Source: a virus | Direction: 5' to 3' (one strand) | DNA length: 52,006 nt | Virus record (IMG/VR): IMGVR_UViG_3300045988_180472 | Span: 1-52,006 of that record | Part shown: in pieces, positions 1 through 52,006 of the stretch | Layout of the letters: every line of letters begins with the position of its first letter | Numbering within the stretch: position 1 is the first letter of the stretch | Made by a program: the position numbers and the translations under genes | Notes under the pieces: model-generated | The model's database searches: none | Seen by the model: the letters and a program-made list of their open reading frames with translations, nothing else | Told to the model about the DNA's origin: nothing

Positions 1-55
1 GCATCCGCAGGTAATCCATCTGAGACATACTCACCTCGCTTACTTTACCATGGCC
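1..55. repeat. 55-nt segment identical to the window end (51952..52006); marks circular closure or terminal redundancy of the assembly
   Basis: Direct comparison of the first and last 55 nt gives a perfect match. The minus-strand ORF starting in the terminal copy (51979) sits directly downstream of the ORF ending at 40. Confidence 0.9.
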
Positions 56-252
56 TCTGTGATAATGGGATACCCATAAATCTGCCATGGGCTGGTATCG
101 CGATGCAGAGGAGTTTCCTGCATGCCCATCGCAATGCACCTACGCCGCCAGAGAGCTTGCGCCGCTTGCCATGCGGCCGCATGGGACTCAAAGACGCCGC
201 AAATTTCCTTGTCGTCAATCTTATGTTCAATCAGCACGTATACTTCATCCAT
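40..252 (-). CDS. hypothetical protein (70 aa)
   Basis: ORF in the minus-strand operon. Its stop lies 11 nt upstream of the small membrane ORF that starts in the terminal repeat. No recognisable motif. Confidence 0.45.
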   Translation of the reverse strand: MDEVYVLIEHKIDDKEICGVFESHAAAWQAAQALWRRRCIAMGMQETPLHRDTSPWQIYGYPIITEAMVK

Positions 253-559
253 TGGCTCTTACCTCGCGCAAAATCAGGTAGCAATTGGCAGGGCTGAAAT
301 CCTTCTTCACGTCCCGCCGCCGCAAGTGGCAATACTCGTATGTGGTGCCCAAGTTGGCGGCTTGAAAATCCGCCCACTCGAGGAAGGTGTTGGGATTCTC
401 CAGCCACGGCAAATAGATGCGGTCCCAATACTTGACAACCAACGCTTTGAAGCGCGACAACTCTCGCCCGCGCTCATGCCTTAACGCGAAGACGCTATGG
501 ACGAGGTCATACTTGTCGCCATACTTCGCACGTGATTCGCTCAGCGGCTTCTTACTCAT
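245..559 (-). CDS. hypothetical protein (104 aa)
   Basis: ORF with start and stop overlapping its neighbours, consistent with translational coupling in the early operon. Confidence 0.5.
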   Translation of the reverse strand: MSKKPLSESRAKYGDKYDLVHSVFALRHERGRELSRFKALVVKYWDRIYLPWLENPNTFLEWADFQAANLGTTYEYCHLRRRDVKKDFSPANCYLILREVRANG

Positions 560-1064
560 GAGCTTGTCCCGTGCTCAGTATATTGAGTATACGCCGCAGC
601 TCTTGGCTGGTGATGGGACCAATGCAGTCAGCGAAAAGTTCCTCTTTCACGCCTTCTTCGCCGTAAACGAGGAAAGGAATTACGTTCAGCGGCTTCTGCT
701 GGTCAAGGCTATTGAACGTATGCAGGTAAAGAGTGTGCTCAATGGGACGATTGAGCTTGCGAGACAGCCAGAACTGATGCGCAATCCGCCAATAGGTCTC
801 AGTCACCTTCTTGCACGCAGGCTGAACGCCAACGAACATGTCAGTGAAATATTGGCGATTGGTCTCGAACGGGCAATTTCTCAACGGGCAATTCGCTTGG
901 TTCTGACGATAGTTGCAATTGCACATGAACGCGGCCTTGGCTGGGTCAACCGCCTTGATGGCCTCGTCAGTCAAAACAGCGTTAATGCCGTCACGATAGA
1001 CATGCGAGTCAAAGAACTTCTCAAACGTCGCGTCAGCAGCGCGCAGGCCTTTTTGCAAATCCAT
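552..1064 (-). CDS. hypothetical Cys-rich protein (~170 aa)
   Basis: ORF with a GGAGG RBS 5 nt before the ATG at 1064 (MDLQKG...). Cys cluster CNCNYRQNQANCPLRNCPF. No family recognised. Confidence 0.55.
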   Translation of the reverse strand: MDLQKGLRAADATFEKFFDSHVYRDGINAVLTDEAIKAVDPAKAAFMCNCNYRQNQANCPLRNCPFETNRQYFTDMFVGVQPACKKVTETYWRIAHQFWLSRKLNRPIEHTLYLHTFNSLDQQKPLNVIPFLVYGEEGVKEELFADCIGPITSQELRRILNILSTGQAHE

Positions 1065-1122
1065 ACAAACCTCCATGTTGTTTTTTCAATCTATACCATG
1101 AATATCCGCCAATGTAAACGCG

Positions 1123-2310
1123 TTATATGTCCATGGCGTCCAGTTTGTCATGGCGAATTCTGATAAACCGAGGATGCCGCATACTCCCGTATTCGGTCAG
1201 CCCCTGCCCGGCAATTTCGATAGTACGACCAATGATTAACGATTTATCGTCCCACAAGACTTTTCGCAGGTAGTCAGAGAATCCTCCGCCGACCTTCACC
1301 ATAACACCGTTCAAGTCGACGATGACGCCGCCAAGCATGCCTTCATACTTGCCGCGACCTTCAAAAACGCCAGTAACCACAGCGTCAACCGTGAAAACTT
1401 CCTTCAGTTTCATCCAGTTGTTGTTGCGCACATTGGCGTATTCAGAGTCGGGCACCTTCAGCATAAGGCCTTCATATTTCTGATCAATGGCCTCATGGTA
1501 CAAGCGCAAGGCTTCGTCTTCAGAGCGTACCAATTGGTGCGTCACGAAGTGGACAGATGGATGGTTCAGCTCGTAAACAAACCGAGCTGCATCTTCCAAT
1601 CGCTGGGACAACGGCTTGTCAAAATCGACAATATCGAACACGAAGAATTCGGCATCAGGCGTTTCATTGTATGAGCGAAGCGCGCCAGATGCGGCATTGA
1701 AAGACTTGCCATGCACCATCAGCTCGCCGTCAAGAATAGGTGCTTTCATGCCGATAGCTTCACACAACCAGTCAAGGCCATGGAATTCTTGCCCAGTACG
1801 AGAATAGAAACGGCCGCCCCTATATTGGGCCCGGTCTCCATCGTACTTGACGGACGCCAGCAGCGGATATTTCGCCTTGTTGGGGTCATACAACTTGGCG
1901 AGCTGCACGTCCATGGTGTAGATAAGGCCGGGAAATACCTTGTTGATGGAAGGTACGCCTAAGCCAAAATCAAACGTCCTGTTGATGACGCAAGCGACAA
2001 TATGCTGACTCGCCAAAGTCAGGCCAGCAATGAAGGCGCGAAAAGCGCCGCGCGTAGCTATGGTGCTGCTCTGCTCGAGAATTGACAATTGCACCTGTAA
2101 GAGCTGCGGAGTGAGCTCAGTAAACCCGTAAGTCCGTGGAACGACAAGCTTCGACATGCCATATGAGTGGAAAGGCGAATACGCCATTTCGAGATATGGG
2201 GCAAGCTCAAAATATTGGCTCAAAATCTCTTTCTTGCGGTTTATGCTGCGTGCGCCGCGAATCTTCATGACGCCGTCCCATAACTGCGCAGTATCCATAT
2301 TTCCCTCCAT
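1123..2310 (-). CDS. ATP-dependent DNA ligase
   Basis: Motif I KYDGDR (the adenylation lysine, KxDGxR) and motif IV-like EGLMLK. Size 395 aa. The true start may be an internal Met; the ORF overlaps the VRR-NUC gene by ~100 nt. Confidence 0.8.
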   Translation of the reverse strand: MEGNMDTAQLWDGVMKIRGARSINRKKEILSQYFELAPYLEMAYSPFHSYGMSKLVVPRTYGFTELTPQLLQVQLSILEQSSTIATRGAFRAFIAGLTLASQHIVACVINRTFDFGLGVPSINKVFPGLIYTMDVQLAKLYDPNKAKYPLLASVKYDGDRAQYRGGRFYSRTGQEFHGLDWLCEAIGMKAPILDGELMVHGKSFNAASGALRSYNETPDAEFFVFDIVDFDKPLSQRLEDAARFVYELNHPSVHFVTHQLVRSEDEALRLYHEAIDQKYEGLMLKVPDSEYANVRNNNWMKLKEVFTVDAVVTGVFEGRGKYEGMLGGVIVDLNGVMVKVGGGFSDYLRKVLWDDKSLIIGRTIEIAGQGLTEYGSMRHPRFIRIRHDKLDAMDI

Positions 2311-2584
2311 AGATGTTGTCGATTAAGTCATCCACCTCAGACTGCGTTTTCACAACCGCCACGTTAGCGCCATTGTCTTGGAGCGTAGACAACACCACCT
2401 TCTGAATGGGCTGGAGTGTCCCTTGTGGCCGCTTGACCTCTACAAAGACCACGCAGCCATAAAGGATAACCACTCTGTCTGGCCAACCCGCCATAGATGG
2501 CGATATGAGCTTGGGACAAATGCCGCCCTCATTCTCCACGCGGTTGACCAAATACCCTTCAATTTTATTCTCGGCATAACCCAT
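2207..2584 (-). CDS. VRR-NUC family nuclease (PD-(D/E)XK)
   Basis: PDRVVILYGCVVFVEVKRPQG...QKVVL pattern (D...EVK) typical of VRR-NUC. RBS GAGGG before the ATG. Confidence 0.65.
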   Translation of the reverse strand: MGYAENKIEGYLVNRVENEGGICPKLISPSMAGWPDRVVILYGCVVFVEVKRPQGTLQPIQKVVLSTLQDNGANVAVVKTQSEVDDLIDNIYGGKYGYCAVMGRRHEDSRRTQHKPQERDFEPIF

Positions 2585-2586
2585 GG

Positions 2587-2880
2587 TCAGCCCTCGATGT
2601 TCTGCTCAAGAGAATGCTGCCAAATCAGTTCTTTGTGCCTGCGCATGAGACCAGTGAAAATGCGATAGCACACGCGCTTATTCGCCTTATATTCGATTGC
2701 GGTCTTGAGCAGGTCCAGCCAATTACCAAGCTCAAGATCTTTATTGGCCCACAGGAAGGTTTGGAGATTGGTGAGATTCATGACGGGGCGAACATACTCC
2801 ATTCGCGATTCGCCCGACAACAGCCATTTGTCAAAGTCAGTCAAATACTTCTCGAATTCTTTCATATCATCACTTATCAC
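2587..2880 (-). CDS. hypothetical protein (92-97 aa)
   Basis: ORF between the polymerase and VRR-NUC genes. The first codon is GTG; an alternative ATG lies at 2865. Confidence 0.45.
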   Translation of the reverse strand: MISDDMKEFEKYLTDFDKWLLSGESRMEYVRPVMNLTNLQTFLWANKDLELGNWLDLLKTAIEYKANKRVCYRIFTGLMRRHKELIWQHSLEQNIEG

Positions 2881-4781
2881 TTTTTATAACGCGGCCCAAC
2901 CCAACCGTCAGCCCGCAGTGGAATGTCCTTTGACCACTCAGTGCCTTTACACATGCAATCGAGCATCAGCTCTAGCCGCTCATCTGACCCATCCTTCTCT
3001 TCACAGATGTTTTCATCATAGATGGAGCCGATGATATTGAAGCCATGACGCTCAAGCTCGAATTTGCCATCGTAGAGAATATCGCGACCCAACGCTTGGA
3101 TGACGTTTTCAGTCAGTTTGCCCGGCGTGCCATACTGGCGTACGTAAGTTTTGGTCTTTTGGTCGATGCCAAGGTAGGTAAGCGCTAAGCCATACTGCCC
3201 ATCTTGCAGCTTGGGGTCACGATAATACATCGCCCGCCCACTAGCCAACGTCATCTGCAGCCACTTGGCGCCAGCACGGTCTTTAATGACGCGGAAGGTT
3301 GTCTTATATGCAGTGAATGCTCTGCCTTGGTTGGTGACCGCATTTTGCGCGGCGTCCATCAGCTTATACCATAAGCGAACTACCCTATGATACTTTTTGC
3401 GATAGCCTTTAACGATGGCGTCAGCTTGAGGCAGGCTCAAATCGACGCCAAAGCGAGCAGCATAATCAACGAATCCACGCGCGCCCATTCCATAACCGCA
3501 GCCAAGAATACCAACTTTGCCCATCTGGCGTTGGTCTTTTGTGACCTCGTCATATGGCACCCCGTAATTAAACGACGCCATATCTTTGTATTGGTCAAAC
3601 TTGTCAGCGAAACGTTGGCAGGCTTCCCAATCTTCCGCCAGCCATATGAGCAGAATATACTCAATGGATGAGTAGTCCGCGCACATGATATGGTAGCCCG
3701 GTTGAGCCTTAATCATCGAGCGGATAAGAGCTCTGGCGGACTTAACTGGGTTGTGCTCGCAAACAGACAGGTCAAAGAAGCTCGCAATCTCGCTCTCTGG
3801 ATCGCTGACACTCGCGCGTGGCAAGTTGAGCAGCTGAAAGCCCATACCTGTGATGCGTCCAGTGTGAGCCCCGTAGTAGCGCGAATTGTCGTACATGCGG
3901 CCATTGCTGGCCATGTTCACGATTCGCTTGTACTTGCCGATGGAGGACAGCCCAAGGCTCGCCCTCATCTCAATCACGTTCACGACCGCATCAGGCAGAG
4001 TCAAGAAGTCCGCATCGTTCATGAGCGCTTCAATGGTGTCCTTCTTGAGACCAGGCACCAACTCAAAGCCCATGGTGTCGTTCACGAAGTCTTTAATCCG
4101 CTTGACTTGTGTCACCTTCTCAACCGCGCCATTGGTTACCCGCGGCAAAGTCTTGTTCTGTTCATCCAGATAAACAGTTGTGACTTTGAGAATTTGCTGT
4201 GCCTCATCAACTGCGATGGGCAAGCCACGCTGATTGATTCTGCAAGTAAGTTCCCATATCGATTGTTCACGGTCAGACAGTCTGTCAGCTGGCAAATGAC
4301 GAAGAACAGCAGCCGTCGACTCAACGTCTTGCCTGTTATACTTAATATAGTCTTGCCAATATGGACCAACGCACTGGTGCGGTCGTGCTCGCTTAAACAT
4401 GTCAATGAGCATCGACCCAGCTGAATCTTTCAATTCTTCTGGGCATATAGCCTTGGTGGCGTTCATCAAGTTCTGAGGCAACCCGTATCTGCCGCACAGC
4501 GCTTGCACGTCCACCACTCGATTGAGCGGCAACTCAATGCCAAGGCATGCGCGAGTAACCGCAATTTCAAATTGCGCGTTGAAGGCGTAAATAATGGAGT
4601 CATTGAAGATTTCCACTGGAAATGGCCCGTCGTGACACGTCCACGTTTCGACAAGTCCATCATCAATCTTCCATGACGCGATTTGGATGTATAGGCTTGG
4701 GTCAGCGCAGTAATTCGCGCGGCCAGCCTCTACAAGGTCCGTATCGCAGCCTGTTTCATAGTCAAGAATGAGCTTTCGCAT
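2877..4781 (-). CDS. DNA polymerase, family A (Pol I-like) with N-terminal 3'-5' exonuclease
   Basis: Motif A DYSSIE, motif B RQMGKVGILGCGYG (K...GxxYG), motif C-like YDE. N-terminal LDYETGCDTD matches an Exo I-like motif. RBS AAGGTGG before the ATG at 4781. Confidence 0.85.
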   Translation of the reverse strand: MRKLILDYETGCDTDLVEAGRANYCADPSLYIQIASWKIDDGLVETWTCHDGPFPVEIFNDSIIYAFNAQFEIAVTRACLGIELPLNRVVDVQALCGRYGLPQNLMNATKAICPEELKDSAGSMLIDMFKRARPHQCVGPYWQDYIKYNRQDVESTAAVLRHLPADRLSDREQSIWELTCRINQRGLPIAVDEAQQILKVTTVYLDEQNKTLPRVTNGAVEKVTQVKRIKDFVNDTMGFELVPGLKKDTIEALMNDADFLTLPDAVVNVIEMRASLGLSSIGKYKRIVNMASNGRMYDNSRYYGAHTGRITGMGFQLLNLPRASVSDPESEIASFFDLSVCEHNPVKSARALIRSMIKAQPGYHIMCADYSSIEYILLIWLAEDWEACQRFADKFDQYKDMASFNYGVPYDEVTKDQRQMGKVGILGCGYGMGARGFVDYAARFGVDLSLPQADAIVKGYRKKYHRVVRLWYKLMDAAQNAVTNQGRAFTAYKTTFRVIKDRAGAKWLQMTLASGRAMYYRDPKLQDGQYGLALTYLGIDQKTKTYVRQYGTPGKLTENVIQALGRDILYDGKFELERHGFNIIGSIYDENICEEKDGSDERLELMLDCMCKGTEWSKDIPLRADGWVGPRYKK

Positions 4782-4800
4782 AACCACCTTATACCATGAA

Positions 4801-4833
4801 AAGAAAATAAAAAGAGCCCCAATTTGGGGCTCT
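4801..4833 (-). terminator. rho-independent terminator/attenuator downstream of the DUF2815 gene (minus strand)
   Basis: Hairpin AGAGCCCC / GGGGCTCT, followed on the minus strand by a T-rich run (A-run 4801-4812 on plus). Confidence 0.6.
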
Positions 4834-4845
4834 TGGAAGGATTAT

Positions 4846-5442
4846 TTACAGCAGTTGGTCTTCAGAGCCCGTGGTTTCATCCCATAGGGCGCCTGCGGAT
4901 TCTTCCTTTTCAGCGAAGGCGCTGAAGGCACTTTCAGCCGTGCCGCGGCCATCCATGCGTTCGCCATCCTTAACAAACATAATGTGATTCAGTGCGCAGC
5001 CCACGCCAAAGGACTCGTTGTTGTATGGGAAAAATCCCAAATCGCCGCGGCAATAGCACCCAGAGTAGAACACCTCTGGGCTGACGGGCTTGGCGAAGCG
5101 GTCAACGGTACCCGGGGCGTTGATGCTGGAAGCAGTGATGAAGTAATGGCCACGATAGCATTCGCGTCCAGCCTGCTGCTCAGGCATAGCTTCTTCATAG
5201 TACGCGTCGCCGTCCTTGAAGGGATTGTTGAACTTGGGAGACTTGACGCCTGCAGCAGTGAACTTGCCCTTCTTGATGCCAGCATTGACGGCTTCTTGAA
5301 TGCGAGCCTTGAACCAGTTGATGGTAGCTTCATCATCCTTCGGAATGAGGAAGCCGCACGAATACTTGGCGGTTCTGCCGCGAGCTTCACGAGGCTGGGC
5401 GATGGAGGCGTAAGTAATGCGAAGAACGTTGGTAACGGCCAT
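4846..5442 (-). CDS. DUF2815-family phage protein (putative ssDNA-binding protein)
   Basis: N-terminal NVLRITYASIA...AKYSCGFLIPKDD pattern resembles DUF2815. Sits in the DUF2800-DUF2815-PolA arrangement common in phage replication modules. RBS AAAGGAG. Confidence 0.6.
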   Translation of the reverse strand: MAVTNVLRITYASIAQPREARGRTAKYSCGFLIPKDDEATINWFKARIQEAVNAGIKKGKFTAAGVKSPKFNNPFKDGDAYYEEAMPEQQAGRECYRGHYFITASSINAPGTVDRFAKPVSPEVFYSGCYCRGDLGFFPYNNESFGVGCALNHIMFVKDGERMDGRGTAESAFSAFAEKEESAGALWDETTGSEDQLL

Positions 5443-5459
5443 GGTGAATTCTCCTTTAT

Positions 5460-6080
5460 CTAGTTGTTATTATTGGTATTGGTGTAACCGTCTGCAATCC
5501 GCTGGTAGTTGACGCGCATTTTCTCGTTAAACGCGTCCGCAAACTCATCAGCGGTTATGCCAAGTTGGTACAGCAAATTGATGTAATGAGCTTCCCACAG
5601 CTGAAACAACCGTATGTCAAGTTCTGATACGGGTTCCGCCACAATAAGCACCATATGCGGCTGACCAATTTGCGACGTTACAGCCATCAGCTGCTCGAAC
5701 ATGGACATGCAAATATTACGCTGTTCCATCGGTCGAGTAATTCGCGGTTCATCGCAAAAACCAGCCCGCTCAAGCAGAGCAGCCAAATTTGGTGACAAGC
5801 CGTTTTTGTCTTGGTCGCTGCCAGTTATCCATGTCAAGCCAGCCGCGCCGACGAGATATTCGTAGAAGAAGAATACGTCAACCGCTTCTTCTACCAAATG
5901 GCGCTTGTTGATTTCTTTGTAGTCAGCAGGCCACCATGGCTTCCACGGAAGCTCGTTGAGCACTTCAACGATTTCAACATTCAGCGCGATAGCTGCTTGT
6001 TGGCGCGTCAAAGGACACTTGAGCTTTTCATGGTAGTCAGCTACCTCTGACATCAAATCAATCATATTGACAGATGCCAT
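5460..6080 (-). CDS. all-alpha NTP pyrophosphatase (dimeric dUTPase/dCTPase-like, dUTPase_2 type)
   Basis: EIVEVLNELPWKPWW signature of the all-alpha NTP-PPase superfamily, in a nucleotide-metabolism context. Confidence 0.55.
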   Translation of the reverse strand: MASVNMIDLMSEVADYHEKLKCPLTRQQAAIALNVEIVEVLNELPWKPWWPADYKEINKRHLVEEAVDVFFFYEYLVGAAGLTWITGSDQDKNGLSPNLAALLERAGFCDEPRITRPMEQRNICMSMFEQLMAVTSQIGQPHMVLIVAEPVSELDIRLFQLWEAHYINLLYQLGITADEFADAFNEKMRVNYQRIADGYTNTNNNN

Positions 6081-6196
6081 ACGCTCACTCCATTTAAATG
6101 ATTAATTGATGATTTTTAAATAACACGCAATAGAATTCTTGTAAATAATTTTCTGAAAATTTTTTATGAAAAATTTTGTTCAACTGCGTCAATAGC

Positions 6197-6697
6197 TTAT
6201 TTGACCATGTAAAACACGCCGTCGGCGTTATTACCAGCCGGTAACGTTATAATGCCCTCCACGTGAGACCATCCAGCTGTCCCGCGGGCCAATTTCCACG
6301 CCTCATAACCCGGCCGCCTCGTATGCTGCATGAAGAATACCTCTTGCACGCCAGCTGCAATCAGCTGTTTGGTGCAATCCTCACACGGTTCGAGCGTGCA
6401 GAAACATATGCGATGGCGTCCTTCCGCCTTATTGCGCAATTCGCTCAGCTGCTGAAGTGCGCAAATTTCCGCATGGATAGCAGGACACGAGAGTCCATCC
6501 TGCTTGCGGCAATGACCTAACGCCAAGCACTGACGGCGTTCGTCAATATTGGCGCCATACACAATTTCAGGCTGTCCTGAAATCGGGCAATTGAGAATCA
6601 CACAGCCCACATGCTTGTCGAGGCACGTGGAGTGCATCGCGGCCTCCTTCACGCGCTTCAAGTGCTGGGCTAAAATAGGTGAAGCGAACAAGTACAT
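6197..6697 (-). CDS. dCMP (deoxycytidylate) deaminase
   Basis: Zinc-binding motifs CPAIHAE and EPCEDC (HAE...PCxxC). 166 aa. Confidence 0.8.
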   Translation of the reverse strand: MYLFASPILAQHLKRVKEAAMHSTCLDKHVGCVILNCPISGQPEIVYGANIDERRQCLALGHCRKQDGLSCPAIHAEICALQQLSELRNKAEGRHRICFCTLEPCEDCTKQLIAAGVQEVFFMQHTRRPGYEAWKLARGTAGWSHVEGIITLPAGNNADGVFYMVK

Positions 6698-6749
6698 CCT
6701 TTACTCCAATAAAGAAAATGCGGCGCAACTCGCGCCGCGCTGTCAACCA

Positions 6750-7403
6750 TTATTCTTTGAACCACACTTTACCGCAGGTCATTTTGCCTTGCTTGCACGT
6801 CTTGTGCATGAAGCAGTCTGGCCCAACATAATTGAACAACTCGGGAAACCACTTCTTACACTCGACAAGCACACGTTCAGCCAACATCTGCATCTCGAGC
6901 GTATTGCGCAAGCACAAGCGCAAATTCAAGAAATTCACCAATTGGCGTGCGTTGGTGGTGACTACGAGATTGACGCCAATGCCTTCTGGCAGAATCTGAC
7001 GAGCTTCAGACTTGTCGATGCCTTCATCAATCAACTGGTCATACAGCCGCAGCGTCTGCTCAACATGAGCGCGAACAAGCGCATTCTTCGCCATAGCTTC
7101 GCACATAAACACGGGATACTCGTCATATTTTTGGTAGTGTTGGCTCGAGCTGGTTGGGCTCTGCATGCGATGGCGCAACAGCTGCAAGCTGCAAGCACGA
7201 GAAATATCAGTAATTTTGAAAGTAACCGTGGCATGCTCAAACACGCTAGTGTGGTTAGCCTTCAGCAAGTATTGCGCGAGCGTGGGACTGTCAGATTTAT
7301 TCGCCATCTGCCGCATCGTCTGACTGCTCGCATAACACACGAGCACGTTCGGATTGGCGGTCTTATTGAGAATAACTACTTGCGGGTCATAAGTGTTAAC
7401 CAT
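6750..7403 (-). CDS. thyX: flavin-dependent thymidylate synthase ThyX
   Basis: ThyX signature RHRMQSPTSSSQHY (RHRxxxxxxxS). 217 aa. RBS GGAGAGG. Confidence 0.85.
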   Translation of the reverse strand: MVNTYDPQVVILNKTANPNVLVCYASSQTMRQMANKSDSPTLAQYLLKANHTSVFEHATVTFKITDISRACSLQLLRHRMQSPTSSSQHYQKYDEYPVFMCEAMAKNALVRAHVEQTLRLYDQLIDEGIDKSEARQILPEGIGVNLVVTTNARQLVNFLNLRLCLRNTLEMQMLAERVLVECKKWFPELFNYVGPDCFMHKTCKQGKMTCGKVWFKE

Positions 7404-7719
7404 TATTATCCTCTCCAGTCGGTGTGTTATGGCGAGTCAGCCAATGCAAAAACATGGCGTTCGCAGCGATATGAGCCGTGTGCTGCAAGCCGCTTTCTTC
7501 ATCAATGGGCTCTTCTTTCAACAGCGCCATACAATGGCGTAATAGCGCAGCGCGATAGCGAGCTACTGCATTTGGCACTTTCTGCCAACTGTTGACGTCA
7601 TATTTCTCCGCGCCAAACGTCAGCACTTTGCCAAGATCTTCAATGAAATACGGGTCGAGCAAGTCAAGCCGCGGCTTGCCGCCGTCGAACTTAAGACCCA
7701 CTGACTTTTCTTCAGCCAT
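7396..7719 (-). CDS. small putative nucleotide pyrophosphohydrolase (MazG-like / dATP-dGTP diphosphohydrolase N-terminal-domain-like)
   Basis: KFDGGKPRLDLL...FGAEKYDVNSWQKV pattern recalled from small phage NTP-PPase-like proteins. Lies within the nucleotide-metabolism cluster. The family assignment is from memory only. Confidence 0.35.
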   Translation of the reverse strand: MAEEKSVGLKFDGGKPRLDLLDPYFIEDLGKVLTFGAEKYDVNSWQKVPNAVARYRAALLRHCMALLKEEPIDEESGLQHTAHIAANAMFLHWLTRHNTPTGEDNNG

Positions 7720-7778
7720 AGATACCTCACTTGTTTACGTTCAAAAATATATTAAATAAAAAAGACAAGAAAGTAAAC

Positions 7779-7813
7779 AAAAAAAAAAACACGCGGCTAG
7801 TGAAAGCCGCGTG
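7779..7813 (-). terminator. rho-independent terminator after the wHTH gene (minus strand)
   Basis: Hairpin CACGCGGCT / AGCCGCGTG, followed on the minus strand by a T11 run (A-run 7779-7789 on plus). Confidence 0.75.
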
Positions 7814-7862
7814 TTTAATGGGAATGAAGGAACGTATGGAGGAAGATGCGAAAAGCTATGAA

Positions 7863-8366
7863 TTAGTTGGCGCTTTCGTCGTCGATGGCTTCGCCGCGGG
7901 ACTCACAAAAGGTGAGCAGCTCAACGCGAGCTTCCGCGAGTTCGAGCTTGGCGCGAGCCACACGCTCTTGCATAACGGTCAGCTCGTCGACTTCAGCATC
8001 AGCAGGGATATTGTCAAACTTCTCAACAGCACGCTGGCAACGAATGACATCGCCCTGTGCGCGCTCAATCGACTTGCGAAGAGCGGCGGCCTTCTCTTCA
8101 GGCGTACGCTCACGAACAGGCTTCTTGGAAGACTTGCTGGCGGCCTTCTTGGCGGCCATGTAGTCAGCGTAGCCCGCTTCGTCAGTGATGTAGAACACGC
8201 CGTTTTCGTCCTTCACGGGATACTTGCCCATGAGACGAAGCTGCGCAAAGGTGGAAGCGATGGTCTTCGGCGTGGTGTTCAGCGCTTCTTCAAGCGACTG
8301 ATTGGTGGCGCCACCTTCGAGAATGAGGTTGAGGACCTTCGTGCGGAGATTGGTACGTTCAGCCAT
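7863..8366 (-). CDS. putative DNA-binding protein (N-terminal winged-helix/HTH-like), possible early regulator
   Basis: N-terminal LRTKVLNLILEGGATNQSLEEALNT is helix-turn-helix-like. Strong RBS AAAGGAGC. Coiled C-terminus. Confidence 0.4.
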   Translation of the reverse strand: MAERTNLRTKVLNLILEGGATNQSLEEALNTTPKTIASTFAQLRLMGKYPVKDENGVFYITDEAGYADYMAAKKAASKSSKKPVRERTPEEKAAALRKSIERAQGDVIRCQRAVEKFDNIPADAEVDELTVMQERVARAKLELAEARVELLTFCESRGEAIDDESAN

Positions 8367-8629
8367 GGTATTGCTCCTTTATATTGTTTGTTTTATTGAC
8401 CGCGTGGGCAAGCAGAGAAGCCCCGCCTGTTTTCGCAACCAGCTAAAAAACATTGCCTCGGGCCAAAGCCCACGCGGCTCAAGCACAAGCACATTGAATG
8501 CGTGCGGCGCATTCGTGCTGCTTGATGAATTCAGTATATACACATCCAAGAGGTTTGTAAACGCTTTTTTGCCAACTTTCTCAAAATTTTTTCTTCTTTT
8601 TCACTCCCCCTTTAAATTGTTAGTTTTGT

Positions 8630-9802
8630 TTAATCTTCTGCAGAATCTGCAAAAGCCCCAAACGTGGTTTCCGCCGTGGTAATAGGCTCGCGTGGGTCGC
8701 TGTCATGAACCATAACGGGTTTGCCCAGCGCCTTCATATAGAGGTTGCTGAAACCGTCAACCTTCTTCATACCGAGCTTTTCAGCCTGCGCCACAGAAAT
8801 CAGCTTGGTCTCGTACGGCTCAATATCCGCAGCCTCAAGTGCCCTGACTACCTCAAGTTCAGGAGCAGCCCAGCGACGACTGGAGCGTCCGTTGACCACC
8901 TTATAGCCCGGGAACTGACAAATAGAAGCTCGCTTGAACGCCATGGCCTTGATTTCGGCGATGGAACTTTCGAGCTCGTCCAGTTGCTTAAACGCCTCGA
9001 CCAACGCCAAAGTGGCGGCCTCGTCTTCGGCAGAAATTCCGTTCTTGAGCACGTCAGCATGCTCATCACAGAACTTGAAGACCTCGGACGCCATATGCTG
9101 ATAGTGTTCCATGCGTGCCAAGCACATGCCTGCAGCACTGCACCAACGGCACTGAGATGCACCCGGGTTGAACGTGGGCTGCTCGCTCTCAGCATTCTTA
9201 ATGGTTGGCATGAGCTCGTTGTGCAGCCAATCGAGTAAATCTTGCTTGGATAACGTCCATGCCTTGAAATTCTCAAGACGGGGCTGGACGATATGGAGCG
9301 TAACCTGCTGGAGATCGAACAACGCTATTTCTGCCAGCTTGCCGAGAGCATATGCCTTCAGCTGGACATTGTCTTCAACAGCCACAAAGATCCCGCCGCC
9401 AAACTTCCAATCGAGAATATGCAGCGTGGAACTGGCAACATCGGCCATGGCGATATCAGGCGTGCCGTAGACCTGCGGAGCACCCCATGGTGCAAGGGTG
9501 GTTTTCGCCTCGATGGCGAGCGTCATATTGGGATTGTATACAGAATCAAAGTACGTGATACACTGGTTCACCAGCATCAGCTGTTCTTGGGAGAGTTCCG
9601 CGAGCAGCTTATCAGTGCTCCCATTTTTTCCAGAAGTCCGCATACGAACGACTTCAGCCATGATGTCGTGCAGCTGAGTGCCCTCAGACGCGTATTTTGA
9701 TGACCCAAAGCTGGGGTATTGCTCGCACATCTTGACGCTGGCAGGGCAAGCGATGATTCTGCTGAGCTGACTGGGACTCATCGCGGCGTGCGCATTTGCC
9801 AT
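8630..9802 (-). CDS. DUF2800 family PD-(D/E)XK nuclease (Cas4/RecB-like) with C-terminal Cys cluster
   Basis: LHILDWKFGGGIFVAVEDNVQLKAYALG is the classic DUF2800 core. C-terminal CRWCSAAGMC fits a Cas4-like Fe-S motif. GGAGG RBS before the ATG at 9802. Confidence 0.75.
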   Translation of the reverse strand: MANAHAAMSPSQLSRIIACPASVKMCEQYPSFGSSKYASEGTQLHDIMAEVVRMRTSGKNGSTDKLLAELSQEQLMLVNQCITYFDSVYNPNMTLAIEAKTTLAPWGAPQVYGTPDIAMADVASSTLHILDWKFGGGIFVAVEDNVQLKAYALGKLAEIALFDLQQVTLHIVQPRLENFKAWTLSKQDLLDWLHNELMPTIKNAESEQPTFNPGASQCRWCSAAGMCLARMEHYQHMASEVFKFCDEHADVLKNGISAEDEAATLALVEAFKQLDELESSIAEIKAMAFKRASICQFPGYKVVNGRSSRRWAAPELEVVRALEAADIEPYETKLISVAQAEKLGMKKVDGFSNLYMKALGKPVMVHDSDPREPITTAETTFGAFADSAED

Positions 9803-9869
9803 AAAAACCTCCATATAAAAGGTAAAACGTCGCCATGGTGTCATGGCGACGTCAAGTTAATGAGCTTGG

Positions 9870-10091
9870 TTAGAACGTAGCGCGCCGCACAAAGTGGTTG
9901 TTGCACTTGGTGCAAACGGATTCAGTGGGCCAACCAGCACGGAAAAACCACTGAAAGAGCGCGTCGATAACCCAAAACACGCCGCATGTCAAAATGACGA
10001 GCAGCCAAAACAAAGGCTTGAAGCGGCGAGTGGGCTTGTAACCGGTGTTACCGCAGTAAGGGCAGGGATGTCCGACATACACTTGAGCCAT
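9870..10091 (-). CDS. small Zn-ribbon membrane protein
   Basis: CPYC...CTKC pairs plus a hydrophobic segment LFWLLVILTCGVFWVI. Confidence 0.45.
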   Translation of the reverse strand: MAQVYVGHPCPYCGNTGYKPTRRFKPLFWLLVILTCGVFWVIDALFQWFFRAGWPTESVCTKCNNHFVRRATF

Positions 10092-10113
10092 GGTAAGTCT
10101 CCTTATTTAAAGG

Positions 10114-10245
10114 TTAATCATTGCGAAGAGCCAAGCGCAGCATAAAAGGCGCGGCGAACGCCATCAAAGCCTCCCACGGCTGGTTAGTCAAACAGAACAT
10201 CACGAAGAACAGATGGCACATAATAAACGTCTTCTTACCAACCAT
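10114..10245 (-). CDS. small hydrophobic protein (43 aa)
   Basis: ATG at 10245 preceded by GGAGGC. Hydrophobic core FIMCHLFFVMFCL. Shorter than the supplied ORF-track cutoff. Confidence 0.35.
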   Translation of the reverse strand: MVGKKTFIMCHLFFVMFCLTNQPWEALMAFAAPFMLRLALRND

Positions 10246-10435
10246 GATAGCCTCCAACTGACATTTTCGCGCTTCAACCACGCGTTGATTTCTATATGAC
10301 GCGAGCCAATGAAAAAGTAAATGCCCTCGAGCTAAAAATTTGTAAAAAATTTTTGAAAAATAATTCGAGCCGCGCCGTGTACATTTGCTCGCTCGCGTGG
10401 CATCTTGTTCTTATCTTAATGATGGAGGCAACGTT

Positions 10436-10846
10436 ATGAAGACAATTATGGAGGCAGTTATGGACCGCATCACTATCGACACCAGCATATATGAATTCAC
10501 CAAAGAAATCAAAGTCCGTCCTACCGATAAGACAATCGATGCGCACTGCGTGTACGGGTTGACGACAGAATATACCTTTAATAAAGAAACGGACGACTTC
10601 GATGAAGAACGCCATGTTCTTATTGAAGAGCTGTTTGTGCTGTTCAAGTATCGCCGCCAAGGCATCGGGCGGGCTCTGCTCAGAGCGGCAGTCAGTGATG
10701 CCAAGAAGCGGTATCCGAGTATGGCGATTAAGCTGGTAGTCGAGCCGCTGTCGCCCGAGATCGACCAAGATATTTTGGTAGAGTTCTATGAATCTGAAGG
10801 CTTTTCAATCGAACAAGACAACGACGTCATCATAATGTCTTGCTAA
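10436..10846 (+). CDS. small GNAT-like N-acetyltransferase, paralog 1
   Basis: GNAT motif A YRRQGIGRALLRAAVSDAKK. RBS GGAGG before the ATG at 10436. Opposite strand to the surrounding early genes. Confidence 0.6.
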   Translation: MKTIMEAVMDRITIDTSIYEFTKEIKVRPTDKTIDAHCVYGLTTEYTFNKETDDFDEERHVLIEELFVLFKYRRQGIGRALLRAAVSDAKKRYPSMAIKLVVEPLSPEIDQDILVEFYESEGFSIEQDNDVIIMSC

Positions 10847-11208
10847 CAATGGAGGCCGCCATGGAGTTAGCCGTTATCGAAATGGGCAAAGATATTGTCG
10901 TTACAGCGGTAGACCATGAACTGGACGCCTATTGCGTATTCAGCAAACTCAGCGCCAATCGAGACCATGATGCGTTCATTGTCATAACCAAGTGGTTTGT
11001 GTCTCGCCATTTTCGCGGTCGCGGAATTGGGCGCGAGTTGTTCAGAGCGGCCGTTCGTGAAGCCAAAACCATATACCCCGGCTTGTTCATTCATATTATA
11101 ATCCCGCCGCTTGATGAAAGCATGAATTACAGCCGTTTGGTGAAGTTCTTCAGCAACGAGAATTTTCTCGTCAGCGCCGTTGATAATGTGGCCTCTTTAA
11201 TTAACTAA
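10840..11208 (+). CDS. small GNAT-like N-acetyltransferase, paralog 2
   Basis: Motif A FRGRGIGRELFRAAVREAK. Overlaps paralog 1 by a few nt. The two are clearly related. Confidence 0.6.
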   Translation: MLTMEAAMELAVIEMGKDIVVTAVDHELDAYCVFSKLSANRDHDAFIVITKWFVSRHFRGRGIGRELFRAAVREAKTIYPGLFIHIIIPPLDESMNYSRLVKFFSNENFLVSAVDNVASLIN

Positions 11209-11238
11209 CCTGCATAAAATCTCGCTAAAAATACGAAT

Positions 11239-11270
11239 GCCGCCAGCGTGAAACTGGCGGCATTTTTCTT
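11239..11270 (+). terminator. rho-independent terminator after the GNAT pair
   Basis: Hairpin GCCGCCAG-n7-CTGGCGGC followed by ATTTTTCTT. Confidence 0.8.
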
Positions 11271-11360
11271 ATACGTAACGTACTGAAATAATAGACAAAC
11301 CTTTTAAAACTCACAAAAATCAGAAACGCGAGCTATCCTATACAAAATCAATTTCGCAAG

Positions 11361-11380
11361 CCTTAAATCGAGTTTTAAGA
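11361..11380. repeat. copy of the dispersed palindromic element (core CCTTAAATCGAGTTTTAAG)
   Basis: Exact core match to the copies at 18276, 51726 and elsewhere. Confidence 0.8.
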
Positions 11381-11412
11381 GGTACGATTTTTTGAACTCG
11401 CCCGTAACTCGA

Positions 11413-11703
11413 CTAGAAATCATAAGTTTCCACCACCCTGATGCCGCTCTTCGTGCTCTTCACGTCGACGACGTACTTATATGCGCGATATTGGCACCAG
11501 AAGCCGTCGTTCATCAGCTCGTCGCGTGAACAACGGCACCCTTTCTTGCGCAAACGCCTGTGGAGATTGCAGCAGTATATTACGAACGCCCGCGACTTAG
11601 GAGGAAATCGCTCGACCTCCTCCTTAAGTCTGCTTATTTCTACCTCCCGCACAAGACGATGCGCCGTTTTAAAAATGGCGTATAAAGTCAAGTGGTTAAG
11701 CAT
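11413..11703 (-). CDS. hypothetical protein (96 aa)
   Basis: ORF in the early operon. Cys/Arg-rich. No motif recognised. Confidence 0.45.
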   Translation of the reverse strand: MLNHLTLYAIFKTAHRLVREVEISRLKEEVERFPPKSRAFVIYCCNLHRRLRKKGCRCSRDELMNDGFWCQYRAYKYVVDVKSTKSGIRVVETYDF

Positions 11704-11706
11704 AAA

Positions 11707-12396
11707 TCAGCTCGTTTGCAGGCGGGGAAGTTTGTGGTACTCTACGCCGAACTGGTAGCCTGTGTAGTCAGACAACAGCTGCAAATATCCGCGCGTGCGG
11801 AGGCATCCATCAAACTTCGCCAGCTCTTGAACTTGCTCCACAGACAGAGGCAGAGGGTAAAGCGTGTGCATGGTGCCCGTGAAAATAACGCGAATAAAGC
11901 CGTCGTCGATGTTGCAGCAAGCCTTGTTGTATTTGTAAATGTCCATGAAAGGCTTCACTTCCATCAATTCCGCGCTTGGCTGCCATTCGTAAATACGCTC
12001 GACAACAGGCCTGCAGACGTCCGCCAACAGCGTTTTGAGCTCGGTCGTATATCCATACGAGTCAATCCCGCACAAGTTTTTCAGCCTGCGAGAGACGTCA
12101 GAGTAGGTGAAAACGTAAGGGTTGCTGGCGGAAAACTTCCGTGTGAAGTAGAATCCCACATCTCCCAACGAGTCAAGAGGATGGAGTTTTTGCAAGGCGT
12201 TCAGCATCAAGTCCATCATTCCCTCGTTATACTTGCGCGGACGATTGCGATTCGAAAGCGTCAACCAACGAGCTTTATTGCTCAAAATGAGCTTGGCGTC
12301 AACTTTGTTAACCGCTGTATAACAGTCCAGCAGATGCGGAAATTTCTCAATAAGCTGACCGAGAGTGGGAAAATCTTCGTTTCTACTCATTGCCAA
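11707..12396 (-). CDS. hypothetical protein (229 aa)
   Basis: ORF with GGAGG RBS, immediately downstream of the primase-helicase gene. Confidence 0.55.
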   Translation of the reverse strand: MAMSRNEDFPTLGQLIEKFPHLLDCYTAVNKVDAKLILSNKARWLTLSNRNRPRKYNEGMMDLMLNALQKLHPLDSLGDVGFYFTRKFSASNPYVFTYSDVSRRLKNLCGIDSYGYTTELKTLLADVCRPVVERIYEWQPSAELMEVKPFMDIYKYNKACCNIDDGFIRVIFTGTMHTLYPLPLSVEQVQELAKFDGCLRTRGYLQLLSDYTGYQFGVEYHKLPRLQTS

Positions 12397-14665
12397 TTAC
12401 CTCCGTAATGCCATTAAAGGCGCCGTTTTTGAGTTCTTCTTCAGTCACTGGTAGCGGATAATACGTCCTATAAGACCGCTGACGTTGTAAACGCACAACG
12501 CCTTTTGTGACGTCTAACCATTTTGGAAGGTCCTTTCTGCCAATAAGCGGCTTCAAATACTCGCTACAAAGCGTAGTCAGCGCGCGAGTGAGCTGCGCTT
12601 TTGAGCGTATGTCAGCCGTCATATTCGACCGCCAACGTATCAGCCCTTGCGCGGTTTTCAAGTTTACGAGCAGGCCGCTACGTGACGGGTCGCCAATATT
12701 GAGCAAGTAATCAGGCTCAATCTCAATAGGAAAGAGCTCCGACAGCTCAATATCTTGACTGTTTTTGGCCATCAGCTTGGAGTTTTCTTCGTTAAGCTGA
12801 GCTACGATTTCTGGGCTGATAAGCCATGGTTTTTCGCCTTTTTGACAGGCGGTTTGGTACTCTTTGTACAGGTTTTTGTAAAACGCCCGCCAATTGAAAG
12901 CGTTAATCACGTCCCAGTTGAAGCCGCTGACGCGAATTATCCATAACCGCCTTGTGCCGCTTTTGGTCATAGTCAACGAATGCTCGTTCGTCGAACCGAA
13001 CACCATGGCACGCCGCGGAAGCGTGATTGGCGCTGTTTCATATATGGGCGTGAACTCCATGAAGTTCTTGGTGAGCATGTCTTTGCAGAATGACGAGGCT
13101 TGGGCGTCAGAGCCAAGAATGCCGTCGAACTCGTCAATCACGAGAATAGGCTTGCCCGCCAAGGCTATTTGGAAGTCACGATATTCTTTGGATGCCGTGA
13201 GCGGCATCGACCACGTGGACACAAACAGCGAGCGCACATTTTGCGGTATAATGGAGTTGAAGAACCCGCTTTTGCCGCATTGCTCTGGACCAACGAATAT
13301 GAGCATGCCGCCGTTCATGTCATACGGCCCAACGAATTTTGCCTGAAGTTTGATGATGGTCATAAACGTAGAGTACAGCAGGTGCTTGGCGAGAGCGACG
13401 TCTTGCTGTGGATCTAAGTATATGGAATCAAACACTTTATCGAACGTGGCTTCTGGGTCGTCGTCAGCGGTTTCGACCCATTGCATGAAGATGTTGGCAT
13501 CCTCCCTGCCAAGTTCGATAGCCTTTTTTCGCAGCAGCCCAAGGCATTCTTTCAGTCTCTGCCCATAAATGCCGCTTCGCGGATACAGCACGTTTTGGAT
13601 GAAATCCGTCAGCACGGCATCAAGCGTTCTGCCATCAATGGGGCCATATAAGGCGGGCAGAATGTCGTTGTTTTTGACGATTGCCTGCTGACACATGAGG
13701 TCTTCATCGCCCGCCAAAAAGAACTGCGTGCCGTTCTGGAGGATACGCAAATGGTAAAATTCCGCGAACCCCCATACGTTACGTGTGTTGCACAAGTCGA
13801 TGCCTTTGGCGGTTCTCACCTCTGGCGTGTACTTTACTAGGTTGTAAAGCGCCTTAATGGTGCTCGCTGAAACACCGGCGATTTGCGTCGTGCCAAACGA
13901 GACCCACTTTTGGCTGACTGCATTCGCGTCGTACGAAGTGGGGTCGGTGCGGCTCCACTCGTCGAATGCCTTAAACCCTCCATTGGTATTGTAAAGTGAA
14001 TGGATGCCCATACCAATACGCAGCCAAAACTCATAATGGCTGTACTCGGTGCCCGTCAGCTGAAGCCACGCAGCCTTGACGCGCTCGGTTTGGCTCAGTG
14101 AAATACCAGCCAACATCTGACGAAGTTCCGTCAGCGTAATGTCTTGGTGCGACGCCGCAAATGCTTCTAATGCTTGAACTTCGTCTACGTTGTCCGCCTG
14201 CAGAACCTCAGGCGTGAGCGTTGGCGAAGCTGTTGGCAAAAAGGCCGTGTGGTCAATCGTCGTTAACCTACCAATAGACCGCTCGTGCACGTTGCCCGTC
14301 ACTCGCAAGGCGTGCTTACCGACGAAAATTTCGCCTTGTACGCCATACTTGCTTGGTATGGTATACTGCGCTTTGGCGCCATCCTTAGCGCCAGTGGTTA
14401 AGTAGAAGAGATGAATACCATTTCCACTCAACGAATACTCTGTATAGGTAGGCGGAAAGTCTTCTGGTATCATCAGTCCGTGGTCGATGTCGATTACGAC
14501 GAGTTTGTTCTTTGGGCTCGTATACAAGCCAAAGGATTCGCCGTCGACATCCGCCAACGTCTTGCCCGTTTCTTCAGACCCCTTCGCGCCCCACTTTGGC
14601 CGTTTGCCTGTAAACGACGTCCAGAAAGGCAGGCTGGCGAGATCTTGCGGAATGTTTTTTCGCAT
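12383..14665 (-). CDS. DNA primase-polymerase (PrimPol, AEP-like) fused to D5/SF3-type helicase
   Basis: N-terminal LVVIDIDHG is an AEP catalytic-Asp-like motif. Walker A GPEQCGKSG and Walker B ILVIDEFDG in the C-terminal half. RBS GGAGG. Confidence 0.75.
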   Translation of the reverse strand: MRKNIPQDLASLPFWTSFTGKRPKWGAKGSEETGKTLADVDGESFGLYTSPKNKLVVIDIDHGLMIPEDFPPTYTEYSLSGNGIHLFYLTTGAKDGAKAQYTIPSKYGVQGEIFVGKHALRVTGNVHERSIGRLTTIDHTAFLPTASPTLTPEVLQADNVDEVQALEAFAASHQDITLTELRQMLAGISLSQTERVKAAWLQLTGTEYSHYEFWLRIGMGIHSLYNTNGGFKAFDEWSRTDPTSYDANAVSQKWVSFGTTQIAGVSASTIKALYNLVKYTPEVRTAKGIDLCNTRNVWGFAEFYHLRILQNGTQFFLAGDEDLMCQQAIVKNNDILPALYGPIDGRTLDAVLTDFIQNVLYPRSGIYGQRLKECLGLLRKKAIELGREDANIFMQWVETADDDPEATFDKVFDSIYLDPQQDVALAKHLLYSTFMTIIKLQAKFVGPYDMNGGMLIFVGPEQCGKSGFFNSIIPQNVRSLFVSTWSMPLTASKEYRDFQIALAGKPILVIDEFDGILGSDAQASSFCKDMLTKNFMEFTPIYETAPITLPRRAMVFGSTNEHSLTMTKSGTRRLWIIRVSGFNWDVINAFNWRAFYKNLYKEYQTACQKGEKPWLISPEIVAQLNEENSKLMAKNSQDIELSELFPIEIEPDYLLNIGDPSRSGLLVNLKTAQGLIRWRSNMTADIRSKAQLTRALTTLCSEYLKPLIGRKDLPKWLDVTKGVVRLQRQRSYRTYYPLPVTEEELKNGAFNGITEVIGNE

Positions 14666-14760
14666 AGAACCTCCAAGAACTTCATTTTATCGTAAAATGA
14701 AAAAATGTACACATGAAAATGGAACAGGGCGAGCCGTCATCTAACCGTCATCAGGAGCCA

Positions 14761-14863
14761 TCAGGTGTCATTACGCGTAATTAGCTGTTTTTATTAGTTA
14801 ATGACACCTGATTGCGTAATCGGTGACACCTGAGTGACGCCTGCGATGACACCTGAGTGACGC
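14761..14863. repeat. iteron-like cluster: four copies of TGACACCTGA (one inverted), including a 17-bp direct repeat TGACACCTGAGTGACGC x2
   Basis: Copies at 14761-14770 (inverted), 14803-14812, 14824-14840 and 14847-14863. Located 95-200 bp upstream of the primase-helicase start. Confidence 0.7.
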
Positions 14864-15262
14864 TCGATGGCTTATGATGGCGGCCATGAGTTTTCATACC
14901 AAACTACGTTACCATGGGTTAACGCGAGAACTTTCTCGAAAAGGGCTGTTTACAAAAGGTTTACAATGCGATATGCTTTCTTTAAAGTCTTTAAAAGGCT
15001 TGGTTTTCTTCATGAAAACGAAAGATGGCCAATATCGTGATTCGCCCGCAACGCGAATGCGTACAATAGCCCCACGGCTGGAACTAAACAGTTAACCATC
15101 GCACGGCCACTGACCGATACATCTGTAACTGCCATATTGCTCTGCTGCAGGTTCGCACAAGTACCAACACGTGTTAACTGCACTACCCAATGGGTAAGAC
15201 AGTGTGCTTGTTGACAAACGAATAGCGAAAACGCAACATACTCTTTTTCTTGACTTTGTAAC

Positions 15263-15300
15263 GTTGCGAGCGAAAACTAAAAGAGGTTCCCGCTCGCAAC
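15263..15300. promoter_or_regulatory. stable hairpin: 10-bp perfect stem GTTGCGAGCG/CGCTCGCAAC with an 18-nt loop, preceded by TTGACT
   Basis: Perfect inverted repeat read from the sequence. Function unknown (operator, attenuator or small-RNA element). Confidence 0.5.
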
Positions 15301-15325
15301 GAAATTTTAGATGCAAAATTTTTAC

Positions 15326-15455
15326 CTCTAAGTGCTTGAAATAATTGATGCGCAACAATGCGCAACAATGAGCAACAATGAGCAACTTGCGCATTTTGTT
15401 GCTCTTTCATACATTTCAAGCACTTAGAGCCAAAATGCGCAACAATGCGCAACTT
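15326..15455. repeat. 17-bp inverted repeat (CTCTAAGTGCTTGAAAT / ATTTCAAGCACTTAGAG) bracketing four 10-bp-phased ATG(C/A)GCAAC(A/T) direct repeats; two more copies lie just outside
   Basis: Arms at 15326-15342 and 15413-15429. Units at 15347-15386. Further copies at 15435-15454. Confidence 0.75.
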
Positions 15456-15479
15456 TTCGAGCTTCGCATAATTTTTATG

Positions 15480-15720
15480 TTGGTTATATTGTTACTCTAA
15501 GGTAACAATGAACGTAAAAAAGAAGACTCCTTGCATAAAGAGCTTTTTGAAAAAGTTGCACATAATTGCACAATTGCACAAATATAGAATAAATATACAA
15601 AATAATTGAATAAAAAAAAGCGCAACTGAAAAATTTAGTTGCTCATTACCGCGCAAAACGCGCACATTCAATAATTTCAAGCATTTAACTTACTAAATAT
15701 TTAGTAAAACTCCGCTGTTT
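15480..15720. promoter_or_regulatory. strongly AT-rich tract with TTGCACA x3; candidate DNA unwinding element and early/late promoter region
   Basis: Visibly much lower GC than the genome average. Lies between the iterons/repeats and the late genes. Confidence 0.4.
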
Positions 15721-15749
15721 CTTCAAGTACTTGGAATTATTAATGGCAT

Positions 15750-15776
15750 GTTTTAAGGCTCTTAAAACTCGATTCT
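15750..15776. repeat. copy of the dispersed palindromic element (GTTTTAAGGCTCTTAAAACTCGA)
   Basis: Core match. Confidence 0.7.
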
Positions 15777-15826
15777 ACGCGTGCTTCTATGGTACGTGGT
15801 TAAATCCTCACGTTTCCTATAAAAAT

Positions 15827-15870
15827 GCGTAGAATCGAATTTTAAACGCGTTAAAACTCGAATTATGGGC
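15827..15870. repeat. copy of the dispersed element (CGAATTTTAAACGCGTTAAAACTCGAATTATGGGC)
   Basis: Near-identical to 16113-16149. Confidence 0.8.
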
Positions 15871-16033
15871 TTTCGTACGCGTCGTATGAGCCCGTGTCTC
15901 GCGTCTTCTCATGGTATTATGCCAAATTTCCATACAATTCAATCATTTATACGCGCGTAACGCATAACATATTGGAATATATGGAAATTGACCGAATGCG
16001 GATTGCCGCTGCAACGTGTTGGTTTAATTGGCA

Positions 16034-16058
16034 AACTCTTAAAACTCGATTTGAGGCC
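16034..16058. repeat. copy of the dispersed element (CTCTTAAAACTCGATTTGAGGCC)
   Basis: Core match. Confidence 0.75.
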
Positions 16059-16096
16059 TTTGAAATTCGATTCGTGTATAAATACTCGCGATTTGG
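16059..16096 (+). promoter_or_regulatory. conserved late-promoter-like box GAAATTCGATTCGTGTATAAATACTCGCGATT (extended -10 TGTGTATAAAT)
   Basis: Near-identical to the box at 18303-18340. It is upstream of the lysis cassette; the other copy is upstream of the terminase genes. Confidence 0.55.
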
Positions 16097-16112
16097 TTCT
16101 TTTGAGCTCTGT

Positions 16113-16149
16113 GCGAGTTTTAAACGCGTTAAAACTCGAATTATGGGCC
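16113..16149. repeat. copy of the dispersed element (GCGAGTTTTAAACGCGTTAAAACTCGAATTATGGGCC)
   Basis: Near-identical to 15827-15870. Confidence 0.8.
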
Positions 16150-16205
16150 TTCTTTGTACGCGTATCACGCATATCGCGTGCGTTTTACCCGATAAGGATA
16201 CGAAA

Positions 16206-16655
16206 ATGCGTAAAATCAACGCCCTGATAGTACACAATGCGGCCACCTATGACACCATGGACATTGGTGTGGAGGAAATTCGGCAGGTGCACATAAAGGA
16301 AAATGGCTGGCGTGACGTCGGCTACCACTACGTGATACGCCGCAACGGTGTCATTGAGAAGGGACGTGACGAGGCCACAGTTGGCGCGCATGTCGCTGGT
16401 CACAATGCGAATTCCATTGGTATTTGTTTGGCGGGCGGCTTGAGCAAGATCGACGGCAAGACCGTGGAGCGAGCCAATTTTACTGACCAGCAATACGATT
16501 CCCTCTACAAACTCCTGACTGAGCTGATGGCGAAATACCCGCTCGCGAAGCTCTACGGCCACAGCGATTTTGCGAACAAGTTTTGTCCCGGGTTCGATGT
16601 TCGAACTTGGTTCAAGAATTATCAGCAGGCGCAACGAGCCTCGTCTGCTGATTGA
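16206..16655 (+). CDS. endolysin, N-acetylmuramoyl-L-alanine amidase (PGRP / T7 lysozyme-like, Amidase_2)
   Basis: ALIVHNAATYD...GYHYVIRRNG...GHSDF...KFCPGFD carries the Zn ligands His/His/Cys in the T7 lysozyme pattern. The ATG at 16206 has a preceding AAGGA. The upstream part of the track ORF is non-coding. Confidence 0.85.
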   Translation: MRKINALIVHNAATYDTMDIGVEEIRQVHIKENGWRDVGYHYVIRRNGVIEKGRDEATVGAHVAGHNANSIGICLAGGLSKIDGKTVERANFTDQQYDSLYKLLTELMAKYPLAKLYGHSDFANKFCPGFDVRTWFKNYQQAQRASSAD

Positions 16656-16828
16656 CGGCGCCTCTCCTCGCCGTCACTCTCCTGCCCTTGCCCGCCGTGT
16701 ATCCTGCGCACGGCGGGCTTCTTTTTAAAGTCTTGAAATATATGGAAATGTGGTTCATCTGGCATTCCATGTATCTGAATTTGTTGGTGTTTCATAAGTA
16801 TTTGAAACGTTTAACAAAGGACGAACCG

Positions 16829-17221
16829 ATGAAGAACAAGTTGGCTATGTTGCTTGCGTTCGTGATGATGCTGACGGTCTCTGCATGCAACGCGGACGAA
16901 GCCGCCATCAACGCGAGGAACTCGCTGCGGACGGCGAAAGTGACGTATGAAACAGCAATGGAAGCGTCCGTGGAACTCCACAAAGCGGACAAACTGACCG
17001 ACGAGCAGATGGCGAAAGTCAATGAAGCGGCGGTCATTTTTGTGGACGTTTACCTCATGGCGGTTGATGCGCTTGACACCTATGTGACCACCAACAAGGC
17101 CCAGTCCGAACAGGATTTGGCGGCAGCTGTTGACGCGGTTACTGATGGGTTGAACACGTTTATCAAGAGCCTTGTACAGCTGGGCGTGGACATTAAAGAG
17201 CAAACTGACGCCAAGGGGTAA
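16829..17221 (+). CDS. lipoprotein (131 aa), in the lysis cassette; spanin-like or surface-exclusion lipoprotein
   Basis: Signal peptide plus lipobox LTVSAC. RBS AAAGGA. Helical, acidic mature part with no C-terminal TM. Confidence 0.55.
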   Translation: MKNKLAMLLAFVMMLTVSACNADEAAINARNSLRTAKVTYETAMEASVELHKADKLTDEQMAKVNEAAVIFVDVYLMAVDALDTYVTTNKAQSEQDLAAAVDAVTDGLNTFIKSLVQLGVDIKEQTDAKG

Positions 17222-17223
17222 GC

Positions 17224-17376
17224 CATGAAGGTATCGGACGTCATCTTCATCCTCGATCTCGCAATGTCGATTGGTATTCCGGCAGTGCGAAAAATCGTGG
17301 AAGCATGGGACAAGGAAACGGTCACTCGCGAAGACATTGAACAGCTTCGCGACATCAAAACCCCCGACCAGTTCTA
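17224..17376 (+). CDS. small protein (50 aa), lysis cassette
   Basis: ATG 2 nt after the lipoprotein stop. RBS-like AAGGGG. Below the ORF-track size cutoff. Confidence 0.35.
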
Positions 17377-17394
17377 AGAAAACGGTGCCCATAT

Positions 17395-17730
17395 ATGATT
17401 GAATCGTTTCACAAAGCGATGAGCGCGCTGTCTGAGAGTCTGCCGTGGATCATAATGGGCGCCGTTGTGGGGGCTACTATGAACGCGCAAGTGACGAACA
17501 GCCCAAGCCTCTGGGCGACGGTACGCGGATACATCGCCAGCTTAATTTGTGGCATTGGTGTAGGTACGGTCGCCGTACTGATGGCGAAGAGCAGTGGAGT
17601 AACGAACGCGGACGCAATCGCGTACATAGGCATGGGTATGGCGATGTTTGGCAAGGACGCGTATCCAGTGATACGAGAACGAATCTTGCGGGTATTGCCG
17701 AGGAGGCAATCGAATGGCAGTAATGACTGA
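17395..17730 (+). CDS. holin-like membrane protein (111 aa)
   Basis: Two to three predicted TM helices (WIIMGAVVGATM; SLICGIGVGTVAVLMA; IAYIGMGMAMF). Basic C-terminus. Sits just after the endolysin and lipoprotein genes. Confidence 0.5.
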   Translation: MIESFHKAMSALSESLPWIIMGAVVGATMNAQVTNSPSLWATVRGYIASLICGIGVGTVAVLMAKSSGVTNADAIAYIGMGMAMFGKDAYPVIRERILRVLPRRQSNGSND

Positions 17731-18148
17731 CACTGACTTTGAACAGCTGCTGATGCTCATCGTCAGCGGTAAGTCGGTGTCTGAAGCGAGCGTGGAGCTC
17801 GGTTACGACGACCATGGATCAGCCTTGTGGTTTTACTTGGATGACGGAGCTGACCCATCACGCCGTGAAAGGTATATGATGGCGAGGCGGCTGGCGGCTG
17901 ACGCACAGTTTGACCAAATTCTCGACCTCGAGAACAAAACTATCCAAGAAGCCATGAGTCCGCAAACGCTGACGGCAGTTGTAAACGCGCGTAAATGGCG
18001 TTTGGGCAAGATGAATCCGAAGATTTACGGCGATTCGCAGCAGCTGAATTTGACAAGCTCGGATGGCTCTATGTCGCCGGCGGCCAATGCGTCGCTGGTG
18101 TCCCTCTCGTTTGAGGAACTCAAGAAACTCGCCGAATCGCTCGGGTAA
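17714..18148 (+). CDS. terminase small subunit (putative)
   Basis: 144-aa protein immediately upstream of TerL. HTH-like N-terminus (LLMLIVSGKSVSEASVELGY). RBS GAGGAGG. Confidence 0.55.
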   Translation: MAVMTDTDFEQLLMLIVSGKSVSEASVELGYDDHGSALWFYLDDGADPSRRERYMMARRLAADAQFDQILDLENKTIQEAMSPQTLTAVVNARKWRLGKMNPKIYGDSQQLNLTSSDGSMSPAANASLVSLSFEELKKLAESLG

Positions 18149-18275
18149 AACCATGGGGCTTCACTTTATGAACAATTTCAAAGGCTTGCGTAAACGCCCG
18201 CGCTGACGACGTTACTTATAAGTAACGCGCGGGCGTTTACGCATGCGAAACTTCCCGGGTATGCGTATGAAACAG

Positions 18276-18302
18276 GCTCTTAAAACTCGATTTAAGGCTC
18301 GT
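18276..18302. repeat. copy of the dispersed element (GGCTCTTAAAACTCGATTTAAGGCTCG), reverse orientation relative to the 51726 copy
   Basis: Reverse complement matches 51726-51752 except for 2 nt. Confidence 0.85.
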
Positions 18303-18340
18303 GAAATTCGATTTGTGTATAAATGCTCACGATTCGAAAA
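18303..18340 (+). promoter_or_regulatory. conserved late-promoter-like box GAAATTCGATTTGTGTATAAATGCTCACGATT
   Basis: Paralog of 16059-16096. Lies 60 bp upstream of the TerL start. Confidence 0.55.
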
Positions 18341-18362
18341 TTCGCGAGTTTTAAAGGTTTTA
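18338..18362. repeat. partial copy of the dispersed element (CGCGAGTTTTAAAGG)
   Basis: Matches the CGAGTTTTAA half-site. Confidence 0.5.
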
Positions 18363-18402
18363 CTAAGTATTTGAGCCGCTTACGTGCCCGTAGGAGAGCA
18401 CG

Positions 18403-19887
18403 ATGTGGGCGACTAAGGAGCAGATGGCTCGCGACGTGCGGCGTGAGCTGGCGCGTAGAAGTTTTGAATTTTTTGTGCGGGAGGTAACTCCCAACTACCT
18501 TATGGGCTGGGTGCACAGGAAAATTTGCACCGAGCTCGACCAGTTCTTGCAGGACTCTCTCAATGGGCGTTCGCCCAGACTCATGATAATGATGCCGCCT
18601 CGCTCTGGTAAATCGGAGCTGGCAAGCCGCAAATTTCCAGCGTATGCCTTGGGGCGGTATCCCGACCTGCAGTTTATCGCGACGTCGTACTCTGCTGATT
18701 TGGCGAGCAGAATGAGTCGTGATGTTCAGCGCTGCATAGAGAGTTCCGAATACACGAAAATTTTTCCGTCCACCAGACTGAGTTCTGGACGTGACGGATA
18801 CAGCCGAACGACGGACCTGTTCGAGATTGTACAGCACAATGGGGCGTACCGGTCAGCCGGTGTTGGCGGCGGTATTACTGGTATGGGCGGCAATATCTTG
18901 GTCATCGATGACCCCTTTAAAGACCGCGAAAGTGCTGATTCTCCAGTCCAGCGGCTGAAAGTTTGGGAGTGGTATACGTCGACACTATATACCCGTCTTG
19001 CTCCGGGCGGAGGTATATTGTTGATAAATACCCGTTGGCACACGGGCGACTTGTCAGGACGTCTACTGGAGATTGCGGCCAGAAAAGACGAAGACGAGTA
19101 TGCCGAGCAGTGGAAAATTGTGAGTTTTCCCGCTATTGCCACCCAAGACGAGGAGTTTAGAAAAGCAGGCGAACCGCTGCACCCAGAGCGGTATGATTTG
19201 CCTGCACTCCTCCGTATTAAGCAAGCAATCGGCTCCCGCAACTGGGAAGCCCTCTATCAGCAAAATCCCGTTCCCGACGGCGGCGCGATTTTCCTCGAGC
19301 GCTGGTTCAAATTCTGGTTCCACTCAGACCTGCCCCAAACGTTCGACCAAATGGCGATTTCGTGGGACTTGGCGTTTAAAGCATACGACACCAACGACTA
19401 TGTGGCTGGCACCGTATGGGGCAAAAAGGGCGCCGATTTTTATCTGCTAGACATTCTCCATCAGCGCTTAACCTTCACGCAAACCTTAGCGGCCATACGT
19501 GATTTACACGTTAAGTGGCCCAAGGCGAAGCGCATTTTCATTGAAGACGCGGCCAACGGGCCAGCAGTTATCGACTCGCTCTCACGGTCGATTCCCGGGA
19601 TTATCCCAGTAAAAGCTGATGGGTCGAAGGAATCGCGAGCGCACTCGGTAACTCCCCTGTTTGAAGCGGGCAACGTCTGGTTGCCCCACCCCTCGCTGCA
19701 TCGTGACGTGCAGGCGTTGATTACGGAATTTCTCCAATTTCCTTATGCGGAACATGACGACTTGGTGGACAGCACGACGCAGGCCATTCGAGAAATGACG
19801 CGTCGGCGTACTCTTGCCTTAAATGCCGAGTTGGCGAAGCCTGCGCCGACGGCCTCTCTACTAGGAGCGTTCTCTTATGGACGATAA
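18403..19887 (+). CDS. terminase large subunit
   Basis: Walker A MMPPRSGKSE, Walker B ILVIDDPF, C-terminal nuclease region. 494 aa. RBS AGGAGAG. Confidence 0.85.
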   Translation: MWATKEQMARDVRRELARRSFEFFVREVTPNYLMGWVHRKICTELDQFLQDSLNGRSPRLMIMMPPRSGKSELASRKFPAYALGRYPDLQFIATSYSADLASRMSRDVQRCIESSEYTKIFPSTRLSSGRDGYSRTTDLFEIVQHNGAYRSAGVGGGITGMGGNILVIDDPFKDRESADSPVQRLKVWEWYTSTLYTRLAPGGGILLINTRWHTGDLSGRLLEIAARKDEDEYAEQWKIVSFPAIATQDEEFRKAGEPLHPERYDLPALLRIKQAIGSRNWEALYQQNPVPDGGAIFLERWFKFWFHSDLPQTFDQMAISWDLAFKAYDTNDYVAGTVWGKKGADFYLLDILHQRLTFTQTLAAIRDLHVKWPKAKRIFIEDAANGPAVIDSLSRSIPGIIPVKADGSKESRAHSVTPLFEAGNVWLPHPSLHRDVQALITEFLQFPYAEHDDLVDSTTQAIREMTRRRTLALNAELAKPAPTASLLGAFSYGR

Positions 19888-21433
19888 CAAATTTAGCTCG
19901 CTGAGGCTGTCGCCGGCGATGCTTGACGAGCTTTTCACGCCGACAGCACCAAGACAGTATACGGTTGACGAAATTCGGGAAATGTTCAAACCCGCCGCAA
20001 CGCTTGGTGCGGCTCAAGATGTCCAGCTGGCCATGGACCAGCAGCTCATGGACACCGGCGTCTATTCGCTGATTCAGCACGCGTACAACTTGGGACAAGG
20101 CGTTGCGCCCCAGTTCATGGGGTATGGCGCATTGCAAGGGCTGGCGCAAAACGGGCTTATACGGGCATGTATTGAGACCGTGGCGGACGACATGGTCCGC
20201 GAGTGGATAGAGCTGAAGAGTTCGGATGACTCGGTTGAGCCTGAGCAAATAGCGCGACTTGAGCGGGCGATGCGAAACTTCAACGTGCGGGGCGTTTTCC
20301 ATGAGGCGGCAGAATACGTGGGGTATGAAGGCGGCGCGATGATTTTCATCGACACAGGAGCCGCCCCTGAGGAACTCGAAAAACCCCTCAATCTGTCCGA
20401 GTATTCTATGGAGCTCAGGCAAAACAAGTTGAAGGGCTTCACGGTTCTTGACCCTGTCAACCTGTTCCCGGGCGACTATAACTCGCTCTATCCGATGAAA
20501 AAGGACTACTACAAGCCCAAATACTGGTACGTCCTCGGCACCAAAGTCCACTCGTCGCGGCTGATTCGCTTGGTGGCGAATGAGTGCCCGACGCTCTTAA
20601 AGCCTGCGTATAACTTCTTTGGCGTCCCTCAAGCCCAGCTGTTATATGACTACGTGCTTCACTTCCAAGATTGCCGAATCGCCGTAACGCGATTGCTGAA
20701 GAAATTCTCGTTGCTCACGTTCAAGACGAACATTGGCGAAATTCTTTACGCACAGGGTGGTACTCAGGAAATCGACGCGCGCATCAACTTCATGCTGCGG
20801 ACGATGAACAACCAAGGCGTCTGGGTAATGGACACGACCGAAGAAGCCCAGAAACTCGAAACGCCGCTCAGCGGGCTAACGGACATCGTCAAGCAAAATC
20901 TCGAGTTCCTGACGGCCATCAACCGCACGCCTGCAGTCAAGCTGTTGGGAATCAGTCCGTCCGGATTCAATGCGACTGGTGAAAGTGACATACGGAACTA
21001 CTACGACCATGTGTTGTCGCAGTGCAACAAGGTGTTCCGCCATGGCTTGGAGACCGTGTTGAAAATCCTGCAGCTCCACTGCTTCGGCAAAATCAACACC
21101 AGCATTGACTTTGACTTCAAGCCGCTGGGACAAGAAGACAAAGCATCGTTGGCGATGACCCAGAAGACAAAAATCGAAACGCTCGCTACGGCCGTTGGTG
21201 CGAACTTCATTACCGAGTACGAGGGTAGAGCGGCAATTGCGAACGATCCCGATTCGGGTATTGACATTGGGGCTGAACCGCCGCAGGAGCTCAAGGACAA
21301 GATTGAAGCCCAGCAAGGTTGCGAAGACCCGATGGCTGGCATGGGGGCTCCCACTGACCTTGCCGACCTTATGGGGCCCACAGGCGAGCAGGATGACGAG
21401 CCTCAGCTCGTCGCGCCTCAGGCGGCCATGTAA
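19877..21433 (+). CDS. portal protein
   Basis: 518-aa protein directly after TerL and before the MuF-like gene. Acidic C-terminus. Assignment by position and size. Confidence 0.65.
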   Translation: MDDNKFSSLRLSPAMLDELFTPTAPRQYTVDEIREMFKPAATLGAAQDVQLAMDQQLMDTGVYSLIQHAYNLGQGVAPQFMGYGALQGLAQNGLIRACIETVADDMVREWIELKSSDDSVEPEQIARLERAMRNFNVRGVFHEAAEYVGYEGGAMIFIDTGAAPEELEKPLNLSEYSMELRQNKLKGFTVLDPVNLFPGDYNSLYPMKKDYYKPKYWYVLGTKVHSSRLIRLVANECPTLLKPAYNFFGVPQAQLLYDYVLHFQDCRIAVTRLLKKFSLLTFKTNIGEILYAQGGTQEIDARINFMLRTMNNQGVWVMDTTEEAQKLETPLSGLTDIVKQNLEFLTAINRTPAVKLLGISPSGFNATGESDIRNYYDHVLSQCNKVFRHGLETVLKILQLHCFGKINTSIDFDFKPLGQEDKASLAMTQKTKIETLATAVGANFITEYEGRAAIANDPDSGIDIGAEPPQELKDKIEAQQGCEDPMAGMGAPTDLADLMGPTGEQDDEPQLVAPQAAM

Positions 21434-22242
21434 TGGCGAAAACACTTCGTCCCATCAGGCCAAACGCGGGCGTTCGAGTGATGTACGGCAAGGACATTAC
21501 TCGATTGCTCAAGGCCATGAGCAAGGACTTGGAAGACGTCATCTTCAGGACGTACTCCAAACAGGAGCACAAGTTTTTGCCACAGGTCGCGCAAGATGCA
21601 GCTCCTGTTCCCGCCTTGACGAGCGAAATTTCGAAAGCTATGAAACGCTGGATGCGGCGATGGGATATTGCCGCTCAGCGTATAGCTGAGAATTTCGTAA
21701 AATCCATCGACAAGCACTCGCTGAAAGCCCTCGAATACGAGTTGAAGCAGGCTGGTTTCACGGTGAAGCTGGACAAAGCCTTCCGGTCGAACACCATGAT
21801 ACAGGCCCTCATCAAAGCCAACGTGGCGTTGATCAAGTCCATACCAGAGCAGTATCAGACTGACTTGTATGGAATAGTGATGCGCGGTATCACGGACGGC
21901 GTAGGTGCTCAGGATATCAAGAAGGAAATTCACGGGCGCTATGTAAAGTCTGAAAAGCGCGCTTTATTTATCGCCCGAGACCAAACGAACAAGGCGACGG
22001 AAACCATCAAGCGCGAACGCGATATGGAGCTCGGTATTACTCGGGCGATTTGGATTCACGTGCCCGGGTTGAAGACGAGCAGAGCCTCCCACAAGAAGAT
22101 GAATGGCAAAGAGTTTATTCTGGCGGAAGGTTGCTATGACGAGGCGGAAAAGCGCAAGGTCCACACTGGCGAATTGCCCGGCTGCCAATGCACCTACAAG
22201 GTTATTGTCGATGAGTTCGGCGACGATTGGGATAAAAAATAG
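21433..22242 (+). CDS. head morphogenesis protein (Mu gpF / SPP1 gp7-like)
   Basis: 269 aa, following the portal gene. MuF-like region around RAIWIHVPGLKTSRASHKKMNGKEF. Confidence 0.6.
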   Translation: MAKTLRPIRPNAGVRVMYGKDITRLLKAMSKDLEDVIFRTYSKQEHKFLPQVAQDAAPVPALTSEISKAMKRWMRRWDIAAQRIAENFVKSIDKHSLKALEYELKQAGFTVKLDKAFRSNTMIQALIKANVALIKSIPEQYQTDLYGIVMRGITDGVGAQDIKKEIHGRYVKSEKRALFIARDQTNKATETIKRERDMELGITRAIWIHVPGLKTSRASHKKMNGKEFILAEGCYDEAEKRKVHTGELPGCQCTYKVIVDEFGDDWDKK

Positions 22243-22301
22243 CCCGCACTCAACGTGCGGGCTTGGCTGTATGCGGCTATGCGAAATATGGGCGATTCGA
22301 G

Positions 22302-22424
22302 TTATTGGCTCGTTTCGCCTTCATCGTCATCATTTTCGCCGTCATAAATGATGTCGTCGTCTGTACATACAAACTTTGAATTGCGATTGGCGCCGTCTTC
22401 ACGCGTAATATCAGTCTGTGACAT
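22302..22424 (-). CDS. possible small acidic protein (40 aa), antisense to the late module
   Basis: ATG at 22424 with an AAATGGAGG RBS at ideal spacing. Product MSQTDITREDGANRNSKFVCTDDDIIYDGENDDDEGETSQ. Uncertain. Confidence 0.25.
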   Translation of the reverse strand: MSQTDITREDGANRNSKFVCTDDDIIYDGENDDDEGETSQ

Positions 22425-22498
22425 GGCAAACCTCCATTTTTTCTTTAATATATACGACGTTAACAAATAAATGTACACAGTTTCATGGAGAAAAATAA

Positions 22499-25339
22499 AT
22501 GGGCCAGAAAACGCTTTGGGATTCTCTCAAGAGGCTGGCGAAGGACGGATGGATTACCATCAAGCCGAATGGCCGGCGCAACAAAGGCCAGCCCGTTTTG
22601 CTTGGCGAGAATGGCGAAATTCTTGGCGGCATGGGCGGCAAGTTTAACGGCCTCAAGATGAAGGACGTCAAAGAGGCCAATAAGAAGCTCAAGCAGAAGA
22701 ACGAGTACGCTAAAAGCGGCCATTCCAAGGGCGAAAGTCCTGAGTTGTACAACGCGCCGATTCCTTCAGCTGCTCCTAATGCGCCGGCTATCCCGGGCGA
22801 TTACAAGAATTCTCCCGATTTCAAGAAGCTGACGCCTGACGCCCAAACCATGGTGAATCAGACGGCGGCGCACATCAAGAAGTTGCCGCTCGCCAAGATG
22901 GCAGAACACGGTCCCGCCCTGTATGAAGAGCTCGACAAGGTGATTAAAGAGCTGGCGAATAACGGTTCCAAGTTCGATTCCAAGGTCTCCGAAATGATGA
23001 CGAACTTGAACATCGCAGCCATGTCAGCAGCGACTGCCACGCCGACGCCTCCCAATCAACCTAAGCCGTCTAAATCGGAGACCAGTCAGTTTGAAGGTTA
23101 TGACAAGCTGTCGAGCCTGAATGCGAGCGAAATTGATAAACACGCCAAGGTTATCAATGAGAGCAAGGCGGCGCCCGAGGACAAGGCGTTCATGATGGAC
23201 GCGCTGAGACAGGCGACGTCCTATATGGCAGAGAATGGAATGGACGCGGCCGCAGCTAAAGTCTTGAGCGGCATCAATGGCGTTTGGGTGGCGTCGAGCA
23301 ATCCCGACGCGCTCAAGAAGGCAAAAGACGCGTTGTCCGGCTTGCTTGGTGAGATGAACGCGACCGTAGAGCTGGTGAACGCCGGCGGAACATACGCCAG
23401 CAAACAGGAAGCCGGACAACCAGCTCAACCGGCTCAACCAGCTCAACCAGCTCAGCTCCAAGCCGAAATTCCCCATACGCAAAAAGCGGACATTTCTCAG
23501 TACCAGCAGTTTGCTGGTTATAGTGGCCTTGACAAGTACACCAAGAACTGGTTCGATGAAAAAGCCAACGCGCTGATGAAGGCTGATATGAGTCAGTCCG
23601 ATAAGGACATGCTGACGTATGGCATGCAGTTGGCGCTCCAAAATGGTGTCGATCCCAAGAAGAAGGCTGAAAAGTATGGTGGCAAGTTCTTGGGTAAAGC
23701 GCTTGGCGTGATGGATGCTATTGGTGGTATTGCGCAGGCCAATAAGCAGAACAATCAGAAGATGCTCGACTTCTACAAGAATGCCGCTAAGCAGTCAATC
23801 GAGGCCTTGGGTGGAACCACGCAGGGCGCGTCGAATACGCCAGCTGCCACCACACCGAGCTCGGTATCCCCGACGCCTTCCGCAGCTGGTGAAATTCTGC
23901 CGAGCCAGAAGGGTAATCTTAAGGATTACAAGAAATTCATGGGCTATAACAGCCTGAATATGACAAGCAAGATGGTTCTGGATGACGCTGTTCAGAGCCT
24001 CCAAAAGGCGATGTCTGATATGAATCTGGACGTCGCCGATATGGCGAAAATCACCAAAGGCGTTCAAGTAGCTCTCAGCAAGTCTGTAGACGGCAAATTG
24101 GGCCCCGATGTCCAGCATATGCTGATTGCGGCGAAGAGTGCTGCTAAAAAGCTCTATGGGTCAGAAGCGTATAATGAGGCGATAACGAAAGCGCATAAGT
24201 ATGCGAAAATAATCGACCAGCTGCCTATGCCTACAGAAGCTCAGCAGAAAGAAATGGCCGCGTTGGCGGCTAAGCAGGCTGAATATGAGAAGCAGCAGGC
24301 GTTCAATAAAACGCCTTCGTTCACGCAGCAGACGACGGACGCCGACCGTAACAAGTTCAAGTACGCGACTGACAAATTCTTAAGCGACCAAGCCAAGGCG
24401 GATGTAGCGGCTATTCCCAACACGCTGCAGAATGGAAAATTCGCAAAAACCAAGCATAAGAACAAGTTCGAACAAGAACTTGGCGAAGGCGGTGACTCGT
24501 TTAAGAAATACTCTGGTATGGCTTACGGGCTGATGAAGTCGAGCAATAAAGACCTCGCAACCAAAGCCCAGAATATTGCCGTAGCAGTAGCTAACGGGCA
24601 AATGGAAGGTAGCAAGGCTATTTCATTGCTTCAGAGCATGGACGCCATGCAGAAGGTCAAAGACTACACTGACCCCAAAAGCGAGCCGCCAGCGTATACC
24701 AGTATCCACAGCGATGACATTCATAACTCTGGGACGTTCAAGGCTTCAGCTTTGCCGCCCGATCCGAAAGCGGCTGTGATGCAATATACGGGTAATGCCT
24801 ATGCGTCCTTAAACGGCCAGTTACGGCAGAACCAGAAGCTGAGCGCCAAAAATAAGAAGTTGATGGATGATATAAACAAGGCCTTCGCATTACCTGAAGT
24901 CAAGGCGAAGGACAATCTCACAGTCTACCGTGGAATTACGTCCACGCAGCTTCAGCATTTGCCGATTGGTGGCACGTTTACGAACAAGGGGTTCGTTTCG
25001 ACATCTTCTGATGCCTATGAGGCGTCGAAATTCGCCGGCGATAATGGCGCGTTGATGGAAATTCGGGTAAAGAAAGGCCAGCCTGCACTATCGGTCAAAG
25101 ACGTGTCTACATTCCCGGGTGAAAAAGAAGTCCTTCTTCCTACGGCGACCCAATTCACGGTGGTTGGGAAGAAAATTGGTCCGGGAGGCCGTCCTGTGCT
25201 GATTGTGGATTACGTCCCGCCCGCGAACGTCGCAAAAGACCGAGCTTTGACTTACCTGCAACGAGCTGGTTGGGCAAGTACGCCTAAAGACGATGCTGAG
25301 CGCCGTCAAGCCATATTTGACGCGCTGCGTCGCATGTAA
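22499..25339 (+). CDS. large head-module protein with three ~100-aa N-terminal repeats and a C-terminal arginine-type ADP-ribosyltransferase domain (T4 Alt-like; probable capsid-packaged effector)
   Basis: C-terminal region has YTGNAYASLNGQLR (NAD-binding helix), then TVYRG (catalytic Arg), FVSTSS (STS) and FPGEKEV (ExE) with R-to-STS and STS-to-ExE spacings of ~30-40 residues. PAQ x4 linker. Three repeats each containing (F/Y)xGYxxL. RBS GGAGAAAAATAA before the ATG. Confidence 0.75.
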   Translation: MGQKTLWDSLKRLAKDGWITIKPNGRRNKGQPVLLGENGEILGGMGGKFNGLKMKDVKEANKKLKQKNEYAKSGHSKGESPELYNAPIPSAAPNAPAIPGDYKNSPDFKKLTPDAQTMVNQTAAHIKKLPLAKMAEHGPALYEELDKVIKELANNGSKFDSKVSEMMTNLNIAAMSAATATPTPPNQPKPSKSETSQFEGYDKLSSLNASEIDKHAKVINESKAAPEDKAFMMDALRQATSYMAENGMDAAAAKVLSGINGVWVASSNPDALKKAKDALSGLLGEMNATVELVNAGGTYASKQEAGQPAQPAQPAQPAQLQAEIPHTQKADISQYQQFAGYSGLDKYTKNWFDEKANALMKADMSQSDKDMLTYGMQLALQNGVDPKKKAEKYGGKFLGKALGVMDAIGGIAQANKQNNQKMLDFYKNAAKQSIEALGGTTQGASNTPAATTPSSVSPTPSAAGEILPSQKGNLKDYKKFMGYNSLNMTSKMVLDDAVQSLQKAMSDMNLDVADMAKITKGVQVALSKSVDGKLGPDVQHMLIAAKSAAKKLYGSEAYNEAITKAHKYAKIIDQLPMPTEAQQKEMAALAAKQAEYEKQQAFNKTPSFTQQTTDADRNKFKYATDKFLSDQAKADVAAIPNTLQNGKFAKTKHKNKFEQELGEGGDSFKKYSGMAYGLMKSSNKDLATKAQNIAVAVANGQMEGSKAISLLQSMDAMQKVKDYTDPKSEPPAYTSIHSDDIHNSGTFKASALPPDPKAAVMQYTGNAYASLNGQLRQNQKLSAKNKKLMDDINKAFALPEVKAKDNLTVYRGITSTQLQHLPIGGTFTNKGFVSTSSDAYEASKFAGDNGALMEIRVKKGQPALSVKDVSTFPGEKEVLLPTATQFTVVGKKIGPGGRPVLIVDYVPPANVAKDRALTYLQRAGWASTPKDDAERRQAIFDALRRM

Positions 25340-25430
25340 ACCAGTAGAAAGCGAACTCTTTCAACAGAGGAGGTCAAAATGTAACGCGCGCGTACATTAT
25401 CAAAAGCAAGCAGGTGAACGTGGAGACTAT

Positions 25431-27095
25431 ATGCCGCCTTCCTTTTTCAAACTAGCTCTTGACCGTAACTCCGTGCGGAGTTTCGACAAGAACGGGTTTA
25501 TGCACGTCGCAAGCTCGCATATCACCAAAGCCATGGTTTGTCCGTATCGGGGCGATGAAATTCCCGATTACAAAAATCTGGGACTCGATGCGGACAAAAT
25601 TTACCATCTTTTGCGTGACCCTCAAGAACTCGAGAAGTCCGTGCCCACGTGGAAAAATCTGCCGCTCCACATCGAGCACACCGTGGACTCGGCTGATGAC
25701 CCCCAACATGACACGCGAATTGGCACCGTGGGTTCCAACGTCAAATGGAACCCTCCCTTTATTGATGCCGATCTCGCCATATGGGACAAAGCCGCTATCG
25801 ATGCAATCGAGGATGACGAGCTCCGCGAACTCTCATGTGCGTACTTTTACGACCCAGAGCTCAAATCAGGCGAATATGAGGGCCAGCATTACGACATCAT
25901 CATGCGCAATATTCGAGGCAATCATGTTGCGCTGGTGGATAAAGGCCGTGCAGGCCCTCAAGTAATTGTGGCAGACGCCGCATTAAAACCTAAGTCGGCA
26001 GGTGAAACTATGGCAAAACGCAAAATCAACCGCAACAAACTTTTTGCTGCGTTTGACGCCAACCCCTTTATCGAGCGCGCGGAAGTTACCGCGGCCGACC
26101 TGCTTCGCGTCATCAATTGCGTCGAGGCTCAGGCTGAAGGCCTTAACCCGGCGGACCTCAATCTGCCGTGTCGACCCGACTCCTCGCTTGACGAAATCAT
26201 CCGCGCGTGCATGCCGGGTGCTGATGAAGCGGTGCAAACGGCCGTGAAAACTTTGGTAAACGCATTTTCCGAAGCTCCCAAAAACGAGGAAAACACCACT
26301 ATGGACGAAAAAGACCTCAAAAGCGCGATGGACGCTTGCGGCCTTGACGCCGAAGACCCCGCCACCTCCAAGGCGTTTGCCGAGGGCGTGAAGTACGGCG
26401 AGAGGGTGGAAAAGGACGAGCCCAAAAAGCTGGACAGCGAACACGAATCCGAGGGCATGAAGGAAGCCATGGACGCGTGCGGTCTGGACGCTGATGACCC
26501 CGTGGCCTCCAAGGCCTTCGCTGAGGGCGTCAAATACGGCGAAAAAGTCGAAAAAGACGAGCCCAAGAAGCTGGACAGTGAACACGAATCTGAAAGCGCC
26601 AAAGAAGCCATGGACGACGAGCCGGACTTCAGCGGCAAGTCTCCCGAAGAAATCTTCGCTATGGGCGTCGACTATGGCAAGAAGCACGCGGCTGCTGCCG
26701 ACGCGGATGACGACAAAGTCGACCCCGAGGCCGTGGAAGTTGTGGAAGCTGCCATGGACCGCGCTCTTGCTCGCAAGGGCGTCAGCGGCAAGCAGCTCGA
26801 ACGTCGCATTATGGCGAAAGTGCGTGGTCTCTACGCAGCGGCTGCCGATGTCGCCCCCGAGGTTGGTCAGCTCGATCCCATGGCGTTTGACTCCGCCGAA
26901 GGCATCTATGGGTACGCTCTCAAGCAGCTTGGCATTTCCCTGCGTGGAACTCCCGCCAGCGCTTACAAGAGCGTGTTCAGCGCCCTCAAGCAGCAGAAGG
27001 AAAATTCCATCATCGCGATGGACAAGGCCCTCCAGTCTCGAGCTTCCACCTTCGATGGTAAGTTCAAGGGCCTCAACACCATCAAAATTTCCTAA
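25431..27095 (+). CDS. DUF2213-like head protein (putative prohead protease/scaffolding protein) with an acidic repeat-containing C-terminal half
   Basis: N-terminal region FMHVASSHITKAMVCPYRGDEI...LRDPQELEKSVPTWKNLPLHIEH resembles DUF2213. Two ~47-aa tandem repeats AMDACGLDA(E/D)DP...KKLDSEHESE. The ATG at 25431 has a GGAG RBS. Confidence 0.55.
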   Translation: MPPSFFKLALDRNSVRSFDKNGFMHVASSHITKAMVCPYRGDEIPDYKNLGLDADKIYHLLRDPQELEKSVPTWKNLPLHIEHTVDSADDPQHDTRIGTVGSNVKWNPPFIDADLAIWDKAAIDAIEDDELRELSCAYFYDPELKSGEYEGQHYDIIMRNIRGNHVALVDKGRAGPQVIVADAALKPKSAGETMAKRKINRNKLFAAFDANPFIERAEVTAADLLRVINCVEAQAEGLNPADLNLPCRPDSSLDEIIRACMPGADEAVQTAVKTLVNAFSEAPKNEENTTMDEKDLKSAMDACGLDAEDPATSKAFAEGVKYGERVEKDEPKKLDSEHESEGMKEAMDACGLDADDPVASKAFAEGVKYGEKVEKDEPKKLDSEHESESAKEAMDDEPDFSGKSPEEIFAMGVDYGKKHAAAADADDDKVDPEAVEVVEAAMDRALARKGVSGKQLERRIMAKVRGLYAAAADVAPEVGQLDPMAFDSAEGIYGYALKQLGISLRGTPASAYKSVFSALKQQKENSIIAMDKALQSRASTFDGKFKGLNTIKIS

Positions 27096-27108
27096 AAGGA
27101 GGCCGTAA

Positions 27109-27633
27109 ATGGGCCTGCAGAAGCAAGTCAATCTTTATCGCGCCGCCGGCGTGCAAGGTGACAAAGCGACTCCCAACCAGTCCATCTACTTTCCCAAGCA
27201 GATGGTCGCTGAAGGCGACGTTACGGTTGGCACCTTCGTTTTCTACGGCACTGACGCCAGCAAACAGGCTTCCAACACCAAGACTGGCGCCACTGCGGCT
27301 GACCTCGTTGGCTTCGTTGAGCGCGTTATCAATTACGCGAACTATGGCGTCACCAGCGAAGGCACCCTCATTGTCCCCAACAAGTCCACCCTCACTATCG
27401 CCATGTGCGGCGATTACTGGGCGACTGCCACGACTGCCGCTACTCCTCGCCAGAAAGTTTTCGTGAATCCCACCACTGGTGCGATTTCCACGGCCGCAGC
27501 TGGTGGAACGGTGCCTGGCGCCGTCGAAACTCCGTGGGCCGTCATTCAGGGTGGCGAAGCTGGTACTCCCATCCTTATCAGCAACTGGACCCACGTCAAC
27601 GTGGCCGCAACTACGACTGGCGGAGGAAACTAA
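27109..27633 (+). CDS. head structural protein (DUF2190-like; putative decoration/cement protein)
   Basis: 174 aa, lying between the DUF2213-like and DUF2184 genes as in the conserved head triad. Thr/Ala/Gly-rich. RBS AAAGGAGG. Confidence 0.5.
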   Translation: MGLQKQVNLYRAAGVQGDKATPNQSIYFPKQMVAEGDVTVGTFVFYGTDASKQASNTKTGATAADLVGFVERVINYANYGVTSEGTLIVPNKSTLTIAMCGDYWATATTAATPRQKVFVNPTTGAISTAAAGGTVPGAVETPWAVIQGGEAGTPILISNWTHVNVAATTTGGGN

Positions 27634-27636
27634 GCC

Positions 27637-28653
27637 ATGCCTAAACCGTCTTTTCAGCAAGCTGCCGCGCTTGGGTTCGTGTTCCCGGGCGCTCGTGAGT
27701 GGATTGATAACAACGTGGCTCGGCTGGCACAAGACGCCGCTCTTGTGACCACGGCCAACACGACCGTCCCTGTCGAGTTCACGGCCTATATCGATCCGCT
27801 GGTTGTGGAAATCCTGACTGCGCCCCTTAACGCCCGCCAAGTCTTCAACGAAGAAAAGAAGGGCGACTGGACCACCAGCTATGACAAGTGGCGCAGCGAT
27901 GAAATCGTCGGCCAGTCCGAGCCCTACAGCGATTTCGCGAACGGCACGACCTCTGGGATTAACTCCCAATGGATGGCTCGCGAGCAGTATCGCTTCCAGA
28001 CCTCCATTTCCTATGGCGATTTGGAAGTCGACCTGTCCGCCACGGCGAAAATCAACCTCGCCGCCAGCAAACAGCGCTCGGCTGCGACGATTCTTGACAT
28101 TGACAGCAACAAGTTCTACCTGCTTGGTGTTGAGGGCCATGAAATTTACGGCATTCTCAACGACCCCAACCTGCCCGCTTCCATCGTTGCGGCGGCGAAC
28201 GGTGAAGGTTCGTCCACGAAGTGGAGCACCAAGACGACTCGCCAGATTTACGAAGACATCCTCTCGCTCTTCCAGCAGCTGGCGAAACAGTCTCAGGGCC
28301 GCATCACCAATCGTGACGCGCTCAAGCTGTGCGTCAGCCCCGAGATGAATGTTATGCTCGGTCGCGCGACCGATTTCAACGTGTCCGTGTTGACGATGCT
28401 CCAGTCGTACTTTACTGACGCGTTCGAAATCGTCGTTCTGCCCGAGCTGGCGTCCATGACCGCCGGCGAAACGGTGTTTATGATCGCCCCTGAAGTGGCT
28501 GGAACTCCCACCGGTGTGCTCGCGTTTGGTGAAAAAATCCGCGCTGGCCGCCTCATTCCCGCTGAATCCAGCTTCCGGCAGAAGTTCGTTGCCACCACCT
28601 ACGGCGGTATCGTTCTTCAGCCCTTCGCGTTCGCCTCTATGACTGGCATGTAA
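27637..28653 (+). CDS. major capsid protein (DUF2184 family, HK97-fold)
   Basis: 338 aa. Position after the scaffold and decoration genes. DUF2184-like sequence character. RBS GGCGGAGG. Confidence 0.7.
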   Translation: MPKPSFQQAAALGFVFPGAREWIDNNVARLAQDAALVTTANTTVPVEFTAYIDPLVVEILTAPLNARQVFNEEKKGDWTTSYDKWRSDEIVGQSEPYSDFANGTTSGINSQWMAREQYRFQTSISYGDLEVDLSATAKINLAASKQRSAATILDIDSNKFYLLGVEGHEIYGILNDPNLPASIVAAANGEGSSTKWSTKTTRQIYEDILSLFQQLAKQSQGRITNRDALKLCVSPEMNVMLGRATDFNVSVLTMLQSYFTDAFEIVVLPELASMTAGETVFMIAPEVAGTPTGVLAFGEKIRAGRLIPAESSFRQKFVATTYGGIVLQPFAFASMTGM

Positions 28654-28718
28654 ACCAGTCGGCATGAATGGGGAGTTCTCGCGCTCCCCATTCCCAAATT
28701 TCCAAAGGAGCACTTTCA

Positions 28719-29219
28719 ATGGCAGTCATTTCCAAAAATCAAGCTGAGCTGTCTGGGCAATCGCGCGTTGTTCGCACGTCCGCCAGCAATGGGTCCTCCG
28801 GCGTTGCTGGCGGCTCTACTCCTTCCCCCACTACCGCCGCGCCGTTTACTGTCGCGCCCGAAACGCCCGGGAACGTTTCGCACGTTGACCAAACGGTGAT
28901 GGTCGCGCTCAATCGCGCGATTGGGCTCAGCTTCAAAATGCCTGATGGTCGCGACGTCGTAATCAATGGGTCCGGCCATCAGCTGGCGGGCCAGCAGATG
29001 GGCAAGCTGCCTGTTGGGCAGTACGGGCTCACTATGGTGGCCGCGAGCGACTGGGAATACATTGCGAAGACTTATGGCCAGATGGACTTGTTCAAAAACG
29101 GCCTCATCTTCGCCGCGAACTCCGCGCACGACGCTGAGGGCGAAGCGAGAAATCGCGCGTCCTTGCGCCATGGGTTGGAGCCCGTGAATCCCAAGCGCAC
29201 CAACACCAAGCCCGAGTGA
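28719..29219 (+). CDS. hypothetical virion structural protein (166 aa)
   Basis: ATG at 28719 preceded by AAAGGAG. Ser/Thr/Pro-rich N-terminus. Follows the capsid gene. Confidence 0.5.
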   Translation: MAVISKNQAELSGQSRVVRTSASNGSSGVAGGSTPSPTTAAPFTVAPETPGNVSHVDQTVMVALNRAIGLSFKMPDGRDVVINGSGHQLAGQQMGKLPVGQYGLTMVAASDWEYIAKTYGQMDLFKNGLIFAANSAHDAEGEARNRASLRHGLEPVNPKRTNTKPE

Positions 29220-29226
29220 GGACGAT

Positions 29227-29655
29227 ATGGCTGTGGTACCGTATAACCAAGAGAAATTTCTGGATGTCTATCCTGCCATCAAGACGCAATACCTTGATGG
29301 CAAGCTGACCGATGCGCAACTTCAATATTGCTTCCAGTTGGCTGGACTGTTTCTCGACAATACGGACTCCAGCCGTATCCCTTACGACCCTGAGGCTGGT
29401 ATTGAAACGCGTGAAATTCTCATCTTCCTGCTGATGTGTCATATTGTGACGATGGCGCTTTGGCCGATTGGTCAGAGCGGCCCTATCGCGTCCGCATCGC
29501 AAGGCTCAGTCTCCACCTCGTTCCAGAGCCCTCAAGGTCAGGGTCCCGAGTGGTTCAAGCTGACGCCATGCGGCCAAACCTTTTGGCAGGCGATGCGCAA
29601 ATATTCCATCGGCGGCAGGTATTATTCTTTTCACGAATACCATCCATGGGGTTGA
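29227..29655 (+). CDS. putative head-tail connector / head completion protein (DUF4054-like)
   Basis: 142 aa, in the neck-gene position. RBS GAGG. Confidence 0.4.
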   Translation: MAVVPYNQEKFLDVYPAIKTQYLDGKLTDAQLQYCFQLAGLFLDNTDSSRIPYDPEAGIETREILIFLLMCHIVTMALWPIGQSGPIASASQGSVSTSFQSPQGQGPEWFKLTPCGQTFWQAMRKYSIGGRYYSFHEYHPWG

Positions 29656-29656
29656 T

Positions 29657-30109
29657 ATGGCTACGCAAGCGGTTGTGGTCGGCGGTCATAAGTGGAAGAA
29701 GATATTCCAGCGAATTGCGGACGAGCGCGTCAAGCTGGAGGTTGGCGTGCTCGAGGGCAAAACCAACTCTGTGACCAACGACCCAATCGCAGCGTACGCT
29801 TTCTTTAACGAGTATGGTACGGACACCATACCAGCACGCCCTGCATTCCACCAGACGATTGACGACAATGAATCCAAATGGCGGAATGGCGTGCAGAATG
29901 CGCTCAAGAACAAAATGGTGGATGGCGGGATTGTGCGGAAGACCATCAACCAGCTGGGCGCTGTCGTACGTGACGACATAAAAGAAAAAATTTCCTCGAA
30001 TATGCCGCCCAAGAACGCGGAATCTACGCGTCGACATAAGGCGGTTGATGCCGGCACACTTGTTTGGACAGGTTCCTACCTCAAAAGCATTGATTATAAG
30101 GTGACGTGA
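29657..30109 (+). CDS. putative head-tail joining protein
   Basis: 150 aa. Start overlaps the previous stop. Neck module position. Confidence 0.4.
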   Translation: MATQAVVVGGHKWKKIFQRIADERVKLEVGVLEGKTNSVTNDPIAAYAFFNEYGTDTIPARPAFHQTIDDNESKWRNGVQNALKNKMVDGGIVRKTINQLGAVVRDDIKEKISSNMPPKNAESTRRHKAVDAGTLVWTGSYLKSIDYKVT

Positions 30110-30540
30110 TGCTCAACCTGCATGACATCGTGAGAACTTCCATCGTCGCCAACCATCCAGACGAAATGGTATGGCGGTATCGGTCCACTGGCCAGATGAA
30201 CCTTGCGGGCAAAATCGCGCCCACATACGCCGAACCCGTTCAGCTGCAAGCTCAAATTCAGAGCGAAGGCGACGCGGCTCTCTACCACTCGAACAGGGCG
30301 GACGAAAACAGCAACACCAAAGCCTTCTACTTGTACACTTCTTTTAATATGGAAGAGCGAGTGGCTGGTATCATCAGACCGTTAGGCCGCAATGGCGATA
30401 TGTTTTACAGGCCGTCTGAGGGTACTTGGTGGTTGGTCGTCGCCGTCGTTGAGGATTTCAGCGACGTCGGTTGGTCGAAAGTTCGGTGTACGCTCCAAGT
30501 GAATAAGCCCGCGGGGGTAAACGATGTTCCAACCGCTTGA
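30106..30540 (+). CDS. putative neck/tail completion protein
   Basis: 144 aa with ATGA start/stop overlap. Confidence 0.4.
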   Translation: MMLNLHDIVRTSIVANHPDEMVWRYRSTGQMNLAGKIAPTYAEPVQLQAQIQSEGDAALYHSNRADENSNTKAFYLYTSFNMEERVAGIIRPLGRNGDMFYRPSEGTWWLVVAVVEDFSDVGWSKVRCTLQVNKPAGVNDVPTA

Positions 30541-31069
30541 CTTCAACCAGCCGGACGTCTTGACCGCGTTCCATGCGTTCTTGACTACCTACATGGCGAA
30601 TCTTGTGCGCCCAAGCAACATTATTCGAGGCTGGGAAAATCGCAGCTCTCTGCCGCCTAATGAGAACAATTACATCATTTATTCATTAAGCGGGGCGACG
30701 AGAGTTGGGACGAATGCGCGTTCAGAGGTGGACGAGAATGGGAAGTTCACCATGTCCACCATGTTTGAAGGACGCGTTCAAATTGACTTTTGCTCAGATA
30801 CCGACGAGTCGAGAACTTGGGCCGCCTACTGTGACAGCATTTTGCGCTCGCCAGTGGGCCCTGCGTTTTTTAAGGACTACGGGTTTTCCACCTTGTACTC
30901 GGAGGACTTGCAGTCGATAGAGTACACTGATGGGGCTGACCAGTACCTCAAGCGAACGGTTCTCACCGTCCACATTTGTTACACGCTCAAATCAACCTTC
31001 GGCGTAGAGTATGCTGAAAATGTGGCGCTCGCCAAGGTTGAAAACGTGGATGCTCACCACAAACCTTAA
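30524..31069 (+). CDS. putative tail completion / sheath terminator protein
   Basis: 181 aa, immediately upstream of the sheath gene. Confidence 0.4.
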   Translation: MFQPLDFNQPDVLTAFHAFLTTYMANLVRPSNIIRGWENRSSLPPNENNYIIYSLSGATRVGTNARSEVDENGKFTMSTMFEGRVQIDFCSDTDESRTWAAYCDSILRSPVGPAFFKDYGFSTLYSEDLQSIEYTDGADQYLKRTVLTVHICYTLKSTFGVEYAENVALAKVENVDAHHKP

Positions 31070-31080
31070 GAGGGCGCAAA

Positions 31081-32592
31081 ATGACGATTGCCGCATCCAA
31101 CATTGTTAAAATTGAACCTCGTGTAATCGGCGCGGGGCGTTCCGAGCTCGAGCTTAACGGCTTGCTCATCACGCCCGTTGACCTGACCACGGAACAGCTG
31201 GCCTTCCCCAGTGGGCTGATGGAGTTTACGTCCGCCACCGCTGTGGGCGAGGTGTTTGGTACGACATCCCCCACGTATATGTTCGCGACCCAGTATTTCA
31301 ATGGGTACGTGAACAAATTCTCTTCGCCCAAGGCTCTGTTTGTGGCCGCATGGGCGAAGACTGCGCAGGCGGGCTATGTCCTTTCCGCGTCGAATCCTTC
31401 CACGCTGGCGCAACTGAAGGCTGTCACTGCCGGCAAAATGAACTTCACCGTTGACGGCACCAAGAAGACCGTGACTGGCATCAATCTCGCCAGCGCTACT
31501 TCCATGGCGCAGGTGTGCACTTTGGTGGCCGCCGATGCTGAAGGGTGGACATTGACTTACAATGGCGCGAGCCAACGCTTCATGCTCAAATCCGAGACCA
31601 CCGGCGCTGAAAGTTCTGTGGTGATGGACGAGCAGGAAGATGATGGCACGAACCTCGCCTACGCGCTTGGGTTGATGCCCTTGCAGGGCGCATTGACGTC
31701 TGCTGGCGTCGCCGTAGAATCCGCCGGTGACGTGATTGCCAGAGTGCTGGAGCACTCGCAAAACTGGGTCACCTTCACCTTCAGCGAGCCGTCCGACGCT
31801 GCTGATGGCGAATCTACCATCGGCGAAACGGCCTCTAATTGGGCTGCACAGAACTATGGGTTCGTGTACGTCGGCTATTCCGACAATGAAGCGCTGGCCA
31901 CGGCTGAATCCGATACCGATATCATCAGCAAGATGGCCGTGAACGACAACACGGCTTTCGTGTATGGTGATACGAAGTATGCCGCGTTCCTCATGGGTTC
32001 CATCGCGTCCGTCGACTGGAATCGTGAAAACGGCGCCATCACGTATGCGTTCAAGTCCGGCGTGGGACTGGCGGCGACGGTGACGACGGAAGTTATGGCG
32101 AATTTCCTCGAGAACCGCAACGCCAACTTCTTTGGCAACTACGCCACCAGAAATGCCGAGTTTGACTTCTTCTATCCCGGCCGTTTGCTGAACTCGAACT
32201 ACGTGTTCATTGACCCGCTCATCAACTCCATTTGGCTGAACAACGCGCTGCAGGTGGCCATCATGAACGGCCTCACTATCGCGCCGCGCGTTCCTTATAC
32301 CGATGGTGGATATGCGCGGATTCGTTCGTGGATGATGGACCCCATCAACCGCGCTCGTACCAACGGCACCATTGAAGCCGGCGTGAACCTGTCCGACGCC
32401 CAAAAGGCCGAAGTAATGGCGGAGGCTGGAATGGACATTTCCGAAGAGCTGTTCACCGCCGGTTACTTCCTGCAGATTATTGACCCGGGTGCTCAAGCTC
32501 GAGTCAATCGCGAAACGCCAGTAATCTCGCTCTGGTATACTTACGGCGGAGCTGTTCAGCGCATCACCGTGGCCAGCACGGCAATTCTCTAA
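31081..32592 (+). CDS. tail sheath protein
   Basis: 503 aa, followed by a 145-aa tube-like protein and a frameshifted chaperone pair. RBS AGAGGG. Confidence 0.7.
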   Translation: MTIAASNIVKIEPRVIGAGRSELELNGLLITPVDLTTEQLAFPSGLMEFTSATAVGEVFGTTSPTYMFATQYFNGYVNKFSSPKALFVAAWAKTAQAGYVLSASNPSTLAQLKAVTAGKMNFTVDGTKKTVTGINLASATSMAQVCTLVAADAEGWTLTYNGASQRFMLKSETTGAESSVVMDEQEDDGTNLAYALGLMPLQGALTSAGVAVESAGDVIARVLEHSQNWVTFTFSEPSDAADGESTIGETASNWAAQNYGFVYVGYSDNEALATAESDTDIISKMAVNDNTAFVYGDTKYAAFLMGSIASVDWNRENGAITYAFKSGVGLAATVTTEVMANFLENRNANFFGNYATRNAEFDFFYPGRLLNSNYVFIDPLINSIWLNNALQVAIMNGLTIAPRVPYTDGGYARIRSWMMDPINRARTNGTIEAGVNLSDAQKAEVMAEAGMDISEELFTAGYFLQIIDPGAQARVNRETPVISLWYTYGGAVQRITVASTAIL

Positions 32593-32607
32593 TCGCAAGG
32601 ATTCGAC

Positions 32608-33045
32608 ATGGCTGATTTCGATATTACTTCCACTAATGCGACTGGTGTGCTTGTCGTTGACCAGCTCTTCCCTGCCGGCATCGAGCTGGAAATGTTTGGG
32701 ACTGACCAGTCTGTGGTGCAGGACAGCGTGCAGGTTGCTGAAACACGTATGTCCGTGGATGGCAAAATGGTGGCTGGTTATCTGCCGGCCATCTTCCCCG
32801 TAACCATCACGCTTGAAGCGCCTTCGCGCACTGCCAAGAGCTTCGGCACCCTGTACTCCGCGATGGCGACGAACAAGACCATCTACGAGTGCTCGCTGAC
32901 GTTTGTCGTGCCGTCGGTTGGCAAAATCTTCACATGGTCGAAAGGCGTCCTCCATGATGGCGTGCCGTTCCCTTCCAACAAGAAGGTGCTGGACCCGACG
33001 ACGTGGGTTTTCCACTTTGAGCGGCTCGACATCGCGTCGTTCTAA
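32608..33045 (+). CDS. tail tube protein
   Basis: 145 aa, directly after the sheath gene. Confidence 0.65.
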   Translation: MADFDITSTNATGVLVVDQLFPAGIELEMFGTDQSVVQDSVQVAETRMSVDGKMVAGYLPAIFPVTITLEAPSRTAKSFGTLYSAMATNKTIYECSLTFVVPSVGKIFTWSKGVLHDGVPFPSNKKVLDPTTWVFHFERLDIASF

Positions 33046-33092
33046 GGTCCTCTGCCAGTAAACTCGCTAAGAGCTCGAATTTTCACGGGTAG

Positions 33093-33137
33093 CCGAAAAA
33101 TTCGAGTTCTTAAAACTCATTTTAAGGCCTCGAAATG
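33093..33137. repeat. copy of the dispersed element (CGAAAAATTCGAGTTCTTAAAACTCATTTTAAGGCCTCG)
   Basis: Matches the CTTAAAACTC / TTTTAAGGCCTCG halves. Confidence 0.7.
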
Positions 33138-33210
33138 GATTTTGCGGGCTAATACTCACAACCGCAATTTCGACGAGTTTTATAAGAAAGTCTAATAATA
33201 CGGAGCACTT

Positions 33211-33666
33211 ATGCGTAAATCCATCACCGTGTCCATCGATGACCGCGGGAAGCAGCTGCAATTCAAGATTACGGAAATGCCCGCCACCAAATTGGAGCGC
33301 TGGCTCACTCGCGCCCTGTTGCTCATTGCGGCGGCGAATAAGGGCGAAGCCGATGGCGGCGTAGATTTGCAAGCCGCAGCAAGCCACTTGGCTTCTCAAG
33401 GCATGCGTGCTCTTGCCAACGTTCGGTATGAAGACGCTGAACCGTTGCTGGAGGAAATGCTGAACTGCTGCACCCGCATTGACGCTGGCGTTGACCAGAA
33501 GTGCACGTCCGATTCCGTGGATGGTTACATCGAGGACGTGCAGACGCTGTTCAAGTTGCGGATGGAGGCCATGAAGCTCAACCTCAGTTTTTTTACCGAA
33601 AGCCCGTCGACCTCCCAAAGCAACGACAATACTCTCAAGCTCAAGGTTCCGGCATCAAAGGCTTAG
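33211..33666 (+). CDS. tail assembly chaperone (G-like, 0-frame product)
   Basis: 151 aa, between the tube and tape measure genes. RBS ACGGAG. Confidence 0.65.
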   Translation: MRKSITVSIDDRGKQLQFKITEMPATKLERWLTRALLLIAAANKGEADGGVDLQAAASHLASQGMRALANVRYEDAEPLLEEMLNCCTRIDAGVDQKCTSDSVDGYIEDVQTLFKLRMEAMKLNLSFFTESPSTSQSNDNTLKLKVPASKA

Positions 33667-33863
33667 CTGAATACGCGAACGTCACCAATGTGGTTGGAAC
33701 GTTGGTAGCACGGCAAATGGCGACCTTGCACGAGCTCCAAACCGTATACAGTTATACGGACGCCTTGGATATTTTCGAAACAATCCAAGTGGCTGACTAT
33801 AATAAGTGGGTTGTTGACGATTTCCACCAGCAAGAAGCCAAGCGCAAGCACAAAATCAAGTAA
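33211..33863 (+). CDS. tail assembly chaperone GT-like product via programmed -1 ribosomal frameshift at TTTTTTT (33588..33594)
   Basis: The overlapping ORF 33501..33863 is in the -1 frame. The T7 slippery run sits inside the overlap (AGT TTT TTT ACC). This matches the conserved G/GT arrangement upstream of tape measure genes. Confidence 0.65.
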
Positions 33864-33905
33864 AAGAAAAGGCCGCGAGCTCATTACTCGCGGCCTCTTC
33901 GCATT

Positions 33906-34166
33906 CTAGTAAATGCGCTTGCTGCCTTGCCATGAAAATTCGTATTGCCTCATCAAACCATCGCTCGTACGCACGTTCATCATGTAGACGCCTTGCTTGT
34001 CATTTTTGGCAAGCGATTCAGTCATTTGGAGCAATGACTGCTTAATCGCCTCTTCAAGGCAGTCCTTCAAAGTGACGCCGCAAAAGAACACAGGCGTCAT
34101 CCCATCAGGCTCGCGAACAATTGACATGCGCACAATAAGCGCTTCTCTAATTTCCACTTTGTCCAT
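33906..34166 (-). CDS. hypothetical protein (86 aa), reverse-oriented cassette within the tail module
   Basis: The ATG at 34166 overlaps the upstream stop (TAATG). GGAGGTGG RBS. Confidence 0.45.
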   Translation of the reverse strand: MDKVEIREALIVRMSIVREPDGMTPVFFCGVTLKDCLEEAIKQSLLQMTESLAKNDKQGVYMMNVRTSDGLMRQYEFSWQGSKRIY

Positions 34167-34435
34167 TACGCCACCTCCGCGTACCAAGTGAAGTCGATGG
34201 CAGGGATGTCAACGGTCACCGTCCACGGGTAATCCGTGATGATGCGGTTGTGCGCGTCAGGCGAGCTGCAAGCGCGGCGAGCGTTGCGCACGTGGTTGAC
34301 GACCTGCTGACAGATGAAGTTCTTGTCGGAGACTTTAGAGTCAAACGACACGTCAGTGATGGGCTCGTAAACAGTGTCGCCATCAGCGAGGTCGATGGTG
34401 ACGTAAACAGCGACGTAAACCTTCTATACGTTCAT
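34166..34435 (-). pseudogene. gene with an in-frame amber (TAG) at codon 4 (34424..34426), downstream of a strong RBS+ATG (34433..34435); the remaining 61-codon ORF begins with GTG
   Basis: GGAGGA-n6-ATG AAC GTA TAG, then open in the same frame for 86 more codons to 34166. Confidence 0.45.
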
Positions 34436-34607
34436 GATATTCCTCCAAGTTGTTCGTTGATTTCTTTATGCCATAAGCCAATGGTGATGTAAACGGGTTT
34501 TCAGCTGGAAAACGAATATTTTTTCAATTTATCCTCTTGGGCGGTAACCCTTATATAATGAATTCAAGTTGTTCTTCCGGCGAAGGTGAAAGGGTTGAAG
34601 AGAAAAA

Positions 34608-34639
34608 GGCTGTATGTTAATCATACAGCCTTTCTTCTT
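34608..34639. terminator. bidirectional rho-independent terminator
   Basis: Hairpin GGCTGTATG-TTAAT-CATACAGCC, flanked by an A-run upstream and TTTCTTCTT downstream. Confidence 0.7.
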
Positions 34640-34644
34640 ATGTG

Positions 34645-34911
34645 TTACTTCACAGTAACCAACTGTTCAATGTACATATCATCTTCTAACACATCACTGT
34701 AGAGCTTTAAAGACAACGTTTGCTTAGGCATGACGCCATGCTTCATCTTCATTTCTAAGTTCTTGGCTAAGCCTTTGAGAACAAACCTACAATTAGATTC
34801 GTTGAAGACGTGGTATTCAAGTGTACAAGTTGGTTCACAACCTTTATAAAAGAAGTTGTGCAATTCAACAGGTTCACCCATGCCATCGCTAATAGTAACA
34901 ACTGCCAACAT
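34645..34911 (-). CDS. AT-rich moron protein (88 aa), unknown function
   Basis: GGAGG RBS before the ATG at 34911. Markedly lower GC than the flanking genes. Has its own downstream terminator. Contains CEPTC...C. Confidence 0.5.
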   Translation of the reverse strand: MLAVVTISDGMGEPVELHNFFYKGCEPTCTLEYHVFNESNCRFVLKGLAKNLEMKMKHGVMPKQTLSLKLYSDVLEDDMYIEQLVTVK

Positions 34912-35040
34912 AGTGTACCTCCATTCATTATTCACTATTCACTTGTAGCAACCATTTGTTAAAGACAGTATGCACCAACCAAATGAACTTGTAAATAGCT
35001 TTTGGGCGATTTTATGAAAAAATTTTTCTAGGAGCCACCC

Positions 35041-36804
35041 ATGGCGATTATTGATTCCTTCAAAATTCTCTTCGGCGTTGACCCGTCAGGTGTCGCCAAG
35101 GGTATGGCGCAAGCAGAGAATCGAATCAAATCAGGCGTTCAGAACATTATATCGAATGTCCTCGCGCCATTGACTGGTGCTCTGGCGATCGGGAACGCCT
35201 TCAATAACTTCATCAGCCAAGCCGACAAGCTGGGACTTCTCGCCGACAAGCTGGGCATGGACGTCGCGGAAATCGACGCATGGTCAGCTGCAGTAGAGAA
35301 TGCTGGCGGGTCGGCTGAAGCATTTCAAGGGACTCTCAAGAGCTTCAGCGACAACCTGCGCAACGCAGCCCTCGTCGGCGGCGGAGCTGGTGTTGAATGG
35401 CTCTATTATATGGGAATCAGCGCAGTCAATGCTGAGGGCAAGCTCAAGAATTTGACCGAAGTGCTCCCAGACTTGGCGGACAAAGTTGCCGGCATGTCGA
35501 AGATGAAGAGCACGTATATCCTCCAGCAACTGGGGCTTGACGAAGGCACCATCAGGTTGGTCCAGAAGGGCAGGAAGTCAGTCGAGGAATTGGTTGGAGC
35601 GATGAAGCTCTTCGCCTACTCCAAGAAGGACGCTGAGACTGCCCGCGAATTCAATTCGGCGATGAACCTGCTGGGAAAAGGTACGCAGTCCGTCGCCAAC
35701 CTTATCTTCGCACAGCTCACGCCAGTGGTCACGCAGCTGGCGAATGAGTTTGTGAAGTTCATCGTCTTCCTCCGAGAACACGAGAATTTCGTCATCGCCT
35801 TCTTTGGCGTCCTTATTGCTCTCTCCCTCAAGTTCCTAGCGGCATGGCTCATGAACCCGGTAGTTGCCGCCATTATGGCGATTATCGCGGTCGCTGCTCT
35901 ACTTGCTGGTATTATCGATGACCTCATCGCCTACATGAACGGTGGAGGCTCTGCTCTTGAAGACCTGTGGAGCATCTTCGGGACGGGCGAAGAAATTGCC
36001 GCACGTCTTAATGCGGCATGGGAAGGCCTGAAGGCGACGGGCAAAGCCTTATGGGACGGGCTGACGGAAGAAGTTTCGCGCTTCGCCAGCTTCTTTGAAC
36101 CGGCCTTGAAGCCCATCATCGGCGTATTTACGAGCATCTTCCAGCTCATTGGCAATATTATGGACGGCGAATGGCGTAAGGCTGGTGAATCCTTACGCAA
36201 CGTCTTTAATAACGCCCTTGAAGCTGTGAAGAATATGTTCAAGGGCGCCGTAGATTACGTCCTTGACCTCCTTAACCGCATTTGGGAGTGGTTCGATAAC
36301 CTCGATTTCGGCAGTATCTGGGAGGGCATTAAGGAGTTTGCTGGTGGGTTCTTTGGTGGTGATGACGAGGAGGCTAAGGAAAAAGCCAAAGTCAAGCCGA
36401 CGGACAAGAGCCCGCTGAACAACAATCCCGCATTCGAAAATCCCTATGCTATGGGATACGACGGGCGTGGGAATCCCGTGACTGAAGCCCGCAAGGGACA
36501 AGCGTTGTTGCCTCCCCAAGTTGTTGCGCCAGCCCCTACGCTGGCCTCAGCTGCTCTGCCCACCATTTCCGCCATGCAGCACGCGTCAGCGCCAGCTCAA
36601 GCTCAAACGCAGCCTTCAGCGCTCGCATATAAGCCCGCGGCTCCAAACAACACGAAAGTTGATTCCACGCTCAACGTGGGCACTTTCAACGTGTACACAA
36701 ACGCGACGAATGCCGATGGCACGTTTAACGACGCGGCCTCCTCATTCTCCAACCAGTTTGGCAGTATGATGTATCCCGCTCTCTCGGGGGTAAATACCAA
36801 ATGA
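35041..36804 (+). CDS. tail tape measure protein
   Basis: 587 aa, alpha-helical with hydrophobic central segments (FIVFLREHENFVIAFFGVLIALSLKFLAAWLM...). Sits after the chaperone genes. RBS AGGAG. Confidence 0.7.
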   Translation: MAIIDSFKILFGVDPSGVAKGMAQAENRIKSGVQNIISNVLAPLTGALAIGNAFNNFISQADKLGLLADKLGMDVAEIDAWSAAVENAGGSAEAFQGTLKSFSDNLRNAALVGGGAGVEWLYYMGISAVNAEGKLKNLTEVLPDLADKVAGMSKMKSTYILQQLGLDEGTIRLVQKGRKSVEELVGAMKLFAYSKKDAETAREFNSAMNLLGKGTQSVANLIFAQLTPVVTQLANEFVKFIVFLREHENFVIAFFGVLIALSLKFLAAWLMNPVVAAIMAIIAVAALLAGIIDDLIAYMNGGGSALEDLWSIFGTGEEIAARLNAAWEGLKATGKALWDGLTEEVSRFASFFEPALKPIIGVFTSIFQLIGNIMDGEWRKAGESLRNVFNNALEAVKNMFKGAVDYVLDLLNRIWEWFDNLDFGSIWEGIKEFAGGFFGGDDEEAKEKAKVKPTDKSPLNNNPAFENPYAMGYDGRGNPVTEARKGQALLPPQVVAPAPTLASAALPTISAMQHASAPAQAQTQPSALAYKPAAPNNTKVDSTLNVGTFNVYTNATNADGTFNDAASSFSNQFGSMMYPALSGVNTK

Positions 36805-37385
36805 GTCAATTGACCGTGCTTAATTCCAATTCAAGCGCCGATTCCAACTCGAACGCTATTAACACAGGTTCTGAGTGGGCTGTCGTCGCGCGGAACAAAG
36901 GGCTGTCAGTGCAGTTTGACGGCATTATGGACATTGACGTCAAGAATGAGTCGAAAGTGCTGACGTCGCCCATTGAGAAGAGCAGCTTCGCCGCTTACAA
37001 TAAAGTGGAAACGCCTCTGGATGTGGTGATAACTGGGGCTTCTCAGCAAGACGGCGCGACACAGTCAGCCATTCTTGACGCGCTCAACAAGCTGGTGTCT
37101 GGTGCCGAACTGGTGGACATTGTGACGCCGACGGCTGTTTACCTCAAGATGACGCTCGAGTCCTACAGCTACAAGCGAACGGCCACAGACGGTGCGTCGT
37201 TGCTTGTGGTAGAACTCCACGCCATTGAAGTGCGCGAGGTGGAGACAACGCGAGTAACCAAAACAAAGCGGGCGTCGTCTGCCAAGACGCAAAAGACGGG
37301 GCAGACGCAAACGAAGAAGCCGAGCAACTCCGCGTTCTTTGACGCCAACGGTGGGAAGAAGCTCAATCTTGGAGGGCTGGTCTGA
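36801..37385 (+). CDS. tail/baseplate assembly protein (hypothetical)
   Basis: 194 aa, directly after the tape measure gene. Overlapping start. Confidence 0.4.
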   Translation: MSQLTVLNSNSSADSNSNAINTGSEWAVVARNKGLSVQFDGIMDIDVKNESKVLTSPIEKSSFAAYNKVETPLDVVITGASQQDGATQSAILDALNKLVSGAELVDIVTPTAVYLKMTLESYSYKRTATDGASLLVVELHAIEVREVETTRVTKTKRASSAKTQKTGQTQTKKPSNSAFFDANGGKKLNLGGLV

Positions 37386-37705
37386 TGCGAGAAATTCCGA
37401 TTCGAGCTCTGCCGCGTCAGGAATTCAACGTTCTGTTGGACGACCAGCAGTGCACAATCCTCCTCTATCAACGCGGCCTGTATATGTATATGGACCTCAC
37501 CGTTAATGGCGAGTTGGTCACTGCCGGCGCAATCTGCCTTGACGGCGCGAACCTCGTCCAGTATCCCACTACCAAGTTCAAGGGGTCGCTCCACTTCGCC
37601 GATAGCCTTGGTACAGACCCGCCGCAGTACGCGGAGTTGAACACGCGTTTCTTCCTGTTGTACTTGTCCGAGAACGAAGAAAAACCCGAGTGGATGAAGT
37701 ACTGA
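37385..37705 (+). CDS. small tail/baseplate protein (hypothetical)
   Basis: 106 aa. RBS GGAGGG. Confidence 0.4.
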   Translation: MREIPIRALPRQEFNVLLDDQQCTILLYQRGLYMYMDLTVNGELVTAGAICLDGANLVQYPTTKFKGSLHFADSLGTDPPQYAELNTRFFLLYLSENEEKPEWMKY

Positions 37706-37706
37706 T

Positions 37707-38576
37707 ATGGCAGTTAGTTACACCAAAAAAGCCTTGCAAATCGATATCGAGCTCAACAATGGCCTCACGAAGTCTTTTACGGGCTTGGCTTGCAAGGTGA
37801 GCGTGCAGAAATTAGGGCTGCCAGACAAAAATAAAGCGTCAATTTCCATCATGGGCCTGTCCTATGATGACATGGCGGCGGCTACAACCATCGCCCAACA
37901 GCCGTTCATGTTTGCTCGCAACCATATCGCCATATGGGCGGGCGAGCAAGGGCAGTTATTGACGCGCATTTTTTCTGGCAATATTTCCAGTGCGTGGGCT
38001 GATTTCAACACGGCCCCTGACCCAACCATGAAAATTGAGGCCATGACTGGTGGTTTTGCCAGCCTCATGTCCCAAGCTCCAATGGCCACGAGCGGCGAAA
38101 CAAAGGCCGCGGACGTGGTGCAGCAGATGGCGGCGACGTCAGGATTCTCATTTAAGAATCAGGGCGTCGATTCCGCGTTGTCGAATACGGTCCTGAGTGG
38201 TTCGCCGATTGAGAAGGCGAAAGCTGCGGCGGACCAAGTCGGTGCGGACCTCATCATTGATGACGAAGAAATGATACTCTTGCCGAAGGGGGAAACCCGC
38301 CAGACAGCAGGTGGAACGGTCCTCGTCTCGCCAACTACTGGTATGATAGGTTACCCGACGTTCGGCAACATGACACTGAGTTTCAAGTGTTTCTTCAACC
38401 CCAACATCCAACGCGGCGGCCTTGTGCAGGTGGAGTCCATCGTGCCGAAGGCTTCTGGCGAGTGGCGGGTTTCCAAAGTGACGCATAACCTCACGGCGTA
38501 CGACCCAAAAGGCGGCCCGTGGGAAACTGTAGTGGAAGGGACATATGGCTGGAGATTCCTCGGCGGTATACAGTAA
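37707..38576 (+). CDS. baseplate hub-like protein
   Basis: 289 aa, upstream of the spike-like gene in a Mu/P2-type baseplate order. Confidence 0.45.
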   Translation: MAVSYTKKALQIDIELNNGLTKSFTGLACKVSVQKLGLPDKNKASISIMGLSYDDMAAATTIAQQPFMFARNHIAIWAGEQGQLLTRIFSGNISSAWADFNTAPDPTMKIEAMTGGFASLMSQAPMATSGETKAADVVQQMAATSGFSFKNQGVDSALSNTVLSGSPIEKAKAAADQVGADLIIDDEEMILLPKGETRQTAGGTVLVSPTTGMIGYPTFGNMTLSFKCFFNPNIQRGGLVQVESIVPKASGEWRVSKVTHNLTAYDPKGGPWETVVEGTYGWRFLGGIQ

Positions 38577-39297
38577 CCAAGATCTTGATACCAATTCTTC
38601 GCCCTATAACCAGCTCAAATTCATCATTGAGAACACGGTCAAGGGAATGCTGAACACGGCTATCCCGGTTATCGTGGACTCGTGCACAGCTCCGGGACCG
38701 ACTGGCGGAGCGGGCTATGTGTCATGCACGCCGCTGGTGATGCAGCGAGGGTCAGACGGCAATGCTCTGCCGCAAGTATCTCTCCCCAAGTTGCCATTTT
38801 ACCGCGCGCAATGTGGTACGGCTGCAATCGTCATGGACCCCAAACCGGGCGATATAGGCTTGGCGATTTTCGCCCAGCAGGATTCGTCTAAGGTTCAAGA
38901 GGGCACTTCACAGCCCTCAACACCGGGTTCCTACCGGACATTCTCTATGTCTGACGGCTTTTATCTTGGCGGGTTCGTTAACACGGCTCCTGAGACATTC
39001 ATCCACCTGAACGATGAAAAGCGCGAAATCACCATAACAGGGCCTGATAAAGTCGTTGTCAACACTAAAATAGTTGAAGTGAATGCGAGCGACAAAATCG
39101 CACTCAATACGCCTTTGGTCGAGCTGTCTGGCCGTCTGGTCCAGACTGGCGCCGATGCTGGTTCTGGTTCGGGTGCCGAGTTCAAGAACGGCTTGACCAA
39201 CACCGGCGGCTCCATCACGTCTAACGGCATCGTCCTTGAGTCGCATGTCCACACGGGCGTTGAGTCTGGCAGTAGCACAACTGGGGGTCCCCAATGA
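38545..39297 (+). CDS. baseplate central spike protein (P2 gpV / Mu gp45-like)
   Basis: 250 aa. C-terminal LESHVHTG (an HxH apex motif) and a Gly/Ser-rich tip. Followed by the gp25/W-like and J-like genes. Confidence 0.55.
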   Translation: MAGDSSAVYSNQDLDTNSSPYNQLKFIIENTVKGMLNTAIPVIVDSCTAPGPTGGAGYVSCTPLVMQRGSDGNALPQVSLPKLPFYRAQCGTAAIVMDPKPGDIGLAIFAQQDSSKVQEGTSQPSTPGSYRTFSMSDGFYLGGFVNTAPETFIHLNDEKREITITGPDKVVVNTKIVEVNASDKIALNTPLVELSGRLVQTGADAGSGSGAEFKNGLTNTGGSITSNGIVLESHVHTGVESGSSTTGGPQ

Positions 39298-39668
39298 GCC
39301 ACACGAATTATTCTTTCATGTTGAATGACCAGTGGGACATCAGTTGTAACGACGTCGGTCAAATCAACATCACTACTGGCGATTACTGCGTCGCCCAAAA
39401 TGTCGCCAACGAAATCAGGTGTTTCGAGGGCGACTTGGTGTTTGACACAGAACATGGCATTCCATGGTTCGACGTCCAGCTTGCCAAGCCAATCATCGCC
39501 GTACTCGCATCAACTTATATGCGCGACGCGGCTTCTCAAGTGGACGGCGTGGAGCAGGTTACGGCTGTTGATGTGAACACTGCGAACTTCGACCATACCA
39601 CCAGACAGCTGTCTGGTTCCATCGAATTTACGACCACCACCCAAACTCCGATTATCGTCGAACTCTAG
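39294..39668 (+). CDS. baseplate wedge protein (gpW / gp25-like)
   Basis: 124 aa, lying between the spike and the J-like gene. Confidence 0.5.
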   Translation: MSHTNYSFMLNDQWDISCNDVGQINITTGDYCVAQNVANEIRCFEGDLVFDTEHGIPWFDVQLAKPIIAVLASTYMRDAASQVDGVEQVTAVDVNTANFDHTTRQLSGSIEFTTTTQTPIIVEL

Positions 39669-39676
39669 GCGGGCAT

Positions 39677-40897
39677 ATGTCTCAAACTCATATTTCCTTT
39701 GATGACGAGCTCGGCTTGCAAGTTCCTGCAACTGAGGACATTCGCACCGCCGTTGCAGATGACTGGCAGAAAGCGTTCAATCGAGGTGAGGGCTCGCCTC
39801 TTCTCGACGTCGAGCCTACTTCGCCAGCAGGCCAGCTTATTGACGCGCTGACGGCAGAAATCGAGGCGAAAAATTCCGAGCTCCTCTACTTGGCGAATCA
39901 GCTGAACCCCAAGACGGCAGTTGACCGCTTCCAAGACGCGCTTGGATATATCTACTTTCTCACGAGAAAAATTGCTGAAGCAACCGTGGTAACGTGCGAG
40001 GTCACAGGCCTCAACGGTACGACCATCCCATACGGCGCCATCGTACAGAGTACGGAAGGTTACAACTTGACGTGTTTGTCGAGCGTCACCATCGGTTCTA
40101 GCGGCGCGGCAACCGCATATTTTCAGGTGTCCGAACCCGGACCGATTGAAATTGCGGCGCACTCAGTTACCAAAATTGTGACGGTTATCCCCGGTTGGTC
40201 CTCGGTAGACAACGACGAACCCGGGGCAACAGGGCGCCTAAAAGAAACGCGCGCCGAATTTGAAGCCCGCCGATACGCTTCCGTGGCTAAGAACGCCCAT
40301 GGAAGCGCTATTTCTATTTATGGGACAATTGCCGATATCAATGGGGTCATTGACTGCCAAGTGCTGGAGAATACAGGCCCCAACCCCAAAGAAATGTATG
40401 GCGTGAATGTGGACGGCCACAGCGTCGCCGTATGTGTGTATGGCGGCGAAGACGACGACATTGCTGAAGCGATTTACACCAAAAAAGACGCCGGTTGTGG
40501 AACGTCTGGCAATACGACCATCCAGCACGTGGCGTATGACTTCGCCAACGCCCTGTACGAGTACAAAATCTATCGCCCTGAAACCGTAAGTTTCAACGTA
40601 CAGGTTGCAATCCCGAACGCGAGCGCGCTCAATAACAATATCAAGAACGCGGTTAAAGAAGCAGTGGTGACCGACTTTCTCGGCCAGTCTGAAATCAGTG
40701 GTAATTTGCGAGTCGGTCTTGCATCGACAGTTTACGCCAGCCGCTTCTATATCGCAGTTATGTCTACTGATGGCGTTTCACAAATCAGCAATATCAAGAT
40801 CGCGCTCGGGAACACCAACTACGCGGACTCGGTCGTTATCAATGCTGACCAAGAGCCGGTTATAACCGAAGATAACGTCACCATCGTGGAGGCTTAA
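39677..40897 (+). CDS. baseplate J-like protein
   Basis: 406 aa, in the conserved position after the gpW-like gene. Confidence 0.6.
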   Translation: MSQTHISFDDELGLQVPATEDIRTAVADDWQKAFNRGEGSPLLDVEPTSPAGQLIDALTAEIEAKNSELLYLANQLNPKTAVDRFQDALGYIYFLTRKIAEATVVTCEVTGLNGTTIPYGAIVQSTEGYNLTCLSSVTIGSSGAATAYFQVSEPGPIEIAAHSVTKIVTVIPGWSSVDNDEPGATGRLKETRAEFEARRYASVAKNAHGSAISIYGTIADINGVIDCQVLENTGPNPKEMYGVNVDGHSVAVCVYGGEDDDIAEAIYTKKDAGCGTSGNTTIQHVAYDFANALYEYKIYRPETVSFNVQVAIPNASALNNNIKNAVKEAVVTDFLGQSEISGNLRVGLASTVYASRFYIAVMSTDGVSQISNIKIALGNTNYADSVVINADQEPVITEDNVTIVEA

Positions 40898-42514
40898 ATG
40901 GGCGCTCCTACGTGGAAAAACATGGACGAGGTAGCCGATTTTCGTGAGTTATACGACGTCGGCTCTCTTGCTTCCATCGCTATTCAAAGTCAGTACGCGG
41001 CCAGTCCTACCATGGTAAAACTGGCGGGTTCCTTTCAGGATACCATGGACGCCTCCAGCGACCTCGACACCATTTACAATTGCCTGTTCTGGTTGCCGAC
41101 GTGCACAGGCGTGGCTCTTGACTATTGGGGCGACATCGTCGCTATCAAGCGCCAGCTGAACACGTCCAGCGGCCAAATTGTATGGGATGACGAGACATAC
41201 CGTTTTCTCATCCTCTACAAGGCAGTGGCGAATATCTCCGCAAGTGACGCAGCTTCAATCAATGATTTGCTTACTCGCTTGTTCGGCGAAGGTGTGTTTA
41301 TTTACGACAAGCAGAACATGACGATTCGCATCATCACGCTGTTCTATGCGGATGACCAGCAGAAGGCGATTTTAACCAACTATGGCCTGTTGGCGCGTGG
41401 AGGCGGTGTAGGCTGGGAATGGCTGCAAGTACGACCTGAGGAAACTTTCGGCTTTACCCATTCAGAGCTTCAGCCGTTCAACCAAGGCGTGTTCTTGCCG
41501 TACGACATCATCAACGAAGACTACGTTTTCATCCCCGACCCCGACCTCGACCCCGACCCCGACCCAGAACCGATTCCTGTTGGTCCTGACACGTGGGCAT
41601 TCAAGGTTGAGGCGGCGGTCAATGATGAGAGCAATTTCATCGTCGGCGCTTCGTTCTTCGCGAACGACTCCATCAACGCCAACCTCAAACTGAACATTGA
41701 TTGGGGCGACGGCCAGACACAAACGCTCACTCGTGCCGACTTCCCTGCCAATGGCGAGGCCTATGATACGTCCGCAGCGACGCACGTCTATGTCAAGGGT
41801 GGCAAATATATTATTCAAATCCAAGCGGACAATTGGGAAGATACCTACATTGACATGCGGACGACGTCAACATTAGATGTGGAAAAAGAACCTGTCTTGT
41901 ACTGGTTCAAGAACACGCTCGTCTCGCTCTACAGCCCTATTCCCAAGTTTGCGGGCGTTCGTCAAACGACTAATGGGACGGCGAGCACGTCTAAGCGCGA
42001 CAGCGCCTTCAACTACCTGTTCGCATTCACTACCAAGCTGGAATCGATTTCGGCGGACTTCTTCAAGTACACTGGCGGTTCTGTTTCGCTATACGAATAT
42101 CTTTTCTACAATTCGAGCTTGCCTGAGCTGCCGGATGGGATATTCGACTTGTGCACGAATATTGGCCGTGCCAGTGGTATGTTGTACAATTCGAAAATTA
42201 CTGCGCTGCCTGCAAATCTGTTTGCGCAGTGTAAGGAACTTTCCTATTGTACTTTCATGCTGTATGGGCTCGATTTGACCAGCTGCCATGTTGACGTGCT
42301 TAAGGGCGCGGACGATTTGCGCGGCATCAGCTACCTGTTGTCTTCGCGCCATGACTTGCGCTTGACGGCCGCCAATATCTCGAATGCGAGCAATGTCATG
42401 CCGTACAAGAGCGCTGAAGATAACGTCACGATTTACGTGCCGGCAGGTTCTACCACAGCTACGACGCTCAACAAGCTGGCGTCCACGTATAAGCTCACGA
42501 TTATTGAAGAATAA
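40898..42514 (+). CDS. baseplate/tail fiber protein (gpI / Mu gp48-like N-terminus with C-terminal extension)
   Basis: 538 aa. DPDLDPDPDPEP linker. Directly after the J-like gene. Confidence 0.5.
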   Translation: MGAPTWKNMDEVADFRELYDVGSLASIAIQSQYAASPTMVKLAGSFQDTMDASSDLDTIYNCLFWLPTCTGVALDYWGDIVAIKRQLNTSSGQIVWDDETYRFLILYKAVANISASDAASINDLLTRLFGEGVFIYDKQNMTIRIITLFYADDQQKAILTNYGLLARGGGVGWEWLQVRPEETFGFTHSELQPFNQGVFLPYDIINEDYVFIPDPDLDPDPDPEPIPVGPDTWAFKVEAAVNDESNFIVGASFFANDSINANLKLNIDWGDGQTQTLTRADFPANGEAYDTSAATHVYVKGGKYIIQIQADNWEDTYIDMRTTSTLDVEKEPVLYWFKNTLVSLYSPIPKFAGVRQTTNGTASTSKRDSAFNYLFAFTTKLESISADFFKYTGGSVSLYEYLFYNSSLPELPDGIFDLCTNIGRASGMLYNSKITALPANLFAQCKELSYCTFMLYGLDLTSCHVDVLKGADDLRGISYLLSSRHDLRLTAANISNASNVMPYKSAEDNVTIYVPAGSTTATTLNKLASTYKLTIIEE

Positions 42515-42528
42515 GGAGCAAAGTTTCT

Positions 42529-43539
42529 ATGAAACCAGTCTATCCTACGCAATGGCTGCCGTCGCCGTACGCCATTGATGGCGACAAGACGGTGCCTGTT
42601 GCCACCAATGCTTCACAAGGACGGTTTGCGGCGGATATTGGATTCCCGCCAGAAACCCAGAAGCCGATAGCGCAAGGCGGTATTCCTCCTCACCGTTGGG
42701 ATTTCAACGGCGCCTTGTATCAGCTGTCCGCCATTTTGTTCTATTTCCAGTCTGGCGGCATGATTACATGGTCGAAAGACATGCAATACATTCCGCCGGC
42801 GATTGTGAATTACAATGGTACCTACTACGCTTGCATTAAGGAGAGCGGGACCGAGACCGACGCCAAGAAAGCCATTCAGCCGGGAACTGACTCTTCCTAC
42901 TGGAAGAACTTGTTCGATTTCCTTGGCGACAAGTCCGAAGCTGGTGGGTTCGTCAAGACAAACAACACCGTAACGCTGACTGGCGATGCGACTGGTAGCG
43001 GCAAATTTAATTCTGCCGGCAATGTCTCCATCACTGTCGACGTTAACGAAGCCGCCCAAACGCCCAAATGGAAAACCGCCCGTACGGTGACCTTGACTGG
43101 TGATGTAACCGGCAGTTTCTCTATTGACGGCACGAAGAACGTAACCGTCGGCACTACATGCTCCGTGGCGGATAAACTTCGCTATCGGCGCTATATCACA
43201 TTGTCAGGCGCCGTCAATGGGACAGCTTCGTTTGACGGCTCTGGCAACGTGATTATTCCTACGACGATGGACTCTTCAGCGGGCGGTTCCATGGTACCCA
43301 ACTGGCCAGCCATTGCAGGCCGTTCGAACAATACGCAGTATACTGCTGATGAGAATGGCTATTTGTATACGAACTGGGGCGACTCGTCTGCAGGCTACGT
43401 GTATATCAATGGCTGGCGATCAACATGGATTCGTAACGGCGGCTCTGAATACGTCCCCACAATCTGGCCTATCTGCAAGGGCGACACGTATCGAACCGAT
43501 GGCGGTATCCGTAGTCTCTTTTGGATTCCCTGCAAATAA
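42529..43539 (+). CDS. tail fiber protein (short) with internal beta-repeat units
   Basis: Repeats VTLTGD(A/V)TGS...GNV.I.V x3. RBS AAGGAG. Confidence 0.55.
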   Translation: MKPVYPTQWLPSPYAIDGDKTVPVATNASQGRFAADIGFPPETQKPIAQGGIPPHRWDFNGALYQLSAILFYFQSGGMITWSKDMQYIPPAIVNYNGTYYACIKESGTETDAKKAIQPGTDSSYWKNLFDFLGDKSEAGGFVKTNNTVTLTGDATGSGKFNSAGNVSITVDVNEAAQTPKWKTARTVTLTGDVTGSFSIDGTKNVTVGTTCSVADKLRYRRYITLSGAVNGTASFDGSGNVIIPTTMDSSAGGSMVPNWPAIAGRSNNTQYTADENGYLYTNWGDSSAGYVYINGWRSTWIRNGGSEYVPTIWPICKGDTYRTDGGIRSLFWIPCK

Positions 43540-43551
43540 GCGGAGCAACTT

Positions 43552-46194
43552 ATGGCCTATGATTTCAAATATATCCGTACAGGCACGGGCGAACTGTCTG
43601 GCCCGTCCATGATTTGGCAGACTGAGCAAGCTCTGACGCAAATTGGTACGTATGCCGATGAAGCGAATACCAAGGCTGATGAAGCTCTGGATACGGCCAA
43701 TACCGCGCTCAATAAAGCCAATGAGGCGGCTGAAGCTGCCGAGCGAGCTCAGAATACGGCTGACGCAGCTCAAGCCGCCGCTAACCATGCTCAGGAGACC
43801 GCCGACGCTGCTCAGGTTGCGGCGGACAACGCCCAAGATACCGCTGATGAAGCTCTTGAGACCGCCCAGAAGGGCGTAGCTGACGCAGCCAAAGCTCAGG
43901 CTGCTGCAGACAAAGCTCAGGCCACAGCTGATGCAGCTCAGGACGCGGCCGATGCTGCTCAGCTGACGGCGGATAACGCCCAGAATGCGGCTGATAAAGC
44001 TCAGGACGCGGCTGATGCTGCCCAGCAGACTGCCAACGATGCGCTCAATGCCACCAGCAACTCGCAAGGCTCGGCTAACGTCGCACAAGATACGGCTGAC
44101 AATGCTCTGCTTGTAGCGCAGTCCACTCAGCAGGCATTCTATGAGCACGTTCACGAGTATACTTCTCAGATTGCCAAGGCGCTGGGAGAATTCGAGGCGG
44201 ACAACACTACGGTGAATTTCGACAATTTCACCGATTCCGTCAAGCTGTACATCACCAGCCCTGATGCGTCCATTACAGGGCCTAACGGCAAGGTTAACTC
44301 ACCGTTCTACCTGTGGAACTTCACTACGGACGACCGTTCGTCTACTGCCCAGTTTGTATACGCAGCGAACGGCCTTACGTACAGCCGATATGGTACCATA
44401 GGGCAGAACGACCTCGTCCCCGGCACCGATACTTACACGCTCGAGAACAACAGCAAAAACGCCATCCTCACGTGTAATGGCGTCGCCAGTGGTATGACTA
44501 TCACCAAGAGCGGTTCGCTGACCAACACGTGGACCGCGTCCGATACTCATAATTCGTATATCACTGGTACGTGGAACATCAAAGGTATCACCAACGGAAC
44601 AATCGATCTCAACGGCGTTACAATCGCCAACTTGTCCGATACGGGATTCTATCCTACTAGACAACAACGACTACAGGAAGACAACACCAGCTTCGTAATC
44701 GAAGACATGACCTATAGCGCTGACGACGGCCTGACCATCAAGGTGACAGTCCAGTGGCTGAATATCGATAGTCAAATTAGCTGGGACAGCTGGAAGGTGG
44801 ACACGCCTGCGGTGGACACGTCTGCAGTTGACAACGTGACTATCAAGTATAATTCGTCTAACGAGCTGCAGGCGAAGGACGTGGCGATTGGGGGGAATCA
44901 GGGTGATCTTGCGAGCGCACGGGGGCTGTTCAACGCAAAAAGTACAGGGGCCGTAGACTGCAACACCCTCACGAATCAGGGCGTGTATGCCATTCATCAA
45001 TCGGGCACGACGAACGGCCCCGGCTTCCCGATAAAGATGTTGCTCTTGTGTTCCGCAAATTCTTTGTTGACCACGCAACTTGGCATTTCTTCGGGCGGCG
45101 CAATGGCTACGGCTCAACGGCTTGCCCTGAGAAACAGAAACAACGATGGCAAATGGAGCAAGTGGGCGGAGTTTTTCAATAGTCTTAGGACTGGTGACGG
45201 CCTCAAATCCATCAACGGCATCATCTCCGTGCCCGAGTATGAGGGCGCGACGGCATCGACAGCCGGGACAAGCGGCCTTGTACCGCCCGCAACCGCCGGG
45301 CAACAGGATAGCTTTCTGACCGGAGGCGGGGAATACAAGCCCGCGCTCTCGACTGGCGGCGGCGTCCTGACGGGCAGCATGCAGATCAATGATCCCGCAA
45401 ATGTGATTGGGTCGGCACCCTCTACCGATACTGAGCGCGGCCTGTTTCTTGGCGACAAAAACAGCGTGGTCATGGGCGGGTTCGATGTCATACAGCGCGC
45501 ATCGGATAACGCTAAGTACGCGCAAGTCTATTCAAAAAATAGCAGAGGAGATATAGCGTCCCTTGCTGCTGTGACTTATGAAGACGGCACGAGAGAACTT
45601 GTGGCGGATAGCCCTCTCCAAATCAACGACATACAAATAAAACAGGTCGTTGACGGCGGAAGAAGGGTAATCGTGCTCTCTGGGGCGCGTGGCAAGGAAG
45701 GGTATTCATTTCGTTTTTCCCCGGACACGGGGGAGGCATATATGGATGGCCGTGTAATACATGCGAAAGCCGATACCGCCGGATACGCAGATACCGCCGG
45801 AAGTGCTCCGGCAAATGGCGGGACGGCATGGGCCGCGAACCGCCTGTGCTTAACAGAGGGCGGTGAAATAGCATGGAGTTGGACGGGACAAGGAGGTCAA
45901 CCCAAGTGGTTGTGGGGAGGCAATGACGGCGTCAACATGCGCGTCTACAACCCCGCCAATTTCAGCGTGAACTATGCGAACAGTGCGGGCAGTGCTCCTG
46001 CGAACGGAGGGACGGCATGGGCGGCGACCGTTACGCCCAATGTTGTAAATGTCCACTATTCAACATTGCCCGCAGGAGGAACATGGCTGGTCATGAGTCT
46101 TGGTAATAACGATGGTGGTCAATTTCAAGAATTGAATTTTTCACAGGTCGCAGGGGGCACGAGAACATTCGGGCTTGCTATCAGAATAGCTTAA
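43552..46194 (+). CDS. long tail fiber protein with Ala-rich coiled-coil shaft
   Basis: 880 aa. Many DTADAAQ / ADKAQ heptad-like repeats across 43700-44100. Gly/Thr-rich distal region. Confidence 0.65.
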   Translation: MAYDFKYIRTGTGELSGPSMIWQTEQALTQIGTYADEANTKADEALDTANTALNKANEAAEAAERAQNTADAAQAAANHAQETADAAQVAADNAQDTADEALETAQKGVADAAKAQAAADKAQATADAAQDAADAAQLTADNAQNAADKAQDAADAAQQTANDALNATSNSQGSANVAQDTADNALLVAQSTQQAFYEHVHEYTSQIAKALGEFEADNTTVNFDNFTDSVKLYITSPDASITGPNGKVNSPFYLWNFTTDDRSSTAQFVYAANGLTYSRYGTIGQNDLVPGTDTYTLENNSKNAILTCNGVASGMTITKSGSLTNTWTASDTHNSYITGTWNIKGITNGTIDLNGVTIANLSDTGFYPTRQQRLQEDNTSFVIEDMTYSADDGLTIKVTVQWLNIDSQISWDSWKVDTPAVDTSAVDNVTIKYNSSNELQAKDVAIGGNQGDLASARGLFNAKSTGAVDCNTLTNQGVYAIHQSGTTNGPGFPIKMLLLCSANSLLTTQLGISSGGAMATAQRLALRNRNNDGKWSKWAEFFNSLRTGDGLKSINGIISVPEYEGATASTAGTSGLVPPATAGQQDSFLTGGGEYKPALSTGGGVLTGSMQINDPANVIGSAPSTDTERGLFLGDKNSVVMGGFDVIQRASDNAKYAQVYSKNSRGDIASLAAVTYEDGTRELVADSPLQINDIQIKQVVDGGRRVIVLSGARGKEGYSFRFSPDTGEAYMDGRVIHAKADTAGYADTAGSAPANGGTAWAANRLCLTEGGEIAWSWTGQGGQPKWLWGGNDGVNMRVYNPANFSVNYANSAGSAPANGGTAWAATVTPNVVNVHYSTLPAGGTWLVMSLGNNDGGQFQELNFSQVAGGTRTFGLAIRIA

Positions 46195-46206
46195 AAAGGA
46201 GGTATT

Positions 46207-46671
46207 ATGTCTGAATATGGAAATATATTCCACCGTGCATTTGACGATTCCTACGTCATTATAAAAAACGGCTTCCCGTATCACGTTTACCCTTATGCCG
46301 CCGAGTTCGCTGAACTTTGGGATGAGGTCTTTGCCTACGCCGAGGCGCACCCCGAATGCGTGACAGAAGAGCAACCTTACGCTGCACCCACGCCGACGCA
46401 AGAAGAACTCGCGGCGAACATACGCGCCGAACGCGATAGGCGTATTACTGCAACAGATTATCTCGTCATGCCGGACTATCCGCTTGATACGGATAAGCTT
46501 GAAGAGATCAAGGCGTACCGCCAAGCCTTGCGCGATATTCCTCAGCAACCGGGCTTCCCTTGGGGTGGACCTGACGATCCTGCGTGTCCGTGGCCTGAAA
46601 AGTTTGTTACGCAAATCGACTGGCCTGAGCTGACCGTCAACGCGAACATCAAAGCCAAGTTATCCTTCTAA
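46207..46671 (+). CDS. tail fiber assembly protein (Tfa / gp38-like chaperone)
   Basis: Conserved Caudo_TAP-like pattern RDRRITATDYLVMPDYPL...YRQALRDIPQQPGFPW. RBS AAAGGAGG. Confidence 0.75.
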   Translation: MSEYGNIFHRAFDDSYVIIKNGFPYHVYPYAAEFAELWDEVFAYAEAHPECVTEEQPYAAPTPTQEELAANIRAERDRRITATDYLVMPDYPLDTDKLEEIKAYRQALRDIPQQPGFPWGGPDDPACPWPEKFVTQIDWPELTVNANIKAKLSF

Positions 46672-46674
46672 TGA

Positions 46675-46710
46675 AAAAGCCCCGCTCTCACAAGCGGGGC
46701 TTTTCTTTTA
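46675..46710. terminator. bidirectional rho-independent terminator between the convergent late (+) and early (-) transcription units
   Basis: AAAAAGCCCCGCTCTCACAAGCGGGGCTTTTCTTTT. Confidence 0.85.
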
Positions 46711-46715
46711 CTCAT

Positions 46716-46934
46716 TTACAGCGTGGCAAGGCACTCGTTTATGGCGCTGCACACCTCGTATTCTACGCGTAATGTGCAAGCAGCAACGAACAGTACAAGC
46801 AGGCAATAACCTAAACCAAATTTAGTGCTGTTCGTCAGCATATAGTCCACCACTATTGCTATCAGTACTGCCCCAACTGCCGCAAAACCAAGCGCCGCGC
46901 TGACAAGGCTGATAATCATAAGATAGGTAATCAT
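46716..46934 (-). CDS. small membrane protein (72 aa)
   Basis: Two hydrophobic helices. RBS GAGGTAA. Confidence 0.5.
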   Translation of the reverse strand: MITYLMIISLVSAALGFAAVGAVLIAIVVDYMLTNSTKFGLGYCLLVLFVAACTLRVEYEVCSAINECLATL

Positions 46935-47371
46935 TGCATTACCTCGTCATCGTCATCGTCGTCTTCGCCTATGCCGTCATCAGTGAAATCGTACTCGCTG
47001 ACTACCGTGCGCGCTTCAAGCCCGCCCAAGTTACACGGCAGGCCATGAGGATACGTGAAGCCATCAGCAATGTCGCAATGTCCGTCGTCGCACAGATAAG
47101 GGCAATTGCAATCGCTGTAATAGCACCGAGTGGTATGGCGCAAATGGAGCTCATGCGCGAAATCCACATAGCAGATAACAGCGCCCATGTCTTCACGCGA
47201 GCGTAATGGGAAAATATGGCGCCTGCCATCATGCAGCAGCTTCAATTCATTCTCAGACGGCACCCAGCGTATGGTGCCTTCACGCTGAGGATGCTCGCCT
47301 TCCAAGAGCCACATGCCATTGTGCCGTACCAGCCTAACGCTAATGTATGTGTCGAGCTCGCTCAGTCCCAT
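46931..47371 (-). CDS. hypothetical Cys/His-rich protein with poly-Asp C-terminal tail
   Basis: CYYSDCNCPYLCDDGHCD cluster. C-terminal GEDDDDDDEVMQ. RBS GAGGACGAC. Confidence 0.5.
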   Translation of the reverse strand: MGLSELDTYISVRLVRHNGMWLLEGEHPQREGTIRWVPSENELKLLHDGRRHIFPLRSREDMGAVICYVDFAHELHLRHTTRCYYSDCNCPYLCDDGHCDIADGFTYPHGLPCNLGGLEARTVVSEYDFTDDGIGEDDDDDDEVMQ

Positions 47372-47622
47372 TAGTCGTCCTCATCATATTCAAAAGGTTC
47401 AGCAGGCTGGTCCACCAAGACTGTGAAGCGTTCCTTCATGCCATCAAACTCATACATGGCTTGGAAATAGTGGACATTCGTGTCTTCAAAGAGTCGCTTA
47501 TCAGCAGGCGACGCAATCCAGCACTTCCGCAGCTTGCCAGCTTCGTCTATCACATAGATATGGTCGTTATCGCTGGTGTACTCAACGCGCACGGGAAAGA
47601 ATTGCGTATACGGCGTTACCAT
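47371..47622 (-). CDS. small acidic hypothetical protein (83 aa)
   Basis: ORF with ATGA overlap. C-terminal EPFEYDEDD. Confidence 0.45.
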   Translation of the reverse strand: MVTPYTQFFPVRVEYTSDNDHIYVIDEAGKLRKCWIASPADKRLFEDTNVHYFQAMYEFDGMKERFTVLVDQPAEPFEYDEDD

Positions 47623-47843
47623 TCGACGCCCTCCACTTCTTGGTCAAGATCGATAATCAGCACGTCGTCTTCATCGACATAGGCCATGGCGTACAGCTTG
47701 CGCACTTCATCCAACAGCAGAACGTCCTCTTCGCTCGCGGCGCGTTCGATAAGGATGCTCTTGTCTTCGTTGTACGCCAGCACAGACTCGTTGCGCGGAA
47801 ATTCGCTCAGCTGAATCTTAACGATAAACCAATCAGTCGCCAT
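47616..47843 (-). CDS. small highly acidic hypothetical protein (75 aa)
   Basis: RBS GGAAGGAG. Asp/Glu-rich throughout. Confidence 0.5.
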   Translation of the reverse strand: MATDWFIVKIQLSEFPRNESVLAYNEDKSILIERAASEEDVLLLDEVRKLYAMAYVDEDDVLIIDLDQEVEGVEW

Positions 47844-47846
47844 TGT

Positions 47847-48884
47847 TTACACTCCTTCCGCCTTAAGCTGCTGGTCATTCGCGCGAACGTCATTCATAAG
47901 CTGAGCGAGGTAAATCAACTTCTGCAGACCATTGGCGTACTTCATAATCGAGCTGGCCCAATACTTTTGCGGGCGCGTTTTAGGCTGGCAATAGTAGATG
48001 GTGTTGTAATTCATACCATTAGGTATAATACTGCGAGCGCCCAACATCGCACCAACAACGGCGCAATTAGTATCCGTGTCATAACCCAACTTGGTGACTT
48101 CGCCCATGATTTCTTCAAGGCTGGAACCAGTACGCAGGCCAAAAGTGAAAGCGTGCTGCAAAGCATACAGAACCCAACCATGCCCAAGAACAGGCAATTC
48201 ACCACTCACAGCTTGTATAACGCTTGGCACAATGAATGCCCGCTTGCAGAAGTCAAGCGTCATTTCTTTAATACGAGCGGGCTCATAGCCTTGCAGAGCG
48301 TAGTACAAACCGGCAATAAACGCATGGTTGGCGTCAATGCAAGTACGCGAGCGATGCGTCAGCTCGGCATCCCAAGTAGCCAAGTCTTCAATGCGTGAGG
48401 CAATGCGGCCATTACGCGTGATTTGCGCGCCATAGTTGGATAAAAAGAACAGCGCAGCAACGGGTGCAACGCGCATAAGTGCGCCGTTGCCTTGCGCATG
48501 TTCATTAATATCCATATAAATGCCAGTCCGCTGGAGTGCCGCAGCAACAGTAGACCCGCAATCGACAGGCCGCGAATAATACCAATCGCGATAAGCCGCC
48601 TTCATAGTCTTCGCGAAGTCGCCGTGGTTTGTGACGTCCGTCATATCTTGACCGTTCAGCACAACCTCACGCGCGATTTCATACACCTGCCGAAGCAGCA
48701 AACTCATCATTTCAGAATCGTCAGTTAACTGGCCCACCATGAGCTTATGCGGTCCGCCTTCAATTGGTGCAGTCAAACCATTGGGAAAGTTCTTCTGCAC
48801 CGCGTCGGGCGGATAGAACTCGCAGCCTGCGCCGATAGCGTCACCTGCAATTAAGCCAAAAATCATGTTTTCAATTCGAGTCAT
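47847..48884 (-). CDS. ADP-ribosyl-glycohydrolase (DraG/ARH family)
   Basis: GLIAGDAIGAGCEF, GQLTDDSEM, GNGALMRVAP and DTDTNCAVVGAMLGA match the ARH/DraG signature regions (Mg-binding DDT and DTDT motifs). AGGAGG RBS before the ATG at 48884. Confidence 0.8.
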   Translation of the reverse strand: MTRIENMIFGLIAGDAIGAGCEFYPPDAVQKNFPNGLTAPIEGGPHKLMVGQLTDDSEMMSLLLRQVYEIAREVVLNGQDMTDVTNHGDFAKTMKAAYRDWYYSRPVDCGSTVAAALQRTGIYMDINEHAQGNGALMRVAPVAALFFLSNYGAQITRNGRIASRIEDLATWDAELTHRSRTCIDANHAFIAGLYYALQGYEPARIKEMTLDFCKRAFIVPSVIQAVSGELPVLGHGWVLYALQHAFTFGLRTGSSLEEIMGEVTKLGYDTDTNCAVVGAMLGARSIIPNGMNYNTIYYCQPKTRPQKYWASSIMKYANGLQKLIYLAQLMNDVRANDQQLKAEGV

Positions 48885-49299
48885 AACGAGCCTCCTGCTG
48901 TAACATTTTGGCAACCAGCCCATAAACATAGGTCGCTTGTTCTTTAGTGGTGATATGGACGGTTCGCTTATCTTCAGCGCAAACAATAACAGGTTCGAAT
49001 GCCTCAGATGTCAATGACGCCTTATGGCATACGATGACAGTTCCAGCCTGCACATACTTGACGAGCGAACCTTCCAACTTCACCTTGTCACCAAAAGAAG
49101 TATACGCCATCAGCGAACCTTTGTAAACGCTTGTATGGCTGATTTTCAAAATAAAATACGTGTCGAACGGCGAGCATGGTGGAAATTCGGACATTACCTC
49201 CATAAGATGGTGATGCGCAAATGAATCGCGCGAGCTGACTATGGCCCTCCCGTCATCCACCATCAACACTGAGTCGCATGCGTACACGAGGGGCAACAT
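48871..49299 (-). CDS. hypothetical protein (142 aa)
   Basis: ORF in the early operon. No motif recognised. Confidence 0.45.
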   Translation of the reverse strand: MLPLVYACDSVLMVDDGRAIVSSRDSFAHHHLMEVMSEFPPCSPFDTYFILKISHTSVYKGSLMAYTSFGDKVKLEGSLVKYVQAGTVIVCHKASLTSEAFEPVIVCAEDKRTVHITTKEQATYVYGLVAKMLQQEARYDSN

Positions 49300-50000
49300 C
49301 AGATATCGCCCTCATTGCCGTTCTTCTTGATAATAGAAGAAATGTCGCTCATGTCGTTGTCTTGATAAGTTTCAGGCAGAGCCTCGCTTCCGTAGTCATA
49401 ATCAGTAACCGCAGTGCCAAGTTGCGTAGCCTTGACATCAGGGCGCTGAGGGCACTTGTTGCACTGGCGATACGCTCCGCACAAGCTCTTGGCGAACGTA
49501 GCGGACAAGCGCCTGCAATAAATCAACTGGTCAGCATTGCGCTGTTTCCATTCGTCAGCGCTCTCGAACGTAGCCATCTTGTGCCGCTTCTCAGTCTCGG
49601 GGTTTTTGAGCACGACAAGCTCGCCAGCTTCATTCTTGAACACCGGCATATCTCGCTTGATACGTGCATTGCTGGCGATACGCTCGCGCTCTTTTTGTAC
49701 CGACTCGGAATCGACCCACGTGTTTTGTCCCCACAAGTTGGTAGGATAGACGCTCTGGCCTTTTTCCTTTTGCTGCTCAGCAACCTTGGCACTCTCCGCG
49801 CGCTCAGCTTCCTTCTTCTTTGCCTCCATAAGCGGCTTGTCAATGGCCATGGTTTGGAGCTTGTTGCGGAAGTGGTTCATGCTGCGCATGCGATAGTTCT
49901 TACGCAGCATAGATTTTTCTTTGCACTCATCCGAGCACCAGTCGTCAATGGGGTCGTCAGTGATGAACATTTCGCCACATACTTTGCAATATTTAATCAT
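49299..50000 (-). CDS. Zn-ribbon protein (N- and C-terminal CxxC pairs), hypothetical
   Basis: CKVCGEMF...CSDEC and C...CNKC. RBS GAGGAG before the ATG at 50000. Start overlaps the SNF2 gene stop. Confidence 0.5.
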   Translation of the reverse strand: MIKYCKVCGEMFITDDPIDDWCSDECKEKSMLRKNYRMRSMNHFRNKLQTMAIDKPLMEAKKKEAERAESAKVAEQQKEKGQSVYPTNLWGQNTWVDSESVQKERERIASNARIKRDMPVFKNEAGELVVLKNPETEKRHKMATFESADEWKQRNADQLIYCRRLSATFAKSLCGAYRQCNKCPQRPDVKATQLGTAVTDYDYGSEALPETYQDNDMSDISSIIKKNGNEGDI

Positions 50001-51339
50001 CAGAATTCTCCTCAATTTCTTCGTTCAACAGTCCTAAGAACAGCTGTTGCAGGTTTTCATTCGCTTGGAGCGAGGCCAAAATACGCGTATCAATGGTGCC
50101 ATCGGCGACGATATGGTCTATGACGCACGTCTTGGTTTGTCCCATTCGCTGAAGGCGTCCGTTAAGTTGTTGGTATGTTTCCAAACTCCACTCGAGGCCT
50201 AACCAGATAATATGGTGGCCGCCAAATTGCATATTCAACCCATGGCTCAACGACCTAGGGTGGACGACGAGCAATGGTACTTTCCTCTTATTCCACGCGG
50301 AAATTATCCGTGCGGATTCGCCTGCAGGAGTTCCGCCAATGATGACCTTGGCATATGGAAATTTCTCCATAATGGCTTCCAGCTCGCTGCGAAACTGGAT
50401 GCACACGATGACTGGTTCACCATCCAAAGCCTCGAGCTTTTCAGCCAAAGCGTCCAGCTTAGCGTGGTTATCCACCAGCACGTTACGCTTCTTGTCATAA
50501 ACGCCGCCCTGCAGCAGCTGACGAACTTTAATCGCCGCCGCTCCACGCCCGTTTACGGCCACCTGAGACCCGCGAATTTCTGTTACAAGGTCCTTCAGCA
50601 GCTGCTTATAGCGCAGCATTGCCTCCTTCGGCAATTTTACTAGTGAGCGCGTGTAGACGGGCTCGTTCAACTCCAAGTAGTCACGTGCATTTAATCTGAA
50701 CGTCAGCGGCGCAACTTTTGGAGCAATATCATCAACGGCGTTCGGCTTTGGTATGAACGCGAATTTGACATTGGGGTGCTTATCGCAATAGCGCTTTCTG
50801 AAGGCTGTGATATTTTCGCCTAAAGCCGCGCCCTCATCCAGCATATAATACTGCGGCCACAGGCCTTGAATATGATTCCCTATGGGAGACCCAGATAAGC
50901 AATAAATCCGCTTGAACACAGGGCGCATAGCAAATAGCAGCTGTGTACGAACAGAGCTGTGCCCCTTGAGAAACGTCGATTCGTCAAGCACCAAAGTCCC
51001 GCGCACGAATCGCTTAATCAACGCGGGCGACTGTTTGTTGAGCCACTTCAGCCCTTCATAGTTGATAATGTACACATGGTGATGCTCGCGCGCGACCAAT
51101 TGGCGCGTGTCCCCATGCAGCACCTTGAAGGTCAAGTCTGACCGCCACTTCTGAAGCTCCTCTGGCCATGTAATGGTAGCGACGCGAAGCGGGGCAACCA
51201 CAAGTGTGACCTCTTTCTCATTCAGCAGGTGGCATAGTATGGCGGTCTTGCCCAGCCCCATGTCAATGGCAAAAAAACCCTTGTCATGCTCACGGCCCCA
51301 AGCAACGGCGCGCTTTTGATATTCTCGCAGTTGAGCCAT
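49993..51339 (-). CDS. SNF2-family (SF2) helicase/ATPase
   Basis: Motif I GLGKT, motif II LVLDEST, and C-terminal helicase motifs. 448 aa. Confidence 0.75.
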   Translation of the reverse strand: MAQLREYQKRAVAWGREHDKGFFAIDMGLGKTAILCHLLNEKEVTLVVAPLRVATITWPEELQKWRSDLTFKVLHGDTRQLVAREHHHVYIINYEGLKWLNKQSPALIKRFVRGTLVLDESTFLKGHSSVRTQLLFAMRPVFKRIYCLSGSPIGNHIQGLWPQYYMLDEGAALGENITAFRKRYCDKHPNVKFAFIPKPNAVDDIAPKVAPLTFRLNARDYLELNEPVYTRSLVKLPKEAMLRYKQLLKDLVTEIRGSQVAVNGRGAAAIKVRQLLQGGVYDKKRNVLVDNHAKLDALAEKLEALDGEPVIVCIQFRSELEAIMEKFPYAKVIIGGTPAGESARIISAWNKRKVPLLVVHPRSLSHGLNMQFGGHHIIWLGLEWSLETYQQLNGRLQRMGQTKTCVIDHIVADGTIDTRILASLQANENLQQLFLGLLNEEIEENSDD

Positions 51340-51531
51340 CTACTTCACCAACGTTACGATAAAGTCAATGACGACATAGCTCGAATAAAAGCCTATGGCG
51401 GTGAACAGTATCCCTATGACTCGGTCCCACTTGCTGCATGATAGCATTATCAACGCGCTACAAATGGTATAGTAAAACGTGATACACACGAGCAGGCAAG
51501 AGAAAAAGGTTACCCATTTGCCTATGCCCAT
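51340..51531 (-). CDS. small membrane protein (63 aa)
   Basis: Hydrophobic. RBS AAGGAGG. Confidence 0.45.
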   Translation of the reverse strand: MGIGKWVTFFSCLLVCITFYYTICSALIMLSCSKWDRVIGILFTAIGFYSSYVVIDFIVTLVK

Positions 51532-51658
51532 ACGTTCCTCCTTTGTCGTAAGTCCTTGTTATTCTTAAAGATGCCTTATTTTATCGTGTTTTCCGCTTGC
51601 TGTATACGCCAAATGCGGGCCATTTATATACTCTAACTAGCTGTAATAACTGGCGATT

Positions 51659-51686
51659 CTATAAAACTCGTTTTAACGCGATTTTC
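51659..51686. repeat. copy of the dispersed element (CTATAAAACTCGTTTTAACGCGATTTTC)
   Basis: Matches AAAACTCG...TTAACGCG. Confidence 0.55.
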
Positions 51687-51725
51687 TGAAGACGTGAACA
51701 TTTATATACGAATTGAATTTCACAG

Positions 51726-51752
51726 GCCTTAAATCGAGTTTTAAGGCCTCGT
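51726..51752. repeat. copy of the dispersed palindromic element (GGCCTTAAATCGAGTTTTAAGGCCTCG)
   Basis: Most symmetric copy; reverse complement of the 18276 copy. Confidence 0.85.
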
Positions 51753-51780
51753 TATTTTCGCTCCACCCGTAAAAATATGA

Positions 51781-51812
51781 GAATCGCCACTTGAGTTCAA
51801 GCGGCGATTCTG
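51781..51812 (-). terminator. rho-independent terminator ending the long early operon (minus strand)
   Basis: Hairpin GAATCGCC-n12-GGCGATTC, followed on the minus strand by TCATATTTTT. Confidence 0.6.
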
Positions 51813-51817
51813 TTTTA

Positions 51818-51979
51818 TCACATAAATGTCAGGTAGGAGCCTACCAATGACCCGATGCCGAAGGCTATCAGAATTTTTCCAATCAATCGTCGTCCCAAGT
51901 TGCCGCCATACTCATACATCAGCAGCCCGCCAACTATCATCGTTAGGCTCAGCATCCGCAGGTAATCCATCTGAGACAT
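51818..51979 (-). CDS. small membrane protein (53 aa), begins inside the terminal 55-nt identity
   Basis: ATG at 51979 (= 27 in the first copy) with a GAGGTGAGT RBS. Hydrophobic, IVGGLLMYEYGG. Confidence 0.45.
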   Translation of the reverse strand: MSQMDYLRMLSLTMIVGGLLMYEYGGNLGRRLIGKILIAFGIGSLVGSYLTFM

Positions 51980-52006
51980 ACTCACCTCGCTTACTTTACC
52001 ATGGCC
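51952..52006. repeat. Second copy of the 55-nt terminal identity
   Basis: Identical to 1..55. Confidence 0.9.

Follow-up and report, generated by a model that had tools for sequence, protein, structure and literature searches.

From our analysis of the complete 52-kb genome of an uncultured human-gut myovirus, a 946-aa protein of the head module was found to carry a C-terminal ADP-ribosyltransferase (ART) domain which, judged by its residues, is catalytically intact, and an N-terminal module which is shared with head proteins of other phages. The combination of an intact ART with an N-terminal tag common to capsid-interior proteins suggests that the protein is probably a virion-carried effector of a known kind with unusual accessories. 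On balance, we consider it probable that the protein is made late, loaded into the capsid, and delivered to the next host as an arginine-specific ART, the activity of which would be kept in check by an ADP-ribosylglycohydrolase and possibly a small peptide. The features discussed below are located in the window, i.e., the whole stretch of 52,006 nucleotides that was analyzed (IMG/VR record IMGVR_UViG_3300045988_180472) [Table 1].

Table 1. Coordinates of the ART gene, its parts, and associated features in the window.
Feature	Position	Strand	Remarks
Portal gene (Phage_portal_3)	19877..21433	+	
MuF-like head morphogenesis gene	21433..22242	+	PF04233, phrog_324; polypeptide separate from ART
Intrinsic terminator	22241..22263	-	9-bp GC stem then U-run; overlaps MuF stop codon
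Antisense 40-aa ORF	22302..22424	-	Conserved, acidic (pI 4.05), GGAGG RBS
Whole ART gene	22499..25339	+	946 aa plus stop, ATG start
N-terminal module, aa ~3-60	22505..22678	+	Candidate head-association leader; shared with head proteins
Linker, aa ~100-589	22796..24265	+	Helical, with low-complexity stretches, repeats, and a Ser/Thr/Pro-rich stretch
Repeat R1	23066-23413	+	Divergent ~140-aa repeat
Repeat R2	23480-23848	+	Divergent ~140-aa repeat
Repeat R3	23906-24253	+	Divergent ~140-aa repeat
Family-specific helical region, aa 598-735	24290..24703	+	In every family member
ART domain, aa 736-905	24704..25213	+	Pfam, C3 alignments, AF2, Foldseek
Catalytic R811	24929-24931	+	Aligned to C3 exoenzymes
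S834-T-S836	24998-25006	+	Aligned to C3 exoenzymes
E875-x-E877	25121-25129	+	Aligned to C3 exoenzymes
Basic C-terminal tail, aa 906-946	25214..25336	+	Two predicted helices
DUF2213 (Pa193 gp24-type) putative scaffold gene	25431..27095	+	Likely start ATG 25431, not the listed 25293
ADP-ribosylglycohydrolase (DraG/Tri1-like), ~345 aa	47847..48884	-	Replication/early arm; PF03747

The ART gene, its family, and the phage genome

The open reading frame proposed in the preliminary description holds, as does its own ribosome-binding site (GGAG, 8 nt upstream of the ATG). The encoded protein is basic (pI 9.3) and has no cysteine. Its 52 close homologues, ranging from 548 to 949 aa, are all found on ~50-kb human-gut metagenome contigs and fall in clusters with up to 110 member sequences each; the family is abundant in human-gut metagenomes. 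A contig scan of 185,579 species genomes found neither a prophage copy nor a relative of the ART protein, and hence no host could be assigned. Megablast of the head module gave no match in 50,697 phage records or in E. coli genomes. The phage appears to be non-temperate, considering that no integrase was found among the ORFs of at least 300 aa, that no prophage copy was seen in the scanned genomes, and that a full replication set (PolA, primase, ligase, and ThyX) is present. No tRNA genes were found in the genome, and a scan of 21400-25600 gave no sigma-70-like promoter.

The ADP-ribosyltransferase domain

All four ART motifs of the preliminary description are present, i.e., YTGNAYASLNGQLR (aa 763), TVYRG (aa 808), FVSTSS (aa 832), and FPGEKEV (aa 872), and the set is far above chance expectation. 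The domain matches ADPrib_exo_Tox (PF03496), the family suggested for verification, over aa 751-889 (E=1.5e-22; 80.3 bits vs a cut-off of 23.4), and a second Pfam family, ART (PF01129), at 1e-11. When the domain is aligned with the C3 exoenzymes, R811, S834-T-S836, and E875-x-E877 coincide position by position with their F-R-G, S-T-S, and Q-x-E. The AF2 model of the domain (pLDDT 92.4, pTM 0.85) has the mono-ART fold, and its best Foldseek match in the PDB is C3bot with NAD (1gzf; E=2.3e-12, TM 0.64-0.71), followed by VIP2, ExoS, Tre1, and iota/CDTa (Ia). Similarity to ARTs is thus present in both HMM and structure searches, and the earlier assignment to the arginine-type (R-S-ExE) class is borne out by the HMM, the PDB sequence match, the high-confidence model, and the fold matches. 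A word-index protein search with the ART domain only returned nothing beyond fragments of its own family.

Across 55 diverse sequences, Y763, N772, R776, S834, and E877 do not vary, and R, STS, and ExE are also conserved; these three motifs are intact in 27/27 family members. The dN/dS of the domain (0.18-0.22) is indicative of purifying selection. An ExE motif, unlike QxE, predicts an arginine acceptor (ARTT loop), and arginine is the predicted acceptor here. Some ARTs of the R-S-E fold act on RNA and not on protein (PMC11618068, PMC13617354), which we count against protein ADP-ribosylation in the favored explanation. The ART is the single catalytic domain recognized in the 946-aa protein; no autoprocessing metallopeptidase is among the domains found, and the searches gave nothing recognizable as a signal peptide, a translocation domain, or a receptor-binding domain.

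The N-terminal module and the head-module context

The N-terminus, previously described as having no match, does have relatives. Over residues 3-80, the protein is 40% identical to the N-terminal end of a DUF5710+DUF2213 protein from another phage (E=2e-12), and the module also matches phrog_25904 and phrog_62; its core reads W-I-T-x-K-P-N-G ... G-M-G-G-K-F-N-G (aa 18-51). The module is carried by 163 IMG/VR contigs, and among 50 representatives it is joined, in other phages, to portal C-termini in six and to DUF2213 N-termini in 12. Other fusion partners are LPD3, DdrB-ParB, metallopeptidase-like domains, and polyvalent helicases; several of the partners are structural proteins and not toxins. 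The module also starts separate genes in the MuF-to-DUF2213 slot of other phages and, in Morganella phage Mecenats66, a 1371-aa helicase whose gene is flanked by those of the minor head protein and the prohead protease. Searches of Pfam (up to E=1) and of the PDB with the module profile (E of at least 0.6) gave only noise, and a word-index protein search with the N-terminal 100 aa gave only fragments of the same family; as far as these searches reach, the module is so far undescribed.

The gene order (TerL, portal, MuF, ART gene, DUF2213, cement protein, and major capsid protein) is as previously outlined, and the head module is E217/Pa193-like. The analogy once drawn with T4 by position fails, because the T4-type alt lies between ligase and baseplate genes and not by the portal gene; in Aeromonas phage 60AhydR15PP, Alt-like genes are likewise located between DNA ligase and tail-tube/baseplate genes. 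In many phages, the cargo encoded between MuF and the scaffold gene varies. Elsewhere, MuF and portal proteins carry fused ARTs of the same fold (phrog_595, BFVD matches), and the MuF gene product of the window matches the N half of phrog_595, the C half of which matches the ART domain. In Pa193, the DUF2213 protein gp24 remains inside the capsid at the five-fold vertices, and products of the portal-to-scaffold slot were detected in virions by LC-MS (PMC11456595). In P1, DdrB is packaged into the head (PMC5512222), and packaging is predicted for head-module ARTs (PMC9503650). The occurrence of the N-terminal module in portal and scaffold fusions, together with the variable-cargo slot, supports a capsid-packaged, injected effector, and from this comparative context we infer virion packaging and injection of the ART protein. 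The 103-kDa protein would need to pass through the tail channel, which counts against this explanation; T4 Alt does pass through the tail channel.

Linker, helical region, and C-terminal tail

Three repeats of ~100 aa with an F/YxGYxxL motif had been proposed in the N-terminal part; the motif indeed occurs three times (aa 198, 338, and 480), with a period of ~140 aa and not ~100 aa. The likeness of the repeats is confined to their first ~60 aa (R2 vs R3, z=11.8; R1 vs R2, z=4.4, by shuffling tests). As self-BLASTP of the protein showed no internal repeats, shuffling-based Smith-Waterman was needed, by which R0 and R4 were rejected as extra repeats (z<2.5). The four PAQ units at aa 308 were confirmed as a 9-nt tandem repeat of 4.2 copies (23417-23454). 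The linker (dN/dS 0.12-0.16) has undergone natural in-frame deletions of ~90-480 aa, with differing end points among family members, and we propose that its length may not be critical and that it may be dispensable in part.

The invariant columns of the helical region start at K598, and the region has no relatives outside the family; an AF2 model covering aa 590-946, built from a shallow alignment of the family, had a pLDDT of 49.8, i.e., low confidence for the helical region. In the C-terminal tail, with helices at model residues 185-198 and 208-221 of the AF2 model, mean identity within the family is 88% and dS falls back to 0.16-0.42. The tail is absent from other ARTs and has no match outside the family. 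It was also considered as a copy of the coat-binding helices of the scaffold, a reading that the sequence does not support, as BLASTP of the ART protein against the DUF2213 protein of the window found no shared segment.

ART alleles, the antisense ORF, and the hydrolase

The ART domain occurs as discrete, deeply diverged alleles in genomes that are otherwise 97-100% identical. Between contig 182178 and the window, for instance, the hydrolase is 99% identical and the ART domain only ~65%. The antisense ORF diverges together with the ART domain; it accompanies every ART allele group, each with its own variant, is confined to the ART-bearing family, and forms a local identity dip (84-92%) within a backbone that is 96-100% identical. 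No Pfam or PHROG match was found for it. Speculatively, the peptide is a candidate inhibitor or immunity peptide. The upstream hairpin (dG -19.6, z=-4.5), formerly read as the mark of a modular insertion, turned out to be the terminator of this ORF, with its U-run on the minus strand and compensatory changes in the stem in L111.

The hydrolase is recognized by Pfam (PF03747, E=2e-36), has PDB matches to DraG and Tri1 (6dre_A) and metal-binding and TDD motifs, and was found on 4/4 ART-carrying IMG/VR contigs; its NCBIfam scores against DraG and Tri1 fall well short of the equivalog cut-offs (61.6 vs 337 and 38.7 vs 490). It could be an eraser for the ART or provide enzymatic immunity against it. 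The gene is not adjacent to the ART gene, being 22.5 kb away on the opposite strand and arm, and since it is distant and its sequence does not follow the ART allele, it may serve another purpose.

As the terminator hairpin and the antisense gene separate the ART gene from MuF, its regulation may be independent of that of the head operon; this, like the negative promoter scan, counts against the packaged-effector reading. Together with the RBS of its own, the separation would suit a late cytoplasmic enzyme which is never packaged and, within the producing cell, ADP-ribosylates proteins of the host or the phage (e.g., for host shutdown, superinfection block, or assembly tuning), the head location reflecting timing only. 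T4 ModA and ModB are phage ARTs active without packaging (PMC9503650), and packaging of the present protein is a prediction from comparative context. We regard such an enzyme as unlikely: it would not need the N-terminal module that is fused to portal and scaffold proteins elsewhere, its late modifications would be reversed by the hydrolase of the replication arm, and a leader plus a 600-aa linker is an odd burden for a soluble enzyme.

Discussion

In the packaged-effector reading that we favor, the protein would consist of five parts in order, namely the N-terminal module, a long and mostly helical linker built from repeats, the helical region, a C3/VIP2/Alt-type ART, and the basic two-helix tail. 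It would be synthesized late, alongside the head proteins, and the ~60-aa module would place it within the procapsid, at or near the portal or scaffold. Enclosed in the capsid, it would enter the next host cell together with the DNA; there, NAD+-dependent ADP-ribosylation of host proteins at the onset of infection could serve takeover or anti-defense. The DraG/Tri1-like hydrolase, and possibly the acidic antisense peptide too, may restrain the ART in the producing cell or reverse its action later.

Packaging and processing of T4 Alt are known experimentally, whereas here they are predicted. We know of no ADP-ribosylhydrolase partner in T4. Like Alt, the present protein is a large product of a contractile-tailed phage and has an R-S-E ART in its C-terminal half. 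The best PHROG match of the ART domain is the Alt-like phrog_802 (3e-11), at profile positions 402-507 of 674 only, and an Aeromonas Alt-like protein shares 30% identity with the ART, BLASTP aligning aa 752-902 only. Full-length kinship with Alt, as the comparison in the preliminary description might imply, is therefore not supported, there being no similarity outside the ART domain. The logic proposed here is nevertheless that of Alt, i.e., late-made, packaged, and injected, with arginine modification on host proteins (PMC9503650, PMC5512222).

A class comprising head-module ARTs and MuF/portal-ART fusions has been described before (PMC9503650, PMC5576092, PMC11699363). The MuF-ART and portal-ART fusions and MuF polymorphic toxins (Jamet 2017, PMC5576092; Iyer 2022, PMC9503650; phrog_595) place the same ART fold on head-interior proteins in the same neighborhood, and the toxins combine a conserved N-terminal carrier with a variable C-terminal payload, a layout to which the present module, with its several structural partners, may correspond. 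However, the ~60-aa module and a long linker take the place of MuF as the carrier, the ART gene is followed directly by the DUF2213 scaffold gene and not by an immunity gene, and the phage appears non-temperate. Membership in the MuF-toxin family was rejected, as the 946-aa protein has no MuF domain (PF04233).

The Bxa-BAH-Bsi system of a Bacteroides stercoris prophage resembles the present one in that both are gut-phage ARTs with an ADP-ribosylhydrolase and a small non-enzymatic ORF by the toxin (PMC11699363); Bxa, however, has an N-terminal MuF domain and adjacent immunity genes, whereas here the hydrolase is distant and the small ORF is upstream and antisense. Conceivably, the protein could be a Bxa-like toxin or fitness factor freed at lysis and acting on neighboring bacteria or human gut cells, the hydrolase and the small peptide being producer immunity. 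The immunity to Bxa, a MuF-ART, comes from one ADP-ribosylhydrolase and one small protein that acts by binding (PMC11699363), the genome here also encodes an ART and a hydrolase, with a small ORF next to the ART gene, and the discrete ART alleles recall polymorphic-toxin diversification. We hold this to be improbable, given the apparently non-temperate genome with its full replication set and no integrase among the larger ORFs, the want of a prophage copy in the species genomes, the lack of a recognized signal peptide, translocation domain, or receptor-binding domain, and a MuF domain on a separate polypeptide.

Tre1-Tri1 and DraT-DraG both act on arginine. The ART matches Tre1 (6dre_B) of the Serratia T6SS as the hydrolase matches Tri1, but the two genes are not adjacent here and not in a T6SS. 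Among the polyvalent proteins and P1 Dar-type head cargo (PMC5512222), the module-bearing 1371-aa helicase (phrog_62), DdrB-ParB, and LPD3 scaffold fusions are parallels, all in head clusters; polyvalent proteins (Iyer 2017) have two or more effector domains in one polypeptide, whereas only one catalytic domain and no autoprocessing metallopeptidase were recognized in the present protein. That the protein is chiefly a structural or internal-core head protein (scaffold-like, DNA-organizing, or ejection-channel) with a vestigial or merely binding ART is very improbable, for although the long helical repeats and the basic two-helix tail resemble scaffold proteins and the slot adjoins the scaffold gene, R, STS, and ExE are intact and invariant within the family, the ART is under purifying selection, and natural variants lose up to ~480 aa of the linker, which argues against a precise structural role.

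More tentatively, the N-terminal module could be a general capsid-interior address tag in Phage_portal_3/MuF/DUF2213 phages, loading any joined payload (ART, helicase, DdrB-ParB, or peptidase). In the present phage it would carry a hypervariable arginine-specific ART which, with the hydrolase and a co-diversifying 40-aa acidic inhibitor, would form a three-part timed reversible switch for host takeover; we offer this wider scheme as a possibility well short of probable.

ARTs delivered from the head are believed to be widespread among phages with contractile tails, but T4 Alt is almost the sole one studied experimentally. The present family lends itself to testing, since tag, dispensable linker, and enzyme are cleanly separated modules, and a possible eraser and a possible small inhibitor accompany them. 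Several ART alleles and linker-deletion variants on a near-identical backbone constitute a natural experiment on the opponent of the ART. If the N-terminal module is a capsid-loading tag, it would explain the variable slot of many head modules and could offer a way of getting foreign proteins into phage particles.

An ADP-ribosyltransferase domain in a head-module protein

The 946-aa ORF in the head module (hereafter the ART gene) is real, and the motifs that the preliminary description had assigned to an ADP-ribosyltransferase (ART) were located at aa 763 (YTGNAYASLNGQLR), aa 808 (TVYRG), aa 832 (FVSTSS), and aa 872 (FPGEKEV), as was its fourfold PAQ stretch at aa 308; the ART motifs are not due to chance. 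The match of Pfam ADPrib_exo_Tox to aa 751-889 has an E-value of 1.5e-22 and scores 80.3 bits against a cut-off of 23.4; the NAD:arginine ART family was also matched (1e-11). C3 exoenzymes were at the top of the PDB sequence search, followed by Plx2A, Tre1, ExoS/T, CDTa, and HopU1, and in the alignment TVYRG, FVSTSS, and FPGEKEV pair with F-R-G, S-T-S, and Q-x-E of C3. When the input was a shallow alignment of the family, AlphaFold gave a pLDDT of 49.8 for aa 590-946; with 55 diverse sequences, it gave a pLDDT of 92.4 (pTM 0.85) for aa 725-946. Using Foldseek, the latter model was found to match C3bot with NAD (E=2.3e-12, TM 0.64-0.71), which bears out the proposed fold; VIP2, ExoS, Tre1, and iota/CDTa came next. 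Y763, N772, R776, S834, and E877 are invariant in the 55-sequence alignment, and R811, G812, and E875 nearly so. The C-terminal domain is very probably an active R-S-ExE ART.

The ART domain (aa 736-905) is the sole part of the protein with relatives beyond its close homologues (the family), namely 2,674 representatives (E ≤ 0.001); neither aa 590-750 nor the tail is covered by any of these. Scanned alone, the domain matched phrog_802 (Alt-like, 3e-11), phrog_3895, phrog_595, and phrog_21789, the last being a structural protein of the virion whose C-terminus is an ART. As the N half of phrog_595 is matched by the window's MuF protein and the C half by its ART, phrog_595 is a MuF-ART fusion. 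Among predicted viral structures, the closest ones comprise portal-ART, MuF-ART, ‘minor capsid protein’ ARTs, and Alt. These relatives fit the literature, in which many ARTs of phages, above all those of myoviruses, are described as fused to head proteins or encoded beside them, and packaging is considered probable (PMC9503650, PMC5512222, PMC5576092). Alignment to T4-type Alt was confined to the ART domain, and the positional analogy once drawn with T4 fails, because the Alt-type genes of a T4-like phage sit between ligase and baseplate genes. Among the nearest relatives outside the family (proteins P0070-P0080) are giants of 800-4,350 aa, each with 4-9 separate ART-like stretches.

Genome context

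The terminal direct repeat of 55 bp shows the window to be a complete phage genome, assembled as a circle of about 51,951 bp. One arm runs from TerS through TerL, portal (Phage_portal_3), MuF, the ART gene, DUF2213, cement protein, and major capsid protein to an E217-type sheath, baseplate, and fibres, and the other carries ligase, PolA, Enc34-type SSB, dUTPase, dCMP deaminase, ThyX, DUF2800 nuclease, VapE-type primase, and SNF2 helicase. The DUF2213 start listed at 25293 would give a 47-nt overlap with the 3' end of the ART gene; we set it aside, as the relatives are 554 aa long and GGAG precedes the ATG at 25431, which is most likely the start, and the two genes are therefore without overlap. 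No integrase was found among window ORFs of 300 aa or more, and the window has no tRNA genes. Neither cultured phages nor E. coli gave a close DNA match, and a search of 185,579 species genomes returned no prophage copy; the 52 close homologues of the ART protein were all on contigs of about 50 kb from human-gut metagenomes. The nucleotide-metabolism cluster may indicate that the dNTP pool is altered or the DNA modified. The alanine-zipper match in the tail-fibre region is consistent with a Gram-negative host.

Positions of features in the window
Feature	Position	Strand	Remarks
Terminal direct repeat	1-55 and 51952-52006		55 bp
Nucleotide-metabolism cluster	5460-7403	-	adjoins PolA, SSB, DUF2800 nuclease
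dUTPase_2	5460-6080	-
dCMP/cytidine deaminase	6197-6697	-
ThyX	6750-7403	-
Hairpin	22241-22263	-	intrinsic terminator of antisense ORF
Antisense ORF	22424..22302	-	40 aa, acidic, GGAGG upstream
ART gene	22499-25339	+	946 aa
Tail-fibre-region protein	43552-46194	+	880 aa, N-terminal alanine-zipper (Lpp-like) match
ADP-ribosylglycohydrolase (DraG/Tri1-like)	47847-48884	-	PF03747, E=2e-36; replication arm

Discrete ART alleles and a deletion-tolerant linker

We compared the window with two related loci (L003 and L005), in which nucleotide identity is 97-100% for the MuF and DUF2213 genes on either side. Within the ART gene, identity decreases progressively, reaching 57-58% at 24750-24899 (aa 751-800), and is back at 99% right past the stop codon; another dip, less deep (84-92%) and accompanied by indels, coincides with the antisense ORF. 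The dS was 0.16-0.25 for aa 1-190, 0.40-0.61 for the linker (aa 191-590), 0.81-0.95 for aa 598-735, 1.1-1.4 for the ART domain, and 0.16-0.42 for the tail (aa 906-946). When 69 ART domains (those of 68 family proteins and the window's) were compared, they fell into at least five discrete groups, with identities to the window's domain of either 60-70% or 90-100% and no intermediate values. The dN/dS is 0.05-0.31 across all regions of the protein. Judged from sequence, the groups look like old alleles swapped by recombination between conserved flanks and not like the outcome of recent positive selection.

Family proteins range from 548 to 949 aa due to large in-frame deletions that fall within aa ~100-590 and differ in their boundaries, while aa 1-~100 and 598-946 are retained in every member. 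This linker, as the sequences indicate, tolerates deletion and is still under purifying selection (dN/dS 0.12-0.16). Self-BLASTP of the ART protein returned no repeats; the F/YxGYxxL motif of the three repeats described earlier does occur three times, at a spacing of ~140 aa instead of the ~100 aa first given. With shuffling controls, the second and third repeats are similar at z=11.8 and the first and second at z=4.4, the likeness being confined to the first ~60 aa. Further candidate repeats were not similar under these controls.

An N-terminal module shared with head proteins

The N-terminal ~60 aa of the ART protein (the N-module) have no match in Pfam or PDB. Residues 3-80 share 40% identity (E=2e-12) with the N-terminus of a DUF5710+DUF2213 protein encoded by a different phage, phrog_62 carries the module at its N-terminus, and a pattern scan placed it on 163 IMG/VR contigs. 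Prophage copies, with Mannheimia and Gallibacterium prophages as examples, were found predominantly in Pasteurellaceae, Enterobacter, Sutterella, and Desulfovibrionaceae. The partners of the module in 50 representatives, 183-1220 aa long, were DUF5710 (13), DUF2213 (12), the Phage_portal_3 portal C-terminus (6), LPD3 (3), DdrB-like ParB (3), and metallopeptidase-like regions (2); an ART partner was found only in the window's family. Neighbour mapping gave four arrangements: an own gene between MuF and DUF2213 (window included), fusion to the scaffold N-terminus, fusion to the portal C-terminus, and one or two genes directly downstream of the capsid gene. The head module of the window is also that of the cultured phage Pa193, whose DUF2213 protein (gp24) stays bound within the capsid at the five-fold vertices and whose portal-to-scaffold slot products, gp20 and gp21, were detected in virions by LC-MS (PMC11456595). 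The N-module has therefore been attached repeatedly to proteins of the procapsid interior. This recurrence, though not proof, speaks more strongly than any other evidence for the ART protein as head cargo, and we consider its presence in virions reasonably probable.

Antisense ORF and distal hydrolase

The hairpin upstream of the ART gene, which had been read as a sign of modular insertion, belongs to the other strand; it has a minus-strand U-run (dG -19.6 kcal/mol, z=-4.5), ends the antisense ORF, and its stem is kept by compensatory changes in a relative. This ORF sits between the MuF and ART genes, is 40-43 aa long across the family, and was conserved in every family locus examined and seen in the ART-bearing family only. 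In four of four groups inspected, each ART allele group had its own peptide variant; four cases are few, and co-variation of peptide and ART allele is suggestive.

DraG and Tri1 are the closest solved relatives of the hydrolase, which probably starts at an ATG with AGGAGG upstream; the NCBIfam DraG and Tri1 models match it under their equivalog cut-offs. The hydrolase was present on each of the four IMG/VR contigs bearing the ART, and the pair resembles Tre1/Tri1, the two chains of PDB entry 6dre being matched by the ART and the hydrolase, respectively. The enzyme may be an eraser of, or enzymatic immunity to, the ART. Its distance of 22.5 kb from the ART gene, on the opposite arm, and the absence of co-variation with the ART allele count against strict pairing; however, co-variation is not required, because the enzyme would act on the product and not on the toxin.

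Possible role of the ART protein

In the mechanism proposed here, the ART protein would be produced late, enter the procapsid via the N-module and perhaps also the basic two-helix tail, leave the capsid together with the DNA, and ADP-ribosylate arginines of host proteins as infection begins, with the hydrolase, and possibly the acidic antisense peptide, shielding the producing cell or resetting the modification. We hold this whole chain to be slightly better than an even bet. That the ART protein is a late cytoplasmic enzyme appears unlikely, the recurrence of the N-module speaking for head cargo. Less likely again is a toxin set free at lysis in the manner of Bxa, a gut-phage toxin to which one ADP-ribosylhydrolase and a small binding protein confer immunity (PMC11699363), although the window likewise has an ART, a hydrolase, and a small antisense ORF. 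A mainly structural protein is highly improbable.

Head-associated phage ARTs are already known; the new elements are the N-module as carrier, a linker that tolerates deletions, discrete alleles of the ART in a near-identical genome backbone, a hydrolase encoded far from the ART gene, and an antisense ORF that diverges along with the ART. ORF61 of Morganella phage Mecenats66 (L087, 6007-10122), a 1371-aa protein annotated as helicase, starts with the N-module and is flanked by minor head protein and prohead protease genes, a slot as in the window; it offers a cultured-phage handle for testing head loading by the N-module. Two N-module-headed genes per phage were seen in seven IMG/VR loci (L045, L048, L059, L061, L067, L071, and L072), usually 1-3 kb 3' of the capsid gene, and two such genes in one phage would imply several tagged cargo proteins per phage.

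Follow-up and report, generated by a model that had tools for sequence, protein, structure and literature searches.

A probable lineage-specific, moron-like accessory cassette on the minus strand between the tail chaperone and tape measure genes of a human-gut myophage

The structural region of Mu-like Pseudomonas phages harbors, at fixed junctions, acr-aca operons, which are anti-defence accessory loci. At another structural junction, the one between the tail chaperone and the tape measure genes, lies gene 15 of phage HK97, the first named moron; HK97 is temperate, and gp15 is an inner-membrane YebO-like protein that is expressed from the prophage and blocks DNA entry (PMC3594210). Tab, from the Pseudomonas phage JBD26, is an 83-residue moron located between the terminase genes and likewise expressed from the prophage, which blocks the tail assembly of other phages via their tape measure protein (PMC10884400). 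In this work, the moron concept is used according to the Hendrix/Juhala definition, with HK97 gene 15 taken from Juhala et al. 2000 and Cumby et al. 2012 (in PMC3594210).

The locus described here is embedded in a stretch of 52,006 nucleotides of DNA from an uncultured gut phage, hereafter the window, whose features are listed in Table 1. The left border of the insertion site is the gene for the tail assembly chaperone G, recognized both by Pfam Phage_TAC_15 (E = 1.7e-5) and by phrog_1932, "tail assembly chaperone" (E = 4.5e-26). The right border is the tape measure gene, which matches phrog_2276 (E = 1.5e-42); its PhageMin_Tail match (E = 6.3e-7) scores 29.9 bits, under the Pfam gathering cut-off of 33.2. 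The 1.18 kb between the GT stop (33863) and the tape measure start (35041) contain two minus-strand transcription units, B-A and C, which bears out the original prediction that minus-strand genes intervene at this point. Automated callers also predict, on the minus strand, a 73-aa ORF (33663-33884); it runs antisense to the T extension and is probably spurious. We suggest, with a probability of roughly 0.65, that the three genes form an accessory cassette that is moron-like and specific to this lineage, occupying the classical site of HK97 gp15, and are not part of the tail machinery, counter-defence or host takeover being the best guess as to their role.

Table 1. Features of the chaperone/tape measure junction and its surroundings (positions in the window)
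Feature	Position	Strand	Basis
Tail sheath gene	31081-32592		DUF3383 match
Tail tube gene	32608-33045		E217_Gp32 match
Tail assembly chaperone G, 151 aa (left border of insertion site)	33211-33666	+	Phage_TAC_15, phrog_1932
Slippery heptamer T_TTT_TTT	33588-33594	+	Read directly from sequence
-1 frame T extension of GT frameshift product	to 33863 (stop 33861-33863)	+	phrog_3976, E = 9e-17
Hairpin terminator of B-A operon, stem GGCCGCGAG/CTCGCGGCC	33866-33900	-	Terminator scan
Gene A, 86 aa, pI 6.2, soluble ORFan	33906-34166	-	ORF; RBS GGAGG 34174-34178
Gene B, 89 codons, pseudogene in this genome	34166-34435	-	RBS GGAGG 34442-34446
Promoter-like site of B-A operon, TTTACA-N17-CATAAA, then GAAATCAACG	34465-34493	-	Sigma-70-like consensus match
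GTTTTC-N5-GAAAAC palindrome, immediately next to the -35 box of the B-A promoter-like site	34497-34513	.	Exact-copy search
Perfect 12-bp hairpin, gene C terminator on the minus strand, tail TTTTTCTCTTC	34605-34633	.	Terminator scan
C module, ~375 bp (promoter-like site, RBS, and gene C)	34637-35011	-	Junction comparison
Gene C, 88 aa, pI 5.5, soluble ORFan, CxxxC motif	34645-34911	-	ORF; RBS GGAGG 34918-34922
Promoter-like site of gene C, TTTACA-N17-CATACT	34967-34995	-	Sigma-70-like consensus match
Tape measure protein, 587 aa (right border of insertion site)	35041-36804	+	phrog_2276, PhageMin_Tail

A megablast search of positions 31000-37000 against 50,697 phage records having given no match, synteny was obtained by protein-anchored look-ups. 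All contigs of this phage species carry the cassette, which is missing from relatives with a sheath identity of 62%, 51%, 49%, 47%, and 35-40%. In seven of the eight more distant relatives (L007, L008, L009, L021, L023/24, L032, and L033), the chaperone gene is followed directly by the tape measure gene, as had been assumed at the outset to be the normal arrangement. The remaining one, L022 (50% sheath identity), harbors at the same junction an unrelated reverse two-gene cassette, consisting of a small ORFan and then an HTH gene coding for a CI-repressor-type protein, and shares the same hairpin after GT. Extra DNA is thus found between genes that are adjacent in related phages, at exactly the junction of HK97 gene 15 and, as in that case, missing from close relatives. 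The position between two tail-assembly genes is also the sole support for the idea that A, B, and C might be unrecognised tail-assembly or structural factors in reverse orientation. Indeed, we consider this idea hardly credible, given that the three genes lie on the opposite strand with early-type promoter matches of their own and that none of the more distant relatives sharing this tail module has them. They did not turn out to be conserved core tail genes, the finding that might have overturned the original prediction, but are limited to one species, inside which they are polymorphic and individually lost.

As for the organization of the cassette, the stop codon of gene B overlaps the start codon of gene A as TAATG, and the two genes are translationally coupled. 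In this genome, codon 4 of gene B (34424-34426), which is CAG in relatives, is an in-frame amber TAG, as translation of the gene reveals; because of this interruption, the window contains two intact genes and one pseudogene, so that, of the three-gene cassette originally proposed, A and C stand as intact genes and the upstream partner of A does not. The same CAG-to-TAG transition is found in gene B of L002 and L003, and the amber codon, being common to three assemblies, is therefore not a sequencing error. Its interpretation as a site of recoding or suppression was rejected, since the window contains no tRNA gene and its long ORFs are all open under code 11.

Upstream of gene B, the promoter-like site contains the pattern CATTGGCT-N5-CATAnAGAAATCAACG, which recurs on the minus strand at 10283-10311, upstream of a left-arm gene. 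This pattern gave 0 matches in 100 shuffles, and the motif class of the B-A promoter-like site occurs five times in the window, always on the minus strand; the shared motif was, however, defined post hoc, and the promoter calls are consensus matches. The palindrome adjoining this site exists in two exact copies in the window, the other (15003-15019) falling in a large AT-rich control region. It is kept in every haplotype that retains that stretch of the promoter and is deleted in L015; it is possibly an operator.

Each unit ends in a hairpin. The one after gene A (33866-33900), kept in all haplotypes, has a strong T-run on the minus strand and a weak one on the plus strand; only on the former was it flagged by the scan. 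The one after gene C, which had been predicted at 34608-34639 as a bidirectional terminator, does exist, at 34605-34633, but it is strong in the minus direction only, its plus-strand tail being only moderately T-rich; it is still present in the lineage that lacks gene C. The Rfam search gave sub-threshold matches only, to the terminator hairpins. At the sequence level, then, the GC-rich hairpins and minus-strand T-runs after A and C provide the cassette with the terminators of its own that are expected of a moron, and the likeness to HK97 gene 15 extends to a terminator and a small protein; it would extend to a promoter if the sigma-70-like matches upstream of both units are functional. There is one transcription unit in HK97 and two here.

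The persistence of the hairpins even where genes are lost, together with the second copy of the palindrome in the main control region and the CI-type HTH protein encoded at the same site in L022, might suggest that the role of the locus is mainly a regulatory one, exerted either in cis, through convergent transcription and hairpins that insulate or time the tape measure and baseplate genes, or by proteins that regulate development. Indeed, the units are antisense inside the late operon, and transcriptional interference would be unavoidable if both strands were active. However, the protein sequences are under purifying selection, relatives build the same tail module without any cassette, and no DNA-binding fold was found in A, B, and C (structure models covering A and C only). 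A mainly regulatory role is thus, in our opinion, improbable.

Base composition was compared with the genome GC of 0.517 for gene C and for the AT-rich stretch 34436-35040, which holds the C module. The GC of gene C is 0.382 (z = -2.9) and that of the stretch 0.375 (z = -3.8), both among the lowest 1-2% of windows, and the GC3 of gene C is 0.45 versus 0.64-0.77 in the neighboring genes. The lower GC that had been claimed for the 88-aa gene is therefore real, and the deviation proved significant when calculated; the ribosome-binding site and the promoter-like boxes also claimed for this gene were both found, the latter as a consensus match. The description of the locus as an AT-rich moron holds for the C module, which is compositionally foreign, but not for B and A, which look native: the GC of gene B (0.556) is typical of the genome and that of gene A (0.471) is only mildly low. 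Thus, a base composition unlike that of the neighbors, a further trait of morons and of HK97 gene 15, is found in the C module, weakly in A, and not in B, and the B-A unit differs from HK97 gene 15 in not being compositionally foreign. The foreign composition of the C module suggests that it was acquired separately. In agreement with this, direct repeats of (C/T)TTATG border the module, whose exact length is missing from L011-L014, a pattern that, as far as the junction sequences go, fits a separately inserted moron; alternatively, the module may have been removed from this lineage by a microhomology deletion. For B and A, whose composition matches that of the genome, we infer a foreign origin from synteny only.

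The comparison within the species revealed that all three genes are intact in seven haplotypes. In the others, B carries the amber codon or is deleted (by two different deletions), A is frameshifted or truncated, or C is broken or absent, so that about half of the haplotypes have at least one inactivated cassette gene. An intact gene B, of 88 or 89 aa, was found in L001, L005, L006, L010, L011, L020, and L025-L029. The deletions in the cassette are bordered by microhomology, and slippage deletions occur in A. On the whole, at least 10 independent indels fall within the 1.1-kb cassette, whereas the flanking tail genes mostly show substitutions only; the exceptions are a few changes of length, all in frame, that affect the tape measure and Dit-like genes. 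Each gene of the cassette is dispensable, as judged from the haplotype sequences in which it has been independently deleted or frameshifted or is absent.

These data might indicate that the genes are nearly neutral hitch-hikers in decay, without current function; frequent loss and a high number of indels are what would be expected of nearly neutral genes, and dN/dS is 2-5 times as high in A and B as in the tail genes. Nevertheless, intact copies of the cassette genes are under purifying selection, with dN/dS values of 0.06-0.23 for A, 0.07-0.32 for B (intact copies), and 0.04-0.25 for C (0.04-0.32 overall; Fisher p from 1e-7 to 6e-15), which remain at 0.04-0.3 even at a dS of 0.5-1.0. Moreover, gene C is as constrained (0.04) as the tube and tape measure genes, the three reading frames are all open in seven divergent haplotypes, and the three B-A deletions of L004 are in frame and leave the A part translatable. 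Neutral decay is therefore a very unlikely explanation. The cassette genes and the tail genes on either side have equal dS values, and therefore the cassette has co-diverged with the phage. In our view, the cassette is very probably accessory, independently transcribed, protein-coding, and dispensable.

The small size of B and A, their adjacency, and their overlap recall a toxin-antitoxin-like or addiction pair, with B as the toxin and A as an antidote translationally coupled to it; B is, moreover, the gene most often lost while A stays, and in L004 the two genes are fused in frame. However, in contrast to type II pairs such as HicAB, neither of them is assigned to a toxin or antitoxin family by Pfam, NCBIfam, or PADLOC, and no recognisable DNA-binding domain is present in A. 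Furthermore, A without B (this window and L015-L017) and B without A (L020) both occur naturally, and therefore neither gene is required to tolerate the other. Such a pair appears highly unlikely.

A full replication and nucleotide-metabolism arm is typical of virulent phages. This phage has such an arm, encoded on the minus strand, and among the 30 ORFs scanned neither an integrase nor a repressor was found, on which grounds the phage is probably virulent. The contigs of the species are all free phage-sized genomes (48-52.5 kb), and the ends of the window have 55 nt in common, a pattern seen in circular assemblies. Among sheath homologues embedded in genomes, the nearest (45-47% identity) belong to Desulfobacterota (Desulfovibrio, Desulfarculales, and Adiutrix assemblies). 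This scenario bears on the possibility that the cassette is a classical prophage moron, expressed like HK97 gp15 from a repressed prophage and serving the lysogen by way of superinfection exclusion or improved host fitness. The shared junction, the promoter-like sites and terminator of each unit, the deviating GC of the C module, and the CI-repressor-type protein at the same site in L022 would all agree with it. Conversely, besides the signs of a virulent lifestyle and the free genomes, a search of 185,579 bacterial species genomes with gene B found no copy, and A, B, and C lack a membrane segment, unlike gp15, SieA, and Ltp. We therefore regard a classical prophage moron as unlikely, and expression from a repressed prophage with benefit to the lysogen is probably inapplicable here.

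The products of the three genes are small (~10 kDa) and soluble, that of B being acidic (pI 4.3-4.6), and their maximum 19-residue Kyte-Doolittle hydropathy is 0.5-0.9, with no hydrophobic segment; this disfavors a classical membrane-type superinfection exclusion. None of them is of the YebO-like inner-membrane type, a transmembrane segment being absent from all three. Thus, HK97 differs from the phage studied here, which is apparently virulent and whose cassette proteins are soluble and homologue-free, in being temperate and in having a membrane protein as gp15. No significant match was obtained for A, B, and C in Pfam, PHROGs, PADLOC, and NCBIfam, in line with the original prediction that none of them belongs to a recognised family; the weak matches of gene A to DUF3886 (E = 0.03) and phrog_6412 (E = 0.011) were disregarded. 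They are true ORFans, found only in about 14 haplotypes of one phage species. A HMMER profile search with gene A of 1.84 billion representatives gave only its own cluster, plus one 23-residue match in a 3219-aa protein, which is spurious. The AF2 models (A, pLDDT 78; C, pLDDT 63) revealed a generic beta-beta-alpha-beta-beta fold without functional match. An apparent beta-hairpin/helix/beta-hairpin pattern common to the sequences of A, B, and C, of which A and C were modelled, was considered as a sign of paralogy and was rejected at the sequence level (hhalign probabilities <=0.2%), as was a relationship of the 87-aa protein of L022 to A or C.

With the anti-defence loci mentioned above, the cassette shares small, often acidic ORFans, a fixed hotspot between conserved structural genes, and a content that varies among close relatives, and a promoter of its own would be a further likeness; the layout of the L022 cassette, a small ORFan and then an HTH gene, is also reminiscent of them. 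However, no HTH (aca-like) gene exists in this window, so that the resemblance is one of layout only, and A, B, and C exhibit no sequence or fold similarity to characterised anti-defence proteins (Acr, Ocr/ArdA-type mimics, Dmd, and others; models for A and C only). Tab is likewise a small ORFan moron within a late operon, without similarity to known proteins; it differs in having no homology to A, B, and C, and signs of lysogeny, such as those of its phage, were not found in this one. A counter-defence or host-takeover function may tentatively be assigned to the cassette, as one possibility among several.

According to the accessory-cassette reading, both units would be transcribed from host promoters of the sigma-70 type, in one class with those of the minus-strand replication arm. 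Because the promoter-like sites share that class, the units might be expressed at early or middle times, before and antisense to the late tail transcript; judging from these motifs, the odds of an early expression are about even. Late plus-strand transcription would probably read through to the tape measure gene, since both hairpins are strong in the minus direction only. The three proteins most likely work in the cytoplasm, targeting host or competitor functions that differ between host strains, which would account for the cassette genes being kept in some haplotypes and lost in others. More speculatively, and with a low probability, A, B, and C might be the founders of new counter-defence families in gut Desulfobacterota-type phages, at least one of them being also a trigger of host abortive infection; if so, the repeated independent knock-outs (the B amber, the two B deletions, and the A slippage deletions) would represent escape favored by positive selection on certain host strains, and not neutral decay.

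An insertion at the chaperone/tape measure junction is not unusual in kind, being known from HK97 gene 15 (PMC3594210), and, since its genes are real but dispensable, the cassette is a fairly ordinary accessory insertion, which by itself leaves the known organization of phage genomes unchanged. If our reading is correct, it would add a further example of this junction as a recurrent landing site for accessory genes, in a lineage of human-gut myophages with an E217-type tail where two unrelated cassettes occupy one site. The junction might be used as an anchor for collecting, from metagenomic phages whose hosts are hard to culture, candidate genes for counter-defence or takeover, and the natural haplotypes (all intact, B-null, A-null, C-null, and C-absent) would represent a ready-made allelic series for the function of these genes.

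The three reverse genes A, B and C are, on the evidence of the sequence, best read as a moron-like accessory cassette arranged in two putative transcription units, and the best-supported view of their products is that of conditionally useful cytoplasmic proteins. The window harboring them is a complete, circularly assembled phage genome of 51,951 bp, since its ends (1-55 and 51952-52006) are identical over 55 nt. The minus strand carries the replication arm (DNA ligase, family A DNA polymerase and Enc34-type SSB), the nucleotide-metabolism genes (dUTPase, dCMP deaminase and ThyX), a DUF2800 nuclease, a PriCT/VapE primase-helicase and an SNF2 helicase, with the structural genes on the plus strand. 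No integrase was found among the 30 ORFs scanned in the window, and the phage looks virulent.

As originally predicted, minus-strand genes split the tail assembly chaperone from the tape measure gene: the 1,177 bp separating 33863 from 35041 embed three reading frames (33906-34911), each with a GGAGG ribosome-binding site, a signal that had been described for gene C and that genes A and B also possess. The assignment of the chaperone as "G/GT" is right, since it contains a slippery heptamer and its -1 frame extension matches a known family (see the table). A 73-aa minus-strand ORF (33663-33884), which the annotation pipelines of related contigs call as a gene, runs antisense to this T extension and is probably spurious.

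Features of the chaperone/tape-measure region of the window
Feature	Position	Strand	Remarks
Sheath	31081-32592	+	DUF3383 = E217_gp31
Tube	32608-33045	+	E217_Gp32
Tail assembly chaperone G	33211-33666	+	Phage_TAC_15, phrog_1932
Slippery heptamer T_TTT_TTT	33588-33594	+	Canonical; inside chaperone gene
-1 frame extension of chaperone (T)	ends 33863	+	Matches phrog_3976
GC-rich hairpin after A	33866-33900		Strong T-run on minus strand
Gene A	33906-34166	-	86 aa
Gene B	34166-34435	-	Stop overlaps start of A (TAATG)
B-A promoter-like site	34493 to 34455	-	TTTACA-N17-CATAAA then GAAATCAACG; upstream of B
Palindrome GTTTTC-N5-GAAAAC	34497-34513		Abuts -35 box of B-A site
Perfect 12-bp hairpin after C	34605-34633		
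Gene C	34645-34911	-	88 aa
Gene C promoter-like site	34995 to 34967	-	TTTACA-N17-CATACT
Tape measure protein	35041-36804	+	phrog_2276

The comparison of this junction in eight relatives sampled outside the species revealed that chaperone and tape measure genes are directly adjacent in L021 (sheath identity 62%), L023/L024 (51%), L032 (49%), L033 (47%), L009 (40%) and Burkholderia phage vB_E177 (L007, about 37%); Pseudomonas phage Amjad_SA (L008, about 37%) is without a reverse insert and has two small same-strand ORFs between both genes. The remaining relative, L022 (50%), harbors an unrelated reverse cassette (7491-8092) in which a hairpin comes after the GT stop and precedes an 87-aa ORFan, with no similarity to A or C, overlapping the gene of a 113-aa Phage_CI_repr HTH protein (PF07022, E = 4e-5); the tape measure gene starts about 210 bp beyond the latter. 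This "ORFan plus HTH" layout resembles acr-aca operons. The presence of a different cassette at the same place implies that the junction is a recurrent insertion site with variable cargo. Genes A, B and C do not behave as conserved core tail genes, being absent from all eight relatives and variable within the species, and the idea that they encode tail-assembly factors is disfavored by this phylogenetic distribution. The accessory nature originally proposed for the insertion is thus supported by its absence in relatives and the loss of individual genes in some haplotypes. Other inserts were observed in the same relatives: a HicB-like antitoxin gene after the major capsid gene (L023/L024, 3066-3473) and minus-strand tRNA_anti-like (OB-fold) genes after the Pam3_gp18-like gene in L021 (5732-6571) and L023, joined in L023 by an HSDR_N gene (L023 insert at 11652-13599). 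Hence, several tail/head module junctions are hotspots.

Homologues of A, B and C were retrieved only from metagenomic contigs (Logan, ENA, IMG/VR; up to 52.5 kb) of the same phage species; record names disclose the origin of two of them, human faecal studies in both cases. Nei-Gojobori estimates on divergent intact copies gave dN/dS values of 0.04-0.25 for C, 0.07-0.32 for B and 0.06-0.23 for A (Fisher p 1e-7 to 6e-15 for synonymous versus non-synonymous changes), the flanking tail genes ranging between 0.02 and 0.08. All three frames encode selected proteins, even though the constraint on A and B is 2-5 times weaker than on core genes. Neutral junk is disfavored by ratios down to 0.04, and a purely cis-regulatory role is likewise disfavored, because it is the protein sequences that are under selection. 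With a dS of 0.5-1.0, the cassette genes match the flanking genes, and the cassette has thus been passed on vertically since the lineages split.

About 14 haplotypes were found within the species. All three genes are intact in L001, L005/L029, L006/L025, L010, L026, L027 and L028. The window has an amber codon in B; L002/L003 combine this codon with a 12-bp deletion, a deleted B-A junction and 15-bp and 41-bp deletions in A; L004 has 25-, 14- and 17-bp deletions in C and an in-frame B-A fusion after 12-, 30- and 33-bp deletions. B has been lost through two different deletions in L015 and in L016/17/19, and A carries a 15-bp deletion and a 1-bp frameshift in L020. In the most divergent lineage (L011-L014) gene C is absent; the missing segment corresponds exactly to 34637-35011 of the window, with a (C/T)TTATG direct repeat at its borders, and the lineage still has the hairpin. 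Cassette deletions are bordered by microhomology (e.g., GTTTACGTC, CTGA, CAAC, ATCGTSCGC); in the same contigs, substitutions are the only changes in the adjoining tail genes, save for the tape measure (564-587 aa) and Dit-like genes, where a few in-frame length changes occur. The existence of both A-only and B-only haplotypes, together with the lack of family matches, disfavors a toxin-antitoxin pair. The most variable part of the cassette is the B-A junction, where the N-terminus of gene A comes in at least four versions across the species (window 34152-34166 versus L001 6001-6030): MDKVE, whose ATG overlaps the stop of B; MANTIDYDEG, with a GTG start one base past that stop; MNETG; and MSE.

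The original prediction of three genes holds for A and C, and the partner upstream of A is interrupted here. Gene B starts with ATG AAC GTA TAG, the amber triplet being codon 4 (34424-34426), where relatives have CAG and a product of 88 or 89 aa. The TAG is also present in the independent assemblies L002 and L003, which makes it a circulating allele rather than an error. Recoding was ruled out, as the window is without a tRNA gene and the standard code leaves every long ORF open. The single downstream in-frame start candidate, a GTG at 34351, is without a ribosome-binding site, and B in the window is best regarded as a null allele (pseudogene).

Each protein is soluble, its maximum 19-residue hydropathy staying under 0.9, and has a mass of about 10 kDa; the pI is 6.2 (A), 4.3-4.6 (B) and 5.5 (C). 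A prophage-type moron for superinfection exclusion is disfavored, given proteins without membrane segments and no sign of lysogeny, such as an integrase among the 30 ORFs scanned. AlphaFold2 models, built on shallow alignments, gave for A (pLDDT 78) strands 9-19 and 26-33, helix 34-55 and strands 59-67, 72-80 and 83-85, and for C (pLDDT 63) the same beta-beta-alpha-beta-beta order, with a poorly defined segment (16-35) containing a CxxxC motif. Foldseek against BFVD retrieved nothing at E <= 1e-3; the three proteins have no detectable relationship to one another at the sequence level; an exhaustive search with a profile of A retrieved its own cluster only; B had no match in phage records, PDB or 185,579 species genomes; and Rfam gave sub-threshold matches on hairpins only. 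The claim that none matches a recognized family is in line with these searches.

The low GC content ascribed to gene C is real (0.382 versus 0.517 for the genome; z = -2.9 in 267-nt windows, equally low in only 2% of them), and the deviation is significant for the stretch 34436-35040 (0.375, z = -3.8, lowest 1% of windows), one of only three regions more than 2.5 sd under the mean in 605-nt windows. The GC3 of C is 0.45, versus 0.64-0.77 in sheath, tube, chaperone, tape measure and B. Gene B (GC 0.556) is genome-typical and gene A (0.471; GC3 0.60) only slightly low.

The hairpin predicted at 34608-34639 as a bidirectional terminator exists at nearly that position, but both hairpins of the cassette have good T-runs in the minus direction only. 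Promoter-like boxes were indeed found upstream of C. The 29-nt pattern CATTGGCT-N5-CATAnAGAAATCAACG of the B-A site has one further copy (10283-10311, minus strand), ahead of a small gene of the left arm that starts at 10245 (0/100 shuffles gave a match), and the sole other exact copy of the palindrome (15003-15019) lies in a 1.2-kb AT-rich control region between the arms. A loose version of the promoter-like motif, defined after three sites had been seen, occurs five times in the genome, always on the minus strand (shuffles 1.3 +/- 1.2), which is at most suggestive of a shared minus-strand promoter class. Transcription of the cassette would start from host-type promoters, together with that of the early or middle minus-strand genes; in the late phase, plus-strand transcription would pass across the cassette and reach the tape measure gene, and such read-through would make late antisense RNA to A, B and C.

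The non-coding region between the divergent arms (14666-15893), with iteron-like repeats (GCGCAACAATG, several copies, 15342-15453) and GATGACACCTGAGTGACGC repeats, probably serves as origin or main control region. An AT-rich, hairpin-containing repeat family with core CTTAAAACTCGATTTAAGGC (11326-11379, 15756-15874, 16024-16152, 18246-18334, 33046-33210, 51692-51752) could represent late promoters or regulator sites; one copy lies upstream of the large terminase gene and another fills the unusual 165-bp tube-chaperone spacer (33046-33210), which is almost nil in more distant relatives, except L022. Elsewhere, a MazZ-like protein with a dATP/dGTP diphosphohydrolase N-terminal domain (7396-7719, minus strand, with 5460-7403; PF18909, E = 2e-28) adjoins ThyX, dCMP deaminase and dUTPase, which hints at a modified nucleotide pool. 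A 946-aa protein of the head-morphogenesis region (22499-25339, plus strand), flanked by portal-side genes and the DUF2213 protein, has a C-terminal ADP-ribosyltransferase exoenzyme domain (PF03496, E = 1.5e-22); with a 379-aa ADP-ribosylglycohydrolase encoded on the opposite strand (47847-48986, minus; PF03747, E = 2e-36), it could form a pair of injected transferase and reversing enzyme. The gene of the 600-aa DUF2213 protein contains a 141-nt tandem duplication (80% identity, 26325-26606), and an 880-aa tail fibre-like gene has 21-nt (7-aa) tandem repeats (43642-44107), only the start of which overlaps its Alanine_zipper match (PF11839, residues 21-67, about 43612-43752).

As to function, counter-defence or host takeover is the likeliest class, though a tentative and circumstantial assignment, to which we give little more than one chance in three. 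It is favored because the phage looks virulent, the cassette encodes small, soluble and partly acidic proteins that are present in some near-identical genomes and missing from others, and the site is a hotspot whose other known occupant has an acr-aca-like layout. The name moron was introduced for HK97 gene 15 (PMC3594210), and the cassette occupies the archetypal moron position; the module of gene C (34637-35011) presents the classical sequence traits, that is, extra DNA, a promoter-like site, a terminator and deviating GC. Unlike HK97 gene 15, a single transcription unit, the cassette would comprise two, in an apparently virulent phage, with soluble ORFan products and a B-A unit without foreign composition. 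Tab of JBD26 is likewise a small ORFan moron, located in a late operon (PMC10884400), although unrelated in sequence and site. The kind of phenomenon, moron insertion, is already known; what is new is the protein families.

What the first reader, a model, noticed from the sequence alone, without database searches (positions are those of the whole stretch)
47847..48884. Early-operon ADP-ribosyl-glycohydrolase (DraG/ARH family) co-occurring with the virion ADP-ribosyltransferase: possible writer/eraser pair or anti-defence eraser
All four signature regions of ARH/DraG hydrolases are present (GDAIG...EF, GQLTDDSEM, GNGALMRVAP, DTDTNCAVVGA).

An Arg-specific ART (ExE type) and an ARH of the DraG/ARH1 type, which removes ADP-ribose from Arg, in one phage genome is unusual; T4 has three ARTs and no hydrolase.

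Possible roles:
- temporal reversal of the injected ART modification;
- self-immunity against superinfecting relatives;
- erasing host ADP-ribosylation-based defences.

The gene sits in a separate early operon with an SNF2 helicase and small acidic proteins, a typical host-takeover or anti-defence neighbourhood.
Basis: partly seen in the sequence, partly recalled or inferred. Interest (0 to 1): 0.85.

Follow-up and report, generated by a model that had tools for sequence, protein, structure and literature searches.

The report
Phage ADP-ribose eraser paired with injected writer
An uncultured human-gut phage encodes an intact DraG-type enzyme that removes ADP-ribose from proteins, plus a head-module enzyme that adds it; this is probably a writer/eraser pair of a kind already shown in bacteria and one prophage, here with the two genes far apart.

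Summary
Window 47847..48884 (-) encodes a 345-aa ADP-ribosylglycohydrolase (Pfam PF03747, E=1.5e-36). All four quoted motifs and the DraG catalytic residues are present, and the gene is under purifying selection (dN/dS 0.12-0.18).

By sequence profile and predicted fold it belongs to the bacterial DraG/Tri1/Lmo0067 branch, not ARH1 or ARH3. The 946-aa head-module protein (22499..25339) ends in an Alt/VIP2-type transferase with an intact R-S-ExE motif. Its best solved relative is Lmo0066, a toxin whose immunity protein is an ARH.

Both genes occur in all seven clade genomes examined. They are the only NAD/ADP-ribose genes found among 67 ORFs.

The functional link is inferred, not shown:
- The genes lie 22.5 kb apart on opposite strands.
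- The hydrolase does not co-vary with the strongly diverged transferase domain.
- A complete related phage genome with a head transferase has no hydrolase.

Precedents exist: Bxa/BAH in a Bacteroides prophage, Tre1/Tri1, DraT/DraG, and predicted pairs in Aeromonas phages. I therefore rate this a new variant of a known kind, of moderate interest.

One new lead: a conserved 40-aa acidic antisense gene (22302..22424) beside the transferase gene diverges in step with the transferase domain. It may encode a binding inhibitor.

The parts
47847..48884 (-). ARH gene: 345-aa DraG-type ADP-ribosylglycohydrolase (stop codon included). Catalytic and metal-site residues are E22, T54, D55, D56, D108, D269, D271 and T272.
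   Evidence: Pfam PF03747 E=1.5e-36. The listed residues are invariant in alignment A1. E22, D55 and D108 align to DraG E28, D60 and D97. AF2 model pLDDT 82, pTM 0.87, with DraG, Lmo0067 and Tri1 as top folds. dN/dS 0.12-0.18. AGGAGG lies 7 nt before the ATG.
22499..25339 (+). Head-module ADP-ribosyltransferase protein, 946 aa: a conserved N-terminal ~100 aa, a length-variable central region, and a C-terminal Alt/VIP2-type ART domain.
   Evidence: PF03496 E=1.5e-22. It lies between the MuF-like and DUF2213/Pa193_gp24 head genes. All 55 detected homologues of the N-terminal part with a Pfam record carry the ART domain, at lengths of 429-949 aa.
24749..25165 (+). ART catalytic domain (Pfam match, residues 751-889) with R (LTVYRG), STS (GFVSTSS) and ExE (GEKE).
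   Evidence: Motif residues are invariant in six sequences, including a 30%-identical one (A2). Best solved relatives are Lmo0066 at 4.5e-14, then C3, ExoT, Vip2 and Tre1. It is a divergence hot spot: 67-75% nt identity between flanks of 97-100%, with dS 0.8-1.0 against 0.25 in the backbone.
22302..22424 (-). Small antisense gene between the MuF and ART genes: a 40-aa very acidic protein (MSQTDITREDGANRNSKFVCTDDDIIYDGENDDDEGETSQ). Candidate binding inhibitor of the ART (inferred).
   Evidence: GGAGG precedes the ATG. The ORF is kept in all seven genomes examined despite 63-65% aa identity and a 9-nt in-frame indel. Independent gene callers call it as a 43-aa gene. dN/dS 0.29, dS 0.62. It is a second local divergence dip that tracks the ART allele.
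21433..22242 (+). MuF-like minor head protein (269 aa), a separate gene immediately upstream of the ART gene.
   Evidence: PF04233 E=1.1e-10.
49993..51339 (-). SNF2-family helicase, in the same gene string as the ARH.
   Evidence: PF00176 and PF00271. PHROG 62 'DNA helicase' E=2e-119.
48871..49299 (-). 142-aa protein of unknown function. Its stop overlaps the ARH start by 14 nt, suggesting translational coupling.
   Evidence: No Pfam, PHROG, NCBIfam or PADLOC match. The position is conserved in relatives.
46716..47843 (-). Four small genes downstream of the ARH: 75 aa and 83 aa acidic, 146 aa Cys-rich with a poly-Asp tail, and 72 aa membrane-like.
   Evidence: No family matches. The 75/83-aa region is variable or replaced among relatives.
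51780..51811 (-). Terminator-like hairpin (14-bp stem plus T-run) upstream of the 63-aa/SNF2/ARH gene string. A promoter-like site follows at 51606-51578.
   Evidence: The hairpin is conserved in relatives, with a G-T wobble pair changed to G-C.
46675..46704 (.). Bidirectional terminator-like hairpin between the end of the ARH gene string and the convergent tail-fibre genes.

Best explanation
The gene encodes an active, metal-dependent mono-ADP-ribosyl-protein hydrolase of the DraG branch. This is shown at the level of sequence, fold and selection; activity itself is untested.

Its most likely job is to erase arginine ADP-ribosylation written by the phage's own Alt/VIP2-type transferase (inferred). 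That transferase is made with the head proteins and is probably packaged and injected with the DNA (inferred).

The hydrolase is transcribed from a separate minus-strand unit with the replication helicase, so it should be present before late transferase synthesis (inferred). Two non-exclusive effects would follow:
- It reverses the injected enzyme's modification of host targets once that modification is no longer useful.
- It shields the infected cell from newly made transferase, or from transferase injected by superinfecting relatives.

It would act on the modified product rather than by binding the transferase. It has no Tri1-like N-terminal plug and does not co-vary with the transferase domain.
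For: - Intact enzyme: PF03747 E=1.5e-36. The DraG E28/D60/D97 equivalents and the DxDT metal motif are invariant. The ARH fold is predicted with confidence. dN/dS is 0.12-0.18.
- Branch: the closest solved relatives are DraG, Tri1 and Lmo0067. DraG and Tri1 reverse arginine ADP-ribosylation by a partner transferase (PMC8120803). Lmo0067 is deposited as the immunity half of an ART-ARH toxin-immunity pair (PDB title 8za7).
- Writer chemistry: the R-S-ExE motif is intact. The best solved relative is Lmo0066, and the search also hits Tre1, ExoS/T, Vip2 and T4-type Alt.
- Head context: the gene lies between the MuF and DUF2213 genes. This is the context read as head packaging in PMC9503650 and PMC5576092.
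- Co-occurrence: both genes are present in the window, in four IMG/VR relatives, and on one contig of the most diverged member, where the ARH is 74% identical. A further pair is inferred from matching contig lengths.
- No other NAD/ADP-ribose gene was found among 67 ORFs.
- A prophage precedent has been tested experimentally: Bxa/BAH (PMC11699363).
Against: - The genes are 22.5 kb apart, on opposite strands, in different transcription units. Known pairs are adjacent.
- Co-occurrence within one shallow clade is shared ancestry, not independent association.
- Pseudomonas phage Orisa01 has a related portal fused to a related ART and no ARH. Of the 101 GenBank phage records with a related ART and the 22 with a related ARH, the counts by host genus and the rows listed share no phage; the two full record lists were not intersected. 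So head-borne ARTs do not generally need an ARH.
- The nearest non-clade ARH relatives sit in bacterial conflict-type operons without an ART.
- Substrate, target, packaging and timing are all untested.
Confidence: 0.45

Rival explanations
1. Counter-attack eraser unrelated to the phage's own transferase. The hydrolase would remove protein ADP-ribosylation imposed by others: host toxin or defence ARTs, Tre1-like effectors from neighbouring bacteria, or Alt-like enzymes injected by competing phages. It would be an orphan antitoxin-like counter-defence.
For: - Precedent for orphan ADP-ribose erasers in lytic phages: AdfN NADAR against DarT1 (PMC11825919).
- The ARH does not track the ART allele. 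It is 99.4% identical where the ART domain is 71% identical.
- The nearest outside relatives are ARH genes in Mrr-McrBC-ARH operons, helicase-ARH pairs and phosphatase-ARH fusions. That class is predicted to undo viral ADP-ribosylation (PMC9503650), so capture from a host system is plausible.
- The small genes next to it are variable accessory genes.
Against: - To my knowledge the characterised ART-based anti-phage systems modify DNA or RNA (DarT, CmdT; PMC11825919, PMC11618068). They are reversed by macro or NADAR domains, not by DraG-type enzymes.
- No PADLOC match for the ARH.
- This reading leaves the co-presence of an arginine-type ART in the same genome as coincidence.
Confidence: 0.25
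2. Hydrolase of a non-protein ADP-ribose conjugate or a soluble derivative, such as O-acetyl-ADP-ribose, ADP-ribosylated nucleic acid, or an ADP-ribose-derived immune signal. It would serve nucleotide or NAD housekeeping, or signal destruction.
For: - ARH-fold enzymes include members acting on O-glycosidic and small-molecule substrates: ARH3 and OAADPr (PMC8120803, PMC9503650).
- The gene lies in a string that continues from nucleotide-metabolism and replication genes.
Against: - The profile and fold place it with the arginine-specific DraG/Tri1/Lmo0067 group, well ahead of ARH3.
- The DraG D97 equivalent (D108) is conserved.
- No NAD salvage, sirtuin, Nudix or macro partner is present in the genome.
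- PMC9503650 argues that phage ARH domains prefer macromolecular conjugates.
Confidence: 0.12
3. Catalytically dead or decaying ARH-fold protein: a remnant, or a binding protein only.
For: It carries two insertions predicted with low confidence (residues 111-125 and 152-162). Its Pfam score is modest compared with the bacterial relatives (127 bits against about 200).
Against: - All metal-binding and catalytic residues are kept in every clade member.
- dN/dS is 0.12-0.18 at dS up to 0.36.
- It has a strong ribosome-binding site and a conserved operon position.
Confidence: 0.03

Closest known systems
Bxa / BAH / Bsi of a Bacteroides stercoris prophage (Alexei et al. 2024, PMC11699363)
   Same: A phage-encoded, head-module (MuF-associated) ADP-ribosyltransferase that makes N-linked marks, neutralised by an ARH-family hydrolase acting enzymatically without binding the toxin. 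A second, small binding immunity protein is also present; the 40-aa antisense gene here is a possible counterpart.
   Different: - There the toxin is fused to MuF and both immunity genes are adjacent. BAH was compared with human ARH1, and the element is a prophage.
- Here MuF is a separate gene and the hydrolase is 22.5 kb away in another transcription unit.
- It is of the DraG branch.
- No integrase or repressor family was found in the genome, and the phage carries its own polymerase, ligase and nucleotide genes.
- I could not compare sequences with BAH or Bxa directly.
Tre1 / Tri1 type VI effector-immunity pair of Serratia proteamaculans (PDB 6DRE; reviewed in PMC8120803)
   Same: An R-S-E arginine transferase paired with a DraG-like hydrolase that reverses it. 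Both halves of the phage pair match both chains of 6DRE by sequence.
   Different: Tri1 also plugs the Tre1 active site with an N-terminal extension. The phage protein starts at the ARH core (its residues 2-5 align to Tri1 residues 69-73). It scores far below the Tri1 family cut-off (35.9 against 490 bits). The genes are not adjacent.
Lmo0066 / Lmo0067 of Listeria monocytogenes (PDB 8ZA7, 'ART-ARH type toxin effector-immunity protein pair')
   Same: Lmo0066 is the best solved relative of the phage transferase domain (E=4.5e-14). Lmo0067 is among the top fold and profile matches of the hydrolase.
   Different: It is a bacterial chromosomal pair. Identities are low (about 18-30%). I found no paper on it in the library, so what I know rests on the PDB title.
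DraT / DraG of nitrogen-fixing bacteria
   Same: DraG is the closest hydrolase by profile (E=1.8e-36) and fold. The E/D/D catalytic residues and metal site are shared. The logic is a timed on/off switch by arginine ADP-ribosylation.
   Different: It is not an orthologue: TIGR02662 scores 61.7 bits against a cut-off of 337. There is no nitrogenase context. The phage protein has two insertions and a long C-terminal helix (residues 310-342).
T4 Alt (injected head ART) and phage ART-ARG pairs predicted in Aeromonas phages (Iyer et al. 2022, PMC9503650)
   Same: The transferase domain is homologous to Alt of T4-like Aeromonas and Stenotrophomonas phages (27-31% identity). It sits in a head-gene context. 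PMC9503650 already predicts ART-ARG toxin-antitoxin pairs in some Aeromonas phages.
   Different: T4 itself has no ARH-family enzyme; its eraser is the NADAR AdfN, which acts on DNA (PMC11825919). PMC9503650 treats the Aeromonas pairs as toxin-antitoxin systems with coupled genes. No Aeromonas phage ARH matched this one by tblastn; Aeromonas phage Aeh1 matched only by fold.
ARG-centric bacterial conflict systems (ARH with phosphatase, Nudix/WYL regulators; PMC9503650)
   Same: These are among the nearest sequence relatives outside the clade (30-40% identity): inositol-monophosphatase-ARH, Nudix or SIR2 fusions, DSP-phosphatase-ARH fusions, and ARH genes behind Mrr-McrBC.
   Different: Here the ARH is a stand-alone protein in a phage replication-side operon, with no phosphatase or regulator partner.

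Membership tests
ADP-ribosylglycohydrolase / DraG-like ARH superfamily (Pfam PF03747) | Sequence match above the curated family threshold | tested here: met
   127 bits against a cut-off of 26.2, E=1.5e-36, covering profile positions 2-278 of 287.
ADP-ribosylglycohydrolase / DraG-like ARH superfamily (Pfam PF03747) | All-alpha ARH fold | tested here: met
   AF2 model pLDDT 82.4, pTM 0.87, 17 helices. Foldseek probability is 1.00 to DraG, Lmo0067, Tri1, MJ1187 and ARH3, with target-normalised TM 0.58-0.80 among the top twelve matches.
ADP-ribosylglycohydrolase / DraG-like ARH superfamily (Pfam PF03747) | Binuclear metal site and catalytic acidic residues (DraG E28, D60/D61, D97, D243/D245/T246 equivalents) | tested here: met
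   E22, T54, D55, D56, D108, D269, D271 and T272 are invariant in 13 sequences. The correspondence to DraG comes from the HMMER alignments and the residue list in PMC8120803.
ADP-ribosylglycohydrolase / DraG-like ARH superfamily (Pfam PF03747) | Hydrolysis of ADP-ribosyl-arginine | not testable with these tools
   Needs an enzyme assay.
DraG proper (NCBIfam TIGR02662 equivalog) | Score above the equivalog cut-off | tested here: not met
   61.7 bits against 337. It is a relative, not an orthologue.
Tri1-type dual immunity protein (NCBIfam NF041672) | Score above the equivalog cut-off, and an N-terminal extension that occludes the toxin | tested here: not met
   35.9 bits against 490. The protein begins at the ARH core, and its residues 2-5 align to Tri1 residues 69-73.
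ART/ARH toxin-immunity or writer-eraser pair (DraT/DraG, Tre1/Tri1, Bxa/BAH) | Transferase of the R-S-E(xE) class present in the same genome | tested here: met
   PF03496 at 80 bits against 23.4. R, STS and ExE are invariant.
ART/ARH toxin-immunity or writer-eraser pair (DraT/DraG, Tre1/Tri1, Bxa/BAH) | Genes adjacent or co-transcribed | tested here: not met
   They are 22.5 kb apart, on opposite strands, in different modules.
ART/ARH toxin-immunity or writer-eraser pair (DraT/DraG, Tre1/Tri1, Bxa/BAH) | Association of the two genes across independent lineages | tested here: inconclusive
   Seven of seven clade genomes have both, but they form one lineage. Orisa01 has an ART and no ARH. Genome-collection scans with the ART found nothing.
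ART/ARH toxin-immunity or writer-eraser pair (DraT/DraG, Tre1/Tri1, Bxa/BAH) | Hydrolase reverses the partner's modification or rescues its toxicity | not testable with these tools
   Needs co-expression and in vitro assays.
MuF polymorphic toxins (Jamet et al. 2017, PMC5576092) | MuF domain fused N-terminally to the toxin domain | tested here: not met
   MuF is a separate 269-aa gene (21433..22242). The ART protein has no MuF match.
MuF polymorphic toxins (Jamet et al. 2017, PMC5576092) | Alternative C-terminal toxin domains on a shared N-terminal part | tested here: not met
   All 55 detected N-terminal homologues with a Pfam record carry the same ART family. Two apparent exceptions are frameshifted fragments.
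MuF polymorphic toxins (Jamet et al. 2017, PMC5576092) | Location in the DNA-packaging/head module | tested here: met
   Gene order is terminase, portal, MuF, ART, DUF2213, cement protein, major capsid.

The most novel reading that the evidence does not exclude
A virulent gut phage controls an injected toxin-like enzyme with three unlinked or oddly placed parts. The first is a head-packaged Alt-type arginine transferase whose catalytic half exists as old, exchanged alleles. The second is a 40-aa acidic protein encoded antisense right next to it, which diversifies with the transferase domain and acts as its stoichiometric inhibitor. The third is a conserved DraG-type eraser made from an early/middle operon, which resets host proteins at a set time. 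This would be a timed, reversible host-takeover switch rather than simple self-immunity.
Probability: 0.2. Interest if true: 0.75.

Novelty: new variant of a known kind. Interest (0 to 1): 0.5.

Why it matters
Phage ADP-ribosylation of host proteins has been studied almost entirely as a one-way modification, with T4 Alt, ModA and ModB as the models. A phage carrying both an injected arginine transferase and a DraG-type eraser, expressed from different modules, would give a tractable case of reversible, timed modification during infection. It would extend the enzymatic-immunity idea (Tri1, BAH) from bacterial toxins and prophages to a probably lytic phage.

The hydrolase acts on the mark rather than on the enzyme. 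It could therefore also protect against related phages carrying different transferase alleles, which bears on competition among gut phages.

Practically, the enzyme is a compact, stand-alone candidate for an Arg-ADP-ribose eraser. None of this is shown yet. On present evidence it is a well-supported annotation plus a reasonable hypothesis that has published precedents.

Tried and rejected
1. Nucleotide searches of the ARH region, the structural region and a sister locus against GenBank phages found nothing. The phage is uncultured; the closest portal and terminase relatives are about 40-44% identical.

2. Sister-clade control. Phages whose portal is 60% identical lack the ART between the MuF and DUF2213 genes. 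They turned out to have a different genome layout. A baseplate-based walk returned only clade members, and the SNF2 query reached no sister genomes. I therefore could not ask properly whether loss of the ART goes with loss of the ARH. The ARH motif scan of IMG/VR did not hit those contigs, which is weak negative evidence only.

3. Polymorphic-toxin idea (swapped C-terminal domains): rejected.

4. Tri1-like plug, or co-evolution of the ARH with the ART: rejected.

5. ART next to the distant phage or viral-contig ARH relatives. A clade-specific ART HMM found none. Pfam on 115 neighbouring ORFs showed defence-island genes instead; only the first 25 of 92 families were listed, so an ART could have been missed.

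6. Two scans of the genome collection with ART alignments returned no relatives. A viral scan with the ART core returned only the same clade and one other contig.

7. PADLOC gave no match for the ARH or its small neighbours.

8. The Lmo0066/67 paper was not found in the library.

9. A remnant or pseudogene reading is rejected by dN/dS and motif conservation.
Full report
**Observation**

The minus-strand ORF at 47847..48986 contains an internal ATG at 48884, the end coordinate given in the finding. AGGAGG lies 7 nt upstream of it. All relatives begin there, and gene calls on public contigs give the same 345-aa product.

The protein matches Pfam PF03747 (ADP-ribosylglycohydrolase) at E=1.5e-36, 127 bits against a cut-off of 26.2. 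It matches PHROG 6572 at E=4e-23.

The second gene named in the finding is also real. Window 22499..25339 encodes 946 aa with a C-terminal PF03496/PF01129 ADP-ribosyltransferase domain (E=1.5e-22). It carries LTVYRG, GFVSTSS and GEKE, that is R-S-ExE.

**What the genome is**

The two ends of the window overlap by 55 nt and join seamlessly when compared with an independent contig. The window is therefore a complete circular assembly of about 51.95 kb. Relatives form contigs of 50-52 kb.

It comes from human gut metagenomes. No GenBank phage is close at the DNA level. The best terminase and portal relatives are about 40-44% identical.

The plus-strand block runs: small and large terminase, portal, MuF-like protein, the transferase, DUF2213/Pa193_gp24, cement protein, major capsid, an E217/Pam3-like contractile tail, and tail fibres.

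The minus-strand block holds primase/VapE, a DUF2800 nuclease, ThyX, dCMP deaminase, dUTPase, an Enc34-type SSB, family A polymerase and ligase. After the junction of the window ends it continues with a 63-aa protein, the SNF2 helicase, a 233-aa zinc-ribbon protein, a 142-aa protein, the ARH and four small proteins.

No integrase or repressor family was detected among the 67 ORFs scanned. Nor was any macro, NADAR, Nudix, sirtuin, NAD-salvage or second transferase domain. The transferase and the hydrolase are the only NAD/ADP-ribose genes found.

**The hydrolase**

A single-sequence search of solved structures finds DraG from two species, a Thermus ARH, Tri1 (6DRE chain A) and Lmo0067 (8ZA7 chain A).

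A profile of the clade plus distant relatives sharpens this ranking:

| Solved structure | E-value |
|---|---|
| DraG | 1.8e-36 |
| Tri1 | 4.7e-29 |
| Lmo0067 | 2e-26 |
| ARH3 | about 1e-15 |
| ARH1 | 7e-4 |

An AlphaFold model (pLDDT 82, pTM 0.87) gives the same order by Foldseek.

The HMMER alignments map E22, D55 and D108 onto DraG E28, D60 and D97, the catalytic set listed in PMC8120803. These residues, together with T54, D56, D269, D271 and T272, are invariant in the 13-sequence alignment.

The protein falls far below the equivalog cut-offs for DraG and Tri1. It is a member of the superfamily's DraG branch, not an orthologue of either. It lacks the N-terminal extension with which Tri1 plugs its toxin, since it starts at the ARH core. 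It has two low-confidence insertions and a confident long C-terminal helix.

An exhaustive HMMER search of 1.84 billion cluster representatives shows it is isolated. Apart from one fragment, only one representative is above 50% identity, and the next are at or below about 40%.

Those next relatives are stand-alone bacterial ARHs and fusions with inositol-monophosphatase, Nudix or SIR2 domains. In IMG/VR the 28-32% relatives lie behind Mrr-McrB-McrC, behind large helicases, or fused to DSP phosphatases, amid BrxL, HipA and AbiEii genes. This matches the 'ARG-centric' host conflict systems that Iyer et al. predicted to undo viral ADP-ribosylation (PMC9503650).

Within the clade the gene is under purifying selection. 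dN/dS is 0.12-0.18 at dS 0.14-0.36, similar in depth to the backbone genes. It is not a remnant.

**The transferase**

R, STS and ExE are invariant in six sequences, including a 30%-identical one from another phage that sits in the same MuF-DUF2213 slot (L098).

The domain profile's best solved match is Lmo0066 (E=4.5e-14). It is followed by C3 exoenzymes, ExoT/ExoS, Certhrax, Vip2 and Tre1. In GenBank phages it matches MuF- or protease-fused 'VIP2-like toxins' of actinophages, a portal-fused domain in Pseudomonas phage Orisa01, and Alt of T4-like Aeromonas phages.

Most phages with a related head module have the MuF gene directly followed by the DUF2213 gene. The transferase gene is therefore an inserted cargo gene.

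All detected homologues of its N-terminal part with a Pfam record carry the same transferase domain. Lengths range from 429 to 949 aa because residues about 68-580 are variably deleted. It is not a polymorphic toxin with swapped heads.

Packaging and injection are inferred from gene position and from the literature on Alt and MuF-linked effectors (PMC9503650, PMC5576092).

**Is the pair linked?**

For the link:
- Both genes are present in the window and in the four IMG/VR relatives.
- Both are present in the most diverged clade member, where the ARH (74% identical) and the transferase are on the same 32,226-nt contig.
- One more pair is inferred from equal contig lengths.
- The chemistry fits: an ExE transferase and a DraG-branch hydrolase.
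- Both halves resemble both halves of solved ART-ARH pairs.
- A prophage case has been demonstrated experimentally. Bxa is a MuF-fused transferase; BAH is an adjacent ARH that reverses it enzymatically without binding; Bsi is a small binding immunity protein (PMC11699363).

Against the link:
- The genes are 22.5 kb apart, on opposite strands.
- The seven genomes are one lineage, so their agreement is not independent evidence.
- Orisa01, a complete genome with a related portal-transferase fusion, has no ARH.
- The GenBank phages with a related transferase (101 records) and those with a related hydrolase (22 records) do not overlap, judged from the host-genus counts and the rows listed; the full record lists were not intersected.
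- The hydrolase does not follow the transferase allele. Contig _182178 has a 99.4%-identical ARH but a 71%-identical transferase domain.

That last point fits an eraser that acts on the mark. It fits equally well an eraser that has nothing to do with this transferase. I therefore give the own-transferase reading a confidence of 0.45.

**Transcription context**

A 14-bp GC-rich hairpin followed by a T-run lies at 51811-51780 on the minus strand. It is conserved in relatives, with a wobble pair repaired. It is followed by about 240 nt of AT-rich spacer with a promoter-like site, and then by the 63-aa gene.

The string ends at a bidirectional hairpin at 46675-46704, facing the tail-fibre genes.

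The scan's hit counts were no higher than in shuffled sequence, however, and timing is untested. The SNF2 helicase is a standard part of this replication module, not evidence of an anti-defence island. The two acidic small genes just downstream of the ARH are variable or replaced among relatives.

**A new lead**

A minus-strand ORF at 22302..22424 lies between the MuF and transferase genes. It has a GGAGG site and encodes a 40-aa, very acidic protein.

It is kept as an ORF in all seven genomes, despite 63-65% identity and a 9-nt in-frame indel. Independent pipelines call it as a gene. Its dN/dS is 0.29.

Sliding-window identity between the window and its relatives shows two dips in an otherwise 96-100% identical head module:
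- this small gene, at 78-86%;
- the transferase's C-terminal half, at 67-75%.

Both have deeper synonymous divergence (0.6-1.0) than the backbone (0.25). The small protein's alleles track the transferase-domain alleles. In effect there are only two to three alleles, so this amounts to one or two events.

By analogy with Bsi, it could be a binding inhibitor. That is a hypothesis only.

**Comparison and novelty**

The hydrolase is a new, isolated member of a known enzyme family. The pairing logic is known from DraT/DraG, Tre1/Tri1, Lmo0066/67, Bxa/BAH and predicted Aeromonas phage pairs.

Four things differ here:
- The two genes are unlinked and lie in different transcription units.
- The MuF gene is separate from the transferase gene.
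- The phage looks virulent.
- A small antisense gene sits next to the transferase gene.

ARH-fold proteins are rare in viruses. BFVD gave only 13 matches at E <= 0.001, mostly giant viruses. PMC9503650 reports them in about 5% of jumbo phages.

I rate this a new variant of a known kind, with interest 0.5. The annotation is solid. The biological idea is attractive and testable, but it has precedents and remains unproven here.

Noticed in passing
window 22302..22424 (-): A conserved 40-aa acidic antisense gene lies between the MuF and ART genes. It has its own ribosome-binding site, is kept in all seven clade genomes, and diverges in step with the ART domain. It is a possible binding inhibitor or an unrelated moron.
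   Followed up: partly
window 23150..25230 (+): The C-terminal half of the ART gene is 67-83% identical in nucleotides to relatives whose flanking head genes are 97-100% identical. Synonymous divergence in the ART domain is 0.8-1.0 against 0.25 in the backbone, with dN/dS about 0.2. This looks like old alleles exchanged by recombination rather than recent positive selection.
   Followed up: yes
window 22700..24240 (+), ART protein residues ~68-580: The central region of the ART protein is variably deleted in relatives, whose proteins range from 429 to 949 aa. The first ~65-100 and last ~365 residues are always kept. The centre therefore looks like a dispensable spacer.
   Followed up: partly
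window 1..55 and 51952..52006: The two ends of the window repeat the same 55 nt and join seamlessly against an independent contig. The window is a complete circular assembly of about 51,951 bp, and the minus-strand gene block runs across the junction.
   Followed up: yes
window 5460..7719 (-): A nucleotide-metabolism cluster: a MazZ-like dATP/dGTP diphosphohydrolase N-terminal domain protein (7396..7719), ThyX, dCMP deaminase and a dUTPase_2-family protein. No PurZ-like gene was seen. Whether the phage modifies its DNA bases was not examined.
   Followed up: no
window 47371..47843 (-); L008 about 11040..11900: The two small acidic genes just downstream of the ARH are 75-86% identical in one relative and replaced in another (15-52% nt identity), while the ARH and helicase stay conserved. 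This is a variable accessory spot.
   Followed up: partly
L012 5827..10924; L010 6193..10056; L011 6201..10921; L013 2980..4476: The nearest ARH relatives outside the clade (28-32% identity) sit directly behind Mrr-McrB-McrC genes, an SMC-like ATPase or a 1255-aa SF1 helicase, or are fused to a DSP-type phosphatase. These contigs are labelled viral but look like defence islands.
   Followed up: partly
L135 (Pseudomonas phage Orisa01) 2270..4381: A related portal protein carries a related ART domain fused to its C-terminus, followed by the MuF-like gene. The complete 45-kb genome has no ARH detectable with the clade HMM.
   Followed up: yes
window 33070..34935 (-): Several small minus-strand ORFs are embedded in the plus-strand tail module, between the tail-chaperone-like gene and the tape-measure gene. 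Gene callers call four there in relatives (L138 11495..12751). No family matches.
   Followed up: no
window 43552..46671 (+) versus L006, L008 and L009: The tail-fibre gene and its assembly chaperone are the most divergent part of the genome among close relatives (30-80% nt identity). This suggests host-range variation within the clade.
   Followed up: no
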